Assembly: GCA_000004695.1 (NCBI GenBank)
Contig: CM000151.3
Location: forward strand, 6,880,001 to 6,944,000
Origin: Dictyostelium discoideum
Lineage: Eukaryota
Direction of reading: 5' to 3'
DNA: 64,000 nt
In this document: in pieces, positions 1 to 64,000 of the stretch
How positions within the stretch are numbered: position 1 is the stretch's first letter
How the letters are laid out: each line of letters begins with the position of its first letter
Program-made: the position numbers and the translations under genes
The notes under the pieces: model-generated
Told to the model about the DNA's origin: nothing
Databases searched by the model: none
Seen by the model: the letters and a program-made list of their open reading frames with translations, nothing else

Positions 1-1041
1 TATTATTATTATTATTATTTTTTCTTTCTGGTTTTTAAGATTTTAGTATTAAAATTGGATAAATCGGTCGATGAGATAATGTTTGCATGCACCCAGTTTA
101 AATAAAATAAACTTTGCACTTAAATTCGTGGGCAGACCAAGACTCCAAGGTCATGTGATTATTTGATTTATTAAAAAAAAAAAAAAAAAAAAAGGAGTCT
201 TAGGTATCGGATCGGGTTTATGATTTGTAGTTTTTTAGTCCCTACTAACTAGATGGATTTTGAACCTCTCATCTATCGGTTTGAATGTTTTATTTATTGC
301 TGTTACTTCTCAGCAATTCCACCACCTTCGATAGAGGTTTTTCAACCTTTCTCTCTAATAATGCTGATGTAGTGCAGAGTGAAAGGAACGTTGCCGCTCA
401 ATTCAAATTGTATTCTGGTGTCTGAATAGGTTTTAAACCTGATGTCCTAATAATTCCCAACAACATAAGTTTAAAATTTATAATTTAAGGGCAATTGATT
501 AACATTTTTTGTTTTTTATGGGTCTTTTCGAAAAAAAAAAAAAAAATCAATTTTTTTGCAAACAAAAATGAAAATTTTTAAGAAAAAAAACTAAATTTTT
601 AAATTTTTATATGTATTATCATTTTAATAACAAACAAACATTAATTTTTTTTAAAAAAAAAAATATATTAGTTTGAAAATTTTTAATAAAAAAAGAATTT
701 TTGTGGGGATGATAAAATTGATTAATAAGATTCACAAATTCTTTTTTTATTTTCATTTTTAATAATTGAGATTAGAGGGAAAAAAAAAAAAAAAAAAATT
801 CGCTGAAATCGTGCAAATCAACACAAAGAGATTTTTTTTTTAAAAAAGTAATCAAAGTTTTTAATTTTTTTTTGTAATGCACAAAAACTTTGTAAATGGT
901 ATGAAAAATAATTAAACTTTTTTTTTTTTTTATATTTTTCACAAATTTTTTCTTTTTTTATCAATCAAATCTTTTTTTTTTTTTTTTTTATCATTTTATT
1001 ATTTTATTTAAAAAAAAACAATTAATAACAAAAAAAAAAAA

Positions 1042-1256
1042 ATGGAGAACCAAAGAAGAGGTATTTTACAAGGATTAAATCGTAGTAGAACAAGTAAGTT
1101 TTTTGAATATTATTAATTTATTTCAAAAAATAAAATTAATGATTGGATTTTATACTAATAATTATTTCAGTATCAACCCAAACAAACAATACTACTGGTC
1201 AATTAAATTCAACTACAACACCAACAATTACTGGTAAAAGTGTTTTCATGGCATAA
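1042..1256 (+). CDS. putative small two-exon ORF, join(1042..1093,1171..1256); 45-aa Ser/Thr-rich peptide [45 protein letters not shown]
   Basis: ATG in an A-rich context. The donor is GTAAGT at 1094 and the acceptor is TTTCAG at 1165-1170. The exons are phase-consistent and the second ends in TAA. No homology recognised. Confidence 0.25.
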
Positions 1257-1530
1257 AATAAACCCAATAAATTCACTCTATTCTTTTTTTTTTTTTTTTA
1301 AACAAAAAAAAATTTATAAATTCTTCTTAAATTCTTTATTTTAAGATTTTTAAAATTTATTATTACTTTTTTTTTTTTTTTTTTATTTTTTTTTTTTTTT
1401 TTTTTAATAAACAATAAAAGAAATATTTTGAAAAAATTAAAAAAAATTATTTTTAGTTTAGTTTATTTTATTATTTTTCTACATCTTTATTTTTTTAATT
1501 TTTTTTTTTTTTTAATCATATTAAAAATTT

Positions 1531-4500
1531 TTATTTATTTAATAAAGTATCAAATGGATCAACTAAAATATTTTTAGAGAAAGCATTTAAAGATTCTTTA
1601 AATTGACCAACCATTCTTTGTAAAGTTCTATTTCCAGCCATAATCGGTAAGATTTCTTTTAATAGAGATCTTTTTGAGAGACCTAAAATAGTTGATTCCC
1701 AAGGTATTGATAAACTATTATTTGAGAATGGATTACTTTCCATACTCATACCAGTAGTATGATTATGATGGTGATGATGATGATGATGATCATTTAAAGT
1801 TGAAGAAGGACCTAACAAATCAGTACAAAGATCTGTGAGTTTTACAATATTACAACAATTTGTTAAATATTTCGTATAAATTAATAACCAATGTTTATAT
1901 TCCAATGAACTCTCTAATACTTGAGCTAACCAAAGTTGTTTCTCTAAAAATAATGATGTTGAAAGTTGTTGTTGTTGTTGTGATTCACTATTACTTAATG
2001 ATAGTAAATTTGATACTGATGGTTGTTGTTGCTGCTGCTGCTGATTACTAATATTATTAGTTATATTTGAATTTATAATAGAATTAATCCTATTATTATT
2101 TTGAAGTGTTGATAAAATACCTGTATTAGTTGTATCATTACTGTTATATTCTGACAAAGCACCCAATCTATCGGTAATTTTAACCCATTCACCAACATCA
2201 CTAGAATAAACAAAACTATCACCATTTGAAAATGTAATGATTGGTTTACCACTCTCTTCTGTTACCATTGCATGTTTAATTGTTAAACTATCTCTATTCT
2301 TTAAGAATGGTAATTCTCTATTTGATAATTCTACCTTTTTCTTTAAAACATTCCAAACACAAACAAATCCATCACATGTTATCGCTAACAAATGATTAGT
2401 TTTATTACTTTCTAAAAATGATAATTGATTTCTTGGTACAATATTTGACATTATCTATTTAAAAATTAAATTATTAATATTTTAAATAATAATAATAATA
2501 ATAATTGTTTTTTTTTTTACTAAATTTTACTTACAATTGTACCATTTTTATTAAAAATATATAAAAGTGAATCTAAAGTTGTAGCAGCGCACCAATTTTT
2601 ATTACCAGTAATTAAAGTTATACGACCTGCTATTCTATTTTCCCAAAGTTGAGTTTCAAATGATAAATATCTAATGACAGAGAAATATTCTACAGTATTA
2701 TCTTGAAGTTCTTGTTCAGTTATATTTACATCGATTATAATTGAACCACCAACGCCAGATGTAGTTGTAGTATTTGGTGTCATTGTTGGGAATAATCTAT
2801 TATTTAGTGCAGAGGCTTGAATTGGTTGATCAATTAATTTCTTTGAGATTTTATTTGTTAATGTTGGTAATGGTATTGAAAATCCTGTTGGAATAACTGT
2901 TGATATAATCATATTATTATTGTTGTTGTTGTTACTAAATTGTGAATTTTGATTTTGATCAGTTTGTTGTTGTTGTTGCTGCTGTTGTTGTTGTTTATTA
3001 CTACCACTACTCGATTTCTTTTTTTTAGATATTGATATTGTTGGTTCTGGTTCTGCTGATCTTCGTTTACTACTATTATTACTATTACTATTACTACCGC
3101 CAATATTAGGAGTAGTATGTTTTGTTGATTGATCATCTCTATCACTTTTATCTCTATCACTTTTATCATGATGACTTGATTTATGAGTATCTCTATGATG
3201 AATGTGATGATTATGATTATTATTATTATCTTTTATTCTTGGATGTGAAAATCTATCATTACTACCATCGATTGTACCATTTAATTTATTTAATCCAAAT
3301 GGTACCATTGGTGTCATTTTAGTTGGTGTTGCTGTTTTTTCTGTTATTGTTGTCGCTGTTGTTGTCGATGATGATGATGATGATGGTGATGAGGTTTTAG
3401 TTGATGAATCAGTTTCCATTGGTTCATTACCAGTTGGTTTTAATGAAGAGGATGAATGTTGTAATTGTTGAAGATGTAATGGTATTGCAACTGGTTGAGG
3501 TTTTGTAATATTTTGAGAACTACTACCAATGAAAATTGGAGTAATTCTTCTCTTTCCTCCAGGCATTATGGTTTGTTTTTGATTTTGCATTGCCAATTGA
3601 GTTGGTTGTAATGTTGATGTACTATTTGTTTTTGAATGATTTTCTCCACCATTTTGATTGTTTATACCACTACCGCTACCACCACCACCACTAACACCAC
3701 CACCACTAACACCACTACCAACTCCATTTGCATTTGATTCTTCCATTGCCAATTGATCAGGATTCTCTGGTAAAATTGCATGACTACCACTATTGGCAGC
3801 TGATGATAAATTACCACCAGCTGCACCATAAATAACATTACCTTCTTTATCGATTGTGACAGCATCACCATAATAATTTTTAAAGAATATTTGTTTCTCC
3901 TCTGGTCCAATTGGTGAACCACCAATCTCTTCAGGATCCAATGAAATGTAACCAACTGTACCATCAGTTGAACATGCAACAAATGAATAACCATCTGAAC
4001 ACCATGAAATATCTTGAATACATTGATCAAACAATGATCTAGTGACCATTAATGAACGTGGTGATGATGATGACCATAATGATAATGTTGAATCTTGACC
4101 ACCCAATAAAATTAAACAAAACTTTTGATCCCTAGATTTAAAATCCTTATAAATCTTTGATGAACATCTTGATACAACCACCGCTTTTCTATGTCCAACT
4201 AAATCTAATCCAATATCCCAATCTGTTCTACTAACTAATACACCTGTATGTGTTGCATTATTAATACCATGTGTTGCAACTATAAATTGTCCATCTGGTG
4301 TCCAACTTTTAAAATAATAAATAAATAATAATAATAAATTATATTATTTAATGAAAATTAAAGTTAGTAAAAAATTATTTTTTTTTTTTTTTTTTTTTTT
4401 TTGGTTTTTTTGTTTTTTTTTTTTTTGTTTTTTTTTTTTTTGTTTGTTTGATATTCTTTCCGTACCTTGGTCTTAAAAAGAAAGAATTACCAGAATGTTT

Positions 4501-5323
4501 AAATGGTTCTGTTACTATTGTTTCTACAACCCAATCTGATGTTCTCCATATTATTAAACTTTTATCTTCTGATTGTGATGCCAAATATCTACCTAATGGG
4601 TCCCATGTTAAACCTTTAACAAATCCTTTATGTTCCTCCAATTTTGACACCATTTCTATTATAAAAATTTAAAAAAAAAAATTTTATTAAGTTAATACAT
4701 AGTATGTTGAATCTTTAAGATTAATATTAAAATAAAAATACTTACGAAACTTATTAGTTTCCCAAATTATTATTGATTTATCAAAACTACATGTTGCAAT
4801 ATATTTATTATCTGGAGACCAACTAACTTCAGAGATATCTGAAGCATGACCTCTCAATGTTGCAACGCAAACCCAATTTTCTGTTGTATTTTTGAGTAGT
4901 GAATTATTGTTTGATAAACCCCAAATCATACATAATTTATCATCAGAACCTGATGCTAAATATTTACCATCCTTTGACCATTTAACTGAATTGACTGAAT
5001 GGAAATGTGCGTTCTCTATTGAACATAATAATTTGGGTATTCCCGCATCTTCTTCAGCCTCCAATAATGATATTGGTGCCATGCTCCATATTTTTATCTT
5101 TGCATCACCACCACCAGTTGCAACTCTTGTGCCATCTGGATGTATATCAATTGAGTATATAGATAATCCTAAAAAAATTATTCAATTTATTTATTTATTT
5201 ATTATTAATTTTTTATTTTTTTAATTTTTTTATTTTATTTTTAAATTTTATATAGCCAAATAATAATAATATTATTATTATCTTACCTCCATGCGATACC
5301 CATTGTGGTTTGAGGATTTTCAT
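1531..5323 (-). CDS. hira: HIRA-family histone cell-cycle regulator (WD40 N-terminus plus conserved Hira C-terminal domain), 5 exons: complement(join(1531..2454,2535..4305,4466..4655,4746..5168,5287..5323)); about 1114 aa
   Basis: The N-terminus MKILKPQWVSHGG/LSIYSIDIHPDGTRVATGGGDAKIKIWSM... has WD40 repeats (LRGHASDISEVSWSPDNKYIATCSFDKSIIIWE; HKGFVKGLTWDPLGRYLASQSEDKSLIIWRTSDW). The C-terminus EYKHWLLIYTKYLTN...LCTDLLGP...WESTILGLSKRSLLKEILPIMAGNRTLQRMVGQF aligns with the human HIRA C-terminus (HEYRHWLLVYARYLVNEG...ICKDLLGP...WESTVVGLRKRELLKELLPVIGQN). All introns are GTAAGT/GTACGG...AG and phase-consistent. Confidence 0.85.
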
Positions 5324-5339
5324 TTATTATTATTTGTTT

Positions 5340-5390
<51 letters not shown>

Positions 5391-5615
5391 TTTAAAAATG
5401 AAATAATAATATAAAAATTATTTTTGAAAAAAAAAAAAAATTTTTAAAAAAAAAAAAAACAAATATCAATGAGAAACAAATACACAAAGTGTGTGCGTGT
5501 GTATATGTATAAAAGTTTGATGGGATTATTATTTAATTAAAAAAAAAAAAAAAATTTCAACAAATTATTTTTTTTTTCACTTTTTTTTATTTTTATTTAA
5601 AAAAATGTAGCGCAT

Positions 5616-5660
<45 letters not shown>

Positions 5661-5787
5661 CTACCGTAGTTCAGAAAGATTTCATAAAAAAAAAAAAAAA
5701 AGAAAAAAAAAAAAAACCAATTTTGTGTGTGTTTCCAATTATAGATTTTTGTTTTTTAAAAAATTTTTAAAAATAAACAAAAAAAAA

Positions 5788-6475
5788 ATGGAAAATACAG
5801 ACCATTCTTATAATCAACAACCTGTAAATAATAATGATGTTAGGGATTTATTATTTGAAAATTCACCACTCGACCAATATCTTCAATGTAAATTATTATC
5901 AATCATTAATTAATTACACTATTTAATGATAAATTAAAAAAAAAATAAAAAAATAAAAAAATAAAAAAAAATACAACTTATTAATAAAGTTTTATATTTA
6001 TACTTAAATAGCATTAAATTTAAAAGAAAATGAAGATAATAGAGGTGAAGTTTTATCATTTGAAATGTTTAGTCAAGAGAATATTGAAAATAATGAAGAA
6101 TATAATCAAATAAAATATGATAATAACAATAATAATGAAAAAAATAACGATAATAATAATACTTTTAAAAATAAAAATAATAAAAATAACAACATCAAAC
6201 TAAATAAAATTCAAATATTCTTCATGTCATTATACCAATCTATATCATCAATTATAATTGAATCAGATATTCTATTAGTACAAGAGTCACCATTTATCCA
6301 AAATCCTAATTTATCATTAAAAGATAATGATGATAATGATGATGATGAATCACCATTACCACCAATATATCCATTATCATTATACACCTTAGATAATGAT
6401 AACATATCAAATAATAATAATAATAATAAAGAATTATCATTAAATATTATTGAATTAATATCAATATTATATAAC

Positions 6476-6511
<36 letters not shown>

Positions 6512-8462
6512 TATATAATTATATTGATATCAATTTTAATTTTAATAATATCAATATTTTTAAATTTTAAATTAATAATTTTTATATTTTCAATATCATT
6601 AATAGTGATTATATTAATATTGAAAATTATAAATTCAAAGATTAAAGAGATTCAAAGAAATATTAAATCATTAGAAAAAGTTAATTTAGAATTAATTGAT
6701 GCTTGTAAGAATCATTATAATCAAATTAGTAAAACTATACAATTAATTAGAGAAGTTGAATTAATATCAAGAGGTTATAGATTATCAACACCAATAACTC
6801 CAATTGAAAGAATTGAACAATCCAATAATAGTGGTAATGGTACTAGCAATAGTTATAAATCTGAAAAATCATTTATTTTAAGAGCAAGTGTTTCAAAATC
6901 ATTAAAAACATTTATAATTTTATTTAAAAATTTAATTGAAAATCAAGCAATTTCTTTAAATTTACTTGAAAATCAAAAACAATTTATTAAATGTCAATTA
7001 TCAGAACTTTTCAATTCAAATAATAATAATAATAATATTGATGATGATGATGATGATGATGATATTAACACAAAAGAAAATCAAGAAGAAATAGAATTAG
7101 ATCAATTAGAAAATGATTCACAATTACCAATTGTAACATTAAAATTAATGTTACATCAATATGAATTCATGGTTTCAAATTTCTTTACTTTATTTATTAT
7201 ATCATTTTCAAATTTATTAAATAATAATAATAATTTTAATAGAAGTGATGGTATTATTACTACTAGTAACCTCTTTAATTTTTCAAATATAAATAATAAC
7301 ATTTGCCAATTTCAATCAATTCTATTAAAAATTTCAAATAGATTAACGATTGAAAATAATTCAATTAAATCTTTAATTTCAAAAGAATTATGGGAAAATA
7401 GTATAATATCATCATCATTATTGTTATTTCATTCCCCTAGTACAAAAAAAAAAAAAAAAAAAAAAAAAATACCTTTTACTAACTATTATCATTATTTTTT
7501 CATTTTTTAATTTAGAAATTCCAAAAAGAGTTATATTATCAAAACCAAAGAAAACAACTATTGAATCATTTATATATAATACTAATCAAATAGCAGAATC
7601 ATTAAATAGCATTAGTCCATTATTTACAAGTTTACTTGAAAAAATAGTTCCCTTAAAACAAAATAATAATCAAAATAATAATCAAAATAATAATAATAAT
7701 AACAACAATAATAATAGTGATTATGAATCATCATCATCATCATCATCTATAACAATACTTGATATTTTAAAATTAGATGAAGTTGTAAATGACTTTTTAT
7801 TAATTAAAAATGAATTAACAAACTCATTAAAGAATTGGGATAATGCAAATAGATCTTTAGTAAAGATGGTTAGAACTATACCAACAACAAATCCAAATTT
7901 ACAAAAAGAATGGACTGAACAAGAAGCAACTGAAAAATTAAAAAAACTATTAGAAAAATTAAGATCCAATCATTTTAATAATAATGATGATCATGATGAT
8001 CATGACGATGATGATCCTAATAATCAAAGACGACAAAAACAAAATGAATTAAATAAATTAATGACTTCAACTACAACAATCAATGAAAATCAATGGTTAA
8101 TTTATGAAGATACTGGTGACCTTGATCCAACATATATTGAAAGACCTCTAATTCAAATTAATGAAAATACAAATAGTGAACTATCAAATACAAATAATGA
8201 AACAACAACAATAATAATAACAAAACCACCCCCACCTCCACCACCAATGGGATTACCAAGAAGAACCAAACCTCCAAAAAGGACAATGTATGATCCTGAT
8301 TTTGATCCAATAACTCAAAAAATGAAAATATCTTCTGAAACTAGTACTCAAAATAATAATAAAAATAGTATTGCTGCTTCAATAATTCCACAAAAGAAAT
8401 TAATGAATGAACTTAAAACTGTTTTAGATATTCATGTCCTAAAAAAGAATATGCCAACTTAA
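5788..8462 (+). CDS. hypothetical protein with poly-N/D tracts, one strongly hydrophobic transmembrane segment, coiled-coil-like segments and a C-terminal PPPPPPP motif; join(5788..5887,6012..7439,7516..8462)
   Basis: Three ORF pieces join with consistent phase. Intron 1 runs GTAAAT (5888) to AG (6010-6011). Intron 2 runs GTACAA (7440) to TTTAATTTAG (7515) and contains a TACTAAC-like branch motif. The hydrophobic stretch is IIILISILILIISIFLNFKLIIFIFSISLIVIILIL. No homologue recognised. Confidence 0.5.
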
Positions 8463-8600
8463 TACCAAAAAATAATAATAAATTCAATCTTGGGTCTTTT
8501 TATTTTGTTTTAAAATTTTTTTTTTTTTTTATTTTTTCTTTATCATTATTTCTTTTTTTTCGTGAGAAAAAATTAATTCAAGACTTTTTTTTTTTTAAAT

Positions 8601-9363
8601 TTATTTATTTCTTTGAGTAACTCTTTTAGCAGCATTGACAATGTTTTGAGTTTGGACCATACTATATATTCGAAAAAAAAAAAAAAAAAATTAATAAATG
8701 TGAACCAAATGAATAATTAAAAAAAAAAAAAACAAATTAATACTTACGCAGCATTTTCCAAGTTTGAAGCATATGGCATTGGAACATCAGCACCACAAAT
8801 TCTTTCAATTGGGGCATCTAAATAATCAAAAGCATGTTCCATCATTAATGCAGAGATTTCAGCACCAATACCAGATTGTGCCCAACCTTCTTCAACGGTA
8901 ACTAATTTATTTGTTTTTTTGAGTGAATTTACAATGGTTTCAGCATCAATTGGACGAATGGTACGTAAATTGATAACTTCAGCAGAGATACCTTCTTTGG
9001 CAAGTATTTCAGCAGCTTCCATACAGTTACTAACGATTCTAGAGAAACCAACAATTGTAACATCTTTACCTTCTCTTTCAACTTTTGCTTTACCAATTGG
9101 AACAAGGTATTCTTTATCTTGTTCTTGATCTGATAAATCAAATTTATAATTGTAAAGTAATTCACTCTCTAAATAAACAACTGGATTATCATCACGAATT
9201 GCTGATTTTAATAAACCTCTATGATCAGCAGCACTCCATGGTGCAACAACTTTAAGACCTGGAACACTACCATACCATGCAGCAAAACACTAAATTAATA
9301 ATAATTATAATTATTAATTATTAGTATTTTTAATTTGAAAGAAGGAGGGGGAGAGAGAGAGAG

Positions 9364-9394
<31 letters not shown>

Positions 9395-10166
9395 TACTTG
9401 ACTGTGTTGAGCACCAACAGCAGTTGGTGGACCATTTGGACCTCTCCAAACGATTGGATTGAAAACTTTACCACCAGACATATAATGAGTTTTAGCAGAT
9501 GAATTGATGATGTGATCAATTGCTTGCATAGCAAAGTTGAAAGTCATAAATTCAATGATTGGTCTAGTACCTGCCATAGCAGCACCAACACCAATACCAG
9601 CAAAACCAGCTTCTGTAATTGGAGTATCAATAATTCTATCACCACCATATTTATCGAATAATCCTTTAGTGATCTTGTATGCACCATTATATTGAGCTAC
9701 TTCTTCACCCATAATAAAAACTTTTTCATCTCTTGCTAATTCTTCATCCAATGCACTATTAATTGCATCACGAACTGTAACCTATATATAAAATAAAATA
9801 ATTTATTAATTATTTTAATTTAACAATAATAATAATAATATAATAAATATAATAAAAATAATAAAAATAATAAAAATAATATAGTTTTTTATTTTATTTT
9901 ATTTTATTTTATTTTATTTTATTTTTTGACACTATGGTGGGGTTCATTGTGGATTTTATTTTTTATTTTATTTTATTTTATTTATTTTTTTTTTTTTTTT
10001 GTTTTTTATTTTTTTTTTATTTTTTTTTTTTTTATAAAATAAATAAATAAATTGAATACATATAAAAAAAAATTCAACGTACCTCTTTAGTAGCATAAGT
10101 TCTAGTGATAATTCTAAAGTTAACTAATAATGATGGTTGAATTTTTTTTAAAATTGAAGACAACAT
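8601..10166 (-). CDS. pdhB: pyruvate dehydrogenase E1 component beta subunit, mitochondrial; complement(join(8601..8661,8748..9289,9398..9781,10083..10166))
   Basis: It starts [132 protein letters not shown]. It ends [98 protein letters not shown], which is collinear with human PDHB including the C-terminal IPQVKDIIFAIKK-type tail. Donors are GTACGT/GTAAGT. Confidence 0.9.
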
Positions 10167-10199
10167 TTTTGAATGATGATAAGTTAAAATTGTGATTTG

Positions 10200-10246
<47 letters not shown>

Positions 10247-11140
10247 AAGTCGCTGAAAAAATTGAAAAAAAAAAAAAAAAAAATTAATTTAAAATAAAAA
10301 AAATTAAAAAAAAATAAAAAAAAAAAACAATGTTAATTATTCATTCTTTTTTTGTTTTTTTGAATTGTTTTTCCCGATTGGATATTTAATAAACGAATTA
10401 ATTTCTTTTATAAGAGATATTATCTTTAAAGTTATAATAAATAAATTTTAATTTTTGTAAATTAATTAATTTTTATAAATTAATTATTTTTTTTTTTGTT
10501 TCTAAAAAAAAAAAGTTAATAGGATATTAATTTTAAAAGTGTTTAGAAAACAAAAAAAAAACAATAAAAAAGTCTTTAATGTAAAATTACTACCACCTAA
10601 TAAATAAATTTTGACATTTTATCATAAAAACATCAATGAAAATCGATCATATAAATAAAAATTAATTATTGGACAAGTTTGATAAATTCCAGATAAAATT
10701 AATACGACTTTACAAAAAATAAAAATAAAAGAATTATATTCAACTTTTATTTATTTAAAATAAAAGAAAAGAAAATAAACTTAAATTGTGTTTTTTATCC
10801 AATTCAATCAAAAGAACAAAAAATACACCCACTCCCCAATTACATTTTTATTTTTCCCAATTTTAATTTTATTTTTATTTTTTATTTTTTTATTTTTTAT
10901 TTTTTTATTATTTTTTTTTTTAAAAAATTTATTTATTATATTATTATATTATAATATTAAATTTTTTAGGTAATTAATTTAATATTAAATTTTAACTCTA
11001 CCCCAAAAATGTAACGTGTGCGCATAAATTTTCGTTTTTCATAAAAAAAAAAAAAAAAATCAAAAAAAAAAAAAATTTCAGGGTGACAAAAAATTTTTTG
11101 AAAAATTTTCTCATTCTTTCAGTTTAACATTTCCCCAAAC
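10167..11140. promoter_or_regulatory. divergent intergenic/promoter region shared by pdhB (-) and rps18 (+)
   Basis: A 974-bp AT-rich spacer lies between the two start codons. Long poly(T)/poly(A) tracts sit at 10200-10250 and 11040-11075. No ORF. Confidence 0.4.
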
Positions 11141-11920
11141 ATGTCATCCGTACGTATTTGCCGTCACATATTTTATAGATAGTGAAAGTAGAGGAGAAGA
11201 GAGAAAAGATTGAAACAATATGGTGACCATGTTGTTTATATAGTTGGATTGAAATAGATTGATACTATTTCATAATAGATTGAAGATAATATAGAATAGA
11301 GATTATGGTCCTCCATAGATACACATATACTAATCAAATCCAACAACAACAAATAAATATATTATTTATAGTCATTAGTTTTCCAAGGAGAATTCCAACA
11401 CATCATTCGTATTTACAATACCAATGTTGACGGTAGAAGAAAGATTCAATACGCTCTTACCTGTGTTAAAGGTGTTGGTCGTAGATTTGCCAATTTAGTC
11501 TGCAAAAAGGCTGATATTGATACCTCAAAAAGAGCTGGTGAACTTTCAAAAGATGAAGTCGAAAGATTAACCACCATCATGAATCACCCAAGACAATACA
11601 ATATCCCAACTTGGTTCCTTAACAGACAAAAGGATATTAAAGACGGTAAATACTCTCATTGTCTTGCCAATCAAATCGATGTCAAATTCAGAGAAGATTT
11701 AGAAAGATTAAAGAAAATCAGAGCACACAGAGGTGTCAGACATCACTTTGGTCTCCGTGTTAGAGGTCAAAAGACCAAAACCACCGGTATGTAACAAATA
11801 ACAAACAACAAAGCATAATAAATATAATCATAAACCAATAATAACATATACTAATATAATTAATTTTTAAAATTTATAGGTAGAAGAGGTCGTACTGTTG
11901 GTGTTGCTGGTCGTAGATAA
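11141..11920 (+). CDS. rps18: 40S ribosomal protein S18 (uS13); join(11141..11149,11372..11786,11880..11920)
   Basis: [154 protein letters not shown] is nearly collinear with human RPS18. There is a tiny 9-nt first exon. Donors are GTACGT and GTATGT and acceptors are TTATAG/TTTATAG. Confidence 0.9.
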
Positions 11921-13916
11921 ATTCGTTAAACCCATCATAATAAACTATTTTTTAGTAATATAGCATTAAGTGCGTTTTATTTATTTTAGTATTTTTTATT
12001 GAGTTAGAGGAATCAAAAATTATTATTATATTACTATTATTATTTTAAGTCAATAGTTTTTTAATTTAATTTTATTATAAATCTACAAATCTATATTTCA
12101 TCAATTAATTGGACATTATTCAATACAAATAAAAAAAATAAATGACAACATATATGAACTAAAAATAGAATTTTTTTTTTATATAAACACACCGATCCAA
12201 AAAAAGTGTGGTTAAAATTTAATAACAATATCTAGATTTAAATTTTTTTTTTTTTTTTTTTTTTTATATGTATACTAAAATAAATAAAAAACAAATATAT
12301 ATAAAAGAAATAATTATTTTTATAAATGACGATCATTTATTTTTTATTTGTTATTTATGTCAGTAAAAAATGTTTTGAGAGAAATTTTTTTTTTTTTTTT
12401 TTTATACATACTAACCAAACTTTAAATCAGATTCTACATAAACTAATGTTATAAAAAAAAAAAAAAAAAACAAAAATGAAAAGATATTGGATTTAAATAA
12501 CTGCGAAATAGATTTAAATCAATGAAGTTTTAATAATATCCAAGACCAAACATATGCATAAAAAAAAAATTAAAAAAAAAAAAAAAAAAAAAAAAATTAT
12601 TAAAAATTTATTATTATTTTATTCCAGCTTGTATTTAATTTCCAAGGCAAGAGAATAAAATTTCTATTAATATTCATTAATTTTTTTTTATTTTTTTAAA
12701 GATTTATTAAGAAATACTAAATACTTTATAATGGTTTAATTATTATTTTATTTTTTTTTTTTTTTTTGATTTCATTTTTGATCATGTGATCCAATGAATC
12801 AATATAAAAAAAAATAAAAAAAAAAAAAAATAAAATATTTTAATAAAAATAAAATATTTTGGTTAGTGGTGGGTGTTGATATCAACATTTTACTTTTTAA
12901 AAATCAAAAACCTATTTTTAATGTCAATTGCAACATTAACTAATTACAAATTCTTTCATTAATTCCGAATATTATTAAATATTTTCTTTGAAAACAAAAA
13001 AAAAAAAAGAATAAAAAAACAAAGAGTATTTTATAAAATTGTTTTACATATTTTATATTTTAGTTTTTTTTTTTTTATTTAATTTTTTTTTTTTTTTATT
13101 TTATTTTTATATAGTTTTATTTAATAATTTACGAAAACATATTCTCTTCATTTTAAAATATAAATAATGATATATAGTAAGTTGTAGAAAAAAAAAAAAA
13201 AAAAAAATGAAATTAATAAAAAATATTTTGTTATTTATTTATTAACAATTATTTAATTTAAATTATTTCAGAATCAATGGTTTTTAAATATTATAAATGT
13301 GAATCATGTAATTCAAATCATATAGAATCAGGTTCATCTCATTCAATAAATTATTGTTTGGATTTAAATTCAAGTAAAATTTATAGAAATCTAACATGTA
13401 CATCATTTTTTACTCGCCCAATTTTCCAATCTTTTTAAATATTAGGTCAACACTGAATTTCTTGAAAAAAAAAAAACAAATAAAATAAAAAATCCATCAA
13501 ATGAAAAAACAATTGAACATATATTCCGAAATCAAAATAAGATTAAAAAATTTCAAATTGTTAGATTTTATTTATATTTTTTAAAAAATATTAAAACAAA
13601 CAATTAATAAATTATTTTCATTTTATTTTGCTATTAAAAAAATCATTTATTTCTAAAATTGTTTTTTGAGAAATTAGAATTAAAAAAAAAAAAAGAAAAA
13701 CCCCACAAACAAAAATAATAAAATTAATTCTGGTTAGTCGACACATAATGAAAATAAAACTAATTCTGGTGAGTCAACATTTTGAAAATAAAATTAATTT
13801 ATTTTTAATAAAAAAAAGATTTTTCAATTCTTTTTTTTCTTCATTATTCAAGACGAAAATTGACCATCTTCATCAAAAAAAAAAAATTTAATTTAATTTT
13901 TTTTTTGGTAGTGAAT

Positions 13917-14366
13917 GGGGCATAAGATCAGTGAATTTATTTGATTTTCATTTAAAATATCATCCTGAAAGAATACAAACCTATATTAGAGCAGCATTTG
14001 GCTCAATCTTCCTATATTATCATCCAAAATTTATTATTAAGGTTTTAAAATTTTTAGAAGAGTCTATCAATCATAATAAACCATTTACTTTAACTATAAG
14101 TGAAAGAAATTATTTCATTATTAAATATTTAGATAGTTATAAATATAATGAAGAATTGTTTTAAAATGATATTGAATAATCCGATATCACCAACTTCAAT
14201 ATTTCGAAATATCCAAATTTTTAAGAAATTTTCAAGTGTAGATACAAGAATGGGTGTATATAGTTATTTAACTTATAAAAAATTACTCCCTTTTGGATTT
14301 AATAGTATTCGAACATCATTTTATTACCGTAATGAAAGTTCATACGAACCTAAATTAACTTTCTAA
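13917..14366 (+). pseudogene. truncated, frameshifted paralogous fragment of the large gene at 17934..22781; it covers codons ~110-250 and then runs straight into the 3' end/3' flank
   Basis: ORFs 13931..14164 and 14148..14366 sit in different frames. They read LFDFHLKYHPERIQTYI...HPKFIIKVLKFLEESINHNKPFTLTISERNYFI and ...PISPTSIF...KKLLPFGFNSIRTSF, mirroring VDLFDFHLKYHPEELQTHI...HPKLIIKVLNFFKESINHNKPITLTKNERNYFI...PISSTSIF...QKLLPFGFNNIQTSF in the large gene. The 3' flank at 14355-14400 (AAATTAACTTTCTAAAAA...ATAAAACAATA) matches the 3' flank of the large gene at 22848-22895. Confidence 0.6.
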
Positions 14367-14914
14367 AAACAATAATAAAGTATAAAAATAAAACAATAAA
14401 TTATATACACAAATATTAAAAAATTCTTTTGGTAATAAAAAGGTTATTTAATAATTTTTTTTATTTTTTTTTATTTATTATTTTTATCATTTTATTATTT
14501 AATTAAATGGATGTGAATTGAATGTTTTTTTTTTTTTTTTATTGGTGCATGAGAGAAAAAAAAAAAAAAAAATTAAAATAAAAAAATAAAAATAAAAACA
14601 TGGGTGTTTTGAGATATTATTAAATTTGATTTTTTTTTTTTTTTTTTTTTAATTTTTTTATTTTTTTTATTTTTAATAAATAAACTTTGTTTTTAAATGG
14701 TTGAATAATAGAAATAGAAATTGATTTAAAAAAACTAATTAAAATCATATCTTTTTTGTATTTATTTATATTTTTTTTTTTTTTTTTTAATTTCCAAGGA
14801 TTTAATTATTAATTTATTTTAATTTCCATTTAGTATGGATAAACAGAAAACTCAAAAATATACAAAATGATATAGAATTTTAAAAAAATAAAAATAATCA
14901 TTCTTTTTTATAAT

Positions 14915-14954
<40 letters not shown>

Positions 14955-15351
14955 ATAAAAAAGTTTATTTTTAGAATTTAATTATTTATCATTCAATTTT
15001 TTGTAAAAATATTTAGTGTGTTGGTTTTAACATTTTTTATAATTTTATATTATTTTGTTATATTTCTGTTTTATATTATATTATTTTTATTTTTTAATTA
15101 GCTATTTATGAAACAAATTCTTCATTTCAATTATTCAAATTTTAAATATAATTATATTTATATATTATAAGCATATTGAAATTAATAGATATGAAAAAAA
15201 TTATTGTGAATAACATATATTTTTTTCTTTTACTATTTTTTTAAAATAAAATATATCACGAATCGTGTAATCCATCATAAAATCAGATTCATCTCATTCA
15301 ATAAATATTTTTTGAATCTAAATTCAATTAAAATCATAGAAATCAAACATA

Positions 15352-15387
<36 letters not shown>

Positions 15388-16050
15388 AAATTAAATAAAA
15401 TAATAAAATATATAATCAATCTATTATTCATTTTTAAAATTTCAAATGGTTATAAATTATTAAAAATATTTTTTAAATAAACTCTAGCAACCAATCTTTT
15501 AAATATTTAATTAAATTATTTTCAACCAGTGTTTAAATTTTTTTTTTTATAATTTATTTCTCATCCCATAGGAATCTAATCTATTACTATTTTTACTATT
15601 TTTATTTGATCCATTTATTAAAACACATATATTATATATATATAAATTATTTTTTATTTTTTATTTTAATTTTTTAACTATAAAATGTAATCAAAAAAAA
15701 AATTAATTAAAATAAAAACCAAAAACTGTCTTAAACAAAGCTATAAAAAATGATATTTAGTAAGGTTTTTTTTTTTATAAAATTGTTTTTTTTAATAGGT
15801 TTATTAACAAACTATTTTTCTTTTAGAAAATTTAATTTCAATATCATTAAAATCAAATTCGTCTCAAAATGGAATTAATAAAAAAGAAATGTCTTCAACA
15901 TCTCAGTCTCAAAATTTATCATTAAAATCAAATGGAATTTTATATTATAGACCACATTTTAATAATTATTAAGTTATAAAAAATTAATTCCATGATTTGT
16001 TTACCAACTATCTCAAGGGAGAATTAAATGAAATTTAATTTGTTCAGAAG

Positions 16051-16083
<33 letters not shown>

Positions 16084-16152
16084 AAAAAAAAATCCAATCG
16101 ATCAATTTTACATTTTAGTTTAAGATAAATTTAATTTTATTTAAAATTTAAG

Positions 16153-16195
<43 letters not shown>

Positions 16196-16343
16196 ATTAA
16201 AAAAACGTTTTTGTTTAATAAAAATAAAATTTAAAAACTGATTAACAAAAAATTTTTTTTTTTTTTAAATTTTAATTTTTTTTAATTTTTTTTAATCCGA
16301 TTTTTTCAGATATTTTTTTTTTTTTATTTTTATTTTTTTTTTT

Positions 16344-16374
<31 letters not shown>

Positions 16375-16380
16375 GAAAGA

Positions 16381-17085
16381 ATGGAGACTAAATTAAATTT
16401 TGATGAAGCTATAAATAAAATTGACAAGATATTGAAACTTGGTCAACTTTTTAATGTAGTCGGAGGAGATATCTTTTTCTGTATTTGTAGTACTAGTAAT
16501 TCCGATGTAAATAATATTGATAAACAAGAAAATAATGATAACGGTAATAGTGATAATAAATTTGATGAGCAAGTATGCAAACGTTTTGAAAATAATTTTA
16601 ATACCAGATTTACAAATATGGTAATCAATATAAAAACTAAACCAGTTAGAGTTGAATTTATTGGTAATTGTGATTCAAAATCAACCGAATTAGAAATAAT
16701 TAAATATTATCGTTCAAATCCAAATTTTATTAATTTAGTAGATTATGAAAATAATAGTTCAACCTCTTCAAATGAAAATAATAGATATATTCATATTCGT
16801 CTTTATTCATTACCAAAAGAATGGTCAATGACATATGTTTGTGAAAAATCTTTTGAACATTCCCATACCCACACTCATGAACAAGGTCATGGTCATCATC
16901 ACAATCACCATCATAATCAGAATGATCATCACCATCACCACCATAATGATCTTGACCCTTCCCATCACCATCACCACCACCATGAGGATGATCATTCTCA
17001 TGAACATGGACATTCCCACTCTCATACTCACACCCATACTCACCCAGGCTCAGAAGAAACCTATCAATGTATGAATTTCCATTGA
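16381..17085 (+). CDS. hypothetical 234-aa protein with a C-terminal histidine-rich (HxH/HHHHHH) tail; single exon
   Basis: Uninterrupted ORF. The C-terminal 80 aa read EHSHTHTHEQGHGHHHNHHHNQNDHHHHHHNDLDPSHHHHHHHEDDHSHEHGHSHSHTHTHTHP. The N-terminal 150 aa are ordinary composition (METKLNFDEAINKIDKILKLGQLFNVVGGDIFFCICS...). No homologue recognised. Confidence 0.5.
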   Translation: METKLNFDEAINKIDKILKLGQLFNVVGGDIFFCICSTSNSDVNNIDKQENNDNGNSDNKFDEQVCKRFENNFNTRFTNMVINIKTKPVRVEFIGNCDSKSTELEIIKYYRSNPNFINLVDYENNSSTSSNENNRYIHIRLYSLPKEWSMTYVCEKSFEHSHTHTHEQGHGHHHNHHHNQNDHHHHHHNDLDPSHHHHHHHEDDHSHEHGHSHSHTHTHTHPGSEETYQCMNFH

Positions 17086-17247
17086 TAATAATTAGTGTTT
17101 AACTTTATCAAGAAATTTTTTTTTTTCCAAGGATATTGGAAAATAAAAGAATAAAAAATTAAAAAATAAAGATTGAAGGGTTATTATTATTTCGTATTTT
17201 ATTTATTTGTATTTATTAATTTTTCACCTCAATTACATAAATTGAAC

Positions 17248-17283
<36 letters not shown>

Positions 17284-17389
17284 CTAAAAATAGAAAAAAA
17301 AAAAAAAATCTGTATAATAATGTTCATGATATCAAATATTTTTCATTGAAATTTAATTCTTATTAATTTGAAGATTGAAAGAAAAAAAG

Positions 17390-17933
17390 ACTATTTCTTG
17401 GATGTCCAAAACAAAAATTCATTTTATTTTTTTTATTTTTTTATTTTAATTTTTTTAATTTTTCTTTTTTCATTTTTTTTTTTTTTTAAAACAAAACTTA
17501 AATAAAAATAATAAATAATCAAAGAATTGGATGAGTACTTCAAACCATTATCACTTCAAATTGTTATTTGTAAGAAAATAATAATAAATAATCAAAGAAT
17601 TGGATGGGTACTTCAAACCATTATCACATTTAAATCTTTGTTATCTGTCCCAAAATTACCATAATAATTTCAGCCTAAAAACGGGTTGTTTATGCATGCT
17701 TAAATTGATATGGTAATTTTGGGACAGATAACAAAGATTTAAATGTAGAGCTTTTATTTTTTTCTATTTCTAAATAAGTTGGTATGAATTTTGAAAATCA
17801 AAAGAAAAAAACACGATTTCTTGGATATCCAAAACAAAAATTTTTTTTTTTTTAATTTTTTTATTTTTTCATTTTTTTTTTATTTTTTTTTTTCTTTTAA
17901 ACAAAATATAAATAAAAATAATAAATAATTATA
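17390..17933. repeat. composite repeat region upstream of the large gene, with four parts: two direct copies of its promoter/5' leader (17390-17530 and 17810-17933); two tandem 48-bp copies of a fragment homologous to the gene's 3' coding end (17507-17553 and 17578-17627); a perfect 37-bp inverted repeat (17628-17664 / 17710-17746); and a 45-bp spacer
   Basis: The direct copies share TTTCTTGGATGTCCAAAACAAAAATT...AAACAAAACTTAAATAAAAATAATAAATAAT. GATGGGTACTTCAAACCATTATCAC resembles GATGGGTACGTCAAACCATTATCATC at 22631-22657. The inverted repeat is ACATTTAAATCTTTGTTATCTGTCCCAAAATTACCAT with its exact reverse complement. Confidence 0.7.
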
Positions 17934-20900
17934 ATGAATAATGAATATAATGAATTATTATTTTGGAAAGTTTTTAAAAATAATTATTTATTAAATTGTA
18001 TATTAAAAAATAAATGTTGTTATAAAAGTAAAAAATTTAAAACTATTACATCAATAGATTCAATGTTAAAACATAAACAATATCAACTGTTGATATGTAA
18101 ATTAAAAGCAGATGAAAATTTGTATTTTAAAGGAAAATATGGAAATGATGAGATCATTAATAGAATAGAAGATATAGAAGTATTCAAAGAGATATATTCA
18201 TTATTACTCTTTAAAGGTTATCAAGATACTAGGGATCATCGTATTTTATTCGATAGTATTTGGGGTATAAAATCAGTAGATTTATTTGATTTTCATTTAA
18301 AATATCATCCAGAAGAATTACAAACCCATATTACAACATCCATATACTCAATCTTGGTATATAATCATCCAAAATTAATAATAAAGGTTTTAAATTTTTT
18401 TAAAGAGTCCATCAATCATAATAAACCAATAACTTTAACCAAAAATGAAAGAAATTATTTCATTATGGAATATTTATATTATTGTAGATATGGAAGAAAT
18501 ATTGAAGAATTGAAAGAAAAGATGAAAATGATATGGAATATTCCAATATCGTCAACCTCAATATTTCATAATTCAGAAAAAAGAGTTCCAAGTGCGAATG
18601 TAGGTTGTTTTCTAAAATATCAAAAATTATTACCTTTTGGATTTAATAATATTCAAACATCATTTGATTGCTCTAAAGAAAATCCAAGGAGTTATTCTTC
18701 TATTGGTGATAGGCGGGGAGATGAAAATAATCAACGTTCTGTTTATAGCATAAATCATTTAAATATGTTTTCAAGTTTTTGTTATGACTTTGATGATAGT
18801 ATTTGCGAGTACATAAAAGATGTTAAAGGAAATTTTGAGTGTATCTCTTCATCTATCAAATCAGTTTTATTATATTTTAAATTGTATTATTGCAACTATG
18901 ATTATAAAAGTAAATCAAAAAGTATACCAACATCGATTCAAACTCAAATTGATATAATAATTGAAAATAGTAAACATAGACGTTGTACTGTATATCAATC
19001 AATTAAACAATTATTTCAACTATTAGCCATTGAATCAAAATCAATTGTTTTATATGCATTTTATTTAAAAGAATATAATGAACCAATTGATACCATTGAA
19101 CTTAGTGAAGAAATTCAATTATTGTTAATATATTACATGATAAAAACCTATAACACCAATATATTAAAGTTTCTATTGAAAAAACATTTAAAAATCAAAT
19201 TAACAAAATTAGATTTGGACTATATTGGTGAATCATATCTCAAATTTTTATTTAAAAGTAAACAAATTAATAAAAACAATATTATTATGTTCTACAAAAA
19301 CTACACATCACAAAAATCAATCATTATAGAAGATTTAGATGAAAAACCACTAGATGATGCAATATCAACAAAGGAACTTATTGATTTGGACAATAAACGA
19401 TTACATTCAATTCTAGGTAATGAATCATCATCGAAATGGAAAGAAATTACATCAAATATAATTGATAATGATATGATTGTTACAATTAAAGATAAAGAAA
19501 CAATCGATTGGTTATCAGATATAGAAACAGGTGGTGGTTGTAGTATTTTAAAAATAAGAGATGCTTTAAATTCAAAATTAAAACAAATGAAACTTGATTT
19601 TAGTACATTGGAATTATTAGAATATGCAAGAATCAAATTTAAACAAGTAATTCCAATTTTAGATTTAAATAAAGAGTTGTGTAATATCCACATTTTACGT
19701 ACTCATGATGATATTGAATCATTAATCAATCGTTTAAACCAATCAAACTTTAATAACAATGAAAATTTATTTAAATATTATATGATTCAAATAATTCAAT
19801 TTGGTTCAAGAAATTCAATGAAATACCTAAGATTAATTTGTGATTCTATTGACGAGTTATTAATGGACTATGAAGGTTGGGTAATTTTAGATGACACTTT
19901 AAGAAGGTTTTATATTAACTCATACCTAATAGAAGGAGAGATATGGGACAATTCAGTAGGTTATCATGAAAATAAAAAGTTCAAAGAATACAAAATACCA
20001 ACTCAACAAACATGTCAAATAATCAATCTCACCAAAATTAAAGTCAATTTCAATCACTTTCCAAATGTAACTTCTTATTTATTACAAACATTTATCGAAC
20101 TTTTAAATTTTGAAGGTGTTCAGTTTATTCTTGATAATTTAAATGGTAAAAATTTAAAATTAAATGAAAAAGCATTTAAAGATCGTTTTCATGATAGAAT
20201 CTATACATGCAAATATTTATATAAAGATTTGATTGAAATGATTCAATTTTTAATTAATAAATTCAAAGATGGTCAATTATCATTATCAAATTTATCATTG
20301 ATATTAAATTTCTTATTTTCAATGTTAATTAGAGTCAATGATTTAACAAATGATCAAATCAAAACAGCTTATCAATCAATATCAAACTATATTGAAATAG
20401 ATAGTTCAGAACTCAATTCATACTATTATTTAAAAACATTATCACCCATTATTTCATCATGTATTATCATTTTTAGAGATAATGGTGGTGGTGATGTTAG
20501 ACCATTACTTGAATATCATATAGATACATCAGTATATACATTCGAACATATATTTACAAATAGAAATAATAACGATCTGAACCAATTTATCGATTCAACA
20601 ATCATGGATATTGTAAAAGATCGTTTTTATTCTAATTTAAACAAAATGTTAGATAACAATAATCCAAGAATTAATTTATTTTTACATTATTTCGAAATTC
20701 AATTAAAATACAAAAATGAAAATGATTTCAAAGGACCATTTTTAAATTATAAACTATTGAAATTAATAATTAAAACATTTGATTTAGAATCATTTATTAA
20801 ATTAGATAGTTTATTAGAGAACCATAATGGTAATTGTGAGCAAGAGGGTTCAAATAACAGGATTTTAAGCGAATTAGAGAAATTTTATTTTAATTGGAAA

Positions 20901-22781
20901 AAACCATTATCATCTAATATGGTTGAATGGTTTGGTATAATTGTATACAAAGATTATTCAGATTATCAAGATATTATAAATTACTTATTTAATAAATATA
21001 AACACCAATTGGAACCATATATAATTTACTATAAATTAAAAATAAATAATAAATCAATAACTAATAATCAGTTACATTCAATTTTATGTAATAAATCATC
21101 ATCGAAATGGAAAGAAATTACATCGAATCTAATTGGTAAGGCCGCTGCTACAATTAAAGATAAAGAAACAATCGATTGGTTATCAGATATAGAAACAGGT
21201 GGTTGTAGTAATTTAAAAATAAGAGATGCTTTACATTCAAGATTAAATCATATGGAACTTGATTTTAGTTCATTGGAATTATTAGAGTATGCAAGAATCA
21301 AATTTAAACAAATCATTTCAATTTTCGATTTATGTGATGAGTTTTTCGAAATTCATATTTTACATACTCATGATGAAATTGAATCATTAATCAATCGTTT
21401 AAACCAATCAAACTTTAATGAAAATGAAGATTTATTTAAAAATTATATGATTCAAATAATTGAATTTGGTTCAAGACTTTCAGCTAAACACATAAGATCA
21501 ATCTTTAAATCATTGGAATATGGCGTTGACAAGTCATCATTGGGAAATGATAATTATAAAGAGTGGAAGTATTTAATAAACAAAGTTTTCAAATACGAGT
21601 ATAGAAGGTTTTTTGATAACCCCTCATACATCCATGAAGAATATTTTTTGGGCCAAATACTACGTGATCATAAAAACGAAGAATACAAAGAATACAATAT
21701 ACCAACTCGACAAGAATCTCAAATAATCAATCTTTCTAAAATTAAAGTCAATTTCAATCACTTTGCAAATGTAACTTCTTATTTATTTCAAGGATCCATC
21801 GAACTTTTAAATTTTGAAGGTGTTCAATTTATTCTTGATAATTTAAATGGTAAAGATTTAAAATTAAATGAAAAAGCATTTAAAGATCATTTTCATGATA
21901 GAATCTATTCATGCGAATATGTTTCTAAAGATTTATATGATACCATTCAATTTTTAATTGAAAAATTCGAAGATGGTCAATTATCACTATCAAATCTATC
22001 ATTGATATTAAATTACTTATTTTCCAAGTTAATTAGAGTCAATGATTTAACAATTGATCAAATCAACATATCTCATCAATTAATATCAAACTATATTGAA
22101 ATAGATAGTTCAAAATACAATTCATACTATTATTTAAAAATATTATCACCAATTATTGAATCATGTATTACCGTTATCGAAGGTCCTACAAGTGATGATG
22201 AAGATGGTAATGGAAAACCAAGACCATTCTGTCATTATGATATAGATACATCAGTATATACATTCGAACACATATTTACAAATAGAAATAATAACGATCA
22301 GAACCAATTTATCGATTCAACAATCATGGATATTGTAAAAGATAATTTTACAATTGAAATATTTTCCAAAATGTTAGATAATAATAATCCAAGAATTAAT
22401 TTATTTTTACATTATTTCGAAATGGAATTAAAAAAAAGAAAAACAAGTAATGATTTCGAAAATGTATTTTTAGAATTTGAACAATTGAAATTAATAATTA
22501 AAACATTTGATTTAGAATCATTTATTAAATTTGAATATTTATTACAACAATATCAATTCTACTTATCACCTGATATCGATGAATGGTCAGATATAAACAA
22601 AGAGTATGCAAATGATCAAGAGGATATAAATGATGGGTACGTCAAACCATTATCATCTAATTTGGTTGAATGGTTTGGTAAAATTTCATTCATATATTAT
22701 CCAGATTATCCAGATATTCTTAATTACTTATTTGATAAATATAAAAACCAATTCGAACCATATACTAATTATATAAATTAA
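17934..22781 (+). CDS. large lineage-specific hypothetical protein, 1615 aa, single exon, built from an N-terminal unique region plus two tandem ~555-aa internal repeats
   Basis: Continuous ORF. Repeat 1 is about 19400-21070 (HSILGNESSSKWKEITSN...KPLSSNMVEWFGII...). Repeat 2 is about 21070-22740 (HSILCNKSSSKWKEITSN...KPLSSNLVEWFGKI...). The two share roughly 75-80% amino-acid identity. No known domain recognised. Confidence 0.75.
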   Translation: MNNEYNELLFWKVFKNNYLLNCILKNKCCYKSKKFKTITSIDSMLKHKQYQLLICKLKADENLYFKGKYGNDEIINRIEDIEVFKEIYSLLLFKGYQDTRDHRILFDSIWGIKSVDLFDFHLKYHPEELQTHITTSIYSILVYNHPKLIIKVLNFFKESINHNKPITLTKNERNYFIMEYLYYCRYGRNIEELKEKMKMIWNIPISSTSIFHNSEKRVPSANVGCFLKYQKLLPFGFNNIQTSFDCSKENPRSYSSIGDRRGDENNQRSVYSINHLNMFSSFCYDFDDSICEYIKDVKGNFECISSSIKSVLLYFKLYYCNYDYKSKSKSIPTSIQTQIDIIIENSKHRRCTVYQSIKQLFQLLAIESKSIVLYAFYLKEYNEPIDTIELSEEIQLLLIYYMIKTYNTNILKFLLKKHLKIKLTKLDLDYIGESYLKFLFKSKQINKNNIIMFYKNYTSQKSIIIEDLDEKPLDDAISTKELIDLDNKRLHSILGNESSSKWKEITSNIIDNDMIVTIKDKETIDWLSDIETGGGCSILKIRDALNSKLKQMKLDFSTLELLEYARIKFKQVIPILDLNKELCNIHILRTHDDIESLINRLNQSNFNNNENLFKYYMIQIIQFGSRNSMKYLRLICDSIDELLMDYEGWVILDDTLRRFYINSYLIEGEIWDNSVGYHENKKFKEYKIPTQQTCQIINLTKIKVNFNHFPNVTSYLLQTFIELLNFEGVQFILDNLNGKNLKLNEKAFKDRFHDRIYTCKYLYKDLIEMIQFLINKFKDGQLSLSNLSLILNFLFSMLIRVNDLTNDQIKTAYQSISNYIEIDSSELNSYYYLKTLSPIISSCIIIFRDNGGGDVRPLLEYHIDTSVYTFEHIFTNRNNNDLNQFIDSTIMDIVKDRFYSNLNKMLDNNNPRINLFLHYFEIQLKYKNENDFKGPFLNYKLLKLIIKTFDLESFIKLDSLLENHNGNCEQEGSNNRILSELEKFYFNWKKPLSSNMVEWFGIIVYKDYSDYQDIINYLFNKYKHQLEPYIIYYKLKINNKSITNNQLHSILCNKSSSKWKEITSNLIGKAAATIKDKETIDWLSDIETGGCSNLKIRDALHSRLNHMELDFSSLELLEYARIKFKQIISIFDLCDEFFEIHILHTHDEIESLINRLNQSNFNENEDLFKNYMIQIIEFGSRLSAKHIRSIFKSLEYGVDKSSLGNDNYKEWKYLINKVFKYEYRRFFDNPSYIHEEYFLGQILRDHKNEEYKEYNIPTRQESQIINLSKIKVNFNHFANVTSYLFQGSIELLNFEGVQFILDNLNGKDLKLNEKAFKDHFHDRIYSCEYVSKDLYDTIQFLIEKFEDGQLSLSNLSLILNYLFSKLIRVNDLTIDQINISHQLISNYIEIDSSKYNSYYYLKILSPIIESCITVIEGPTSDDEDGNGKPRPFCHYDIDTSVYTFEHIFTNRNNNDQNQFIDSTIMDIVKDNFTIEIFSKMLDNNNPRINLFLHYFEMELKKRKTSNDFENVFLEFEQLKLIIKTFDLESFIKFEYLLQQYQFYLSPDIDEWSDINKEYANDQEDINDGYVKPLSSNLVEWFGKISFIYYPDYPDILNYLFDKYKNQFEPYTNYIN

Positions 22782-22980
22782 AACTTTCAATTCAAAAATT
22801 CAATTACTGCTATTAGTTAAAATCTTTTCACATAAAATCAATATTGTTCTAAATTAACTTTCTAAAAAAATAAAATTATAAAAATAAAACAATATATTTA
22901 CACAAAAAAAAAAACCAAAAAAAAAAAAAAAAAATTATTACTCTTTGTTCCAATTACTTGTGGTAGTTGTTGTTTGATTT

Positions 22981-23014
<34 letters not shown>

Positions 23015-23065
23015 TGTTTTTTGGAACCAATAGACAGAGATAAAAGATCTCCTCAAAAAAATGGG

Positions 23066-23100
<35 letters not shown>

Positions 23101-23294
23101 CATTTCCTTATTTTTTACATTTATTTGAGAAATACAATTTTTTTTTGCTGGATGTTCATCACAAGGTGGCGAAAAAAAAAAAAAATAAAATAAAATAAAC
23201 AAAAAAAAAAAAAAATTCGAAAAATACAAAAAAATTTTTTTTTTTTTTTTTTTTTTATTTTCATCATCATTTTTTAAAACTCAACATACAAAAC

Positions 23295-23895
23295 ATGCAA
23301 TCAGTAGACCCACAAGTTGTCGGCGTAGGAAAACAATTCGTTGAGCATTATTATGGTATTTTTGACTCAAATCGTGCAGGTTTAACCCAAATCTATGTAG
23401 GTTTTTTTTTTTTTTTTTTTTTTAATTCCTATTTTTCTATTTTTATTTTTTCCCAAAATATTTACTAATTCTTTTATTTTATAAAACCCACCCAAACTAA
23501 AAATAAATAAAAATAATAAAAAATAAAAAAATAAAGCAACAACAAACAACTTTAACATGGGAAGGTAAATTTTTATCAGGTGCTGACGCAATTGTTAAGC
23601 ATATTGTTGAATTACCATTCCAACAAACCAATAGAAAAATCAATAGTATTGATTGTCAACAAACTTATCAACCAGGTATTATGATCACCGTCACTGGTAC
23701 TCTTATTGTAGGTTTTATTTATTTTCACAATATTTGTTATTAAAAGTAATAAATTATTAATACTATTATTATTATAAAATATAGATTGATGGTGAAGCTA
23801 AAAATCAATTAAAATTCGTTCAAGTCTTCAATCTTGCTTCAAATAATGGTTCATTCTTATTAATTAATGACTTTTTCCGTTTGGTTTTAGATTAA
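23295..23895 (+). CDS. nutf2: nuclear transport factor 2 (NTF2); join(23295..23396,23537..23707,23785..23895)
   Basis: MQSVDPQVVGVGKQFVEHYYGIFDSNRAGLTQIY/QQQTTLTWEGKFLSGADAIVKHIVELPFQQTNRKINSIDCQQTYQPGIMITVTGTLI/IDGEAKNQLKFVQVFNLASNNGSFLLINDFFRLVLD compares with human NTF2 (FIQHYYQLFDNDR...LTWEGQQFQGKAAIVEKL...NDMFRLAL). Both donors are GTAGGT. Confidence 0.85.
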
Positions 23896-24330
23896 TCTAA
23901 ATAGGAATTTGTAAAAATATAATAAAAAAAAAAAAAAAAAAATATATATATAAAAAAAAAAAAACAAAACCAACTTATAAATTAGATAATAAAAAAAAAA
24001 AAAAAAAAAGAAATTATATGAATTTAAAAATTTTTTTTTTTTTTTTTTAACGGAATTATTGCTTTTTTATTCTTTAAAGGAATTTAATCAAAGTTTTTAT
24101 ATATAGAATTATAATTGTGGATCAGTTTTTCTTGTTTTTTTTTTTTTTTTTTCCCACAAAATTAAACAACAAATTTAATATAATCATTAATATAAATAAA
24201 ATAAAAACATGGAAAAAAAATGTAATAAAACATTGGAACCATATGAATTTTTGTATTTTTTATTCTTTTACATTTTTTTTATTTTTTATTTTGTATCATT
24301 TTCTTAATTTATGTTTTTTTATTCATTGTT

Positions 24331-25289
24331 TCAAAGGATACCAAAGTCGAATACTTTTGAATTATTATTATTATTATTACTATTATTATTATTGTTATAA
24401 TTATTATTATTATAATTATTTGTCATTGAAGTTGTTTGATTTAAATTAACATTGTAATTTGGTTTTGAGAAATGTGTTGTGTTTAAGCTTGATGATGAAG
24501 ATGGTTGAACAAATGAACCAAAATCATTATTATTACTGGTATTTGGTGAGCTGAAATCAAAGCTATAATCTCTTGATGAATTGGTATTATTGGCGAATCT
24601 ATTATTATTATTATTGTTGTTATTGTTGTTGTTGTTTAAAGGCTTTAAATTTCCAGTGGAGTTTTTATTTGATTGTGAAGGTGTTAATGTTACATTCCAA
24701 GAATTATCACTATTATTACTAACACCACCTGAAGAAGAGATTGATGCTGATGAAGATGTAGATATATTTAAGTTATTAAAAGATGATGTTAAATTATTAT
24801 AACTGCCGCTATTTGTACTACTATTAAATTGTTGTTGTTGTTGTTGTGGTGTTGAATTAAAACTTGATTGTCTTGATTGTGGCAAACTACCACTACTATT
24901 ATTCATTAGACGAGTTCCACTATTATTGATACTACTACCAACACTAACACTACTATTATTAGTGTTATTATTATTACTACTATTATTGAATGAAGAGGAT
25001 GAATGTGTTGATGAATTTAATGATACATTGGTGTTGGTAGTGTTTACTTCAAAATTTGTGGAACCATTAGTTGTTGGTGAAACAAAACCTTCAAATTCAA
25101 AATCATTATCAAAAAAGTTACCATTTCCACTATTTGATTTATTTTGATTATTCTTACCACTACTATTTGTATTATTTATTATTACATTTGAGTTTGAATT
25201 TGATGGCGATGGATGTTGAAGTGGTGTATTACCCCAAGATTCGAATTCATCAAATTTATTATTATTATTATTATAATTATTATTATTAC

Positions 25290-25382
<93 letters not shown>

Positions 25383-26829
25383 AATTATTACTATTGTTGT
25401 TGATATTATTTCTAGAAACTGAAGGTGAATTATTTGAGTTTGATGTTGAAGAAGTAGTATCATCACCTAAAATATCAAAGATATTTTTCTTTGCATTTGG
25501 TGGTGTTGAGTTTGGTGTATTTCCATAATTTTTACTATTATTATTATTATTGTTGTAATTGTTGTTATTGGTATTTGGAGAATTAAAATTTGGAGTTGAA
25601 TTTGAAGATGAACTAGTTCTAATTGGTCTATTAATACTGTTACTACTATTATTAACACTATTATTATTACTATTATTATTACTATTATTATTACTATTAT
25701 TATTACTATTATTATTATTTGAAGAAAAAGTTTGTAAACCTCTTCTTGAAGAACCTCTAATCTCATTTAAATAATTTAAAAGATCATTAATTGATGGACG
25801 TTGAGTTGGATCAGCAACCAAGATGAATTGAATTAATTTGTGGAAATTATTTGAATACTTTGAATTGTCAGGAATTTTATAGTTATTGTTAATGATTTGA
25901 AGTGAACCACCATCGAAAGGGTCTACATAGAAAGCCATTTTGAAGAGTAAACAACCTAATGCCCAAACGTCAACTTTCTCATCGATGATTTGGCCACGAT
26001 ACAAATCCACCATTTCAGGTGCCCTATAGAATAGTGTGGTAAACATATTGATATCGTCCTCTGCTTTACCTCTCTCAGTGGCGGTGTTGAATGTTTTGAT
26101 AGTGCTACTACCGAAATCACACAACTTGTATCGATTCGAATGCTCACAATATAAAACATTTTCAATCTTTAAATCTCTATGAGCTATGGGTGGTTGTTGT
26201 TGGTGCATTGCCAAAACACCATTACAAACATCGGAAAATATAGCTAAAATCTCTCTCTCCTCCAATCTTGTAAACTCTCCTCTTGCATTCATTATATCCA
26301 ATACACTACCACCACTACAATATTCCATTAACATTAAAACTTCAGTTTCTCTTGTATTTCTATTTTCATTAATTTTAAAACCTTCTAATTTTACAATATT
26401 TGGATTATTTCTTAATTTTTGCTATTTTAAAATTAAATAAGAAATGTTAGGTTTTATTTTATTTTATTTTATTTTATTTTTCTATTTTTTATTTTTTATT
26501 TTTATATATATATATATATTTACCATAACATCAATTTCATTTTTCATTGCTTCTAATCTTTCTCTTTCTTGAATGAACATTCTTTTTAAAGCATACATAT
26601 TATTATAGTCATCACGTACTAAATAAACGAAACCAAAGCCACCTTCTGCTACTAATTTAACTTCTGTTACTCTTCTACCATTGATATCATAGACTTGTCC
26701 AACACGTCCACCTGTAATGTTACCCCAAACATTACCAACATTATCTGTTATTGATTTACTTGAAATATTATTAATTGTATTTCCTGCAACTTCTAAAAAG
26801 TTGTTACTAAATTCTAAAAATCTATTCAT
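24331..26829 (-). CDS. serine/threonine protein kinase of the NAK (AAK1/GAK/Ark1-Prk1) family with a very long Asn/Ser-rich low-complexity C-terminal tail; complement(join(24331..26421,26524..26829))
   Basis: The kinase domain starts VKLVAEGGFGFVYLVRDDYNNMYALKRMFIQERERLEAMKNEIDVM/QKLRNNPNIVKLEGF. It has HRDLKIENVL and DFGS motifs. The C-terminus (about 450 aa) is poly-N/S/T encoded by (AAT)n-type repeats. The intron runs GTAAAT to AAAATAG. Confidence 0.8.
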
Positions 26830-27335
26830 TTTTTTTTTTTTTTTATATTTTTTTTTTTTAATTGCTTCTCTTTATTAAAAATAGAAAATTATTTAAAAAT
26901 TAAAAATAAAAATAAAAAAAATATATATTTAGAAAAAAAAAAAAACACACACAAACAAACAACACAAAAACAAGTACTATGTTTTTTGTTTTTGTTTTTT
27001 TTTTTTTTTTTTTTTCAAAAAAGTTTTTTCCTTTTTTTTTTTATTTTTTTAATTTTTTTTTTTTTTTTTTATTTTTCACCAACTGATATCATATGCATCT
27101 GTGGCAGGAAAAAAAAAAAAAAAAAAAAAAAAAAATGGAAAATATCTAATCAACGACTTTGAAAATTAAGACACTTTTTATTTTATTTTTATTTTTTTTT
27201 TTTATAAAATTTATTTATTTAAATAAATAAACAATATTTTGAATTTATAATTTCATTCCTCGATCACTTTTATTTTTATTTTTATTATTAATTTTTTTAT
27301 TTTTTATTTTTTATTTTTTATTTTTATTTTTTTCA

Positions 27336-27371
<36 letters not shown>

Positions 27372-27429
27372 TTTCATTTTGGCAAATTAAAAAATTGTGA
27401 AGAAACAAGAATAAAAAAAGTAAAAAGAT
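26830..27429. promoter_or_regulatory. divergent promoter region between the NAK kinase (-) and emc4 (+)
   Basis: A 600-bp AT-rich spacer between two outward-facing start codons, with poly(T) tracts. Confidence 0.35.
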
Positions 27430-28248
27430 ATGACAAATTTCAAAAATAGTGGAGAATCGAATACATATAGCAGAAAATGGACATTAGATATATCTGAATC
27501 CTCTTCATCATCATCTTCATCATCACAACAACATTTAAAAGATAAAAATAATTTACCATTACCATTAACAAGTGGGGGATCAGAATCACCAATATCCACA
27601 TCATCACAACCACAAGTTTCATCACAGCCACAACAATTATCAACAAAACAACAAATGGAATTAAAAGCTAAAAAAGGTTGGGAATTAGCAAAATCACCAG
27701 CTAAAAATATATTTATGACAGGTTTCTTTTTATGGATGATTGGTAATGGTATTAATATTTTCACAATGCCTGTTATTATATATGCTGTAATTAATCCTGT
27801 TAAAGCAATTTTTCAAACAAATACAAGTAACTATATTTTTTTCATTTTCATTTTCATTTTTAATATATATATTTAATACTAATTTACCAAAAAAAAAAAA
27901 AAAAAAAAAAAGTGTTTTCAAGATTTAATGATTGTAAAGGTGATATAATTCAAATGAAATTAACATTTGTAGTAATTCAATTAGCTTTATTAAGTGTAAC
28001 ACTTTATAAATGTAGTAGTATGGGTCTATTACCCATTACACCTTCAGATTGGATTTCATCTTTACCAATTAAAAAGGTAATATTTTCATTTATTATTCAC
28101 AACAATATAAATATTTAAATAACACTATTTACTAATAATATCAACAATAATAATAATAATCATTTTTTATTTTTTATTTTTTATTTTTTATTTTTTTTTT
28201 TAATTATAATTATAGGCAATTGAATATTCAAGTGGATCAAGTTTATAA
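27430..28248 (+). CDS. emc4: ER membrane protein complex subunit 4 (EMC4/TMEM85 family); join(27430..27826,27913..28076,28216..28248)
   Basis: The C-terminal half reads KKGWELAKSPAKNIFMTGFFLWMIGNGINIFTMPVIIYAVINPVKAIFQTNT/MFSRFNDCKGDIIQMKLTFVVIQLALLSVTLYKCSSMGLLPITPSDWISSLPIKK/AIEYSSGSSL. This matches the conserved EMC4 core (two TM helices plus the YKCxSMGLLP motif). The N-terminus is Ser-rich and unique. Donors are GTAACT and GTAATA. Confidence 0.7.
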
Positions 28249-28593
28249 ATATTTAAAATAATAATAATTCTTTATTTTTTATTTTTTATTTTTTTTTTTT
28301 ATTATTTTTATTTTTTTTTTTTCTTACACATTTAAAAAACAAACAAAATAATTATAATTATAAATAAAAAAAAAAAAAAAAACAGAAAAAAAAAAAAAAC
28401 ACTTTGTATAAAAATCTTTGTCGTTCGTTTATTAATTTTTTTTTTTTTATTTTTTTTTTTTTATTTTTTATTTTTTTCATTTTTTAATTGTTTTCACCCG
28501 ATTTGAGTTTTTTTGAAAAAAAAAAAAAATTCATTCTTGTTTTATTTTTTTTTTTAATTAAAAGAAAAAAAAGAAAAAGAAAAAAAAAAAAAA

Positions 28594-29048
28594 ATGCTTT
28601 CTTTCAAAACAACAGCAACTAAATTTAATATATACTCAAAATTTTTAAAAACACCAAACAATTTATATAAATCACAATTTATAATTGGAAATAATTTTAA
28701 AAGAACTTTTTCAACTGAACCACAAAAACCAATTGACAATGATTTAAATAATCAAAAAAATAATAATCAACATAATTATAATAATAATAATAATAATAAT
28801 AACAACAGTAATAAAGATAATAGTAATAGTAATAATAATAATAATAATAATAAAAAAAATAAGTTAGTACCAGCTTTAATATTTACAGGAGTAACTGTAG
28901 CTGCTATATATGTCACTCTTGATGCACTTGGATATAACAAGGTAAGTTTATTTTTTTTTTACTTTCTTTTTTCTTTTTTTCTTTTCTTTTTCTTTTCCTT
29001 TTCTTTTCTAATTAATTTTACACACTTTATATTCTTTTCTTTTTCTAT

Positions 29049-29079
<31 letters not shown>

Positions 29080-30052
29080 TAGTGAAATATATTATTATAA
29101 TAATAATAAAAATAAAAATGAAATTATAATTTGTAAAATAATAACAAGTTTTTTAATAATTTTAATAATAATTTATTTTATAAATCGATATTTTATAAAG
29201 GTTGATTTATTTAAGAGAATACCATTTCGTGTTACATCAAATTTATGGGGTAAACTAGCATCAATTGAAATACCAAAATCAATGAGATCACCAATTTATA
29301 AGAGTTATGCAAAACTTTTTGGTGTTATAATCGATGAAGCAGAGAAACCAATCGAAGAATACCCAACAATGGGTGATTTCTTTGCAAGAAGATTAAAACC
29401 AACAGCAAGACCAATTGATGAGAAAGCCGATATGGTGTCACCAGTGGATGGCACTGTAATTTATCATGGTAAGGTTGATATCAATAATACACTGGAACAA
29501 GTTAAAGGTTTAACCTACACATTGGATCAATTCTTAGGTCCTGATGAAATTGCAAAATTAAAAGGAAAGAATCTCTATCACATTGGTTTATATTTATCAC
29601 CTGGCGATTACCATGGTATTCATTCACCAATCGATTGGAAAATTGAAAATCGTTATCATTTCCCTGGTTACCTATTCCCTGTCGCTAAAGTTGCCGTAGA
29701 TAATATTCCTGGATTATTCGCAATGAATGAACGTGTTGTACTCACTGGTAATTGGAAGTATGGCTTCTATTCATTAACACCAGTTGGCGCTTCAAATGTT
29801 GGTACCATCGTTATGGATTTCGATAAAGAACTCTCAACAAATGATCAATCTCATAAATATCATAAAAATGAATTCTTTAAAAAACAATACCCTTCATCAA
29901 TCAACTCTTCAAAAGGTAGTGAATTAGCTTTCTTTAGAATGGGTTCAACTGTTATCATGATTTTTGAAGTACCACAAAATAAAAAATTCGATTTCAATAT
30001 TAATCCTGGTCAACATGTTAAATTAGGTCAATCAATGGGTAAATTGAATTAA
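28594..30052 (+). CDS. psd: phosphatidylserine decarboxylase proenzyme (mitochondrial type); join(28594..28941,29201..30052)
   Basis: ...VDLFKRIPFRVTSNLWGKLASIEIPKSMRSPIYKSYAKLFGVIIDEAEKPIEEYPTMGDFFARRLKPTARPID...YHIGLYLSPGDYHGIHSP...VAKVAVDNIPGLFAMNERVVLTGNW...ELAFFRMGSTVIMIFE has the conserved (L/M)GST autocleavage motif (FRMGST). The N-terminus carries a poly-N mitochondrial-like leader plus a TM segment. The intron runs GTAAGT to TTTTATAAAG. Confidence 0.85.
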
Positions 30053-30189
30053 ATTTATAAAAAAATAAATAAATAAATAAATTAATAAATACAATTCTTT
30101 AATATAAACTATATTTGTTTATTTGTAAAAATTTTTTATTTTTTTTTATAAAATTAATATTTTTATTTGATTTTATTTTTTTAAAAAAT

Positions 30190-32323
30190 TTAAAATAAAT
30201 AATTTGAAACTAAAATATTATCATAACCAATAAACATTATTTCAGGTAATCCATATTGAATTACTAATGTAGTTGATCCAAAAGGTAATGAGTTTGGTAA
30301 GAATTTATAATAAGTGAAACATTTATCATTGTCATTTTGAGTGCGTATTCCTTGTTTAGCACATGAAGTTGAATCAGTTTTTTTACAAGTATCTCTATAC
30401 AATTGACAACCAACTATTTTAACACCAAAATTATTATCACTATCCCAATAACCTAAATATTGTTTTGATGGACATTGAATTATACCATTAATTGAAGTTG
30501 GAATTAAAACAGATGAATATGAAAATGGATATAATAATTCACCAGTAATTAAATTTTTAAATTCTAAAACACCATCAGAACGTAATCCAAAATTTAAAAC
30601 ATCTGAATATAAGAGTTTACTTGAATTTAATGTACTCTTGAGACCACCATTTAAAAAATTATTTGATCCACTAATTATTGTAGGTTGAGAATTAAAATGA
30701 CCATATATAATCTTTAATCCTTTATTTTGAATTACCCAGCCCCAATTATCCATATCATTTTGATTTAAAATTGGTAAATGAATGAATCTACTACCTTTAA
30801 TTGGTGCTCGAGTTATCCATATTGGAACATCTACCCAATTTGATTGACCTTCTAAAAAATATTGTGTAGTAACAAGTGCACTATCATTTTTAATCTTTAA
30901 CGTTAATGGAAAACCATATTTTTGAAACATTGTATTTACACTTGTTTGTGAACTCCAAACTAATTTTCTACTATTAATAGTTGGATTACCAATATAATAA
31001 GATAAACCTGTGTTATAATCTAAAGTTAAATAATCTCTATATAAAATTATTAAACAAAACAGAGTTAGAATTTAATTAATTGAATTAAACTTTTTATAAT
31101 GAAAATTTATATATTACCTTCCATTTGTAATAAATTCTAAACCTCCAGTAATTCTATTATTCGAATCTAATTTTTCATCAATAAAACTACCAGGAATTAA
31201 ATTATAATTTGCATCTGGATAAATTGATTCACCCCATTTTCCCCATACCATTTTTCCTTGTTCTGATTGTATAATTAATCCCCATTCTTTTTTTTATAAT
31301 TAATATTTATTTTTTATAATTAAAAAAAAATTATTATTTTTTTACTTACTCTTTCCATAAGATCCATATGGCAATATATTAAAATAACGACCTTTTAATC
31401 CTTGTGTCATTGAACACCAATTTGCATTTGGATTATTTTCATGAATATAGGTACATAAATTACCATCTATTTGCATTTTTAAAACTGCAGAAGGTGAACA
31501 ACCAATTGGTGAACTTTCAACATTTTTCCAAACAACTGAATTACCCTCAGAAATGGTTAAAGTGCAATCAGTATTAAACTTTACTATTAAACCTGGTAAC
31601 TCTCTTTCCCAACCTCTGTAAACACCAGATTGAGAATTTACGTCATTACTGTCAAGGAAATAATTCACATTTGACAATGACATTGTTAATGGAATTTTAT
31701 TTTGATTATAAACTGGTGCTGTTTTTTTTATAAATTTAAAAAAGTAAAAATAAAATAAAAATAAACAAATATTAATAAATCAATATTACATAAAAAAAAA
31801 ATAAAAAATTAATTAGATTATATTTACAAAATTCTTTAAAAGTTAAATCAATAAAAAACTTTTGATTTTCATCACCATCACAATTATTGGTGAAAAAAGG
31901 TGATTCCCCAATTTTAAAAGAACTTTGTAAACACGATTGAGATTTTATAGATTTAATTAAGAATGCACCATCAATGTAACGAGCAGAAAAGAATGAATTT
32001 GAACTATATGTTGTTGTGCATTGAATTGCAATTAAAGTGTTATTTGAAATTTGTGCACATAATCCACTTAAAGATTCAAGTGTTGGATAGTTTTTATTAC
32101 CTAATGAAAATGTCCATAACTGTTGTAGTCTTTGTTGTTGATCATTATTTGTTGTTTGAGAATGTATACAATTTTCAATTGTAATCTTTTCACCTACATT
32201 TTTTGGTGAGGTTAAACAATATCCTCTAACATCTTTAATTTCATCAGTTGGGTAAACTTGACAAATTGAAATATTATTTAAGCATATAAATATTAAAGAA
32301 ATAATTAACAAGAGTTGTTTCAT
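30190..32323 (-). CDS. secreted hypothetical protein with a signal peptide, possible QxW (ricin-B-like) and bulb-lectin-like features; complement(join(30190..31036,31118..31286,31350..31718,31828..32323))
   Basis: MKQLLLIISLIFICLNNISICQ is a signal peptide. RLQQLWTF is a QxW motif. Four exons join with consistent phases through donors GTAAAT/GTAAGT/GTAATA. The product is Cys/Gly/Asn-rich. Confidence 0.6.
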
Positions 32324-32713
32324 CTTTTTATTTTATATTTTGATAATTAAATGAAGAAAATAAAAAAAAAAAAACTATTAATTTATATACCTTTTTTATT
32401 TATAAATTTGAACAATGTTTTAGAAGTATCATTAAAAAAATAAATTTATTATTATTAAAAATAAAAATTTAAAAAATTTAAAAATATTTCTTTCTTTTTT
32501 AAAGTATTCTTTAGTGATTGATTTTTTTTTTGTTGATTAAATTTAAAATAAAAAAAAAAAAATGTAAAAAGTGTTTAGAAAAAAATAAAAATGGAAAAGA
32601 GAAATCCTTTTAAATTAATCAAAAAAATAAAAATAATAACCAATAAAATTAATGAGAACAAGTACCCAAAAAGAGAACTTGATTTATTATTTTTTTATTT
32701 ATTTATTTTAAAT

Positions 32714-34186
32714 TTATTCTTGTTTAATTAAATTACCTTTCATCCAAATTCCTTTTAAAGATGGTGAAGAAGGATCATTTGATTTAAATTCACCATAACC
32801 AGAAGCTAAACCATCTTCTAGCTCACCTATATAAACTGAACCATCAGGTTTTGTTAAAGTACCTTTTGCATTTAATTTTGTTTGACCATTATCTAGGAGG
32901 ATTTCTTTAAATTCACCATCAATAGTGATATCACCAGAAATTGAGATTTTACCTTTACCAACACGTAAACCACGTATCCATTGACCTAGATATTGTGAAT
33001 TATCGGTCCAAATAGCTTCACCATAACCATTACGTTCACCATTTATGAATTGACCATTATAGTAATCACCATTATCTAAATACTCTTTACCATTACCATG
33101 TGGTAGAAGGTCTCTATTGATATCACCTTCATAGATACCATAACCTTGGATCATTAATCTACCAGATTGACATTCATTATTATTCCAAACACCTTCACAA
33201 CACCAACCTTTTGTAAAAATTCTACCGGCACCAGAGATTACACCATTGGCCCAATTATCATTTTCAGTGATTTGTAATTCTCTTTTATCTTCTTCTAGAG
33301 GATCGAAATTGTCGAGTACCTCTTGTGCTTGATTATTTTTAATTTTAATAAATTTACCTTTACCAGATGGTGAACCATTTTCAAATTCACCTTGATAGAT
33401 TGAACCATCAGGGAATGATACTTTACCATTACCATGCCATTGATCATTTTTAAATTCACCATAGTATTCCAATGGCATATCCTTTTTAACTTCATGACCA
33501 AATATCAATTGATCATGTTCCCAAATACCTTTAATCTCTGATTTTGGATCAGATAATACACCTTTACCATGACGTTCATTCTCTTTCCATTCACCTTGAT
33601 AAGAGATTCCCTTATCATTCTCATCGAATCTTCCAACACCATCATGCATATCATCTTTCCAATCACCATCATATTGACAACCACTCACTGAAATTAACCT
33701 ACCTTTACCATGTTTTTTACCATTTTCAAAATAACCTAAATAGAAATCACCATTTTTTAATTCTAATTCACCAAATCCATTTGGTATACCTTGAGCATTA
33801 ACTTGACCTTCAAATACTGATCCTGATTTCGAATGAATTGTAGCTTTTAATCCACTCATTGAAAGATATTCTTTTTTACCTTGTTGTTGTCCCTCTTCTT
33901 TTGCTTCCTCTTCTTCTAATCCCTCTAATTGATCTTGATAAATCTCATGTGGAAATCTTAAACTATCCAATTGACCTTTAAATTGTTTTGATTTTTCATT
34001 CTTTAAAAATGAATATTTATCATTTTCTTCATTATTTAAAAATTTAAATTTTTCAATATCTGGATTTGGTAAATTATCTAATATCTCTTTTATACTATTT
34101 TTATTATATTTTCCAAAATTCCTCTTTATTATTAAATTATTTTTTTTAATTGTTTTTTTTAAAATTTTATTAAAAATTGAATTCAT
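32714..34186 (-). CDS. MORN-repeat protein, 490 aa, single exon
   Basis: It has at least 8 tandem Y-x-G-x-(W/F)-x-x-G-x-x-x-G-x-G repeats, such as FYLGYFENGKKHGKGRL, YDGDWKDDMHDGVGRF, YQGEWKENERHGKGVL, YYGEFKNDQWHGNGKV, YQGEFENGSPSGKGKF, YNGQFINGERNGYGEA and YLGQWIRGLRVGKGKI. Confidence 0.8.
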   Translation of the reverse strand: MNSIFNKILKKTIKKNNLIIKRNFGKYNKNSIKEILDNLPNPDIEKFKFLNNEENDKYSFLKNEKSKQFKGQLDSLRFPHEIYQDQLEGLEEEEAKEEGQQQGKKEYLSMSGLKATIHSKSGSVFEGQVNAQGIPNGFGELELKNGDFYLGYFENGKKHGKGRLISVSGCQYDGDWKDDMHDGVGRFDENDKGISYQGEWKENERHGKGVLSDPKSEIKGIWEHDQLIFGHEVKKDMPLEYYGEFKNDQWHGNGKVSFPDGSIYQGEFENGSPSGKGKFIKIKNNQAQEVLDNFDPLEEDKRELQITENDNWANGVISGAGRIFTKGWCCEGVWNNNECQSGRLMIQGYGIYEGDINRDLLPHGNGKEYLDNGDYYNGQFINGERNGYGEAIWTDNSQYLGQWIRGLRVGKGKISISGDITIDGEFKEILLDNGQTKLNAKGTLTKPDGSVYIGELEDGLASGYGEFKSNDPSSPSLKGIWMKGNLIKQE

Positions 34187-34458
34187 ATTTTTTTTTTTTT
34201 TTGATATCTTTTTTTAAAAAACGAAAAAAAAAAATAAAAAAAAAAAAAAAATATCACATTAATGAAAACTTTCTAACTTTAAAAAAAAAATATTTTCATT
34301 TTTTTTTTTTTTTTATTTAATTTTTAATTTTTAATTTTTTTTTTTTAAGCAATGATATAATTTAATTTATTCAAAATATGAACTTGTATATAAAAACATA
34401 GCACTCCAAAATACCCCAAAATGATATAAAATATTAATAAAATGGATTGTTCTGGTCT

Positions 34459-34498
<40 letters not shown>

Positions 34499-34687
34499 CA
34501 ATCAAATATTTCATTATAATCCATTTTTGGACAATTGTTTTTTTATTTTTAAGGAACAGAGCGAATATATTTTTTATATATAAAAAAAAAGTACTATTGA
34601 TTTGATTGAATTGGTATTTTTTTTTCTTAATGTCAAATTTGAAAAAACAAAAAAGTACTATTTATATTTTTTAATTTTTAATTTTAT

Positions 34688-35393
34688 TTACAATTCATCT
34701 TTAATTGGTTTTTCAGATTTTGTTGGTTCGATTGGTTTTTCAGCAGTATTTTCAGTAGCTGGTTTATCTTCATTTGTATTACCGGCATTAATATCTGGGA
34801 GATCAGTACCTGGGAATTGACAAGATTCATATTTTGCGAGTAATTCATCAACGTTAAAGTAATCTTTGAGTTGTTTAATCTTGTAATCTTTATCATATTT
34901 AATTGTTACAATACCTCTATTATGGAATCTACAATTTGTTTTTGTGACGAAAGCAGTGGTTCTTTCAAAGGCAACTTCACGACCAATGATATATAATGGT
35001 TCATGAGTGTATGTAATCATTTGTGAGAAATTCTCTGAAATTAATGCTTCACATCTATTATAGATTCTTTTATGTCCACCACTAATAATGTTCTTACCAG
35101 TTGGATATTCAAGTACACCATCTGCTGATAATGTATCTACCATCTTTCTACAATTAATTGGGAAACCACTCCAATTATTTTCATATATTTTAACTGCTTC
35201 TCTAACCCTTTCTTCAACTGTTTGGTTGGTTGGTCTAAAATAATAATAATAGTAATAATAATAATAATAAAAAAATTAATTATTTATTTATTTATTTATT
35301 TTTTTAAAAAAAAAGTACATACTTTGAAACCTTAGCAACAGTACTGCTAATAAATAAAACAACTAAAATTAATAATGCGTATAAAAGTTTCAT
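34688..35393 (-). CDS. small ER-luminal protein of about 204 aa, with a signal peptide and a C-terminal KDEL; complement(join(34688..35234,35323..35393))
   Basis: MKLLYALLILVVLFISSTVAKVS/KPTNQTVEERVREAVKIYENNWSGFPINCRKMVDTLSADGVLEYPTGKNIISGGHKRIYNRCEALISENFSQMITYTHEPLYIIGREVAFERTTAFVTKTNCRFHNRGIVTIKYDKDYKIKQLKDYFNVDELLAKYESCQFPGTDLPDINAGNTNEDKPATENTAEKPIEPTKSEKPIKDEL. The intron runs GTATGT to TTATTTTAG. No homologue recognised. Confidence 0.65.
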
Positions 35394-35739
35394 TTTGTAC
35401 CTTTTTTTTTATATATATAAATAGAGATAAAATAAAATAAAAAAAAATAAAAAAAAAATTTTTATTTGGAAATATCTAGAAAGTGAAAATGAAAAAAATT
35501 TAAAAAAAAAAAAAACTATAAAAAAAAAAAAATTAAAATAAAAATAAAAAAAAATAAAAAAAATAAAAATAAAAAAAAAAAACAAAACCTACCCGAAAAG
35601 TCACCCCACTTTTCCAAATGCGTCATCTTTTCTAAACCTAAAATGATTTTTCATTTTAAAATTACTTTTCCATCATTTTTTTTAAACACAAATAATTTTT
35701 CTTTATTTATTTTATTTATTTATTTTTTTTTTTATTTTT

Positions 35740-38700
35740 TTATAATGATTGATTTCTTGATAAATATAATTCAATTTTAAATAATAAAGAACGTAATTTC
35801 TTTTGTTCAATTAAAGATGTACCACCATATTTTAAAGTTTCAGTTAAATCAAATAATGGAATTGGTAATTCTTTGATAGTATAATTTTGTTTTAATGAAT
35901 TCTTTAAATTTGCATAACCAATTGTACCAATTGAATTATTATCTAAAATTAGAGTAGAGATTGATTTATTTAAAATGATAGCTTTACTTAGAGCATTAGC
36001 ACCGAAATTTGAGAATTGATGATTTGAGATATCCAATTTCTTTAAACGAGTATTTAAATTTGCAGCCAATGATAATAACAAAGGTACAATACAACGTTGT
36101 AATTGTTGATTTGATTTTTGACCACCTCTCATTAACAATGTTTCCAATGATGAACTTGAATTAATGAAAGATGACAAAGCAGAGATTGCCTTACTTCTTT
36201 GAGCACCGGCACTACCTCTAAAACAACCATTTATATTTAAACTTGTAATTATTTGATTACCATATAATGAACGACAAAGTTCTTTAATACCACCATCGGT
36301 TAAATCATTATCAGAAAAATCGATTTCCTTAATTAAATTAAAAGCATTCATTGAGATCATATTTGTAATCAATGGTCTTTGAATTGAATTTTCTGATATT
36401 ATTAAATTTGAAAATAATTCATTTTTATTATTATTATTATTATTAGCACCACACAAAAATGATAAAATCTCTTTAATTGAATCTGATGGTATCATTGTTT
36501 TATTTAATGATAGGGTTAATAAATTTGGTAAATTTGATAAACAGTTTGAAAGTGATTGTGTATCCTCTTTTGAACGAAATAAATTTCTATTTAAATTTAA
36601 ATTCTCTAAACAAGATGATTGATCATTAAATTGAAAGAATTTAATTTTTAATAAAGTTTCAGATAAATCTAAATTTTTCAAAGATTTACCTTCATTAGTT
36701 AACCATTTCGATAATTCCATAGCTTGGTCATTGATTTTATTATTTGAAATATTTAAACTTGTTAAAGAATTTAAATTACCTCTTCTAAGTGAATCTATGA
36801 ATGGTTTAATATGTGATTCTTTAATTCCAATAGATTGACAATTCAAATGAATCAAACCATTGGTATTACCATATTGAAGATATGAAAAGAAAGAATTTAA
36901 TGATTTATCATCCAATTGATTATTACTAATATCTAATAAAGTCAATTTCAAAGATTTCTGTGACTGAATCGTATCGAATAATGTCATCATAAATTCCTTT
37001 GGTAATGATAAATTTGAGAGAATTAATTTATTGATTGTTGAATTTGATGATAACATTGAGCCAATTTCATTTAATAAATCTTTATTATCCAATTTATATT
37101 CTTTAATGATGAATTCTTCAAAGAACCAATCGTAACGTAATGAATGAATTAATGGTATCAATTCTTGATTGGTTGGTAGGTCACGTGTATGTTTAGTGAA
37201 AACTTTCAAATTGAATACTTTATATTTTGGATCTTTAAATGCATGTTCGATATACCAAGCTATGGTTTGTTTAATTGGTATGGAATAGTAGGAGCAAAGG
37301 CATTTGTATGCACCCACCATTGCCGAGGTTGGCGTATGGTCAGGTGGTGACATTGCCTCCAAACGAGATGATGGTTGAATCTTTAATTTCATTTTCAAAG
37401 CATATGGCCAATTGTAAAGACAATACTCATAGATACGACGAATACATGTGATGGTATGATCACATTCCTCAGTGGTTGCATGAATACGATGACCCTTGAA
37501 AATCAATTCATATTGTTGATTATTTTGTGATACAATCTCTTGTAAATCCAATATATGGCCGTCTCTTGCCAATTTACCATTCATTTTAAATGTTACAATT
37601 CTATAGATACCAACTACCAATATTCTCTTTACAAAACCTTTCTTTCCATTCTTTTGAATATAACCAATGTATGAGATTTCCTCATTCTTTGAATCCATAT
37701 AAGATTTAACAGATTTAATCTCTGATGGTGTTGTTAACAATTGATAGGATACACGATAGTTATAATCTGCTAATAAATCCATCAACTTTTCAAATTCAGA
37801 TGCTGCTTCCATAGATTGATACATTTGACGTATTGTTGATTTCTCATTACAAAGTATACGATGAAGGAAATGTAATTGGCTCATTGGAGCTTCATTGGTA
37901 TATTGATAAGATTGTGTAGAGAACCTAGCTGATAATACAGATTTAAAATATTGACTCTCTTTAAAAGTTTGTTTTATTTTTTGTTTACATTGTAACAATG
38001 ATTGATTACAATCGAATACTTCTTGATATTCATCAGATGAATAAGTTGTAATACAAGTTGACAAGTATCTTGCAAGTATTGATAAATTGGATGTTGATCT
38101 ACTATTTAAATGAATTTGCGGTGGTATCAAGTCATAGAGTTGTGGTGAAATCAATGCTGGTACAAATAATTTATTAATCAAGAAATTGGAAACACCTTGA
38201 CCACCTTGATCATCTTGTGGCCATATTTCATGGAAAAACATTGCAATCACTTTAATCGACATTGGCATTTTATCCAATGATTCTTGACTAGTGATGATCT
38301 CACTCAATCGATTACTCCACACTATTAAATTACTAAATTCATTATGAATCACCACATTCTCTGAATTCTCTAAATCATATTTAAAATTTATTGCTTTATC
38401 TTGAACTAATTGTAATACAAATTGTCTCAATACATCCTTTATATATTGTTGACATGTTTTCTCCAAATAATTTGATATTAACAATGATGAAAATGAATAA
38501 TTTCTATTAATATTATTAACATCCTCTTTAATATCTGTATATATAAAATATCTTAATATTCTTAATGCATTATTACATCCAATTGAAAATGTAATAATTA
38601 ATTTTGACATTGATTCATATTGATCTTTTTCAATAAATTTATAAAATTCATGAATTATACTAAATTATTATTATTATTATTATTATTAAAAAATTAATAT

Positions 38701-38993
38701 AATATAAATTTTTTTTTTTTTTTTTAAAAATATACTTACTTAATTTGATTATTTACAATATGTTTAAATATTGAATCAATTGTTACAGCATCTTTTGTTG
38801 AATACATTAATGTTTCTGTTTTTTCTCTTTGACGTTGTTGAATTTCATCTTCTGTTAAAACCATACCATCCAATACAATATGATCTGATATTGGTTTATA
38901 AACTATGATTGTATTTGAACTTGCTTTTGAGGTTTGATTTTCATATGAAACCATAGCATTATATGCTGGTGATGTAGTTGATAATTCAATCAT
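35740..38993 (-). CDS. Ras GTPase-activating protein with a C-terminal leucine-rich-repeat region; complement(join(35740..38659,38740..38993))
   Basis: The RasGAP signature FLINKLFVPALISPQLYDL (FLR..PAI.SP type) follows the MPMSIKVIAMFFHEIW block. The C-terminal half holds many LxxLxLxxNxL repeats (LDISNNQLDDKSL, LNISNNKINDQAMEL, IDFSDNDLTDGGIKEL, LDISNHQFSNFGANAL). The N-terminal exon MIELSTTSPAYNAM... joins through GTAAGT...TTTAG in phase 2. The ORF-table start at 39014 is a TTG, so the first ATG at 38993 is used. Confidence 0.7.
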
Positions 38994-39052
38994 TTTAAAA
39001 AAGTAATACTTCAAAATGTATGAATTATAACAAAAAAATAAATAAAAAGAAT

Positions 39053-39091
<39 letters not shown>

Positions 39092-39394
39092 AAATATGAT
39101 CGAGTTTTTTTTTATTTTTTATTTTTTTTTTTATTTTTTTTTTTTTTTATTTTTTTTTTTTTTCAAATAATTTTGTTTTGTTTGGAACCCACCTATCCTC
39201 TCATAATAAAACGGGTTAAAATTTTATTTTACATTTTAAAATGCAATCACGACATAAAAAAAAAAAAAAAAAAAATATTCACAAATAATTTAAAAATAAA
39301 TTAAAAAAAAAAAGAGAATATATAATTAATTGTTTAGAAAAAAAGAAAAAAAAAAAAAAAGATAAAATTTTTTTTTTTTTTTTTTTTATTTTGT

Positions 39395-40610
39395 TTAACC
39401 AACAATTTCAAATTCTGAAATTGATAAAGCTAAAGATCTTTGATTCTCTAATTCTGAAGTTATTGGTTGTTCAACTATTATATTTAAATTATTATCATCA
39501 TCATTATTCTTATTACTACTAAATAATGAATCCCATTTAAAAAATGACCAATATGAACTTTTATTATTGTTATTATTATTATTACTATTTACATTTACAT
39601 TTATTATATCATTTTCATTAATAAGATACTTTGGTTGTTGTTGTAGTTGTTGTTGTTGTAGTTGCAGTTGTTGTTGCAGTTGTTGTTCGATTAATTTATT
39701 TTTTTTACCAATAAAACCACCATGTAATGATTGAAAATCGGTTAATAATTTTAAAATATTTTGATTTTTAGTTCTACTGATTGTATGTTGTGAAAAACCT
39801 TCAGTTCTATTTTGACAAAGAAATTTTACAATTTCATAATGACCATTTTCAACAGCCATTGAAATTGCATTTTTTGTACAACCCTCTGCTCTATTCTCAT
39901 GTAAAAACTTAACTACTTCTAAATGACCATATTGGGCTGACAAATCCATTGCATTAACAGTTGCACCTTCTTTTCTATTTTCATGTAAAAATTTTAAAAT
40001 CTCTAAATCACCATGACGTGCACTTAAATCAATTGATGATGTTGATGCATATCCTCTTTTATTATTATTATTATCATTGTTTTTAATTTTATTATTACTA
40101 TTTTCAATTTCATGTAAATATTTAACTTTTTCAAGGTCTCTTGAATCTACTGCATTGTCCAACACGAAAAACATTTTCTCCATTTCATCTCTTTTTAATG
40201 TGAATAATATTTTAAATAATTCACTATTATCTTTAAAACTAATCATTTTAAATATTAATCTATATGAACGAGTTGAAAAATCTAATTTAATTGTTGAATT
40301 ATTATTATTATAGTTTTTAAAAACTTTATCTTTTAATAATCCAATATTTTCACTTAAAATCATTGATTCAACAGATGTATAATCTTGATATTTCTTAAAT
40401 TGATAATTTCTATCAATGAATGTTATTTTATCTTTTTCCAAATTAATTTTATTGATTTCTTCTATTTTATTAATATTGCTTCTAGATTTCTTATTTTTAA
40501 TAGTCGATAATAAACAATTCCAATTTGAATTTTCACTTTTTAAAAATGTTGATATTATATTCCATAAATATTTATTACGAAAAACATAATAAAATAAATA
40601 ATCATTTGTA

Positions 40611-40669
<59 letters not shown>

Positions 40670-40681
40670 GATCATTGTCAT
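39395..40681 (-). CDS. ankyrin-repeat-containing protein, 428 aa, with a poly-N N-terminus and a poly-Q segment; single exon
   Basis: It has at least three ~33-aa repeats: HGDLEILKFLHENRKEGATVNAMDLSAQYG / HLEVVKFLHENRAEGCTKNAISMAVENG / HYEIVKFLCQNRTEGFSQHTIS. Confidence 0.7.
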
Positions 40682-40699
40682 ATTATAATAATAATAAAG

Positions 40700-40732
<33 letters not shown>

Positions 40733-40875
40733 TTTTTAAAATAAAAAAAATAACTATATTTTAAAAAAAACTATAAAGTAAATTATTTATTATTTTTTAT
40801 TTATTTTTTTAATAATTTATTATAAATGAGTTGTTTTTTTTTTTTATACATTTTTTTTCTGATTTATTTTTAATT

Positions 40876-40921
<46 letters not shown>

Positions 40922-41073
40922 AAAATTTTTAGATTAACCAGAATGTGGTGGTTTGCACCACACCTCAAAAACAGCTGTGCAAATAAATGTGTTAAATAAT
41001 TAATAGAGAAAAATAAATTTGACTCATCTATTTTTTATTTAAATTAAAGGTAAGAATAAATAAATAAATAAAT

Positions 41074-41114
<41 letters not shown>

Positions 41115-41389
41115 TATTTGGTATATTCTAGTTGATTTTTCTTTTTTTTTTTTTTTTTTTCTATTATTTGGTGTATGGAAAAAAAAAAAATCATATCCAG
41201 ATTTTTTTTTTTTTTTCTAATAAAAATATTTTTTGATCAGTAGATTTCTTTTTTTTTTCTTTCCTTTCGGAGTTTTTACTTTTTTTTATTTTTTTTTATT
41301 TTTTTTTTTTTTTTTTTATATTTTTTTTTTTTATTTTTTTTTTTTATTTTCTATATTTTATATTTGTTTCATTAATCTTTGTATTATTT

Positions 41390-43158
41390 CTTAATTTGGA
41401 TTTATCTAAAAAATGAGTCGTCGTATGGGAGGAGGTATGCCAAAGATAAACTTATGTTTGTATCAAAGAATTATTGTAAAAAAAATAAAAAAAAATAAAT
41501 AAATAAAATTAATTAATAAATTAATTATTTACTTTAAAATTTTTTAGCTGGCGCTATTCCAAATAATAATACATCAACACCATCAACACCAACTTTAAGA
41601 AGTTCAGTATCTGTATCATCAAGCAACAGCAGAGGTTTATTTTTAGCCTAGATTTTTTTTTAAAAAAAAAAAAAAGTAAAATAAAATAGTCACTTGACTG
41701 TTCACACAAGCTTTATTTTTCTTTATTTTTCTTTATTTTTCATTATTTCCTCATTTTTAAATTACAACAACTATATATTTTTTTTTTTTTTTTAAAATTC
41801 CTTTTTCCTAAAGCCAATGGTTATTTTTTTTTTCTGATGTAAAAGTTTTTTTTTGAACCTTTCTTGTTTGAAACGGTGAATTGATTTTTTTAATTTTTTT
41901 TTTTAATTTTATTTTTTTTTTACAAAAATATCTTTTATTATTCTTTTTTTCACTAAAATCAATTTAACCACTTTTTTTTAAATATCAATAATCATGTAAA
42001 GTTTATCATCTCTATTTAAAACAGGTAATGGTGATAACAAACTAGGAGCAGGTATGATTGTTTATTTATTTTTTATTTTATTTTTTTTATTATTTTATTG
42101 ATAAACATATAGGAAAAAAAACAATGATTAAAATTCCAACAGGAAGAAAAAATAAACAATCAGGTAAGATTTATTTTATTAATTTTAAATTTTTTTTTTT
42201 TATAAAAATATTAATTTGGATTTGTATTCAAATTAGTTACAAATGGTCAAGTTATAAATAATGTTTGTAGACGCAACAAGCTCGCCAACAGGGGGATATC
42301 ACAAACTTGGATTATCTATTTGGAAATCAAAATTCATTTTTAAAATATATTCAAAAAATGAAATTGCATGGTGGAAGATGTAAAATATTGGATAAGAATT
42401 TTTCTAATAATATTTTTTAATATTTATCCCAACAGATTTCTTTTTTTTTTTTTTCCATATTGTTTTAGTTTCATTAATCTTTGTAATATTTCTTTATTTG
42501 CATTTACCAAAAAAATGATTCATGGTGTGGAGGGGGAATGCCCAAAGATTAACTTAAGTTTGTATCAAAGAATAATTTTTTAAAAAAAAAAAAAAAAAAA
42601 AAATTATCCACTGTAAAAATTTTTAGCTGGCGCTGTTACAATTAATAAACACTACTTTAAATTCAGTATCTGTATCATTAAGCAACAGCAGAGGTTTTTT
42701 AACTTTTTTTTTTATTGTTTTTTATTTTTAGCCTAGATTTTTTAAAAAAAAAAGTAAAAAAAAAAAATAAAAAATAGTTGTTCACAAACTTTATATTTCA
42801 TTATTTGAAAATGAAAACACCAACCTTATATGTATTTATTTTTTTTTTTTTTTTAAAAAAAAATTCCTTTTTTCTAAAGCTAATGGTTGGCTATTTTTTT
42901 TTTTTTTTTTATCTTGTTAAATAGATTTTTTTTTTGTTTTTTTTTGTTTTTTTTTGTTTTTTTTTTTTTTTTTTTTTTTTTTTTGATTAAAAATATCTTT
43001 TTTTTTTTGTTTTTTTTTTTTTTTTTAATATTTTTTTTTATTATTTTTTCACTAAAACCAATCCAATCACTTTTTTTAATATCAATAATTATGGAGAGTT
43101 TATCAAGTTTATCTAAAACCGGTAATGGTAATAACAAACTAGGAGGAGGTATGATTAT

Positions 43159-43196
<38 letters not shown>

Positions 43197-44751
43197 GTGA
43201 AACTAATAAAAAAAAAAAAAAAATTAAAGTAGGATATACATTTTTACAAAAACCACAAAATGTTTCATCACCTACAGCAAGACCCTCAACTCCTCAACCA
43301 GGTGCAGGGAAAGGTATATTTTTAGCATAATCAAATAAAAATAAACAGTCAAAATTTGGGCTATTCAATCCATTACTTTATTTTTTTTATTTTTTTTTTT
43401 TTTTTATTTTTATTTTTTTTTTTTTTTTTTTTGATTACCCCATTTGATTTCTTATTTTTTTCAAACTGCTCTTAAAAACCACACAACCCAAAACCTTTCG
43501 GCAAAATAAATTAAAAACAGTGTTTTTTTTTTTAAAAAGTTCTGTTTTGAAATGAAATCCAATTTTATTTTTTTATTTTTTTTGATATTATTTTGACCTT
43601 TGGATAAAATTTTTTATTTTTTTTTTTTTTTTTTTTATTTTTTTTTTTTTATTTTTTTTTTTTGTTTAATTTTTATTTTTTTTTTATTTTTTATTTTATT
43701 GTTAAAAGTATAGAAAAAAAAAAGGGATAGTGTTTGGTTAGGAGGAAAAAACAAACAATCAGGTAAGATTTATTTTTTTTTTTTTTTTTATTTTTTTTTA
43801 TTTTTTTATTTTTTTTTATTTTATTCTTAAACTTGTATTCAAATTAGTTGCAAATGGTCCAGGTAAAGCAATGTTTTTGGCACCAAATGCAACAAACTCA
43901 CCAACAGTGGGATATAGCCCAAGAATTTTAAGCTACACACCTGGATTCAAACCTTAAAAAAAATAAAAAAAAAAAAAAAAAAAAGATTTTTTAATTTAAA
44001 ATAAAATTAAACATATATAAACAATTGGGTATTTTTTTTTTTTTTTTAAAATTAAAGATATAATACTTTTTTCAACAATAACTTAATTTTGTTTGTTTTT
44101 TTTTTTAAAAAAAAAAAATTGATTATTTACTTTTTTATTTTTTTTTTTTTTGTTTTTTATTAAAAAAATAATATAACAAAATTAAATAAAGTAATTATAA
44201 CTAATAAATATTGTAAATAATTAGGTTTATTATTTATATCATTCTTTAACCAGGTGTGTATTTTTAGAAACCTGTAAATTTCCTGGTTCCCACACCATGA
44301 TAGATTTAAACTAAATTTGGGAAATAGAAAAATTGAAATTTAACGCAAATAAACAGATCAACTTTTTTATTTATTTTATTTTTTTTTTTTCAACCAACTT
44401 ACAATTTTTATAATTTTTTTTTTTTTTTTTTATTCACCCAATCATGATTACTTAAAACCTCGAAAAAAAAAACGGTATATTCCCAAATTTATTTTTTTAT
44501 TTTTTTTTTATTGTTTTTAAATTGTCTGTTTGGAAATGAAAAATCAATTTTTTTTAAAATAAAAAATAATTTAAACAATCAATTTTCAAATAATATTTTT
44601 TTTATTTTTTTTATTTTTTTTTTTTTTTTTTTTTTTTTTTGATATTTCTTGTACAAATGATATTTAATATATTTTTCTTTATCTTTCTTAATTATTTTAT
44701 TTTTTCCTAATCCAAGTGTCTGAAATATATTAAAAAAAATGAATCATGGGT

Positions 44752-44783
<32 letters not shown>

Positions 44784-45900
44784 TTGCCCCAATTTGATTC
44801 AGTTCTCCTTCATCTATTAAGTTTTGGTATTCAAAAACAAAGTTTTAAAGTATTAAAAGGAAATTTGAAAGTTTTTTTATTTCTTTCAAAATAAAATTAA
44901 TTTTTTAAAATTAAAATGGTTTTTTTTTTATAAAAAATTTTGTTTTGAACCGAAATCCAATTTTATTTTTTTATTTTTTTATTTTTTTATTATTTTTTGA
45001 TATTATTTTATTTTCGTGACTTTTGGATAAAAATTTTTTTTTTTTTTTTTTTTTTTCTTTCATTTTTAATTTTTTTTTTATTTTTAATCTTATAGGAAAA
45101 AACAATGATGATATTTGATTCTTTTTTAGGAGGAAAAAACAAACAAAGTAAGATTTATTTTTATTATTTTTTTTTAAATTTTTATTTTTTTTTATTTTTA
45201 TTTTTATATATATATATATTAATTTAAATTTGTTTTTAAATTAGCTCTAAGTGGTCCAGTTAAAACAACGTTTTTGGCACCAACCACAACAAGCTCACCA
45301 ACAGTGGGAATTGTAAATGGTACAGTTGGATTTAGACCTTAAAATAAAAAAAAAATAAAAAAAAAAAAAAAAAAACAAAAAAAAAATTTATTATTTAATT
45401 TAAAATAAATAAAAATTATAAAGCTTTTACTTTTTTGTTGAAAAAAAAAAAGAACAGTATCTTTAAAATTTTCTTCAACCAGATGTGTATTTTTAGAAAC
45501 CTTTAAATTTCCTGGTTCCCACACCATGGTAGATCTGTACAAAATTTGGAAAATGGAAAAATTAAAATTAAACACAAATAAAAAATGAATAAACAGCCAA
45601 TCTTTTTTATTGACTTAATTTTTATTTTTTTAAATTTTTTTTTTTTATTTTTGCTACCAACTGATAATTGTTTTAATTTAGTTTTTTTTAAATTTTTTTT
45701 TTTTTTTTTTTCATTCACCTCACCATGATTATTTAAAACCTCGAAAAAAAAAAAAAATGACTCTTCGGTATATTCTCAAATTTATTTTTTTATTGTTTTT
45801 AAATTGTCTGTTTAGAAACGAAAAATTAATTTTTAAAAACAATAAAAAAAAAAATCCAAGCAATCAGTTTTCGATTATAATTATTATTATTTTTTTATTT
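41390..45900 (+). repeat. tandem array of a repeated ~1.2 kb micro-exon gene unit, with about three copies in varying states of decay. Copy A is 41390-42345, copy B is 42465-44600 and copy C is 44690-45900. Each carries short exons plus conserved non-coding modules.
   Basis: Four shared modules were identified. The 5' module is 41390-41720 versus 42465-42790, and in the second copy the donor GGAGgtatgcc is mutated to GGGGgaatgcc. The MESLSSLSK exon module is 41990-42060 versus 43040-43150. The GGKNKQS micro-exon plus the terminal exon appear at 42100-42340, 43720-43960 and 45100-45345. Downstream non-coding modules are 43430-43610 versus 44790-45040, 44220-44340 versus 45450-45600, and 44430-44590 versus 45715-45880. 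Confidence 0.7.
43091..43957 (+). CDS. most intact member of the micro-exon family: a ~91-aa Gly/Ser/Pro/Thr-rich peptide; join(43091..43148,43229..43312,43742..43762,43848..43957)
   Basis: MESLSSLSKTGNGNNKLGG/G VGYTFLQKPQNVSSPTARPSTPQPGAGK/G GGKNKQS/G VANGPGKAMFLAPNATNSPTVGYSPRILSYTPGFKP*. All three introns are phase 1 and each splits a G codon (G|gtatg..., G|gtaag...). There is a 21-nt micro-exon. There is no signal peptide and no Cys. Alternative acceptors are possible. Confidence 0.35.
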
Positions 45901-46041
45901 TTTTTTTGAAATTTTTTGAAAATGACGTTTAAAATGTTTTTTATTTAAAGAATTGTTTTTTTTTTTTTTCTTTTTATTTTTATTTTTCTTTATTTTTTAA
46001 ATCATTTTTTTCTAGGCAAGTGTTTGAAATATTTTCAAAAA

Positions 46042-46243
46042 ATGCAATTACATAGTGGAAGAAATAAAACTTTGGGTAAGAATTTTTTTTTTTTTTTTTT
46101 TTTTTTTTTATTATTTCTTTTAAAATTAACATTCTAATAACCTATTAGCATCAGATTTCACTGCTAGTGGGATGTATCTTATTTCAAGACCAAAAGGTAC
46201 AGTAGGACCTCCAATTTTTAGCAACTATTCTTTTAGTTATTAA
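46042..46243 (+). CDS. second type of small two-exon ORF, 42 aa: MQLHSGRNKTLG/ASDFTASGMYLISRPKGTVGPPIFSNYSFSY; join(46042..46075,46149..46243). A decayed copy of its first exon sits at 42361-42405.
   Basis: AAAAATGCAATTACATAGTGGAAGAAATAAAACTTTGGgtaagaat compares with AAAAATGAAATTGCATGGTGGAAGATGTAAAATATTGGataagaat at 42355, where the donor is lost. The intron is phase 1. Confidence 0.25.
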
Positions 46244-47823
46244 AAACTATTCCAATCAATCAAAAAATCCTTTTTTTAAAAATTGTTAAAAGACTTAAAA
46301 AATTAAAATATTTTAATATTTTTATTAAATTAATTAGTATTCTATTTTTAACAATAGTGTATTTTTTTTTGTTCTTTTTATTTTTTTTTTTTTTTTTTTT
46401 TTTTATTTTTTTTTTTTTTTTGAACACCAGGTCGAGTTTGATTTTTAGTGGAGTTACTTTTTTTTTTAACATATCAGATTAAGATATTATCATTTTTCCA
46501 GAATTTTTAGTAGTGTTATTTTTTTCAGCATTTTTTGGCCATTGGAGAAGAGCACATTAATTCGGACAATGCTCAAATTAATTTGTATTTGTTTTATTTT
46601 CCAACCATCCTCTAATTTGAGTAGGGCAGATTTATTTTCAATCTAGAGTTTGAATGGGTTTAAACTGGATGACCATTAAACATATAGTTAAATTCCATTT
46701 ATAACTGGAAATTTTAGTTGATTTTTATGGGTTTCTTAAAAAAAAAAAAAAAAATTTTAAAAAACAAAATAAACAAATAAAAAATAAATTCAAATCCAAC
46801 TTAATTATTTTTAACTAAATTAATAAAAATGAATTTAAATAAATTGGGTCTCATAATTTTATGATTTACTATTATTTATATTATTATATCTATTCATATC
46901 TTTTTTTTAAATAAAATTATCTATTTAATTTTTATCTAATTAAATTTTCAGGTGTTATTGTTCGGGTTCAAAAATCAAAAAGTAAATATAATAAAATAAT
47001 TGGAAAAAAAAAAAAAAAAATTATAAATCAGGTTTTCTTGGAGATACTCATTTTCATTAGTTGGATGGGGTTATTATTATTTTTTTATTTCTCAGCTTTA
47101 TTTGTTCAATTTTTAATATATTGTTGCAATCAATCCATATAACCATTTATTTCAACTGCATCACAGGCAATACATAGTTGAAAAATATAATATGATGTGT
47201 TTAAATATTTTTTTTTTTTTTTCACATTAATATTTTCTTTTAAAAATAATTAAATAAAAAACTATTTTTTATACCTTAGTAGAAGTTCAAATAATTTTTT
47301 TTTTTAATGTCCATGGTTTGGGTGATATAAATTTTGGAAATAATGTATGATTTTAGGTAAGGATGAAAAGGCAAATAATCAAGTAATTTATTATTTTTTT
47401 TAAAAAATTTAATTTATTTTTTTCCAAAAATTGGCTAGCAACGATATTAAAAAAAAAAATAAAAAAAAAATAAAAAAAAAAAAAAAAATAAAAAAAAAAG
47501 ATCAGTTTCAATTGTTTAAAATATCTTAACAAAAAAAGGTGGGAAAAATTTTAAAGTGGAAAAAAAATTTTATAATAAAAAAAAACCCTTTTCTAAAATA
47601 TCTTTTTTTTTTTTTTCATAATTAAGTTTTTTAAGTGGTATTGCAATTAAAGATTGAATAATAATGCTTTTTGTTATTAATTTTTTTTTCGAGTTCAATG
47701 ATTTTTTTGCAAACATCAATCAATGGAATTCGGTTTTCTTTATTATTATTATTATTTTTTTTTTTTTTATTAATCTTTTTTTTTTTTAATTTTTTTTTTT
47801 TCTAAGTTTTTTTTTTTTTTTAT

Positions 47824-47854
<31 letters not shown>

Positions 47855-47900
47855 ATTATTAGTTAATTATTCCTTAATAAATAAAACAAGTCTTAAAAAA

Positions 47901-48681
47901 ATGAATAAAATTTTATCATTATTTTTAATAACCATATTATTAATTTCAAAAGTTATGTCATCAAGCGAAGAATGTAAACTTTGTACTGATTTTATGTATG
48001 ACTCATTAAATGAACTTATTGAAATTGCCATTAGTATGTTTATAAATATATAAATTAATTATTTAATTCCCTATTTATTTTTTTTATTTACTAATTTAAA
48101 TTTTTTTTTTTTAATAATAAATAAAATAATAATATTAAATTTTAGATGGTGGAGTTATTGGTAGTTGTGGTGCTCTTTGTAATAAATTAGGTATTGCTCC
48201 TTTATGTATGGTATGTGCTATTGCCTGTGATGCAGTTGGAATTAATGGTTTTATGGATTTATTACAAGATGTTTTCCCAGATCCAATTTACATTTGTGAA
48301 AGTGTTAAAATGTGTCAATACAATGATAAAGCAAATGCAACTATTACTGAAGTTGTAATTAATCCAATGAGTGGAAATGTAGGTGACACTTTCAAAATTG
48401 GTGTATCATTTAATGTAACCAACACTATTGCAACTGGAGAAATTTTATGGAATGTTGTTGACCCAAGAGGTTTCCAATTTGGTGAAACTGAAGTTATAAT
48501 TGATGCTGCTCCTTCAATTTACGGTGCCGCTTTCAGTTTCCAAGCAACTCCTTCTGAACAAGAAGAATTCCCACCAGGTGAATACCAATTACAAATGCAA
48601 ATTTGTGAAGGTACCTGCGGTTCACCACATCCACATTCTTATATTTTATCAAATCAATATTTAAATTTCACCATTATATAA
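47901..48681 (+). CDS. secreted saposin-like (SAPLIP/amoebapore-like, countin-like) domain protein; join(47901..48033,48146..48681)
   Basis: MNKILSLFLITILLISKVMS is a signal peptide. It is followed by CKLCTDFMYDSLNELIEIAIS/NGGVIGSCGALCNKLGIAPLCMVCAIACDAVGINGFMDLLQDVFPDPIYICESVKMC, which has the six-Cys saposin-like spacing. A ~110-aa C-terminal domain with an additional CEGTC follows. The intron runs GTATGT to ATTTTAG. Confidence 0.65.
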
Positions 48682-49024
48682 ATTAATTAAAAAAATAAAT
48701 AAATAACATTTAGAATATAAAAAAAAAAAAAAAAACTATCTTATAGCCAAACATTCCAAAATTTATTAATTTTTTATTTGACAATTTCCCTCTTTTTTTT
48801 TTTTTTTTTTTTTTTTTCAAGAAACTGTCGCAATGATTTGATTTTTGACAAGCATAAAATAAATATTCAAAAAAATCTGTGATATATTATTTCAATTTTA
48901 AAATTAGAGATCATTCATTCAAAAGAAATAAAATAAATAAATAATATTTAAGATATAAATAAATACAAATAATTATATAATAGCCAATCATTTCATTTAT
49001 TAATTTTTTTATATGACATAATTA

Positions 49025-49078
<54 letters not shown>

Positions 49079-49569
49079 ATATTAATTGGTGTTTAATCTC
49101 TAAGTTAAAAAAAAAAATAATAAGTGGTTTTTGTTTTTATAATTCTTTTTTCATTTTCTTTCTATTTCCTATTTTTTTTTTTAATACAAGATACTTTTTC
49201 ATTAAAATATTACAATAAATATTAATAAAAAATAAATTTTTTCTTTTTTTTTCTTCTTTTTATATTCAAAAAAATTCTAGATTATTTCAATTTTAAAATT
49301 GGAAATCATTAAATTATTTAATAAATTAAAAGATTAATTCTTTATTTCAATAACTAATTAATTGATTAAATGATTCTTTAAATTAATTTTTATTTTTCTA
49401 TTTTTTTTTATAAATGATTCTTTTAATTTAAATTTTAATAAATAAATTTGAATTGTTTTAATTACATTTCATACAAACATAGTGTTCTTTAATAAAATTT
49501 TTTTTTTAAAAAAAAAAAAAGGTTAGAAATTAATTTACTTTTTTTTTATATAAATTATTTTTTTTTTTT

Positions 49570-50186
49570 TTAAAAAATAATAAAAAACTTACTTGAAGCA
49601 ATATTATCTAAAACTTGAAATTGACCTTCAATTTCATTTTTACATTTAAAACATTTTAAACAATTTTTATGATATTTCTCTTCTGGTGAAACTACGACCA
49701 TTGGAGTTGAATTTAAAATTGATTTTTTACATTGGAAGCATTTACCTATTTCTTTAGTATTATTTGCATTTTGTTGTGCTTTTAATTCTTCATTACATTT
49801 TGAACAGTATGGTAAATCATTTCTAATGAAATAGGCACCGTCTATCTTTGCATTACATTGTTCACATGAGAAACAATCAACATGGTAAACTTTACCTGCA
49901 TTATCTGTTAATTTACTTCCAAGAATTGATTTCTTACATTTATTACAATCGACTGAATTCTTTTTATCATTACAATCTTTACATAATCTTTTCTTATCAC
50001 TTGAAACGTAAAAACTACTCATTTCACAATTACATTGTTCACATTTAAAACATTCCTTATGAAATTTCTCTTCCTCTGTTATAACTATCATTTCTCCTTT
50101 TATAACTTCTGAACATTTTAAACATTTATTTGAATTATTTTGAATTATATTTTCTGTTGCTAAAAATAGAAATAAAATAATTTTTT

Positions 50187-50217
<31 letters not shown>

Positions 50218-50263
50218 AAAGTTTTGTTTGTATTATTAAAATTTTTTATTAATACATACACAT
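49570..50263 (-). CDS. LIM-domain protein with three tandem LIM domains, ~197 aa; complement(join(49570..50159,50260..50263))
   Basis: The reading frame stays open upstream of the listed M and completes the first LIM domain (CLKCSEVIKGEMIVITEEEKFHKECFKCEQCNCEMSSFYVSSDKKRLCKDC). Two further LIM domains (CNKCKKS...CSKC and CFQCKKS...CFKC...) follow. The proposed 4-nt first exon is ATGT|GTATGT, with a TTTTTAG acceptor at 50160. The exact start is uncertain. Confidence 0.65.
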
Positions 50264-50824
50264 TTTTATTTATTTATTTATTTTTTTTAATTTTAATTAA
50301 TAGTTATATCTGAATAAAAAAAATAAAAAAATAAAAAAATAATTTGATTTGGAAAAAAAAAAAAATAAAAAAAAAAATAAAAAAATAAAAAAATAAAATT
50401 TTATGGGTTGCCCAATTTTTCAAATAAAAATAACCTTTCTTGTGGTTTGGAGTGTGTTATCATAAATTTATGATCAAGAATATATTTTTATTGACATTTT
50501 TATTTTTATTTTTTTTTTTTTTTATGTTATTATCTAAAATAATGACATTAAATAGATTTTAAATTCTTAATATTACCAGAATAGTAGTTTAATATTTTCA
50601 TTTTCCAAAAGATAAAAATAAATTTGAGATACATTCAACACTGTGTTCAACCATAACATGTTTTTAAATCAAAAAGGTGAATTAAATCTTGTATTTTTGC
50701 CATTTAATATTAATTAGGTTTTGTCAAATTTTAATTTTTTTTATTTTTTTATTTTTTTTTTTTTTTCATTTATTTTTTTTTTTTGCAAATCTCCAAATTA
50801 AAAACAAAGCTTTTTTTTTCATTT

Positions 50825-50863
<39 letters not shown>

Positions 50864-50949
50864 CCCCCGATACTAAGCTGTAGCAGTGAAATTTTTTTTT
50901 TTTATTTTTTTTTATTTTTTTTCTTTGAAGTTTTAAATAATATCAAATA

Positions 50950-51380
50950 ATGGCAATTTTGTTTAGTTTTTCACCATGGGCAGATATTGGAAATGATCAA
51001 CCAGCATATAAACTTGCAAGATTAATGGTAATTTATATTAGAAAATAAAAAATAAAAAAAAAAATAAAAAAAAAAAAAAAAAAAAAAAAAACCAAAGCCC
51101 TAACCAATTTTTTTTTTTTTTTTTTTTTTTTTATTATTTTTTATTTTCTAAAAAAATTACAGGATAAATGTTTATGGTTTGAAAATGAAAATGGTGGGTT
51201 AGGTATACCAATTAGTTGGGCAATGAGTGGTCAAACAATGGAAGCAATATGTAGAGTTGACCCATCAATTGCAGGTTCAATTAGAGTTAGAACTTTAAAT
51301 AAAGGTGTATTCACTTCATGGGATCAATCTGAAATCATTGGTTCAACTTTTCATGCATCTAGTTTAGTTCAAGTATAGTA

Positions 51381-51435
<55 letters not shown>

Positions 51436-52392
51436 CTTTAAAGATATGTAATATAATATTAATCAATTTTTTATTATTATTATTATTATTATTACTAGCC
51501 ATGTTTAGATGATCATTATCAAGAAGCATATATAAATGGATTTGTTAAAGAAGATATTAAACATACGAATGAAGTGATGTGGAAATTATTTGAAAGATCA
51601 CCAAAAGGATTTTGTCCAAGTGAAAAAGTATTTAGTATTCAATGTAGTAGATCTGTAGTAGAGGAAGGATACGAATATTGTATTATAGGTGGCGAATCAT
51701 TTGGTAGTGATTTTCATGCACAGAATAATAAAGGTGGTGTATTTCAACTAGAGAATGGTTTAAAGGTATTACCAACAGTGAATGAAATCTTACCAAATGA
51801 TTTTCACAAATATCATAAAGCAGAGTTATTAATCGATGAAATTATAAACTACTGTCGTAGAAATCATATTGGTAGAGTGGTTTTATCAGCAGATGTTGAT
51901 TTTTGGTTAGAAGGTGATGATTGGGAGACTGCAGTAGAGAATGGTTTCAATCGAATCAAATGGATGTATTTAAAATGTAAAGAAAGGGAAAACGAAATTA
52001 GAATGGTAAATACTCATGCACTAATAGAATCATCTTGGCAACAAGGTTATTCAGGTTTAAATAGTTTAATTAGATTCTATGAATCAATTGGTATACCTGA
52101 TCCATATCGTTTCATCTCAAGTTGGACTAATCCAAAGGGTAATTTAGATTTCGTAGATTGGTCACGTTCTGATAAAGCTGCTCAATTCATCAAAGCTCAC
52201 ACCGATAAATACTTACGAGGTATCAATCATCAACAATGGGTTGATGGTGATAAACTTCAATCTTCAAAACAAATGTGGTTAAATATCTCTGGTACTGTAT
52301 TTTATGATGATAGACCTGAATGGAGAGATTTCATGACAGATTGTTTTAACGAAAATTTAGAAAAGGCTTGGAATTTATTAAATGATTCTTAA
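50950..52392 (+). CDS. hypothetical soluble protein, ~393 aa; join(50950..51027,51163..51372,51499..52392)
   Basis: MAILFSFSPWADIGNDQPAYKLARLM/DKCLWFENENGGLGIPISWAMSGQTMEAICRVDPSIAGSIRVRTLNKGVFTSWDQSEIIGSTFHASSLVQ/PCLDDHYQEAYINGFVKEDIKHTNEVMWKLFERSPKGFCPSEK... The introns are GTAATT...TACAG and GTATAG...TACTAG, and the second contains (AAAT)n. The composition is ordinary. No homologue recognised. Confidence 0.55.
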
Positions 52393-52539
52393 TAATAAAA
52401 TAAATAATAAAATTAATAATAATAATAATAATAATAATATAAAAATAAAATAAAATAAAATAATATATATAAATATAAAGATAATTTTTTTTTTATTTAT
52501 TTTTTATTTATTTATTTTTTTTTATTTTTTTTTATTTTT

Positions 52540-54286
52540 TTAATTAATTGTATTTTCTAAATCTTGAATTTGTTTTTGATCTTTTTCATTATTTAAACTT
52601 TTAGTTGTTGGTGGATTTTTATATGCTCTCCAAATTAAAATGGTTGAAATTAATGTAATTAATACAACAACACCATTTATTAGGAAAATTGCAGGTGGGA
52701 AAAATATTGGAGCATTTGGTGATGAGAAATACATTAAAATATCATTTGCAGCAATACTACCTACAAAATTTGCTAATCCAGCAATTGCATTGGCTCCAGT
52801 TAAAACTGAACCTTGAAGATTAGCAGGAGTACAACCACTAATAACTGCTTGAATAATGTTCATATTGTTTGGAACGAATCCAACAAATATTGAACCAACT
52901 AAGAAAATTACAAAATTATATTTAACTTTAATACCAGCAAATACAAACATAACATGAGCTAATAAACTACAACAATATCCAATTGTAATAACTCTTCTTT
53001 GTGCTAAATTATTTTTAAAATAATAATAAAAAAAAAGATTAGAATTATTATTATATAAAAAAGAAAAAGAAAAAAAAATAAAAATTAAAAAATACATACA
53101 TAAATATTTTAATAATAATGGAATTACAAATGCACCCCAGATAACAATGGTTGTACCTAATGCAGCAAGATAATAACCATTTTGAGTTGGTCCCCAATCA
53201 TAGAGTAATGATCTATATTTTTAAAAAATAATAATAATTTTTCATTAATAAATTATTAAAATTTTTTAATATTTTTATATTGATTTTTTGAAAAAAAAAA
53301 AAAAAACTTACGCAAATAAATAATAATCATTAATAAGATCTTGACCAGTGTAATTAATTGAAGCAAATACTAAAACTACCCAGAAAATATAACCAGATGA
53401 TTTTAATAAATTATAAATTAATTTGAATGGATTGAATGTTGAAATTGTTTCTTGAATTCTATTATTTTCTTTTGCAATTTCAAGACTCTCTGGTAAGAAT
53501 GGTATACCAATAAAACATAAACTCATTAAACCACCAGTAACATATAATGGTATAAATTGACTACCTAATGAACTAATAAATACAAAAATTAATGGACCTA
53601 TTACAACACCAATTCCTAAAGAGGCACCAGCAAATGAATATAAAATTGGAACATGATCTTCATCGAAAATATCTGCAATATATGAAAATACTGCTGGTTG
53701 CATTACAACATTAATTCCACCTAATGTATGGAATACATAATAATATGCTAAATTATGAGTATACATTGAAATAAAGCAAGATGCCATATCCATAATTGAA
53801 CTAAATACAGCAAGATATAAAATTTTTTTTCTTCCATATCTTTTTTTTTTTTTTTTTTTTTTTATAAAAATATTATAATTAGTATAAAATAAATTAAAAT
53901 TCTTTTTTTTTAAAAATTAAAAATATTTACCTATCAGATAAAACACCAACTAATGGACCGAATATAAACATTGTTAAATTTGGTAAAGCATCTGAATAAG
54001 ATTTATAGTATGCTGCTTTTGATTGTTGATCATCAAAATTAAATGATGGAAATTTATATGCAACATAATCAACCAACATGTTCGGTATAATTACACCATA
54101 TAAAAAGGTTGACATTACCCAAATAAAAAATATAATATATAATAAAATTGTTTGTTTTAAGTATTTATGTTTAAATAATGGAATTTTATCATTATCCTTT
54201 TCCACCCCTTTTTTTATTAAAGGGGTTTCTGGACCGATTGTCCTAATTTTATCATCTTCAAATTTTAAATTACTATTTGGTGGCAT
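52540..54286 (-). CDS. major facilitator superfamily transporter (HIAT1/MFSD14, TetA-like); complement(join(52540..53003,53100..53212,53312..53839,53931..54286))
   Basis: MFS motif A spans the first intron: GPLVGVLSD/RYGRKKILYLAVF. It has more than 10 hydrophobic helices (IGVVIGPLIFVFISSLG, YIFWVVLVFASINYTG, IVIWGAFVIPLLLKYL, LAHVMFVFAGIKV, GSIFVGFVPNNMNIIQAVISGCTP, IAGLANFVGSIAANDILMYF, INGVVVLITLISTILIW). All introns are phase-consistent (GTAAAT, GTAAGT, GTATGT). Confidence 0.8.
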
Positions 54287-54738
54287 TTTATTTTAATTAT
54301 TATTTATAGGAAAAAAAAATAGTTTGGAAAATTTATTTTAAATTTATTTATTTTTATTTATTGGAAAATTTTTATATAATATATTTAATTATTTTATTTT
54401 TATTTGTATTCAATTGTAAAATTATTTTAATGATTAAAAAAAAAAAAAAAAAAAAATATTTAAAGAAAAAATAAATCTTTTGATAGAAAATAAAAGGAAA
54501 GCGAAAATTTAATTAACCTTTTTTTATTTTTTTTTATTTTTTTTGTAAATCAAGAGAACGGAATGTCAATTTTAATTTTTTTGAAAAGGCATTAATTATA
54601 AAAAGGTACAAAAGAAAATTCAACCAATAAGGTCTGAAATTCTTGAGCCTGCTTCGCCCAAGGTTGCGAAAAAAAAAAAATATAAAAAGAACCACTGACA
54701 TCATAAAAATCTTTTGATTTTTTTTCCAATTTATTTTT

Positions 54739-54777
<39 letters not shown>

Positions 54778-54844
54778 CTGGGAGAATGGTTAAAATAAGT
54801 TTGAAAAAATTAAATAAAACAAAGGGGTATTATTTTTTATTTTA

Positions 54845-54879
<35 letters not shown>

Positions 54880-55161
54880 CCCCAATTTTTGATCATTTAA
54901 AAAAAAAAGTTATTTATATTTATTTTTATTTTTATTTTTATTTTTAATTTTTTTTTTTTTTTTTTTTAAATGTTTTGAATAATTTTTTATTGATATAATT
55001 TCCCACACAAAAAATGTATATTAATGATTTAAAAAATCAATTCTATTTTAATTTTTTTTTTTTTTTTTTTTTTTTAATTTTTTTTTTTTTTTTATTTATT
55101 CAACCTTAAATAAATTTTTTATAGATATAAAAAAAGCTATAAAATTTTTAAATAAAATAAA

Positions 55162-56262
55162 ATGAAAAAATTAAAAATATTGATTTTAATTTTTAATTTA
55201 TTAATTTTATCAATAAATTGTATTCCAATAATGAATTGTAATGATTCAAAACAATGTAACAATTTAAAAAATTGTAAAAAATCTTTTATAGATATTTTCA
55301 CAAATTCACCATCACTATCATCATCATCACCATCATCATTACCACAATATATGAATAATAATAATAATTCTAATATTGGCAAAATGATAATTGACAAAGA
55401 AAAAAAAACAATAATTTTTCAAGCATCATATGATAATGAAAGTGTTTATAGAATTCTTTCAATTCCAACCAAGGGTGGTTCATCAACAATTAATAATGTT
55501 AATACAATCGCAAAATTATCAAAAAATATAACAAATAATTTTTTTATTTCATATAAAAATCAAAATGAATTTTTTATTTACTATGAAAATTGTTTAAAAA
55601 AAGTTTCCAATTTTATTTTAGATTCAAATTGTTTTTATAGTAATAATAATAATAATATTACAGATAATAATAATGATATATATTCAATTACATTTGATGA
55701 TCAAGGAATATTTGGATACTATTATTCACCAATATATTCATCAATTATTCAATACCCAACAAATAAAATTCTTTATAAAGGTGGTAATGGTACAAACCAA
55801 ATTAGAATTTTAGATAAATTAATATTTTTTAAAATTGGTCATAATATTTATTTTGGGGATTTAAATAATTTATTTATAAATTCTACAAATAATAATAATA
55901 ATATTACAAATAATTTTAATCAATCATCAATTAATAATAATAATAACATTAAAAATGTTTTACAATTACCAATTTTCTATTCAAATAAGAATATGTATGA
56001 ATTTGATATATCATCAAGTCATTTCTATTATAGTGATTGGTTTGAAAAAAGAATTTATAGATATCCAATTAGAAATGGTATAATTGATCAAACATTTAAA
56101 CAAATGATATTTTATTATCTACCAATTTCATTTCATTATTTTAATAATTATTTATATCTTTCATTTCCAAATATTTATTCAATTAATTTAAATTCAAAAA
56201 ATGTAGAATTTCAGTTAACTGACCATTTTATTCAATCAAATTATTATTGTATAGATAAATAA
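55162..56262 (+). CDS. secreted Asn-rich hypothetical protein, 366 aa, single exon
   Basis: MKKLKILILIFNLLILSINCIPI is a signal peptide. There are Cys-rich N-terminal motifs (CNDSKQCNNLKNCKKS). The remainder is Asn/Tyr/Ile-rich with no recognisable domain. Confidence 0.5.
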   Translation: MKKLKILILIFNLLILSINCIPIMNCNDSKQCNNLKNCKKSFIDIFTNSPSLSSSSPSSLPQYMNNNNNSNIGKMIIDKEKKTIIFQASYDNESVYRILSIPTKGGSSTINNVNTIAKLSKNITNNFFISYKNQNEFFIYYENCLKKVSNFILDSNCFYSNNNNNITDNNNDIYSITFDDQGIFGYYYSPIYSSIIQYPTNKILYKGGNGTNQIRILDKLIFFKIGHNIYFGDLNNLFINSTNNNNNITNNFNQSSINNNNNIKNVLQLPIFYSNKNMYEFDISSSHFYYSDWFEKRIYRYPIRNGIIDQTFKQMIFYYLPISFHYFNNYLYLSFPNIYSINLNSKNVEFQLTDHFIQSNYYCIDK

Positions 56263-56607
56263 TTTTAATAAAAAAAAAAAATAAAAAATAAAAAAAAAAT
56301 AAAGATAAAAGATAAATTTTTTAAAAATAATAAACAAGGTTTTTTTTTCTTTTTATAAATTTTTTTTTTTATTTAAATGAGATTAGAAAAATCAAAATAT
56401 GTTTTTTTTTTTTTATAAATCATTTTTGTTTTTGTATTTGTTTTTGTTGTTTTTTTTTTTTTTTTTTTTTTCTGTAAGAAAAAATTTAAATTTGTATTAT
56501 TTGTATTATTATTATTATTTTTTTTTTTTTATATATTGTATATTATTTTATTATTGAAAAAAAAAAAAAAAATGATTATTATTATTTATTTATTTATTTA
56601 TTTATTA

Positions 56608-58022
56608 TTAATTAGTAGTTTGAGGAATTGAATTATCAACTGGAATTGAATTTTCAATTTTAGCAGAAGAATCAACTTTTGAAAGGTTTGGAGTTGAAGA
56701 TTCAACGGGTTTTTTAAAAATATAATCTGGTTTTACACAATCAGCAGGAAGATTTGGATTATGAATGAAATAGTGTGGTTTATGAATGAAATTTGGATCC
56801 TTTGCCAAATTTACTTTTGCTTTCTTTCTTTGAAGATCTTCGATTCTTTGTTTTTCAAGACCAGCCTTTCTACTATCTTTCTTTGCGAAACCCTCAGCAA
56901 CACCTTTCCAAACCTTTTGAGAAGCATTCTCTTTTAATTGTTCCATTGGTTCCTCGATGACTGGTTCAGAACGCATGGTATTGTAATTTATAAAGACACC
57001 AGATGTTTTATCTTTGAGATTAGTGATGGTAAGTATATCAACATGAGTACCATGAATATCATAGATTGGTTCGGTACCTTTGCTAACTATGATTTGAAGA
57101 TCGTGCCATTTGCCACCAATGATTGGTTTGTCCTTGAAATTGATGACTGCGCTATAGCCAGTTTCTGGACAAACAAAATTATATTTACCAGTGAATTCAA
57201 ATTTCCATCTCAAAAGACGAAGATAACCCTCTGTGAATTTATCGTTGAAATAGGTCTCGGTGACACCACCCTCTCTCTCCAATGTGATACAAGTCTTTAC
57301 ATCCATATTGACACGAATACATTTACCCTTGAATACTGGTGTGATTTGTTGTTTTGAATCAAATTTGATCTTATGTTTATCATTGTAAAAGTTAAAACAT
57401 GAAATTGGTGGATGATGTGAAATTTGTTCGGCTGTGAAATGTGTAATATCACCTTGAATCACCTCATTGGTCTTCTCATCTGTATGTTGAACTTGACATT
57501 CATAAACTTCTCCTAAAATTGGATTCAATGGATTCTTTGGGAAATACATCTTTGGCCATGTTAAATGATATTTTAAAACTTGTAAAAATCTTTGATCATC
57601 TTCTTTAATATATGGTGCACTATTTAAAATTTTAAAATTTTAAAAAATTAATATAAAATGAAAAAAATAAAAAAATAAAAAAAAATAAAAAAGTAATATA
57701 TATATATAAATTACCTTGTTAATAAATGTGAAAAAATTGCTGATTGTTGTTGAATTGCTGTTAAGAAACTAATTGGTTGTACAAATGTTGCTGGAATTGG
57801 TAATTTAGTCATATCTGCACCAACTTTAAGATGATTCTTAATGAATCCAAATGCTTGTTTCATAACACCTGCCTCTGTGGCTGGTTCAGAATCAATCATT
57901 GCATCAGCTCCACTATTTTCAGTTTGATCAACTCCTTCAGCTTCAACGCCATCACTTGAAAGATCACTAACACTATCTTCTGTTAATGGTGCTTCTTTAT
58001 TGCTTGCTACTTTTGCTGACAT
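56608..58022 (-). CDS. oxysterol-binding protein (OSBP/ORP) family member, short ORD-only type; complement(join(56608..57619,57715..58022))
   Basis: The OSBP fingerprint EQISHHPPISCF is present. Context is LLTR/SAPYIKEDDQRFLQVLKYHLTWPKMYFPKNPLNPILGEVYECQ...FTAEQISHHPPISCFNFYND...KFEFTGKYNFVCPETGYSAVINFKDKP. The intron runs GTAATT to TTTTAAATAG in phase 2. Confidence 0.85.
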
Positions 58023-60228
58023 TCTTTTTTGGTTCTTTTTTGATGATTATAAAAAAAGTTTATGGTTTTTTTTTTTTTTAAATATTAATGATTATAAAAA
58101 ATTGGTATTGATGTTTGAGAAAAAAAAAAATTATTGTTGGATTTTTTTTTTTTTTTTTTTTTTTTAGATTGTTGAGAAAATATGATACAGTGATGTTATT
58201 AAAGGTTTTTTTTTTTTGGTTTTTTTGATTTTTTTTTTTTTTTTTTTTTTGCTATAAGTTTATTCTATATTATACTATAGGTTGTAAAATATTTTTGTTA
58301 TTGCCAAAAAGAAGGAAAAAAAAAAAAAATTATTATTATAATAATAATTTTAATGTTAATATTTTATTTATTATTATTATTATTTTTTTTTTTTATCGAC
58401 TGGTGTTTTAACAAATTTAAAAAAAAAAAAAAATTGAAAAAAAAAAAAAATTTTAAAAAAAAGGTTGTATGCAAATTTTGAAAATAAAAAAAAAATTAAA
58501 AATTAAAAAAAAATTAAAAAAAAAAAAAATTTTTTGTGATTGAACGAGTGAGTGGAATAGATGATAAATATGTTGTTGTTTATATTTTATATTTACATGT
58601 ATATTTATTATATAATAAATTTAATTATATTTAAAGATATAATATATATTTTTTTTTTGTGTCTTTTAAAAATTTGAATAAGGTTTTTTTTTTTTTTTTT
58701 TTTTTTTTTACAGAATTTATTTTATTTTTTTAAAAAAAAATTATTTATATTGATATATTAATTAAAAAAAGTAAGATGATAATTATTTATAATTTTTTTT
58801 TTTTTTTTTTTATAAATAGAAAAATTATTTAAAAAAAAAAAAAAAGAAAATTATTAAAAATAAAAAAAAATTAAAAATAAAATAATTTTATTTTAAAATT
58901 AATTATTTGTGTAATATTGAAATGGTTGTTGTGTGAGTGGTGGTTTTTAATTTAATTATTATGGATAAAAAAAAAAATATTATTTGACTTTAATTTTTAA
59001 AAATTATAAAAAATAATTCTCACTATGTGGTGGAAAAATTATTTGAATTTAACATATGTTTATATGATTTTTAATAAAGGTGGTGTGAGAGAGGAATTAA
59101 TAGAAGGGGGGGTTAAGTTGGTGAATTAAAATAAAAAAAATAAAAAAAATTTAAATAAAATAAATAAATAAATAAAATATTATCTTAAAGGTTATTTTTA
59201 ATGTTTTATTGTTATTTTTTTTTTTTTTCAAAAGTGACAGTATTGGTAAATAAATTTATTTATTATTTTTTTTTTTTTTTTTTTAGTGTGAGTGTGGTTG
59301 GTAATGGAATGAATAGGTAGGATATTCTCCGATATTTATTTTGATATTTTTATTAATATCAATTTTGTAAACTATATGGTGCACACTTTATTTTTTTATT
59401 TTATTTTTAATTGAAAATGATGGTGATAACTATAAAAAAAAAAAAAAAAAAAAAGAAAAAAAAGAACAAATTTATAATAAATTGTGTTCATATAATAAAT
59501 ACGGGAGAAAAACAAATATTTATTTACTCTAAAAACTATGGGTTATAATAAATTTTATTTTTATTTTAAAAATGGTAGTAAATTTCTTTTGTTATATTTA
59601 AATATTTTAAATTTTATAAAAAAAAAAAAAAATAAAATAATAAAAAAAAAATTATTTTATACACTTTTTTTTTTTTTTAATAGAAAAAGTTAAACAAAAA
59701 AAAATAAAAATAAAAATAAAATATTTTTAATAAAAAAAAAAATAAGAGAAAAGCTATTTTTAATTTTTTTATTTTTATTTTTATTTTATTTTTTTTTTTT
59801 TTGTTTTTGTTTTTACGATGAATTATGATGTGGGGTGGTATGAGGCTTATATCTCTTTGGAAATCCAAAATACCAAAGTTTTTTTTTTTTTATTTTTTTT
59901 TTTTTATTTATTGTGCTTTTATTTTAAAGTAAATGAAAATATAATAAAACAACATAACAATAAAAGGGGTACCTTAAGTTATAACAAATTTGATATTACC
60001 AGTGAATTTATTTTTATTTTTTTATTTTTATTTTTTTTTATTTTTTTTTTTTTTTTTTATACTAGTGCGTTTTGAGTGGTTTTTTTTTTTTAATTATTTT
60101 TTTAATTATTTTATTTTATTTTTATTTTTATTTTTTTTCTTTTTTTATTTTAAAACTTTTATAATAATTATTATAAATAAACTAATTTTGACTTTTTGAT
60201 TGTGTGAAAAAAGGATTTTTTTTTTTTT

Positions 60229-60268
<40 letters not shown>

Positions 60269-60485
60269 AAAATGGTTTTTACACAAAAATGAAACAAGGT
60301 TGTATAGTATTATAATATTATAATTATCAAGTGACATCAATATGGTTTTTTTTTTTATTTATTTTAATTTGTTTGGTTATTACTTACATACAAAAAATAT
60401 GAATATTTAATAACCTTATATAACTATTTAAAATTACAAACAGTTGGTGATGATGTATTATTAATATGAAAATATTGTATTTTAC

Positions 60486-60536
<51 letters not shown>

Positions 60537-61451
60537 GTTGTTGTGTTTCCCAATAATTTTTAGAAAAAAAAAAAAAAAAAAATATAAAAAAAATAAAATA
60601 TTTTAAAAATTAAAAAAAAATCAAAAAAATACAAAAACGTTTAAAAAAATATCCAGTATGATTGGGGAACTGAAAAAAAAAAAAAAAAAAAAAAAAGTTT
60701 AGAAAAAAAGTTTTTTTTTTTATTTTCTTTAACACAAAACTTTTTTTTAATTTTTTTTTTTTTTTAGAGTCAATGACTGGGAGAATTAATTCGATAACAT
60801 GCACATTCAAACATCCCAATCTAAGATAAAAAAAAATAATTTTTTAAAAAATTTTATTATTATTATTTTCTTTTTTTTTTTTTTTTTTTATAGAAAAAAA
60901 TAAAAATTTTGGTTAAAAAAAAAAAAAAAAAAATTTGTAAAAACAAAAAAATCCAATTTTAACAGGTCTGAAATAAAACAACACCCTGATTAGTAATTTT
61001 TTTTTTTTTTTTTTTTTTTTTTGTGGAATGAAATAGTGAAAAAAAAAAAAGACTATGGTGCACTGATAAGTTTTTTTATTTTTTTTATTTTTTTTTGAAC
61101 ACCATTATTTGGTTTATTTTCTAACTTACACCAAAATTTTATTTTTTTATTTTATTTTATTTTTTATTTTATTTTTTTTTTCATTTTATTTTTCATTTTA
61201 TTTTTATTTTCAATGAAAATATTTAACCGAAAGTTGGTAACCTTTTTAAATGATAAAAATAATAAAAAAAAAATGAAAAAAATTAAAAAAATAAACACAA
61301 AAACAAATTGTTAAATTATATATTAAAGAGAGATGTTAATTTATTTTTAATTTATTTTTGGTTGAAGATTTTAATGTGTTACTATTATCTTGATTATTTA
61401 TTCCAATTCAAAAAAAAAAAGATTATTTAAATGAACAACCTTTCCATTCTT

Positions 61452-61586
61452 TTAACATTGATTGCTTTTTCTACACTCTTTTTTAATACTGGGGAAATTT
61501 TCGAGGTCTCCAGTTAAATCTTCAAATAATCCTCTGTTAAAACCAAACTTCTTTGAGATATCATAATATTTTTGGTTCTCACACAT
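61452..61586 (-). CDS. possible small ORF, 44 aa (MCENQKYYDISKKFGFNRGLFEDLTGDLENFPSIKKECRKSNQC), isolated in a gene-poor AT-rich region
   Basis: It has normal codon composition and locally higher G+C than the flanks. No intron signals and no homology recognised. It is below the 60-aa ORF-track cutoff. Confidence 0.2.
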   Translation of the reverse strand: MCENQKYYDISKKFGFNRGLFEDLTGDLENFPSIKKECRKSNQC

Positions 61587-61682
61587 GTTGATTCTTTTTT
61601 GGAAAAAATAAAAAAACAAATATTTTAAGGGTGTAATGGTGATTATTTTTTATTTTATTTTTTATGGAACTTGTCAAATATT

Positions 61683-61724
<42 letters not shown>

Positions 61725-61794
61725 CAATTAAAAATCCAACCCGCAACCAATTTTTATTTTTAATTAAAATTCCAAAAAAATTTTTTATTTTTTG

Positions 61795-61825
<31 letters not shown>

Positions 61826-62232
61826 CCAGTTTTGAAAATAAATAAAATGGTAAAATGGAATATTTGGGCCTTTTCCATTAAAAATGGTGTTGCGAGTAAA
61901 AATGATCCATTATTATTATTATTTTTATTACAATTTTTATTATTGTTTTTATTATTTTTATTATTAGGTTTTTAACCGGTCCAATATTATGAAAAATTAA
62001 AAAATTTTAAAAAAAAAAAAAAAAAATAAGAACTTTGTTGGCCATTTATTGATATTTAATGGAGATAGGCTCCGAGGTTCTATTTTTTTTTTTTCTTTTT
62101 TTAAATTTTTTTTTTTTTTTTTATCTTAGAAAAATAATAATAAAATTAAATGAATTTTGGAAGTCAAATTTTTTAACCATAAGACCAAAAAAGGTTTTTT
62201 TAATTTTTTTTTTTTCGCAAAATCAAATAACA

Positions 62233-62275
<43 letters not shown>

Positions 62276-62424
62276 CGCAAATTCAAAACAAACCATTTTA
62301 AGCTTATTGATATTAGTTTATATATATATTATTTTTTTTTCAATTATTATTATTATTTTTTTTTTTACCCATTATTTCATCCAATAATAAATTATGATAA
62401 ACTATCGTGGTAACCTATTGAAAT

Positions 62425-62459
<35 letters not shown>

Positions 62460-62805
62460 GATTTTTTTTTTTTTAATTTTAAAATTTTTTTTTTAATTTT
62501 TTTTTTTTTTTCAGTTGGACCATTAATATTTTTTTTTTTTTTTTAAATTTTTCCATTCTTATTTATTAATGGGCCTATTTTTAAAAAAAAATAAAAAAAA
62601 AAAAAATAAAAAATAAAAAATAATAAACAAAAAAATCAAATCTTATTTAAAAAATCATTTTGTATTATTGGAAAATCAACATTAAAAAAAATTTAAAATT
62701 AAAAACAAAATTAAATTAAAAAACCAACAGCCACACAACAATTATTTTTTTCACGATAAAATAGACAAATCTAATAATTGCTTACAAAAATCAATTTTCT
62801 AGAAA

Positions 62806-64000
62806 ATGTCTAAGAAAGAACCTGAAGAAATAAAGAAAAATGTTACAGTTGGTAACTATGTAAGTTTATTTATTTATTATTATAATTGTTTTTTTTTATT
62901 TTTTTTTTTTTTATCATTTTTTATACATGACCCAAACCGTTATATTGATGATATTTTTATTTTTTACAACACAACAAAAAAAAAAAAAAAAAAAAAAACC
63001 AAAAAAAAAAAAAAAAAAATATTTTGAAAAACTTTTTGTTTTGAAAATAAAAATAATATAGAATTTAGGTGTTGTTATTGGTAAAGGTGGTTTTGGTACA
63101 GTATATCAAGGATTAGATATTGAAGATGGTGATTTTGTAGCAATTAAACAAATTAATCTTACAAAGATTCCAAAAGATCAATTACAAGGTATTATGAATG
63201 AAATCGATCTTTTAAAGAATCTTAATCATGCAAACATTGTAAAATATATTAAATACGTAAAGACAAAAGATAATCTTTATATTGTTTTAGAGTAAATTAT
63301 CAAATTTTTTATTTTTTATTTTTTATTTTATTTTATATCACCCAATCAATTCTAATTTTCACACATTTATTTTTAAAATAGGTATGTTGAAAATGGTTCA
63401 TTATCAGGTATTATTAAAAAGTTTGGTAAATTTCCAGAAACATTGGTTTGTGTTTATATTAGACAAGTTTTAGAAGGTTTAGTTTATCTTCATGAACAGG
63501 GTGTGGTACATAGAGATATTAAAGGTGCAAATATTTTAACAACCAAAGAGGGTAAAATTAAATTAGCAGGTAAGTTTTATTAATTTTCTATTTTATAAAC
63601 TTTTTCAAAAAAAAAGTAAAAAATAAAAAAAAAAAAAGAAATTATATTAACATTTCTTTTTTTTTATTTTTTTTATTTTTTTTTTTTTTAAATTATTTTA
63701 GATTTTGGTGTTGCAACTAAATTTGATGATACAAGTGCAGCAGCAGTAGTTGGTACACCATATTGGATGGCACCAGAGATTATAGAGTTAAATGGTGCAA
63801 CGACGAAATCAGATATTTGGAGTGTTGGATGTACAGTTATAGAGTTATTAACAGGATCACCACCATATTATGATTTAGGACAAATGCCAGCACTTTTTCG
63901 TATTGTACAAGATGATTGTCCACCATTACCTGAGGGTATTTCACCACCATTAAAGGATTGGTTAATGCAATGTTTTCAAAAGGATCCAAATTTACGTATT
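62806..64000 (+). CDS. sepA: Cdc7(S. pombe)/Cdc15/MAP3K-epsilon-like serine/threonine kinase, 5' part only (the gene continues past the window end); join(62806..62859,63062..63291,63382..63569,63702..>64000)
   Basis: [51 protein letters not shown]...[93 protein letters not shown]...[36 protein letters not shown]. All donors are GTAAGT/GTAAAT. The symbol is tentative. Confidence 0.75.

Follow-up and report, generated by a model that had tools for sequence, protein, structure and literature searches.

Template switching is documented both to create hairpins and to perfect existing ones (PMC8794818, PMC10710096, PMC5453318, PMC8604942). Template-switch mutations are the subject of Loytynoja & Goldman 2017 (PMC5453318) and of Monttinen & Loytynoja (PMC8794818), de novo miRNAs from template switching that of PMC10710096, and homogenisation of inverted-repeat arms in yeast that of PMC8604942. 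The hairpin described here is like these mutations in its reverse-complement copy of adjacent sequence, perfect arms and native spacer, in its probable seeding by a short prior inverted repeat, in the lack of a target-site duplication and of mobility, and in its form as a hairpin of pre-miRNA size in non-coding DNA, which here is presumed to be transcribed. It is unlike them in its 49-bp arm, long in comparison with the short-range primate events, in having unmapped switch points, and in its recurrence in the spacers of one gene family, not described for those events.

Within the same species, the thug-S miRNA hairpins are a close known parallel. A multi-copy miRNA with the strands UAUGGCUGCUGAAAUUAAUGUGG and AUUAAUUUCGGCAGCCAUAUU is given by Meier et al. 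2016 (PMC4894637 Table 2) and has six genomic copies as miRNA_can_D3 (PMC4894637 S4 Table). It is called "miRNA-like_D3" in the text of that paper and "miRNA_can_D3" in the tables; its attribution to thug-S is apparent from the text. A thug-S-derived miRNA is also attributed there to Avesson et al. 2012. Comparison of Table 2 with S4 Table shows the 21-nt species named 3p yet placed 5' of the 23-nt "5p" species in every listed copy. This implies that one of the two, arm names or strand labels, has been interchanged, which affects any comparison with the thug-S hairpins. Like these, the present hairpin is AT-rich and roughly 100–120 nt long, and an 18–23-nt unit (GCTGAAATTAATRTGG and its complement) forms the paired core. 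Unlike them, it matches in the core only, lies outside the six listed genomic positions and is seemingly single-copy; no small RNAs are reported from its locus, and the loop side is ambiguous since names and coordinates in PMC4894637 disagree.

MITEs and foldback elements share with it their small size, lack of coding sequence, internal spacer and long terminal inverted repeats. The present hairpin differs from them: it is without a target-site duplication, the DNA searched contains no further copies of it, no clean empty site is seen, and parts of it are homologous to the native spacer in relatives. Young plant MIRNA genes formed by inverted duplication (PMC3237417) resemble it in a perfect or near-perfect hairpin beside gene-family fragments and downstream of a promoter. 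It departs from them in that the complementarity of its arms to the parent family is too low to be usable; the best 21-mers have at least 3 mismatches and match outside the family coding sequence.

Structure and setting of the hairpin

The window is the whole 64-kb stretch of DNA that was analysed, from chromosome 2 of Dictyostelium discoideum AX4, with a G+C content of 20–23%. The hairpin lies upstream of DDB_G0276559. The order from left to right is His-rich gene (16381-17085), promoter copy A, two 73-nt units, hairpin, promoter copy B and DDB_G0276559 (Table 1). Related loci are numbered: L001 and L003 are from D. discoideum, L002 and L004 from D. cf. discoideum, L011 from the sister strain (GCA_054883475.1) and L012 from D. 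citrinum.

Table 1. Features of the hairpin locus and palindromes of related loci. Positions are those of the window unless another locus is named.
Feature	Position	Strand	Remarks
Promoter copy A, orphaned	17329..17519	+	homologous to the single promoter of other strains and to copy B; CTTGGATGTCCAAA motif and T-run kept
Two tandem 73-nt units with family-gene 3' coding-end fragments	17504..17649	+	CAAAGAATTGGATG[A/G]GTACTTCAAACCATTATCAC at 17520-17554 and 17593-17627
Left arm, perfect inverted repeat, 38 nt	17626..17663		exact reverse complement of 17709-17746
Left inner stem	17664..17674		imperfect in AX4, perfect in GCA_054883475.1; putatively AX4-derived substitution at 17664
23-nt loop CTAAAAACGGGTTGTTTATGCAT	17675..17697		colinear with the L004 orthologous spacer on both sides
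23-nt stretch like the thug-S-derived miRNA_can_D3 23-mer UAUGGCUGCUGAAAUUAAUGUGG	17691..17713	+	ungapped identity
Right inner stem	17698..17708		putatively AX4-derived substitutions at 17701 and 17707
Right arm, perfect inverted repeat, 38 nt	17709..17746		outer 18 nt and flank homologous to the L005 spacer
Promoter copy B, directly 5' of the ATG	17784..17933	+	L001 9814-9954 at 84%; L002 9793-9962 at 79%
DDB_G0276559	17934..22781	+	1615 aa; 100% identical to NCBI DDB_G0276559
L001 palindrome	3239-3297 / 3327-3385		59-bp arms, 29-nt spacer; ~170 bp upstream of another family gene
L003 version of the L001 palindrome	3246-3286 / 3354-3394		41-bp arms, one indel
L002 palindrome (D. cf. discoideum)	9736-9766 / 9777-9807		31-bp arms, 10-nt spacer; ~230 bp upstream of a family gene

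The hairpin is a perfect inverted repeat of 38 bp with a 45-nt spacer of 31% G+C, 121 bp in total. Extended inwards, the pairing covers 49 bp at 94% in AX4, with 3 mismatches and a 23-nt loop. ACATTTAAATCTTTGTTATCTGTCCCAAAATTACCAT is located at 17626-17662 on the forward strand and its exact reverse complement at 17710-17746. The original prediction had claimed a perfect 37-bp inverted repeat around a 45-bp, relatively GC-containing spacer, and both were recovered, the perfect match reaching even 38 bp. Its right arm (17710-17746) was placed correctly; its left arm (17628-17664) was set 2 nt too high, and its element length of 119 bp was incorrect. The view that such arms are beyond chance agrees with the finding of no further copy of ACATTTAAATCTTTGTTATCTGTCCCAAAATTACCAT at up to 3 mismatches in the 64-kb window and of 0 matches in 100 shuffles. 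A scan for perfect inverted repeats outside low-complexity sequence, with arms of at least 16 nt and a spacer of up to 400 nt, was passed in the window by the hairpin at 17626-17746 alone. Also as predicted, a promoter duplicate stands beside the hairpin (17367-17475 and 17790-17898, 81% identity), and the left arm adjoins a fragment of the large gene's 3' coding end, identical at 23/24 positions between 17603-17626 and 22632-22655 and at 35/37 between 17590-17626 and the gene 3' end of L004 (13703-13739).

The RNA fold of 17600-17770 (171 nt, hairpin included) has an energy of -69.3 kcal/mol, z = -11.7 against shuffles. The folding energy of the AX4 hairpin is -0.52 kcal/mol/nt at 37°C and -0.67 at 22°C, below the -0.2 kcal/mol/nt that serves as criterion for miRNA genes in D. 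discoideum; that of the sister-strain hairpin (GCA_054883475.1) is -0.77 kcal/mol/nt at 22°C. No Rfam family is reached by the hairpin at the gathering threshold. The best sub-threshold matches, on both strands, are plant MIR7807, MIR837 and MIR1862, with 46–64 bits against thresholds of 84–117, and are structure-driven.

Promoter copy A also matches the single promoters of other loci, that of L001 (9758-9942) at 79% and those of L003 and L005. The heads of the tandem 73-nt units are identical at 48/50 positions (96%). The source of the coding-end fragments lies ~150 nt ahead of the family stop codon. In the intact gene, the distance from AAACCATTATCA to the stop is 135 nt (22644 to 22781). 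In the remnant, 135 nt from AAACCATTATCA (17615) reaches 17750, a TAG is present at 17746-17748, and AAATGTAGAGC at ~17750 stands where the family has AAATTAAAAC. Because the two distances are equal, the place and length of the hairpin are taken to be those of a tandem paralog's final 135 nt, now decayed. Colinearity with the paralog 3' end by BLAST (64% over 176 nt) draws most of its signal from the first 40 nt and was set aside in favour of the argument from length and anchor. What remains at the site is the 3' end of a family gene that has been lost, with the orphaned promoter of that gene (copy A) 5' of it. A truncated paralog is retained at the hairpin position in L002 (D. cf. discoideum). 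The locus is clearly rearrangement-prone, and the hairpin is a small structural scar in its spacer.

Strain comparison and origin of the parts

Orthologous loci were located through homologous proteins. The same hairpin is present in GCA_054883475.1 (L011; contig JBTAPE010000033.1) at the orthologous position and with identical flanks. Over 20.7 kb, this locus and the window agree at 99.49%, and the repeat of L011 is perfect over all 49 bp. The hairpin is not an artefact of the AX4 assembly, part of the outcome that the original prediction had named as fatal to it, because the arms occur also in this independent assembly. It is real and heritable. Both the hairpin and the promoter duplication are missing in D. 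discoideum L001 and L003 and in D. cf. discoideum L002 and L004; the hairpin is missing in D. citrinum as well. Presence is thus variable among the strains, a comparison that had been proposed at the outset. The hairpin-free alleles of L001, L003, L002 and L004 differ over the whole spacer; L004 retains the inner parts without the outer arms.

AX4 differs from the sister strain at 17664, 17701 and 17707, and each difference breaks or weakens a separate pair. Three of the 27 AX4-versus-sister substitutions (20.7 kb) are located within 24 nt of inner stem, where ~0.03 are expected. The sister-strain base is also found in L004 at 2/3 of these sites and in the thug-S miRNA sequence, if this is accepted as a relative, at 3/3; the AX4 states are for this reason taken as derived. 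On this view a perfect 49-bp palindrome came first, and AX4 is now eroding it from the centre. The series, perfect over 49 bp in one strain, with three substitutions in AX4 and missing elsewhere, is a dated natural example of a perfect hairpin that was made and is beginning to decay within one species. The arms are perfect, whereas the nearby duplicates are 4–19% diverged (81% identity for the promoters, 96% for the unit heads), and the repeat is therefore either recent or homogenised after the nearby duplications.

Elsewhere in the window, 11/27 of the substitutions between AX4 and GCA_054883475.1 are clustered in 185 bp of AT-rich non-coding DNA (12837-13021) with no obvious inverted repeat. 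The cluster could be due to gene conversion, sequencing error or a local hotspot.

The loop and inner right arm (17685-17720) match L004 9634-9670 at 30/37 positions, and the inner left arm and loop (17659-17693) match L004 9683-9722; shuffle p < 0.0005 in both cases. CCATATTAATTTCAGC, the left inner stem of the sister strain, is identical to L004 9683-9698 (16/16). On these alignments, the inner stem and loop are native to the family spacer. The inner segments are in permuted order relative to L004, so that extra steps (e.g. tandem duplication) are needed. The outer 18 nt of the right arm with its flank (17729-17773) match L005 9669-9721, which belongs to the spacer 5' of a paralog in another strain; the core agrees at 29/32 positions, with shuffle p < 0.0005. 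A weaker likeness, 15/19 with a shuffle p of about 0.015, is seen between the left arm at 17638-17656 and the tail of tandem copy 1. L005 was also considered as a collapsed copy of both arms and rejected as such; the apparent left-arm piece is better regarded as a variant of the local 28-nt tandem unit, and the evidence from L005 is limited to its match with the right arm and flank.

Explanations of the hairpin

A template-switch (fold-back) palindrome explains the evidence best: a short native inverted repeat, possibly thug-S-derived, would have seeded it in what was left of a deleted paralog (probability about 0.6). The body of a tandem paralog would have been deleted, with its decaying 3' remnant and the orphaned promoter copy A left in place. 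Intrastrand template switching (fold-back copying) in replication or repair would have made the palindrome, the switch extending and homogenising the short native inverted repeat to a perfect 49-bp repeat. AX4 has since acquired three substitutions that break pairing, and the inner stem holds all of them. If promoter copy A still fires, the hairpin would be transcribed in a non-coding leader and may be a substrate of DrnB, the Dictyostelium Dicer. Length, native spacer and inner stem, and perfect arms are those of a fold-back inverted repeat with no net foreign insertion. The element is best read as locus-specific and non-mobile, and the palindrome would be a mutable DNA structure. The copying mechanism is inferred, as is the overwriting of one arm by the other. 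Witnesses of the original arm conflict: the left arm is favoured by the tail of tandem copy 1 and the right arm by L005. With regard to a four-point template-switch model, the only close allele (L011) is already palindromic, the others are too diverged, and the switch points are unmapped. The hairpin would be a further example of a known mutational process, with modest extra interest from the strain series and from recurrence in one family.

The original prediction had offered a foldback/MITE-type insertion or a palindromic breakpoint of the local duplication. The breakpoint fits best: the hairpin lies in a decayed 3' remnant between an orphaned and a live promoter, and its parts are homologous to related spacers. 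A MITE-type insertion is unsupported, with no target-site duplication, no second copy in the DNA searched, no clean empty site and no gain in length (135 nt in both). No direct repeat of 2–10 nt is present at the flanks (...CCATTATC/ACAT and ATGT/AGAGCTTT), no further copies of the element exist in the 64-kb window or in ~146 kb of related loci, and the arm has 0 matches in JGI metagenomes. Presence or absence with an intact empty site is not seen, as L001, L003, L002 and L004 differ throughout the spacer. A wider form of this reading, a foldback- or MITE-like element copied or miniaturised from the repetitive thug-S or one of its relatives, homologous to the thug-S hairpins that yield DrnB/RbdB-dependent miRNAs, is unlikely. 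It draws on the miRNA_can_D3 23-mer, which aligns ungapped to the loop/right-arm region at 20/23 positions in the sister strain (L011 11307-11329) and at 18/23 in AX4; the complement of the 23-mer agrees with the sister-strain inner left arm at 15/16, and similar 18–23-nt matches occur in the family spacers of L006 (14178-14200, 21/23) and L004 (minus strand, 9699, 18/23). By a rough estimate, chance would give fewer than about 1e-3 matches of this kind. However, the match spans ~23 nt only, the outer 33 bp of each arm are without known thug-S counterpart, no second copy occurs in ~210 kb, and the hairpin fits the length of the gene remnant that it replaced. The core is probably related to the thug-S repeat unit, as judged from the published 21- and 23-nt miRNA sequences alone, and at least the core may be of transposon origin. 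The likeness of the core to a known transposon-derived miRNA is one reason for interest in the hairpin.

A hairpin-RNA role is plausible. The stronger proposal, doubtful as a whole, is that of a functional, evolutionarily young hairpin-RNA gene (miRNA/siRNA precursor), transcribed from promoter A, processed by DrnB and under selection, with the other family palindromes as analogous regulators. Consistent with it, ~140 nt separate the T-run (17469-17487) of promoter copy A, which keeps the family motif, from the start of the hairpin downstream; accepted miRNA hairpins of D. discoideum span -0.51 to -0.73, and the 22°C folding energies of the AX4 hairpin (-0.67) and the sister-strain hairpin (-0.77) are close to this range; upstream hairpins recur in the family and are unrelated in sequence; and near-perfect hairpins can be miRNA loci in D. 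discoideum, e.g. mir-1184 in a pseudogene exon. Against it, the arm sequences are missing from the deep small-RNA sequencing lists of PMC6161686 (Table S1, Figure S2) and PMC4894637 (Table 2), and arm 16-mers were not found in the full-text literature or in the Liao 2018 supplement. All three changes specific to AX4 reduce pairing, with no compensatory change among them, no site at up to 2 mismatches for any hairpin 21-mer is present in family genes or elsewhere in 210 kb, the hairpin is missing in four related assemblies, and Rfam yields only the sub-threshold, structure-driven plant MIR matches on both strands. An artefact of the AX4 reference assembly or of cloning has a negligible probability; artificial fold-backs can arise in libraries, but both arms at the orthologous position of the independent GCA_054883475.1, between identical flanks, refute it.

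The thug-S miRNA core has three matches in JGI metagenomes, in coding-like sequence of unrelated organisms with 26–44% G+C; these were judged chance matches and rejected as relatives. In L006 (13740-13850 and 14062-14256), a relatively G+C-rich segment between two family genes carries the inverted repeat GGTGCA...TGCACC and adjoins the 21/23 thug-S miRNA match, which is flanked by (TTTA)n / (AAAT)n as a long microsatellite palindrome. Rfam gave nothing in this segment.

Recurrent palindromes and the gene family

The inverted-repeat scan covered ~210 kb in total, comprising the window, L001-L006, L010 and L011. Only three independent high-complexity perfect inverted repeats were found, mutually unrelated in sequence and all located 170–250 bp upstream of the ATG of a family gene. 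The arms of the L001/L003 palindrome include the family core promoter motif TTCTTGATAACCCAAGACAAAAAT, and the palindrome is for that reason regarded as an inverted duplication of the promoter itself. In the L002 palindrome, the right arm is a conserved promoter-upstream element and the left arm an inverted copy of it, the footprint that fold-back copying is predicted to leave. This palindrome is missing in the other D. cf. discoideum assembly, L004. Family spacers make up ~4% of the scanned DNA, and the chance of such placement is, by a rough estimate, ~1e-3 after conditioning on the first case.

Three independent palindromes upstream of genes of one orphan family suggest either that a local mutational hotspot exists or that hairpins are selected for; the association could reflect such selection and not mutational bias. 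It is quite improbable, as a general proposition, that the family spacers repeatedly make, and perhaps retain, unrelated long perfect hairpins (three cases in six assemblies) that are transcribed from orphaned or live promoters and diced to small RNAs. If true, this would offer a natural case of template switching that supplies new miRNA/siRNA-type regulators of a fast-evolving gene family, with the thug-S unit as one seed.

DDB_G0276559 is an in-frame fusion of ~1.5 family units, one full unit and the C-terminal part (~600 aa) of a second, with internal DNA repeats that are 86–87% identical. No Pfam domain is present in its protein (orphan family), and Pfam gave nothing informative on the proteins of neighbouring genes. 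No mention of the gene IDs of the locus was found in the literature. Orthologs of DDB_G0276559 in other strains are 1122–1973 aa in length; the family array therefore changes by unequal exchange.

At 10000-16380 of the window, no ORF of at least 100 aa is present and the G+C content is 14–16%; L001 and L003 carry there an extra family gene of ~1100 aa. AX4 and GCA_054883475.1 appear to have lost this family gene upstream of the His-rich gene. In D. citrinum (L012 6642-7430), NTF2 directly follows the His-rich gene, with no family gene between. The window segment 17096-23171 (spacer, hairpin, family gene) has no counterpart in D. citrinum and is either confined to the lineage of D. discoideum and D. 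cf. discoideum or lost in D. citrinum.

A near-palindromic family promoter motif, CTTGGATATCCAAA, is located at 17811-17824 and 17398-17411 of the window, with the form CTTGGATGTCCAAA in the orphan copy and CTTGAATATCCAAG in L001. The motif resembles a binding site for a dimeric factor.

Follow-up and report, generated by a model that had tools for sequence, protein, structure and literature searches.

A probable relic of a former tandem paralogue upstream of DDB_G0276559 in Dictyostelium discoideum

In tandem gene families with a fast turnover, the birth and death of members leaves genomic debris of a well-known kind. An unprocessed pseudogene lies beside a live member of its family and keeps some 5' non-coding sequence and a piece of coding sequence, without a usable open reading frame (ORF). 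Two other kinds of intergenic element have to be kept in mind in Dictyostelium. One consists of the thug-S repeats of D. discoideum, which are palindromic and non-coding. The other consists of the hairpin loci of miRNAs; the pri-miRNAs of Dictyostelium start after T-runs and are mostly intergenic hairpins (PMC6161686). The DNA analysed here, referred to as the window, is a stretch of 64,000 nt from chromosome 2 of D. discoideum AX4 (an 8.48-Mb record). At 17329-17789, it contains a block that is probably the non-functional relic of a former tandem paralogue ('gene X') located just 5' of DDB_G0276559, of which an orphaned promoter and about 14 codons of the tail would be left. As such a relic, it is a product of ordinary birth-and-death decay in a fast-turnover tandem gene family.

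The window is poor in G+C (about 20%, against about 80% A+T) and rich in long A and T runs; a scan of it for tRNA genes gave no hit. DDB_G0276559 itself is a plus-strand ORF of 1615 aa at 17934-22781, with its ATG at 17934 and with 100% identity to the database protein. A search for relatives gave 29 proteins, none of them from outside D. discoideum and D. cf. discoideum, to which the family is confined. The initial annotation called the 1615-aa gene an orphan. This label has to be dropped, since at least four paralogues are present in AX4 (DDB_G0271218, DDB_G0276409, DDB_G0276403 and DDB_G0276401) and many in other strains, the usual member being 1010-1100 aa long. No domain was found in the family with Pfam, and a literature search for the five AX4 family gene IDs found no mention of them.

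Five syntenic loci, reached via homologues and a cluster member, were compared with the window, and the gene order RPS13, a 233/234-aa gene, the family gene and NTF2 was the same in all. The loci of D. discoideum are those of strain ACTFIT (L007, GCA_054883475.1), ACTFIW (L001) and ACTFIR (L005), and those of D. cf. discoideum are from ACTFIY (L006) and ACTFIZ (L002). The locus L003, which holds a tandem array of separate paralogues, was also used for the promoter comparisons.

DDB_G0276559 has the architecture N + C + C', in which 19392-21041 is repeated as 21063-22781 with 85-88% nucleotide identity. At the stop-codon region of the first C copy, the reading frame runs on into codon ~485 of the following copy. 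The gene is apparently the product of a fusion of two tandem family genes by a deletion of what lay between these two points. The C-terminal ~560 aa of the protein are thus a tandem duplication, and the number of C units in the gene at this locus varies among strains. The called length of the product is 1973 aa in L001, 1630 aa in L005, 1483 aa in L002 and 1122 aa in L006. Near the 3' end of the family genes lies a conserved region, IKELDGY.KPLS. In DDB_G0276559, this motif (DGYVKPLS) is encoded at 22632-22655 on the plus strand, 125 nt ahead of the stop codon, and gives a 24-mer match to the sequence discussed below.

Two copies of the family promoter are found upstream of the gene. Copy B (17790-17933, plus strand) is attached to the gene and continuous with the ATG at 17934. 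Copy A (17367-17519, plus strand) is orphaned; its elements are the box TTCTTGGATGTCCAAAACAAA, T-runs and AAAACAAAACTTAAATAAAAATAATAAATAAT, and it stops exactly where the family genes go on with TATAATG. When 17300-17950 was compared with the window by blastn, 17790-17929 matched 17367-17519 with 82.4% identity over 153 nt (E 4e-39, 153 bits), while the top match in the AT-rich background scored 77 bits. Outside the homopolymer and T-run blocks, the two copies agree at 37/40 and 31/34 positions. The upstream promoter copy described in the initial annotation is therefore real and the match is specific, standing well above the AT-rich background rather than reflecting mere poly-A/T likeness. Its limits were misplaced, having been given as 17390-17530 against 17810-17933 instead of 17367-17519 against 17790-17929.

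The layout of the family promoter comprises an upstream block TCATTGAAATTTAATT.., a box TTCTTGG-N4-CCAAGACAAA, T-runs and a leader AAACAAAACATAAATAAAA..AATAAATAAT|TATAATG, and the same layout precedes separate paralogues in the L003 tandem array. Copy A is a complete promoter of this type, with an upstream block, the TTCTTGG-N4-CCAARACAAA box, T-runs and the AAACAAAAC..AATAAATAAT leader. Its upstream block (17329-17366, plus strand, ATATCAAATATTTTTCATTGAAATTTAATT...) has no counterpart in copy B; it is homologous to L001 from 9758 on, L005 from 9762 on and L002 from 9746 on, as well as to the paralogue promoters at L003 9756 and 14689. Copy A also aligns with the promoters of L001, L002, L003_g10001 and L003_g14955, and thus has the 5' regulatory homology to be looked for in a relic of a family gene. 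In an informative 62-nt promoter block, A and B agree at 51/61 positions, B and L003_g3 at 51/60, B and L002 at 49/57, and B and L001 at 48/60, a comparison that rests on about 60 informative bases. On these bases, A and B are no nearer to each other than the promoters of distinct family members are, and would be old copies. Both the completeness of A and this degree of divergence, which is that of paralogue promoters, speak for gene X. One detail speaks against it: CCAAAAC is found in A and B alone, where all other promoters compared have CCAAGAC, which suggests a closer relationship between the two copies or limited gene conversion. Copy A also carries two changes unique to it in the otherwise conserved CACG box.

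An inverted-repeat box common to the family promoters reads TCTTGG-N4-CCAAGA, with CAAA after it and four variable nucleotides at its centre. It is present at 17395-17415 and 17818-17838 of the window, at ~9826-9846 of L001, and upstream of the genes at 10001 and 14955 of L003. Within the window it occurs at the two promoter copies only, with 0.18 matches expected by chance, and it is a candidate site for a dimeric transcription factor. The 260 nt 5' of the single promoter in L001 and L005 have no counterpart in AX4 and are homologous to intergenic DNA inside the paralogue array (L001 9585-9687; L003 14619-14709 and 9526-9627). This suggests that some 450 nt of upstream sequence belong to the unit in which the family duplicates.

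The second component of the block is a fragment of a gene 3' end. The sequence GATGGGTACTTCAAACCATTATCA occurs at 17603-17626 without mismatch, and with one mismatch each at 17530-17553 and in the gene's own KPLS region at 22632-22655; no match was found in 100 shuffles. The 12-mer AAACCATTATCA was searched for in the window and six related loci (about 210 kb, L007 excluded). It was found only at the ends of family genes or their internal repeats, in a gene remnant of L002 and in the two units described next, always on the gene strand. These units form a plus-strand tandem repeat at 17504-17656 with a period of 73 nt (TRF; 2.1 copies, 85% matches, score 212), and blastn aligned 17504-17592 with 17577-17668 at 84% over 93 nt. 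The copies are arranged head to tail, and each unit comprises the last ~16 nt of the promoter, a gene fragment of ~44 nt and ~25 nt that also start the left arm of a palindrome, so that the promoter/fragment junction is included. The initial annotation reported two tandem 48-bp copies of the last codons of the gene. The tandem arrangement and the homology to the gene 3' end are confirmed; the length of 48 bp is not, the period being 73 nt and the gene-derived part ~44 nt. The resemblance to 22620-22670 that it pointed to is a specific 3'-end homology, as local alignment of unit 2 with 22580-22670 gave 23/24 matches and z = 10.

The closest relatives of the fragment lie elsewhere. The copy in unit 1 (17513-17556, plus strand, ..TAATCAAAGAATTGGATGAGTACTTCAAACCATTATCAC..) matches L002 9361-9402 with 88% over 42 nt, L006 13706-13748 with 86% over 44 nt, and 22632-22655 at 22/24 positions. 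The copy in unit 2 (17586-17629, plus strand), which reads IIKELDGYFKPLSH in the gene's frame, matches the syntenic remnant at L002 9361-9404 with 91% over 44 nt (E 1e-10). Aligned with this remnant, unit 2 gives 43/47 with one gap (z 16.6), and with the L006 gene end 36/38 (E 3e-11, z 19), whereas its match to the AX4 3' end at 22632-22655 is limited to the 24-nt core (23/24). Homology to family coding sequence in the same orientation is thus found twice, over ~44 nt each time and with z values of 10-19. The units also retain the family-typical CAAAGAATTGGATG, in place of which the present AX4 and L001 genes have CAAGAG.AT..AAATG, and TCAC(AT) after CCATTA is found only in the units and the L002 remnant. 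The fragment thus resembles the D. cf. discoideum sequences (L002 remnant and L006 gene end) more than it does the 3' end of the AX4 gene. Coding capacity has been lost, since no ORF longer than 45 codons is present in 17367-17933 and the ATG-proximal sequence has been replaced.

These properties argue for gene X: the fragment comes from the conserved KPLS region, lies on the gene strand, is closest to the syntenic L002 remnant and keeps the family-typical CAAAGAATTGGATG, unlike the present AX4 and L001 genes. They also modify the first interpretation of the block as the remnant of a tandem duplication with an internal deletion. A promoter fused to a short 3' coding piece is what an internal deletion would leave, and this part can be kept. 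The part that made it a copy of the present downstream gene cannot; for a recent copy, A and B should be closer than B is to other paralogues, and they are not (51/61), and the fragment has better matches in L002 and L006 than at 22632-22655. In a region of ~80% A+T with long homopolymer runs, one could suspect an assembly error or a chance similarity of low complexity. The scores far above the background and the zero matches in shuffles make this explanation practically negligible, and the same structure is present in the independent ACTFIT assembly, which shows that it is not an assembly artefact.

Copy A follows the family leader exactly to ...AATAAATAAT and then continues with CAAAGAATTGGATG in place of TATAATGAATAATG, so that the fusion point of promoter and fragment lies 5 nt before the expected position of the ATG. 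At the matching point, the gene ends read ..GAAATAAT|TAAAAAATTGG in L002 and ..TTAGTAAT|CAAAGAATTGG in L006. Since the end of the leader and the gene ends are alike, the join falls in 4-7 nt of shared AT-rich sequence. This would be compatible with a microhomology-mediated deletion, for which such a join is weak evidence in this base composition. On the right, the homology of the fragment ends at ...CCATTATCACAT. Comparison of 17630-17790 with the remaining coding end and 3' flank of AX4, L001, L002 and L006 on both strands gave similarity at chance level. As nothing right of the 44-nt fragment resembles a gene end, a second breakpoint and the palindrome must be involved. A piece of ~44 nt with breakpoints on both sides, and with no gene-end match to its right on either strand, would also fit a short templated insertion, which weighs against gene X. 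By eye, the left palindrome arm gave the impression of continuing the 3' coding sequence of the gene; shuffle tests did not support this.

The palindrome, which the initial annotation did not mention, directly follows unit 2 at 17626-17746. It measures 121 nt, with perfect 38-nt arms (17626-17663 and 17709-17746) and a partly symmetric 45-nt spacer, and every other long inverted repeat of the window is of low complexity. With DNA parameters, its predicted fold has -43.8 kcal/mol (z -14.7) in AX4 and -53 kcal/mol (z -17.4) in ACTFIT. In ACTFIT (L007 9693-9813), the arms are perfect for 47 nt, compared with 38 perfect nt and three mismatches in AX4. Across 17500-17800, AX4 and ACTFIT differ by three substitutions (17664, 17701 and 17707), all in the inner palindrome arms, and by eye L006 agrees with ACTFIT at two of them (17664 and 17707). 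In AX4, the differences are either mutations that break the palindrome or errors of Sanger sequencing or cloning. The start of the left arm lies within the last 4 nt of the fragment, and unit 1 holds the first ~25 nt of the arm in a diverged form, from which it follows that this ~25-nt sequence is older than the inverted duplication. The identical arms indicate either that the palindrome is much younger than the direct repeats or that it has been kept uniform by arm-to-arm conversion. The palindrome is separated from copy B by a plus-strand spacer at 17747-17789 (GTAGAGC, a T-run and CTATTTCTAAATAAGTTGGTATG). The spacer and the right palindrome half jointly show weak collinearity with L006 9633-9744. 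The alignment of AX4 17684-17780 with this segment, just 5' of the single promoter of L006, is weak (z 4.1, with 2/300 shuffles as high).

The palindrome might be explained as a small non-autonomous DNA transposon of the MITE or thug-like type, inserted between promoter B and the relic. Its terminal inverted repeats are long (38 nt perfect, 47 nt in ACTFIT), it has no coding capacity, and palindromic non-coding thug-S repeats exist in D. discoideum. Such an origin is nevertheless very hard to credit. No match to the arms was found elsewhere in ~230 kb of related sequence besides the ACTFIT element and the weak similarity in L006, and a transposon would be expected in further copies. No target-site duplication can be distinguished between the flanks CAC| and |GTAG, any TTAA or TA being part of the palindrome. 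Moreover, the diverged first ~25 nt of the left arm in unit 1 imply that this sequence was resident before the inverted copy arose, and related sequence is present at the same site in L006.

The hairpin also raises the question of a retained function. Copy A might fire and give rise to a transcript that interferes with DDB_G0276559 or extends its 5' UTR, or the hairpin might be a small-RNA precursor. All promoter blocks that can be recognised, the inverted-repeat box among them, are retained in copy A, and a stable hairpin lies ~135 nt downstream of its T-run, the order of T-run and intergenic hairpin being that of Dictyostelium pri-miRNAs (PMC6161686). A retained function is quite improbable all the same. 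The Rfam scan of the window gave no match, and the arms are not in the miRNA tables of the PMC6161686 supplement. No target is evident, as the arms match nothing else in the related loci save the ACTFIT element and the weak L006 similarity. Furthermore, A has its two unique changes in the conserved CACG box, and the whole block is missing from two other D. discoideum isolates. The more specific idea that an active promoter A reads through two sense units and a 38-47-bp hairpin, and so forms a young hairpin or small-RNA locus or an interfering upstream transcript, is highly improbable. If it were true, the wreck of a dead paralogue would modulate DDB_G0276559 in strains of the AX4 type and not in those without the block.

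The block varies structurally across strains, being present in AX4 and ACTFIT and missing from ACTFIW, ACTFIR, ACTFIY and ACTFIZ. The upstream region of ACTFIT, at 99.5% identity to the window over 24 kb, has the AX4 structure with two promoters, units and palindrome. Between 17086 and 17940, six substitutions separate ACTFIT from AX4, along with a poly-A run that differs in length by 4 nt; 3/6 of the substitutions lie in the relic core at 17500-17800. One promoter, without units and without palindrome, is present in both ACTFIW and ACTFIR, where a different family-type intergenic stretch lies 5' of it. ACTFIY has one promoter, and the sequence before it is weakly collinear with the palindrome region. 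In ACTFIZ, the one promoter is preceded by a family gene end of ~300 nt. This L002 remnant, at the same genomic position as the AX4 fragment and its closest relative, goes on past the stop codon into the 3' flank (window 22632-22934 against L002 9378-9679, 81%; tblastn covers 9234-9509). With the stop codon and 3' flank included, it follows that a gene end did lie 5' of this promoter in a relative. An intact gene at the position of the relic was found in none of the genomes examined, and L001, L005 and L006 are without any gene remnant there.

Two further observations concern L002. An imperfect palindrome of ~800 nt (8435-9229), 71% self-complementary, adjoins the 3' gene remnant. The L002 orthologue of DDB_G0276559 has, at ~14509-14529, no equivalent of window 22443-22737, the part with the KPLS motif, and the remnant 5' of the L002 promoter retains that part.

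The distribution among genomes counts against gene X in one respect. Since four of the five other genomes have a single promoter, the second promoter could by parsimony be a gain of the AX4/ACTFIT lineage. Such a gain may have come from a complex rearrangement in that lineage with no gene X, in which one template switch of the MMBIR/FoSTeS type copied the promoter, ~44 nt of gene end and a fold-back. Besides the single promoter in L001, L005, L002 and L006, this scenario would accommodate the short fragment with breakpoints on both sides, the adjoining tandem and inverted duplications, the CCAAAAC common to A and B, and the junctions in AT-rich microhomology. It is unlikely, as A and B (82-84%) and units 1 and 2 (85%) are far more diverged than AX4 and ACTFIT are (99.5%). 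The divergence between A and B and between the units is about that of the promoters of different paralogues, which indicates that the events are old and were not simultaneous with the formation of the perfect-armed palindrome. Moreover, the AX4 gene end would have been the obvious local template, and the fragment matches it less well than it does the L006 gene end and the syntenic L002 remnant. For gene X, it can be added that the block has the same structure in ACTFIT and that like events, namely a deleted upstream paralogue and fused copies within the gene, are found nearby.

The deleted upstream paralogue is represented by a plus-strand remnant at 13899-14352, with 93% identity to L001 3798-4250 and L005 3829-4281. 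Its counterparts sit inside intact genes of 1107 aa (L001 3485-6808) and 1100 aa (L005 3516-6818), and AX4 is without equivalents of L001 3317-3798 and 4250-6848. AX4 and ACTFIT have lost the promoter with the 5' end, and most of the coding region, of this paralogue in two separate deletions. The repeated local cycles of duplication and deletion proposed in the initial annotation are borne out by this deleted paralogue, by the N + C + C' fusion and by the varying product lengths. An ancient divergence of the AX4 and L001 cassettes is not claimed, the identity of the genes (85-87%) being just below that of the flanks (88-96%).

If the block is the relic of gene X, it could have formed in four steps. 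In the first, gene X would have lost nearly all of its coding region by a deletion whose left breakpoint was the end of the leader (...AATAAATAAT), 5 nt short of the ATG, and whose right breakpoint was an AT-rich site of similar sequence. The 3' partner site, ..AAATAAT or ..GTAAT, would have been located about 150 nt before the stop codon. A second break would then have removed all sequence beyond ...CCATTATCACAT. Later, the junction region would have been duplicated in tandem with a 73-nt period, giving units that are now 15% diverged. Finally, an inverted duplication of the adjoining sequence would have produced the palindrome, whose arms are still perfect. We infer from the sequence in which order these events took place, that microhomology mediated the deletion, and that the relic at 17329-17789 lacks a function, the last point being presumed.

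The relevance of the locus lies mainly in annotation and the design of experiments. With two family promoters and a strong palindrome 5' of DDB_G0276559, care is needed across 17367-17933 in promoter-reporter constructs, knock-in arms, PCR and cloning. Isolates of D. discoideum differ in the structure of the locus. The locus is also a compact, datable example of the death of a tandem family member in an 80% A+T genome, and illustrates how sequence is lost between short AT-rich strings, duplicated locally in tandem and duplicated in inverted orientation. It calls for no new mechanism.

The locus can be compared with several known systems. As in the hairpin miRNA loci and thug-S elements of D. 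discoideum, a stable intergenic hairpin lies downstream of a T-rich promoter; unlike them, the element is not in the published miRNA tables searched, belongs to no Rfam family and is single-copy in ~230 kb of related sequence. With MMBIR/FoSTeS rearrangements it shares a short gene-derived piece between unrelated sequences and adjacent direct and inverted duplications. It differs from them in that its components are of different ages, with 15-18% divergence in the direct repeats against 0% between the palindrome arms, and in that the fragment is not closest to the nearby template. The likeness to microhomology-mediated deletion or unequal recombination lies in the breakpoint, which falls in a short AT-rich string where AATAAATAAT resembles the (A)AATAAT or GTAAT before CAAAGAATTGG. 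At 80% A+T, however, microhomology of 4-7 nt is expected by chance, and the mechanism is unprovable from sequence alone. There is also a likeness to an unprocessed pseudogene in a birth-and-death tandem family: a paralogous copy lies beside a live member with 5' non-coding sequence, a coding piece and no usable ORF, neighbouring copies have been deleted or fused, and the copy content varies by strain. What sets the block apart is its unusually strong reduction, to a promoter and ~14 codons, with the junction duplicated in tandem and a palindrome added.

Follow-up and report, generated by a model that had tools for sequence, protein, structure and literature searches.

The window, the whole 64,000-nucleotide stretch of Dictyostelium discoideum AX4 chromosome 2 that we analysed, contains at 17934..22781 (+ strand) a complete open reading frame (ORF) of 1615 codons plus stop. 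It matches DDB_G0276559 with 100% identity and coverage; the frame is open throughout, and its translation is the annotated 1615-aa protein DDB_G0276559 (UniProt Q551L0). The gene model has no intron, as had been predicted from the sequence. Three parts can be distinguished: a single-copy N region (aa 1-486; 17934..19391, +), unit 1 (N487-T1043, 557 codons; 19392..21062, +) and unit 2 (N1044-N1615 plus stop; 21063..22781, +). Self-alignment delimits both units; unit 1 is the counterpart of the first and middle units in orthologues from other strains, while unit 2 is of the terminal type and falls in the terminal-unit clade. A separate assembly, built from Nanopore and Illumina reads (methods in PMC12745789), also encodes a 1615-aa protein, identical to DDB_G0276559 at 1613/1615 positions with 0 gaps. 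The presence of this near-identical protein in an independent assembly indicates that the duplication is not an assembly artefact, and the stop or frameshift that resequencing might have revealed was not found.

The original prediction, that some 1.67 kb had been tandemly duplicated in frame within the gene, was borne out by self-BLASTN, BLASTP of the two halves and repeat spacing. Self-BLASTN of the ORF aligned nt 1459-3106 with nt 3130-4848 (window positions 19392-21039 and 21063-22781), with 80.3% of 1730 columns identical (E = 0). At the protein level the two halves also align, with 368/570 identities (65%), 75% positives and 624 bits (E = 0), and the blocks proposed as shared (SSSKWKEITSN, TIKDKETIDWLSDIETGG, ESLINRLNQSNFN, LNFEGVQFILDNLNGK and KPLSS.(M/L)VEWFG) were all found in both copies by BLASTP. 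The same blocks recur in register 1665-1743 nt apart in the DNA, and the repeat has a period of 557 codons (1671 nt). The units are further apart than the 20-25% protein divergence first estimated: the actual figure is ~35%, and 17-20% is the divergence of the DNA. Sliding identity between the units falls to 63% in a hypervariable, indel-rich segment of unit 1 (approximately 19842..20000, +), whose unit 2 counterpart lies at ~21513-21720 and in which Ua and Ub, units from other strains, have deletions. Unit 2 is acidic (pI 5.0).

DDB_G0276559 had been described as an orphan, but it belongs to a family with no fewer than seven intact members in AX4, along with relics; the paralogue census suggested as a check recovered family members, and singleton status did not survive it. 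Domain mapping across 29 family proteins, most of which consist of an N region and one U unit, defined a standard plan consisting of a head motif (~60 aa), an N region (~490 aa) and, at the C terminus, a single U unit (~555 aa). The head motif (aa 1-63; 17934..18122, +) shows the highest density of invariant columns anywhere in the family alignments and follows the pattern E-x-LFWKVFKN-x-YL-x-N-x-I ... KF-x-x-ITS-x-x-x-M-x-K-x-x-Q-x-LL-x-x-KL; residues 1-63 of DDB_G0276559 map to columns that are invariant or nearly so in the family head, E-x-LFWKVFKN-x-YL...ITS...QYQLL-x-CKL. The N region is basic (pI 8.8) and predicted to be helical. Its residues 1-489 share 48-76% identity with all 28 other proteins, phmmer envelopes span 1-486, and homology between N region and U unit is not significant (hhalign E = 0.087). 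The U unit, which opens with LHSIL...SSKWKEITSN...TIKDKETIDWLS, ends with KPLSSNMVEWFG...EPY and measures ~555 aa, is present twice; the protein identity to the units of single-unit members is 60-76% for unit 1 and 52-67% for unit 2. Rather than following the standard single-U plan, DDB_G0276559 groups with P0002, P0004, P0005 and P0013 in a multi-unit sub-lineage. The unusual length noted at the outset is real at 1615 aa, but much of it is due to the extra unit, ordinary family members having ~1025-1100 aa.

The AX4 paralogues (DDB_G0276409, DDB_G0276403, DDB_G0276401, DDB_G0271218, DDB_G0284279 and DDB_G0276547), all annotated as hypothetical proteins, are mainly clustered on chromosome 2. 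They resemble DDB_G0276559 in having the head motif, N region and U unit, with 53-77% protein identity over the aligned parts, and none has a Pfam domain; they have one U unit and ~1025-1180 aa, whereas DDB_G0276559 has two units and its positional orthologues two to three. Matches by tblastn and blastn also identified the relic of a neighbouring family member, covering N-region residues ~105-258 (13899..14363, +) and partly annotated as the 72-aa gene DDB_G0276501 (P0044; 14148-14363 at 100%). This relic is 93% identical in DNA to part of a gene of 1100 aa that is intact at the corresponding, syntenic site of isolates L001 and L002; the remainder of that gene is deleted in AX4.

A search for the family among 1.84 billion representatives returned 21 matches, all from Dictyostelium, and the gene family is, to judge from sequence, restricted to Dictyostelium/social amoebae. 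Outside the family, HMMER detects only the head motif, in D. purpureum proteins (E = 1e-10 to 1e-12) and in AX4 DDB_G0273369/G0273683; AX4 DDB_G0289603 likewise matches in the head motif only (N profile, positions 4-95). In D. purpureum, DICPUDRAFT_146599 and the ORFs of ~1100 codons next to it carry, in collinear order, the head motif, IKDKE-x-ID where the unit begins, and the U core, the last aligning with the family at 98.4% hhalign probability (E = 4e-15). These ORFs are similar to family members in length, lie side by side and likewise lack Pfam domains, but they share only ~20-25% identity and have a single unit, and in place of the basic double-cysteine KNKCC-x-KSKKFK seen in the D. discoideum family they have a longer acidic insert.

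We located the inter-unit junction (21033..21086, +) by comparing its nucleotides and codons with those of canonical 3' ends and of N/U boundaries. In the tail of unit 1, KLKINNKSI corresponds to KLKLLNQKSI of the canonical C-terminal tail; it leads in frame into N-N-Q-LHSIL, the counterpart of the N-K-Q-LHSIL seen where the N region canonically meets the U unit. The breakpoint, T1043|N1044 (position 21062|21063), is intragenic and in frame. The same junction motif is found twice each in P0002 and P0004 and once in P0013; the junction is also present in the positional orthologues of other isolates and is thus not private to the AX4 copy. At the 3' end, three-frame translation and DNA alignment uncovered a relic of the canonical C-terminal tail, out of frame past the stop (22769..22816, +), which reads LYKLKLSIQKFNYCY* in the shifted frame. 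The net 1-nt shift shortens unit 2 by about 14 codons, and the terminal unit of strain W has the same shift.

Unit number varies between isolates. AX4 and the second laboratory-strain assembly have two units, L002 has a single 2013-codon ORF with three intact units, and the L001 ORF ends within the third unit, giving two units plus a truncated or decayed third. Flanking genes are kept in L001 and L002, which establishes positional orthology, and the position of DDB_G0276559 is syntenic in three other assemblies. Because the same junction occurs in these three-unit and two-plus-truncated orthologues, the duplication came before the strains diverged, and the number of units has altered in the meantime. 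The N + U + U duplication is older than the split of AX4 from the Central American isolates, in keeping with the great age first ascribed to it; Ks is 0.19 between units versus about 0.09 between orthologues.

With regard to correspondence between units, unit 2 is 89% identical in DNA to W_Uc and clusters with its terminal counterparts in P0002, P0005 and P0013 (bootstrap 89-98%). Unit 1 shares 88% DNA identity with W_Ua, 87% with W_Ub and 83% with AX4 unit 2; in the protein neighbour-joining (NJ) tree, it groups with single-unit paralogues (79% bootstrap), outside the Ua/Ub/Uc clade (92%). The DNA identities favour orthology of unit 1 with Ua/Ub, although the deletions in Ua and Ub complicate tree and identities alike, and the NJ placement could reflect gene conversion or a chimaeric or fusion origin.

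As 7-10% of random substitutions would be nonsense, the 283 substitutions between the units would be expected to create ~21-28 stop codons. None was found, and in simulations the frame remained open in 0/2000 cases. Nine of the ten indels are multiples of three, and shuffled sequence yields a mean open frame of ~65 codons. The maximum-likelihood omega of DDB_G0276559 is 0.71-1.33, not significantly different from 1 in any comparison and consistent with Nei-Gojobori estimates; for four neighbouring genes it is 0.00-0.18 (p <= 3e-5). Omega is 0.47-0.55 at paralogue-conserved sites and 1.57-2.41 at variable sites. This variable-site excess is significant in one of two comparisons (p = 0.018), which are non-independent (L001 and L002 being 97-99% identical), and it could be inflated by misalignment in indel-rich segments. 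Reading frame and motif set are preserved, while the other residues change as fast as synonymous sites or faster. From the maintenance of the frame, we infer that DDB_G0276559 is probably expressed as a protein.

Pfam and PDB sequence searches gave no match, in agreement with the prediction that the protein has no recognisable domain, and family profiles found no relative among PDB sequences. Modelling of one unit with AlphaFold2, which had been put forward as a way to identify it, produced a helical structure. The two structure models, which derive from shallow alignments, reach a pLDDT of 55 and 65.5, a low to moderate level of confidence. Within unit 2, a confident alpha-helical core (unit residues ~220-500; 21729..22571, +; pLDDT ~80-95) coincides with the stretch that aligns to the D. 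purpureum relatives; the equivalent in unit 1 is at approximately 20050-20890, and pLDDT is low at unit 2 residues 137-217. The U unit is modelled as an alpha-helical solenoid of generic type, and the only structural neighbours of the model are generic alpha-solenoids. Any likeness to alpha-solenoid proteins (HEAT, ARM, TOG, PPR and designed helical repeats) would be structural and generic: HEAT, ARM, TPR or related Pfam profiles did not match even at E <= 10, nor did PDB sequences. DDB_G0276559 has no transmembrane segment (maximum 19-residue hydropathy, 1.55), no N-terminal hydrophobic leader or signal peptide was found, and the protein is predicted to be soluble and mostly alpha-helical. 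For the N-terminal motif, an F-box substrate receptor was one candidate; neither the first 211 aa nor the motif-only proteins matched an F-box profile at E <= 10, and we rejected it. The head-motif profile found no Skp1-binding protein in the PDB.

The anatomy of the junction is consistent with non-allelic recombination or replication slippage, a mechanism that would have joined a point ~5 codons before the stop, in frame, to a point 3 codons before the LHSIL that opens the U unit, giving the N + U + U product. The terminal unit has later gained features of its own, including the common truncating frameshift in the tail. Two tandem homologous units of 1.67 kb could then undergo unequal crossing-over, which would be able to alter unit count and produce the states seen in the isolates. 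Taken as a whole, we consider this structural and evolutionary account of DDB_G0276559, as a family member with a duplicated module, to be probably correct. Unit duplication followed by change in number is an already familiar kind of gene evolution.

An identical product would arise if two adjacent paralogues had fused through deletion of the stop region, the short spacer and the downstream N region, by a mechanistically similar route (a CDS end joined non-allelically to a unit start). Family members do follow one another head to tail, just ~150 bp apart, P0003, an annotated protein of another isolate, is N+U+N+U, and the NJ tree puts AX4 unit 1 among single-unit paralogues. In protein identity, unit 2 is about equally distant from unit 1 (65%) and from the units of other paralogues (58-67%); in DNA, however, it is nearer to the units of its own locus (U1, Ua and Ub, 83-86%) than to the unit of the neighbouring paralogue (~80%). 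The extra units all fall in one clade (92% bootstrap), no trace of an N region was found at the junction, and we regard fusion as unlikely. An assembly or annotation artefact, in which tandem paralogues were collapsed or expanded or two genes were merged by the annotator, is effectively already refuted. Tandem paralogues with short spacers are hard to assemble from Sanger-era data and some family gene models are clearly imperfect, but the frame is continuous across the junction, other isolates share that junction and the Nanopore and Illumina assembly encodes the same 1615-aa protein; moreover, as the copies differ at ~17-20% of nucleotides, a mis-joined identical repeat is excluded.

Whether the ORF is instead a decaying pseudogene, or otherwise non-functional, with its duplicated half drifting neutrally, bears on the same data. 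The overall omega indistinguishable from 1, the frameshift in the unit 2 tail, the truncated third unit in one isolate and the relics of family members nearby are what such decay would leave. Against this, the missing stops, the failure of every neutral simulation to keep the frame, the prevalence of in-frame indels, the 2013-codon open frame in another isolate and the invariant residue blocks kept in 24 paralogues, with omega ~0.5 there, make neutral drift very improbable; the tail frameshift is the only one, lies at the extreme 3' end, costs ~14 residues and is common to lineages. We likewise give scant credence to derivation from a mobile element or virus, which would explain a multicopy, strain-variable and orphan-like gene with relics, isolate-dependent copy number and no cellular domain recognised by Pfam. 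Transposase, integrase, reverse-transcriptase and capsid domains were not found, predicted viral structures gave no significant match, and the gene flanks have low-complexity A/T runs only, with no terminal direct or inverted repeats. Furthermore, synteny holds at the locus from isolate to isolate, flanking genes included, and copies sit in local tandem arrays rather than being dispersed.

Returning to the duplicated-module account, analogy with other systems allows a tentative suggestion as to function, which we put forward as a possibility: DDB_G0276559 may be a soluble binding or adaptor protein in which the conserved head and motifs act as a constant scaffold or effector-docking part and variable U modules provide the binding surfaces. 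Solenoid-like U units would in that case track fast-changing partners, and gain or loss of units would alter valency or repertoire.

In fungal NLR-like proteins, WD, ANK and TPR arrays vary in repeat number by unequal crossing-over. DDB_G0276559 has no NACHT or NB-ARC and is not known to be connected with cell death or immunity, and its module is domain-sized (557 aa) as opposed to a 30-40-aa repeat, but strain-variable, in-frame tandem modules and a concentration of non-synonymous change at a subset of sites are common to both. Tgr proteins have Ig-like/TIG domains, a signal peptide and a transmembrane segment. In contrast, DDB_G0276559 has no TIG/Ig Pfam match and neither of the latter two, and its models are all-helical, which sets it apart from Tgr proteins; nothing observed points to a role in kin recognition. 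The likeness to tgr (tgrB1/tgrC1), a clustered, strain-variable family of cell-surface allorecognition genes described from the same genome set, lies in how the two families evolve, with clustering, gain, fragmentation, loss, recombination and unusually fast protein divergence in each (tgr: PMC12745789).

The open reading frame DDB_G0276559 (UniProt Q551L0; 17934-22781, + strand) has 1615 codons and 100% identity to the protein encoded on chromosome 2 of Dictyostelium discoideum AX4, and lies in a window that is AT-rich (G+C ~22%) and contains poly-Asn coding tracts. The internal repeat claimed for this frame in the original prediction was borne out by self-comparison: nucleotides 1459-3106 of the ORF match nucleotides 3130-4848 at 80.3% identity, and an end-to-end alignment of the two protein halves has 368/570 identities (65%; 624 bits). 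The repeat consists of two modules of ~555 aa, U1 (residues 487-1043) and U2 (residues 1044-1615), which follow an N region present once. The coordinates and motifs first described for the repeat were correct, whereas the protein divergence of 20-25% was too low, the real value being ~35% (17-20% for DNA). Resequencing, named then as a possible source of refutation, was available from a Nanopore/Illumina assembly, in which locus tag ACTFIT_004386 encodes a 1615-aa protein that is the same as DDB_G0276559 at 1613 positions, free of gaps. We presume this assembly to be AX2-214, given that its proteins match those of AX4 exactly or almost exactly. As a separate assembly encodes a near-identical protein, an assembly artefact is excluded.

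The gene had also been taken for an orphan, which did not hold. Among 5.8 billion proteins searched, we identified 29 relatives, every one of them from D. discoideum or 'D. cf. discoideum', and more distant kin were found in D. purpureum. The suggested census of paralogues placed DDB_G0276409, DDB_G0276403, DDB_G0276401, DDB_G0271218, DDB_G0284279 and DDB_G0276547 beside DDB_G0276559 in AX4. In the standard family plan, a single U unit of ~555 aa comes after an N region of ~490 aa (1025-1100 aa in total); DDB_G0276559 has the architecture N + U1 + U2. Further multi-unit proteins are P0002 (three units), P0004 (two and part of a third), P0005 and P0013. A 2046-aa protein from another isolate, P0003, is annotated as N+U+N+U, which reflects either a genuine fusion by read-through or merging in the annotation.

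When 1.84 billion cluster representatives were searched exhaustively with HMMs, just 21 proteins were returned, from Dictyostelium only, and the full-length-type matches that were looked up were D. discoideum or D. cf. discoideum proteins. Beyond the family, the head motif (the conserved N-terminal ~60 aa, residues 1-63 of DDB_G0276559) was alone in reaching D. purpureum 'partial' proteins and AX4 DDB_G0273369/DDB_G0273683. Reading the D. purpureum loci directly revealed that the 76-aa models cover just the beginning of open frames of ~1100 codons, which corrects their annotation as partial. DICPUDRAFT_23830 and DICPUDRAFT_23422 (76 aa, marked partial) begin such uninterrupted frames and are distant family relatives. 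The long frames lie at 7896-11354 (+) and 3801-7172 (-) of one D. purpureum locus (L003), where the two family-like genes stand head to head, and at 7326-10715 (+) of another (L004), where the open frame runs on upstream, ahead of the head motif. They are collinear with the family, with the U core matched at 98.4% probability (E = 4e-15) in profile-profile comparison, the head motif at E = 9e-4 (hhalign) and 1e-10 to 1e-12 (HMMER), and the IKDKE-x-ID motif of the unit start at E = 0.025, in the expected order. A mixed profile of D. discoideum and D. purpureum sequences brought in DICPUDRAFT_100004, DICPUDRAFT_152192 and AX4 DDB_G0289603, in which a second head motif and a clear second U match were absent. 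In word-indexed searches with the head motif and the mixed profile, new matches were hypothetical proteins only. By these profile and HMM searches, the family is confined to Dictyostelium; it diverges very fast, and the gene is not a de novo singleton.

The anatomy of the junction shows how the two units are joined. Canonical members end in ...EPY-x-x-(Y/F)-KLKLLNQKSI-YYSGY followed by the stop, or in a similar tail of 2-6 residues, and the canonical unit start is ...G-NKQ-LHSIL. In DDB_G0276559, the end of U1 (...EPYIIYYKLKINNKSIT) joins NNQ-LHSIL directly, with the 3' breakpoint about five codons ahead of the stop and the 5' breakpoint three codons ahead of LHSIL. U1 thereby spans N487-T1043 (557 codons, 1671 nt, + strand), and the junction falls between 21062 and 21063. 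The frame is kept across U1/U2 at a junction inside the coding sequence, in agreement with the in-frame duplication originally described, and loss of a stop codon is therefore not needed. Read-through of a U1 stop by a TAG to CAG (Gln) change was dropped, as canonical 3' ends put the breakpoint inside the coding tail. This in-frame intragenic junction is common to lineages: the motif KLK(L/I)NNK(S/T)IT(D/N)-x-Q-L(H/Y)SIL is found at the two junctions each of P0002 and P0004 and at the single junction of P0013, with a variant in P0005. That the motif is shared by P0002, P0004, P0013 and DDB_G0276559 points to a single ancestral junction. At the other end of the gene, U2 stops early, a net 1-nt shift creating the stop at 22779-22781 with loss of ~14 residues; the lost C-terminal tail can still be read just past this stop in the shifted frame, as the relic LYKLKLSIQKFNYCY plus stop at 22769-22816 (+). 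The same shift occurs in the terminal unit of another isolate, so the truncation of U2 is old.

We compared the AX4 locus with two wild-isolate loci from the genome set of PMC12745789, L001 (GCA_054859385.1) and L002 (GCA_054859355.1). Both carry, in order, the ribosomal protein S13 gene, a 1100-aa family member, a 233-aa His-rich protein, the multi-unit gene and the downstream genes. Unit number varies: L002 has one 2013-codon open frame with three intact units, in L001 the frame stops within the third unit, and AX4 has two. AX4 U1 shares 88% and 87% DNA identity with the first and middle units of the strain W orthologue (W_Ua and W_Ub), and AX4 U2 shares 89% with its terminal unit (W_Uc); AX4 U1 and U2 are 83% identical to each other, and W_Ua and W_Ub 90%. 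Ks is 0.19 between U1 and U2 as against 0.085-0.09 between AX4 and its positional orthologues (0.07-0.14 for neighbouring genes), so that the split between first and terminal units is about twice as old as the lineage split. Since then, either one lineage has acquired an additional unit or AX4 has lost one. Across 10607-31517 of the window, AX4 differs from L001 and L002, both labelled D. discoideum, by ~8-13% of DNA positions. This difference and the Ks of 0.07-0.14 fit the published account, in which tropical isolates were picked as likely genetically distinct or cryptic lineages (PMC12745789).

We infer that recombination or slippage first joined a coding-sequence end to a unit start non-allelically, and that later changes in unit number would have arisen by unequal crossing-over between the 1.67-kb units. 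In a neighbour-joining tree of the proteins, terminal units grouped with 89-98% bootstrap support and the full set of extra units with 92%, and AX4 U1 fell beside single-unit paralogues (79% bootstrap). Because of this discordance we retain, at low probability, an origin of the two-unit gene by fusion of neighbouring paralogues; gene conversion, rate differences or the deletions in units Ua and Ub may lie behind it. A transposon origin of DDB_G0276559 was rejected, as only low-complexity A/T repeats flank the gene.

By Nei-Gojobori counting, Ka/Ks was 1.15 for U1 against U2, 1.3-1.5 when the N region was compared with orthologues, and 0-0.5 in neighbouring genes. Given that counting methods can mislead in so AT-rich a genome, we turned to pairwise fits of the Goldman-Yang codon model (F3x4, kappa free) and tested each omega against 1 by likelihood ratio. 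For DDB_G0276559, omega was 1.26-1.33 in the N region and 0.71-0.89 in the units, with no significant departure from 1, and for four neighbouring genes it was 0.00-0.18 (p 3e-5 to 2e-15). On average, then, the protein evolves near-neutrally and keeps conserved motifs. Its reading frame is strongly protected. With 283 substitutions between U1 and U2 and a nonsense rate of 7-10% for random substitution, ~21-28 stops are expected between the units and 0 are present. Neutral simulations left the frame open in 0/2000 cases, 9/10 indels between U1 and U2 are multiples of three (the exception being the tail shift), and open frames in shuffled sequence average 65 codons. When sites were partitioned by their conservation among paralogues, leaving aside the DDB_G0276559 locus, conserved sites gave omega 0.47-0.55 (p = 0.014-0.058) and variable sites 1.57 (p = 0.19) and 2.41 (p = 0.018), in two orthologue comparisons that are not independent and to which alignment error in variable segments may contribute. 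For these reasons, diversifying selection is no more than suggested. Simple pseudogene decay is excluded.

The surrounding sequence has also been reshaped. A relic of a family member (13899-14363, +) covers N-region residues ~105-258, with 454 bp at 13899-14352 being 93% DNA-identical; it matches part of the 1100-aa gene that is intact at the same position in L001 and L002, the remainder being deleted in AX4. The 72-aa gene DDB_G0276501 (14148-14363) is a fragment of this relic and probably not a real gene. Elsewhere, family members stand head to tail with a spacer of ~150 bp. In a lab-strain assembly (L005, 6793-13129; GCA_054883475.1), DDB_G0276403 lies directly downstream, at ~150 bp, of 510-aa and 372-aa models, presumed to be a split DDB_G0276401. 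Upstream of the ATG at 17934, the segment 17490-17810 is missing from the orthologous regions of L001 and L002. It contains direct 62-nt copies (17504-17565 and 17577-17638) encoding IIKELD(E/G)YFKPLS, which matches the family C-terminal motif ITKELDEYVKPLS (tblastn E = 2.5e-4; best of 60 shuffles 0.004); the segment is apparently what remains, rearranged, of a family member's 3' end. A 49-bp inverted repeat (17626-17674/17698-17746; 94% complementary, 23-nt loop) could form a long hairpin RNA; Rfam returned only plant miRNA hairpin families for it, far below gathering scores and on hairpin shape alone. Between the two relics lies a 234-aa ORF (16381-17085, +) whose C-terminal third carries H-x repeats and long stretches of His (HHHHHH, HGHSHSHTHTHTH); it possibly encodes a metal-binding protein. 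At 98.7% identity in wild isolates and omega ~0.06, it is strongly constrained and directly adjoins the fast-evolving gene. The strongest GC skew in the window (+0.52 at 14% G+C) is at 58001-60000, probably low-complexity intergenic sequence.

As originally stated, the protein has no recognisable domain: Pfam searches with the whole protein, each unit, the head motif, the paralogues and the D. purpureum relatives gave nothing above noise. A profile search of PDB sequences gave no match for the family and a chance match only for the head motif, and assignment of the head motif as an F-box was rejected because profile support was absent. Neither a transmembrane segment nor a signal-like leader was found in DDB_G0276559. 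The N region is basic (pI 8.8) and U2 acidic (pI 5.0). For N + U1, AlphaFold2 gave a model of unusable quality (pLDDT 55, pTM 0.34); U2, modelled from a more diverse alignment, reached pLDDT 65.5 and pTM 0.59, with pLDDT 80-95 over residues ~220-500. Every model is nearly all helical, and fold-search neighbours, including the Foldseek matches of N + U1, are generic alpha-solenoids only, with no Foldseek match at E <= 0.001 in PDB or BFVD. The start of the protein (aa 20-40; 17991-18053, LNCILKNKCCYKSKKFKTITS) and the U start (aa 490-507; 19401-19454, LHSILGNESSSKWKEITS) have a common L-x-x-IL-x-N...SK(F/W)K-x-ITS pattern, both occurrences being at module starts; with an hhalign E = 0.087 over 18 columns only, it is not significant, and the idea that N and U are ancient copies of each other was rejected.

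A tentative reading, drawn by analogy from other modular families that evolve fast and which we think possible though rather unlikely, is that a constant head and scaffold carry variable solenoid binding modules that track fast-changing partners. More doubtful still is the proposal that in this family group-4 dictyostelids have a hypervariable intracellular system for recognition or conflict that had gone unrecognised, for example one that senses fast-evolving factors from bacteria, viruses or selfish elements, or acts as an adaptor for them. The constant head would then couple to a downstream pathway and the domain-sized alpha-solenoid units would serve as specificity modules, with selection diversifying unit sequence and unequal crossing-over altering unit number; the AX4-specific upstream hairpin relic might add small-RNA control of the family.

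A literature search by gene identifiers found no paper that mentions these genes, and the PNAS 2025 genome paper from which the assemblies come does not discuss the family (PMC12745789). Our analysis joins at least 5 'hypothetical protein' entries and the tiny model DDB_G0276501 as one family with a clear modular plan, and gives a nucleotide-level account of the two-unit origin and its junction. The locus is one of the regions of rapid turnover in the D. discoideum genome: a gene has been lost, units have been gained or lost, and amino acids have changed about as fast as synonymous sites, all beside neighbours under strong constraint. Families with such turnover elsewhere often act in immunity, self/non-self recognition or genetic conflict, which makes this one a reasonable candidate list for work on amoeba-microbe interaction or kin discrimination.

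The phenomenon itself is of a known kind: a domain has been duplicated internally, and its copy number has changed, in a family that is lineage-restricted and evolves fast. As proteins are well known to evolve by duplication of a domain-sized module and subsequent change in unit number, the DDB_G0276559 case changes no concept. The tgr allorecognition genes are defined by surface Ig-like domains and a transmembrane anchor, features that this family lacks. In behaviour, however, the two are alike, both being clustered, strain-variable and recombining in the same genomes (PMC12745789 for tgr), and with alpha-solenoid repeat proteins the family shares a likeness in modelled shape only.

Follow-up and report, generated by a model that had tools for sequence, protein, structure and literature searches.

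A lineage-restricted tandem array of two-exon mini-genes, probably encoding micro-proteins, on chromosome 2 of Dictyostelium discoideum

The window, a 64-kb stretch of chromosome 2 of D. discoideum AX4, contains a tandemly duplicated array of about 5 kb (positions 41170-46243; all features listed below are on the + strand) made up of four related types of two-exon mini-genes, referred to here as a, b, Y, and Z. Each type combines a 34-64-nt ATG exon, a single phase-1 intron of 73-114 nt, and a terminal exon of 95-110 nt, and the exon sizes, intron phase, and intron length are common to 11 gene models. The predicted products are 42-53 aa long and have no hydrophobic N-terminus, and Cys is absent from the intact copies. 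This bears out the original prediction of small, exon-like islands encoding Cys-free peptides without a signal peptide, the islands confirmed here being 34-110 nt long and richer in GC. One copy of each type is apparently intact (a1, b2, Y3, and Z3); the decayed copies are b1 (ATG-TAA), a2, Y1, Y2 (ATG to AGG in AX4), Z0, Z1, and Z2.

The array is organized in units of unequal length. Unit 1 (~1.1 kb) consists of a1, b1, Y1, and Z1, unit 2 (~2.3 kb) of a2, b2, W2, Y2, V2, and Z2, and the partial unit 3 (~1.5 kb) of W3, Y3, V3, and Z3, with W and V designating non-coding modules. Start-to-start spacings range from 1097 to 2381 bp, rather than reflecting about three copies of a ~1.2-kb unit as initially described. 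The array also extends past the limits first proposed for it (41390-45900), so that the intact Z3 gene lies beyond the proposed end. Duplication was evaluated by self-BLASTN with dust masking and default scoring; without masking, poly-T and poly-A dominated the output of a generic repeat finder and of permissive BLAST. The masked search aligned segment X1 (41334-42065) with X2 (42438-43162) at 68% identity (E=3e-89), W2 plus Y2 (43507-44021) with W3 plus Y3 (44906-45422) at 73% identity (E=9e-84), and V2 (44242-44785) with V3 (45471-46112) at 69% identity (E=2e-80). Lower-scoring matches link Y1 with Y2 (E=2e-35) and Z1 with Z3 (E=8e-15). The head-to-tail duplication of modules, in intact and decayed copies, is therefore far above chance, as had been claimed. 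Unit junctions sit within the second exon of type Z, where 'cagatttc' is followed by poly-T, leaving truncated Z copies behind.

The intact gene a1 (41413-41651) has a first exon at 41413-41455 with donor GTTTGT, a phase-1 intron of 92 nt, and a second exon at 41548-41651. It encodes 48 aa (MSRRMGGGMPKINLSGAIPNNNTSTPSTPTLRSSVSVSSSNSRGLFLA), identical to DDB_G0276433 (XP_643132.1), scores +0.59 nats/codon in the codon-usage frame test, and has orthologues in strain ACTFIW and in D. firmibasis. A conserved element (ATAGTCACTTGACTGTTCACAC) occurs 3' of its stop codon (41686-41707), and a related element is found 3' of every a- or b-type copy in both species. The pseudogene a2 (42515-42736) has compensating 1-nt indels in exon 1 (42515-42557). 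Exon 2 (42627-42736) has lost 20 nt (16+1+3) and gained 26 nt, which puts its middle out of frame; a single 34-nt deletion had been reported here (42640). The proposed loss of a splice donor (gtatg to gaatg, 42528) affects a site within the coding first exon. The donor used by the AX4 annotation, with support from the D. firmibasis orthologue, is GTTTGT at 41456 and 42558, and it is kept in a2. In ACTFIW, exon 1 of a2 contains a stop and the donor is damaged.

For type b, the pseudogene b1 (41994-42051) is represented only by its first exon, in which TAA stands at codon 2; the second exon has been deleted. The predicted ATG-TAA lesion is thus present, but at 41994-41999 rather than at 42004, and its occurrence in strain ACTFIW indicates that it is older than the strain split. 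The intact gene b2 (43091-43330; exon 1 43091-43148, phase-1 intron of 81 nt, exon 2 43230-43330) encodes 52 aa (MESLSSLSKTGNGNNKLGGVGYTFLQKPQNVSSPTARPSTPQPGAGKGIFLA) with a codon-usage score of +0.56 nats/codon, and forms the core of DDB_G0276505, with which it has in common the residues from ...SLSSLSK to GIFLA* and the same stop codon. Its ACTFIW orthologue carries an in-frame 6-nt deletion, and its D. firmibasis orthologue is the annotated RB653_002761 (53 aa). The element 3' of the b2 stop codon (ACAGTCAAAATTTGGGCTATTCA; 43345-43367) is conserved, with one base different in ACTFIW (ACAG in AX4, ATAG in ACTFIW) and related copies after both D. firmibasis genes. Types a and b end in G-x-F-L-A*; the C-terminus of b2, GKGIFLA*, corresponds to GKGAFLV* in D. 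firmibasis.

Type Y peptides end in G-F-x-P*, and hhalign gives weak support for homology between these and the a/b-type peptides (P=0.005, probability 7%). The pseudogene Y1 (42124-42343; exons 42124-42163 and 42237-42343) has a terminal exon frameshifted through several indels relative to Y2 and Y3 and a codon-usage score of only +0.03, and is missing from strain ACTFIW by deletion. Eight indels separate the terminal exons of Y1 and Y2, not the one 2-nt indel noted previously. Y2 (43723-43957; exons 43723-43762 and 43848-43957) has AGG instead of ATG at the start codon in AX4 and ACTFIT, with the rest of the ORF open, and is intact in ACTFIW (MDSVWSGGKNKQS...GFNP). Y3 (45105-45342) is intact, with exon 1 at 45105-45147, a phase-1 intron of 97 nt, and exon 2 at 45245-45342. 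Its 46 aa (MMIFDSFLGGKNKQTLSGPVKTTFLAPTTTSSPTVGIVNGTVGFRP) are the C-terminal 46 residues, and thus the core, of DDB_G0276507, and the stop codon is common to both. Y3 scores +0.31 nats/codon, and its ACTFIW orthologue differs by two 3-nt indels, both in frame.

The left array junction is formed by the Z0 remnant (41170-41249), which upon direct reading comprises an exon-1-like piece, an intron tail, and '..agatttc' followed by poly-T; the same 'cagatttc' plus poly-T recurs at 42433, at 44750, and at position 6453 of locus L002. In the pseudogene Z1 (42358-42440), exon 1 (42358-42391) is followed by a donor mutated from GT to AT at 42392, and exon 2 stops after 'cagatttc' at the junction of units 1 and 2. 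Z2 (44739-44760) is what remains of a Z-type first exon, ATGAATCATGGGTCAGATTT followed by poly-T. It supplies the start codon of the AX4 model DDB_G0276507; the resulting extension is not conserved in ACTFIW, which has an in-frame TGA there. Z3 (46042-46243) is a putative intact, unannotated gene of 42 aa (MQLHSGRNKTLASDFTASGMYLISRPKGTVGPPIFSNYSFSY), with exon 1 at 46042-46075 (donor GTAAG), a phase-1 intron of 73 nt, and exon 2 at 46149-46243. Its codon-usage score is +0.39, with the two alternative frames negative. Z3 is identical in strain ACTFIT, has no orthologue in ACTFIW or at the D. firmibasis locus, and its peptide had no match in any protein collection searched.

The duplicated module W2 (43507-43657), located 5' of Y2, contains TGTTTTGAAATGAAA and a CA-rich stretch, and its second copy, W3 (44906-45040), is located 5' of Y3. 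Conservation of W2 between paralogues equals the expectation from the duplication age (dS about 0.15-0.22). Module V2 (44242-44700) lies between Y2 and Z2, includes an inverted pair GGTGTG..CACACC as its core (44246-44305), and is missing in ACTFIW. Of the second copy, V3 (45471-46020; 5' of Z3), ACTFIW has the first ~120 nt only. The upstream motif TGTTTNGAAANGAAA showed no enrichment in the window apart from its duplicated copies. A minus-strand ORF in the first V block (MVWEPGNL...) was rejected since ACTFIW has lost its ATG. Genes for small ncRNAs in Dictyostelium (Class I RNA and similar) carry a DUSE, with consensus WCCCAYAA, about 60 nt upstream. The role of this promoter motif has been described (PMC7919456). 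Reading W and V as small ncRNA genes was rejected based on the absence of an exact WCCCAYAA within 41170-46243, and an Rfam scan of 40000-48000 gave no match at E<=5.

Hypothetical-protein annotations already exist for three members (XP_643132 to XP_643134). The family had originally been described as unrecognized, and this stands insofar as there is no named family and no Pfam match (E<=10), but not for these three annotated members. The N-terminal poly-Phe extensions of DDB_G0276505 and DDB_G0276507 are translated poly-T. None of the array's genes is called in the annotations of strains ACTFIT and ACTFIW. The three identifiers (DDB_G0276433, DDB_G0276505, and DDB_G0276507) were not mentioned, including for expression, in the paper texts and supplements searched, and a literature search on Dictyostelium orphan or de novo genes returned nothing relevant. 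At E<1e-10, a profile search of 1.84 billion representative proteins recovered the four input proteins and nothing else; two long proteins of low complexity followed at E about 5e-4.

The mini-gene copies occupy the orthologous position in the D. discoideum strains AX4, ACTFIT, and ACTFIW and in D. firmibasis. In the latter, the a and b orthologues are syntenic: their order, and their orientation with respect to the Ank gene, are those of D. discoideum, as are intron position and phase. RB653_002761 comes from an evidence-based MAKER annotation, for which the evidence consisted of Trinity transcripts and the D. discoideum proteome (PMC11193728); this lends indirect support to a spliced, translated transcript. 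The divergent strain ACTFIW retains a1, b2, Y2, and Y3 with in-frame indels only, and is without Z3, Y1/Z1, and V2/Z2; b1 and a2 are decayed in both AX4 and ACTFIW. Judging from these comparisons, the a and b genes are older than the split between D. discoideum and D. firmibasis. The earlier description of the family as young thus fits types Y and Z as well as the amplification in tandem, all of which are seen in D. discoideum only, but not a and b.

Several lines of evidence bear on whether the islands are coding. For the intact models, the proposed frame scores +0.31 to +0.75 nats/codon and both alternative frames are negative, using a codon-usage classifier that correctly assigned 85-96% of held-out real ORFs. 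The paralogues b1, a2, Y1, and Z1 serve as an internal control and have stops, frameshifts, or a lost donor. Between AX4 and ACTFIW there are 3 net in-frame indels in 588 nt of exon, whereas the introns and flanking sequence, about 1790 nt in all, show 72 indel events. Substitution identity is no higher in exons (91%) than in introns (94%). The exons lack homopolymer runs, which may account for part of their scarcity of indels. Under simulated neutral substitution, the probability that all three ORFs stay intact between AX4 and ACTFIW is P=0.009-0.018, and that each D. discoideum/D. firmibasis pair does so is P=0.004-0.01; start, stop, and frame were all kept through ~50 substitutions per gene between the species. 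N- and C-terminal motifs are conserved. Within D. discoideum the pooled dN/dS is 0.98, and against D. firmibasis it is 0.66-0.71 (small counts, dS near saturation); these values do not demonstrate purifying selection at the amino-acid level. Despite a dN/dS of about 1, ORF retention is non-neutral. AlphaFold2 gave peptides without secondary structure (pTM 0.13), which are predicted to be disordered.

Taken together, the region is likely to be a lineage-restricted cluster of tandemly duplicated micro-protein genes, a real but fairly ordinary, fast-evolving orphan gene cluster. The proposal of a birth-and-death family of tandem mini-genes, with intact and decayed members, holds up. The basic gene consists of a short ATG exon ending in GG-x-(N/P)-K, one phase-1 intron, and a Ser-, Thr-, Pro-, and Gly-rich terminal exon of ~100 nt in which a Phe stands three residues from the C-terminus. 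An ancestral pair, a followed by b and transcribed divergently from the neighboring ankyrin-repeat gene, existed before D. discoideum and D. firmibasis separated. In D. discoideum, where the Y and Z types are present too, the block is amplified in tandem, presumably through unequal crossing-over, and complementary decay of the copies has left one intact gene per type (a1, b2, Y3, and Z3). The intact genes are presumably spliced and translated into disordered cytosolic peptides of 42-53 aa, in which the middle evolves near-neutrally and the reading frame and short terminal motifs are kept. With frame and terminal motifs kept while the middle drifts, the peptides would act via linear motifs on partner proteins.

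An unlikely alternative is that the islands belong as exons to non-coding transcripts, or are proto-genes with products of no importance, as proposed for hssA. A dN/dS of about 1, homologues confined to the sister species, disordered low-complexity peptides, the omission of the genes from new annotations, and the activity of frame-shifted hssA (PMC6198379) would all agree with this. It does not readily explain why start, stop, and frame persist over about 50 substitutions per gene (P about 0.004-0.01 each), why every exon indel is net in-frame, or why the D. discoideum codon usage of intact copies is frame-specific and lost in the frameshifted Y1; the conserved terminal motifs and the lack of any Rfam match are also against it.

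We consider it improbable that each ~1.2-kb unit is one gene, its 20-110-nt micro-exons spliced into peptides of up to ~95 aa, as the original prediction had it. All introns are phase 1, and exon-skipping chimeras would stay in frame (splicing of b2 exon 1 to Y2 exon 2 gives 55 or 83 aa, depending on whether b2 exon 2 is included); moreover, AX4 Y2 lacks its own ATG and the AX4 model DDB_G0276507 has three exons. However, joining b2 to the first exon of Y2 meets an in-frame stop at every available AG acceptor, before the supposed third exon, which removes the ~95-aa chained product. The proposed internal donor (43314) falls in the codons of the conserved GKGIFLA*, with which DDB_G0276505 also terminates; the D. 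firmibasis gene has GKGAFLV* at this place. An ATG is present at the homologous position in Y1, Y3, and ACTFIW Y2, and poly-T is the source of the additional 5' exon of DDB_G0276507, which carries a stop in ACTFIW. The AX4 annotation, D. firmibasis, and the stops all identify the conserved unit as a two-exon gene ending in ...G-x-F-L-A*. A more speculative variant, to which we attach very little weight, follows from the phase-1 introns throughout and the close spacing and co-orientation of the genes: the cluster could be an exon-cassette system, in which read-through splicing of one first exon to the terminal exon of another yields combinatorial micro-peptides. It is just as doubtful that AX4 Y2, with its ATG lost and its terminal exon open and codon-biased, would survive in such a system as a 3' cassette for b2. 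Lastly, the region is repetitive, AT-rich, and contains decayed copies, but derivation from a transposon or other dispersed repeat (TRE, DDT, and similar) is hardly credible, given that neither BLASTN nor tblastn detected copies beyond the array, whether in the 64-kb window or across 42 kb from two other loci (L002 and L003), that the orthologous position is kept in three D. discoideum strains and D. firmibasis, that the window has no tRNA gene (the TRE target), and that the search of 1.84 billion proteins returned no transposon protein.

Recognizing the micro-protein cluster would allow three AX4 gene models to be corrected, including DDB_G0276505 and DDB_G0276507 with their poly-Phe N-terminal extensions. 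Unannotated members would be added in AX4 (Z3), in D. firmibasis (the a-type gene), and in the new strain assemblies (every member). What emerges is a very small orphan family whose duplication and decay can be traced clearly; the current understanding of Dictyostelium biology is left unchanged. The array offers a small and easily handled example of very short spliced genes in which frame and terminal motifs are kept and the rest drifts (dN/dS about 1), and its 5 kb could be deleted in a single step for phenotype.

Among known systems, the hssA/7E/2C family, with nearly 100 genes in AX4, encodes Gly- and Cys-rich products and is expressed late in development, in prestalk or cup cells. Each gene is about 213 bp long, the first exon having 13 bp and the second about 200 bp, and a frame-shifted hssA stays active (PMC6198379). 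Like these genes (and sigN), the array genes are very small and two-exonic with a phase-1 intron, as also follows from the 13-bp exon of hssA; both groups have Gly/Ser-rich products and many paralogues, are limited to dictyostelids, and leave in doubt whether the protein sequence itself matters (PMC6198379). They differ in that the first exons of the array measure 34-64 nt vs. 13 and its second exons 95-110 nt vs. about 200, that Cys is absent from a1, b2, Y2, Y3, Z3, and their orthologues, and that the array family occupies a single locus with four intact members. The predicted distinctness from hssA/2C/7E was supported by the profile search, which matched the family's own four proteins and none of hssA/2C/7E in a representative library that includes the AX4 proteins relevant to this comparison. 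With generic birth-and-death clusters the array has in common tandem duplication, pseudogenization of redundant copies, and presence/absence and start-codon polymorphism among strains; in contrast to these, its decay is complementary across a multi-gene unit, each unit keeping another member, and its genes are at the lower size limit of annotation. Finally, as in orphan micro-proteins (smORF products), the predicted peptides are <60 aa, disordered, and fast-evolving, have homologues in two sister species only, and are under-annotated by standard pipelines, whereas the array genes are spliced (by model), tandem, and syntenic between the two species.

The array lies within a 7.2-kb interval flanked by an ankyrin-repeat gene on the minus strand (39395-40681) and a saposin-like gene on the plus strand (47901-48681); in two newer D. 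discoideum assemblies, the annotation of this interval contains no genes. The window has a G+C content of about 20%. Poly-T and poly-A swamped a generic repeat-finding tool as well as BLAST with permissive scoring; low-complexity masking with default scoring resolved the modules. Self-BLAST under these settings bore out the head-to-tail repeat. The X blocks (41334-42065 and 42438-43162) are 68% identical (E=3e-89), and the Y modules Y1 (42058-42299), Y2 (43658-43915) and Y3 (45040-45309) match with E=2e-35 and 4e-25. W2+Y2 (43507-44021) aligns with W3+Y3 (44906-45422) at 73% (E=9e-84), V2 (44242-44785) with V3 (45471-46112) at 69% (E=2e-80), and Z1 (42339-42427) with Z3 (46023-46111) at 79% (E=8e-15), W and V being non-coding modules. 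The original prediction of three copies of a 1.2-kb unit ending at 45900 must be revised: the array comprises a ~1.1-kb unit, a ~2.3-kb unit and a partial ~1.5-kb unit, and extends from about 41170 to 46243.

Gene models were built from the alignments and from enumerated combinations of ATG, donor and acceptor. They share a recurring architecture, consisting of an ATG-bearing first exon of 34-64 nt, one phase-1 intron of 73-114 nt and a terminal exon of 95-110 nt, with products of 42-53 aa. With the residue at the intron set between slashes, the four types read MSRRMGGGMPKINL/S/GAIP...SRGLFLA (type a), MESLSS...KLGG/V/GYTF...GAGKGIFLA (type b), M...GGKNKQ/./..GP.K..F.AP...SP.VG...GF.P (type Y) and MQLHSGRNKTL/A/SDF...SFSY (type Z), each followed by a stop. 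All four share an invariant Gly and Lys, in the GG.(N/P)K motif that closes exon 1, and an invariant Phe at -3 from the C-terminus. A longer chain of micro-exons spliced together, as first proposed, fails, with its internal donor at 43314 falling inside codons of the conserved C-terminus and its path to the presumed third exon meeting an in-frame stop with every AG acceptor. Read-through transcripts that splice the first exon of one mini-gene to the terminal exon of another are a low-probability possibility.

Three family members are already annotated as hypothetical proteins. A word-indexed protein search with concatenated peptides gave no match, although 33 consecutive residues of the query were identical to an annotated AX4 protein. 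This was a false negative; nulls of this search on short low-complexity peptides are unreliable. A family-alignment query recovered the missed protein, returning three AX4 proteins and one from D. firmibasis. DDB_G0276433 (XP_643132, 48 aa) is exactly a1, DDB_G0276505 (XP_643133, 66 aa) corresponds to b2 except at its N-terminus (MKTPTLYLMIFFLFFF), and DDB_G0276507 (XP_643134, 93 aa) is Y3 plus an upstream exon from the Z2 remnant, in which poly-T is translated to FFFFFFFF. Poly-Phe N-terminal extensions occur in both DDB_G0276507 (window 44739-44871) and DDB_G0276505. The Z2-derived extension is not conserved, since the homologous DNA of the divergent strain ACTFIW has an in-frame TGA, whereas the ATG belonging to the 46-aa Y3 core is retained. 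We doubt the N-terminus of DDB_G0276505, because b2 has its own ATG, kept in ACTFIW (MESLSS) and matched by the D. firmibasis start (MSFESLS). Consecutive accession numbers suggest that the AX4 annotation has no other gene between these three. Z3, Y1, Y2, a2 and the chimeric models are absent from every protein collection searched. Elsewhere in the window, the product of 16381-17085 exactly matches DDB_G0276557, a gene of AX4 chromosome 2.

Strain ACTFIT is 99.4% identical to AX4, with unchanged structure. ACTFIW is far more divergent: BLAST alignments of its gap, which spans only 5.1 kb, show ~78-88% identity. It retains a1, b2, Y3, b1 (with the same ATG-TAA) and a2 (decayed further), and its Y2 start codon is an intact ATG, where AX4 has AGG. 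Missing from ACTFIW are Y1/Z1, V2/Z2, most of V3, and Z3; Y1/Z1 were deleted, as shown by the surviving tail of the Z1 intron. D. firmibasis has an a-type gene followed by a b-type gene, divergent from the 5' end of the Ank gene as in AX4. The a-type gene (MQRQGGGLPKQNF/V/SSVP...NTRGVFLA) is unannotated, and the b-type gene (MSFESLSYNNKFGGGQNKSGP/A/LGV...GGKGAFLV) is annotated as RB653_002761 (53 aa); in each, a phase-1 intron interrupts the homologous position. This annotation was made with MAKER from evidence that comprised the D. discoideum proteome and Trinity transcripts assembled with genome guidance (PMC11193728), and the spliced RB653_002761 model therefore probably has transcript support. 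The D. firmibasis Ank gene (7813-9315 of that locus; window counterpart 39395-40681) is inverted with respect to the neighbouring RasGAP and saposin-like genes. The inversion carried the mini-genes along, and they still diverge from the 5' end of the Ank gene. The remaining intergenic DNA is unalignable between the two species.

Each X module is preceded by a truncated Z copy that ends at (c)agatttc before a poly-T run (41245, 42433 and 44750 in the window, and 6453 in the ACTFIW locus), so that the duplication junctions fall inside the Z terminal exon. Judged by this anatomy, the array would have arisen by unequal crossing-over of a unit [a, b, W, Y, V, Z], for which the junctions are as expected. 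The X1/X2 and Y2/Y3 duplications predate the strain split, because both are found in ACTFIW with common lesions such as the b1 TAA. Y2/Y3 paralogue dS is ~0.15-0.22, which accounts for W and V being still alignable; these modules therefore need no function of their own. Decay appears to be complementary, with unit 1 keeping a, unit 2 keeping b (plus Y2 in ACTFIW) and unit 3 keeping Y and Z. The feature is real and its birth-and-death reading was right; the gene model and several details of the original prediction were wrong.

Several lines of evidence favour protein-coding reading frames. Between AX4 and ACTFIW, the 588 exon nt of four orthologous pairs contain only three indels, all net in-frame, versus 72 indel events in ~1790 nt of introns and 200-nt flanks. 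When neutral substitutions were simulated at the observed numbers, a1, b2 and Y3 all stayed intact with P=0.009-0.018, and each inter-species pair with P=0.004-0.01. A frame-specific model of codon usage, trained on the window's long genes, classified 85-96% of 45-codon pieces of held-out real ORFs correctly. With the proposed frame, every intact gene model scored between +0.31 and +0.75 nats per codon (unannotated Z3, +0.39), and both other frames scored negative. As internal controls, the decayed paralogues illustrate loss of constraint; the frameshifted Y1 scores +0.03. Counting against coding, pooled dN/dS within D. discoideum is 0.98, the value against D. firmibasis is 0.66-0.71, and exon substitution identity is no higher than intron identity. 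AlphaFold2 predicts no secondary structure (pTM 0.13). In our reading of these sequences, selection would act on the frame, the termini and the splice signals, and the disordered middle of the peptide would drift. That the ORFs are non-functional, or function at the RNA level as reported for hssA (PMC6198379), is a less likely reading, hard to reconcile with the frame retention and codon bias. An array of non-coding RNA genes is opposed by the lack of any Rfam match and of a DUSE within the array. A dispersed repeat is very unlikely, as module copies occur neither outside the array within the 64-kb window nor elsewhere in the other loci examined, four genomes carry the array in syntenic position, and no tRNA gene is present in the window.

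Several other elements were observed. A 22-26-nt element, ATAGYCA...TTGGGCT.TTCA (in a1, ATAGTCACTTGACTGTTCACAC), lies ~15-55 nt past the stop of every a/b-type copy in both species (window 41686-41707 and 43345-43367; ACTFIW locus ~6026-6047 and 7412-7434; D. firmibasis minus strand, after both mini-genes). It is conserved although the surrounding non-coding DNA is unalignable between species, and has a potential 4-bp stem, AGYC/GRCT, with variants T-A, T-G and C-G; a regex for its b-type form over ~106 kb found no other occurrence. The best-conserved core of module V (44246-44305 and 45475-45535) carries inverted G-box/CA-rich half-sites, GGTGTG and CACACC separated by 31 nt, the only such pair in the window versus 0.04 expected. 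Upstream of the array, at 40945-40965, there is a more compact form, TGTGGTG-GTTTG-CACCACA, which ACTFIW keeps with a larger loop. The half-site hexamer is enriched (12 versus 4.2 expected), half of its matches falling within 40.9-45.6 kb, and we presume that the inverted pair may be a candidate site for a developmental transcription factor. The gene-free gap also holds a sole DUSE-like motif, ACCCATAA (46725-46732, minus strand), in a region mostly deleted in ACTFIW; nothing recognisable lies ~60 nt downstream. At 47124-47171 (minus strand), an inverted 16-aa fragment resembling the adjacent saposin-like protein (81% identity, E=0.007) may be a relic of an inverted duplication. Additionally, a 1615-aa ORF (17934-22781, plus strand) looks like an internal tandem duplication, both halves carrying long motifs such as SSKWKEITSN...IKDKETIDWLSDIETGG and NFEGVQFILDNLNGK.

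The family is seen at a single locus in each of two sister species. Pfam gave no match, and an exhaustive profile search covering 1.84 billion representative proteins recovered only the four that belong to the family itself. Among named families, hssA/7E/2C/sigN comes nearest: its genes are likewise tiny, have two exons separated by a phase-1 intron, and encode products that are rich in Gly and Ser and whose function is unclear (PMC6198379). The mini-genes share this layout, intron phase and composition, but differ in exon sizes, Cys content and sequence similarity, and so fail as members. Taken with the database results, these differences argue for an orphan family that is distinct from hssA/7E/2C/sigN though broadly of its type, a feature that is ordinary in kind.
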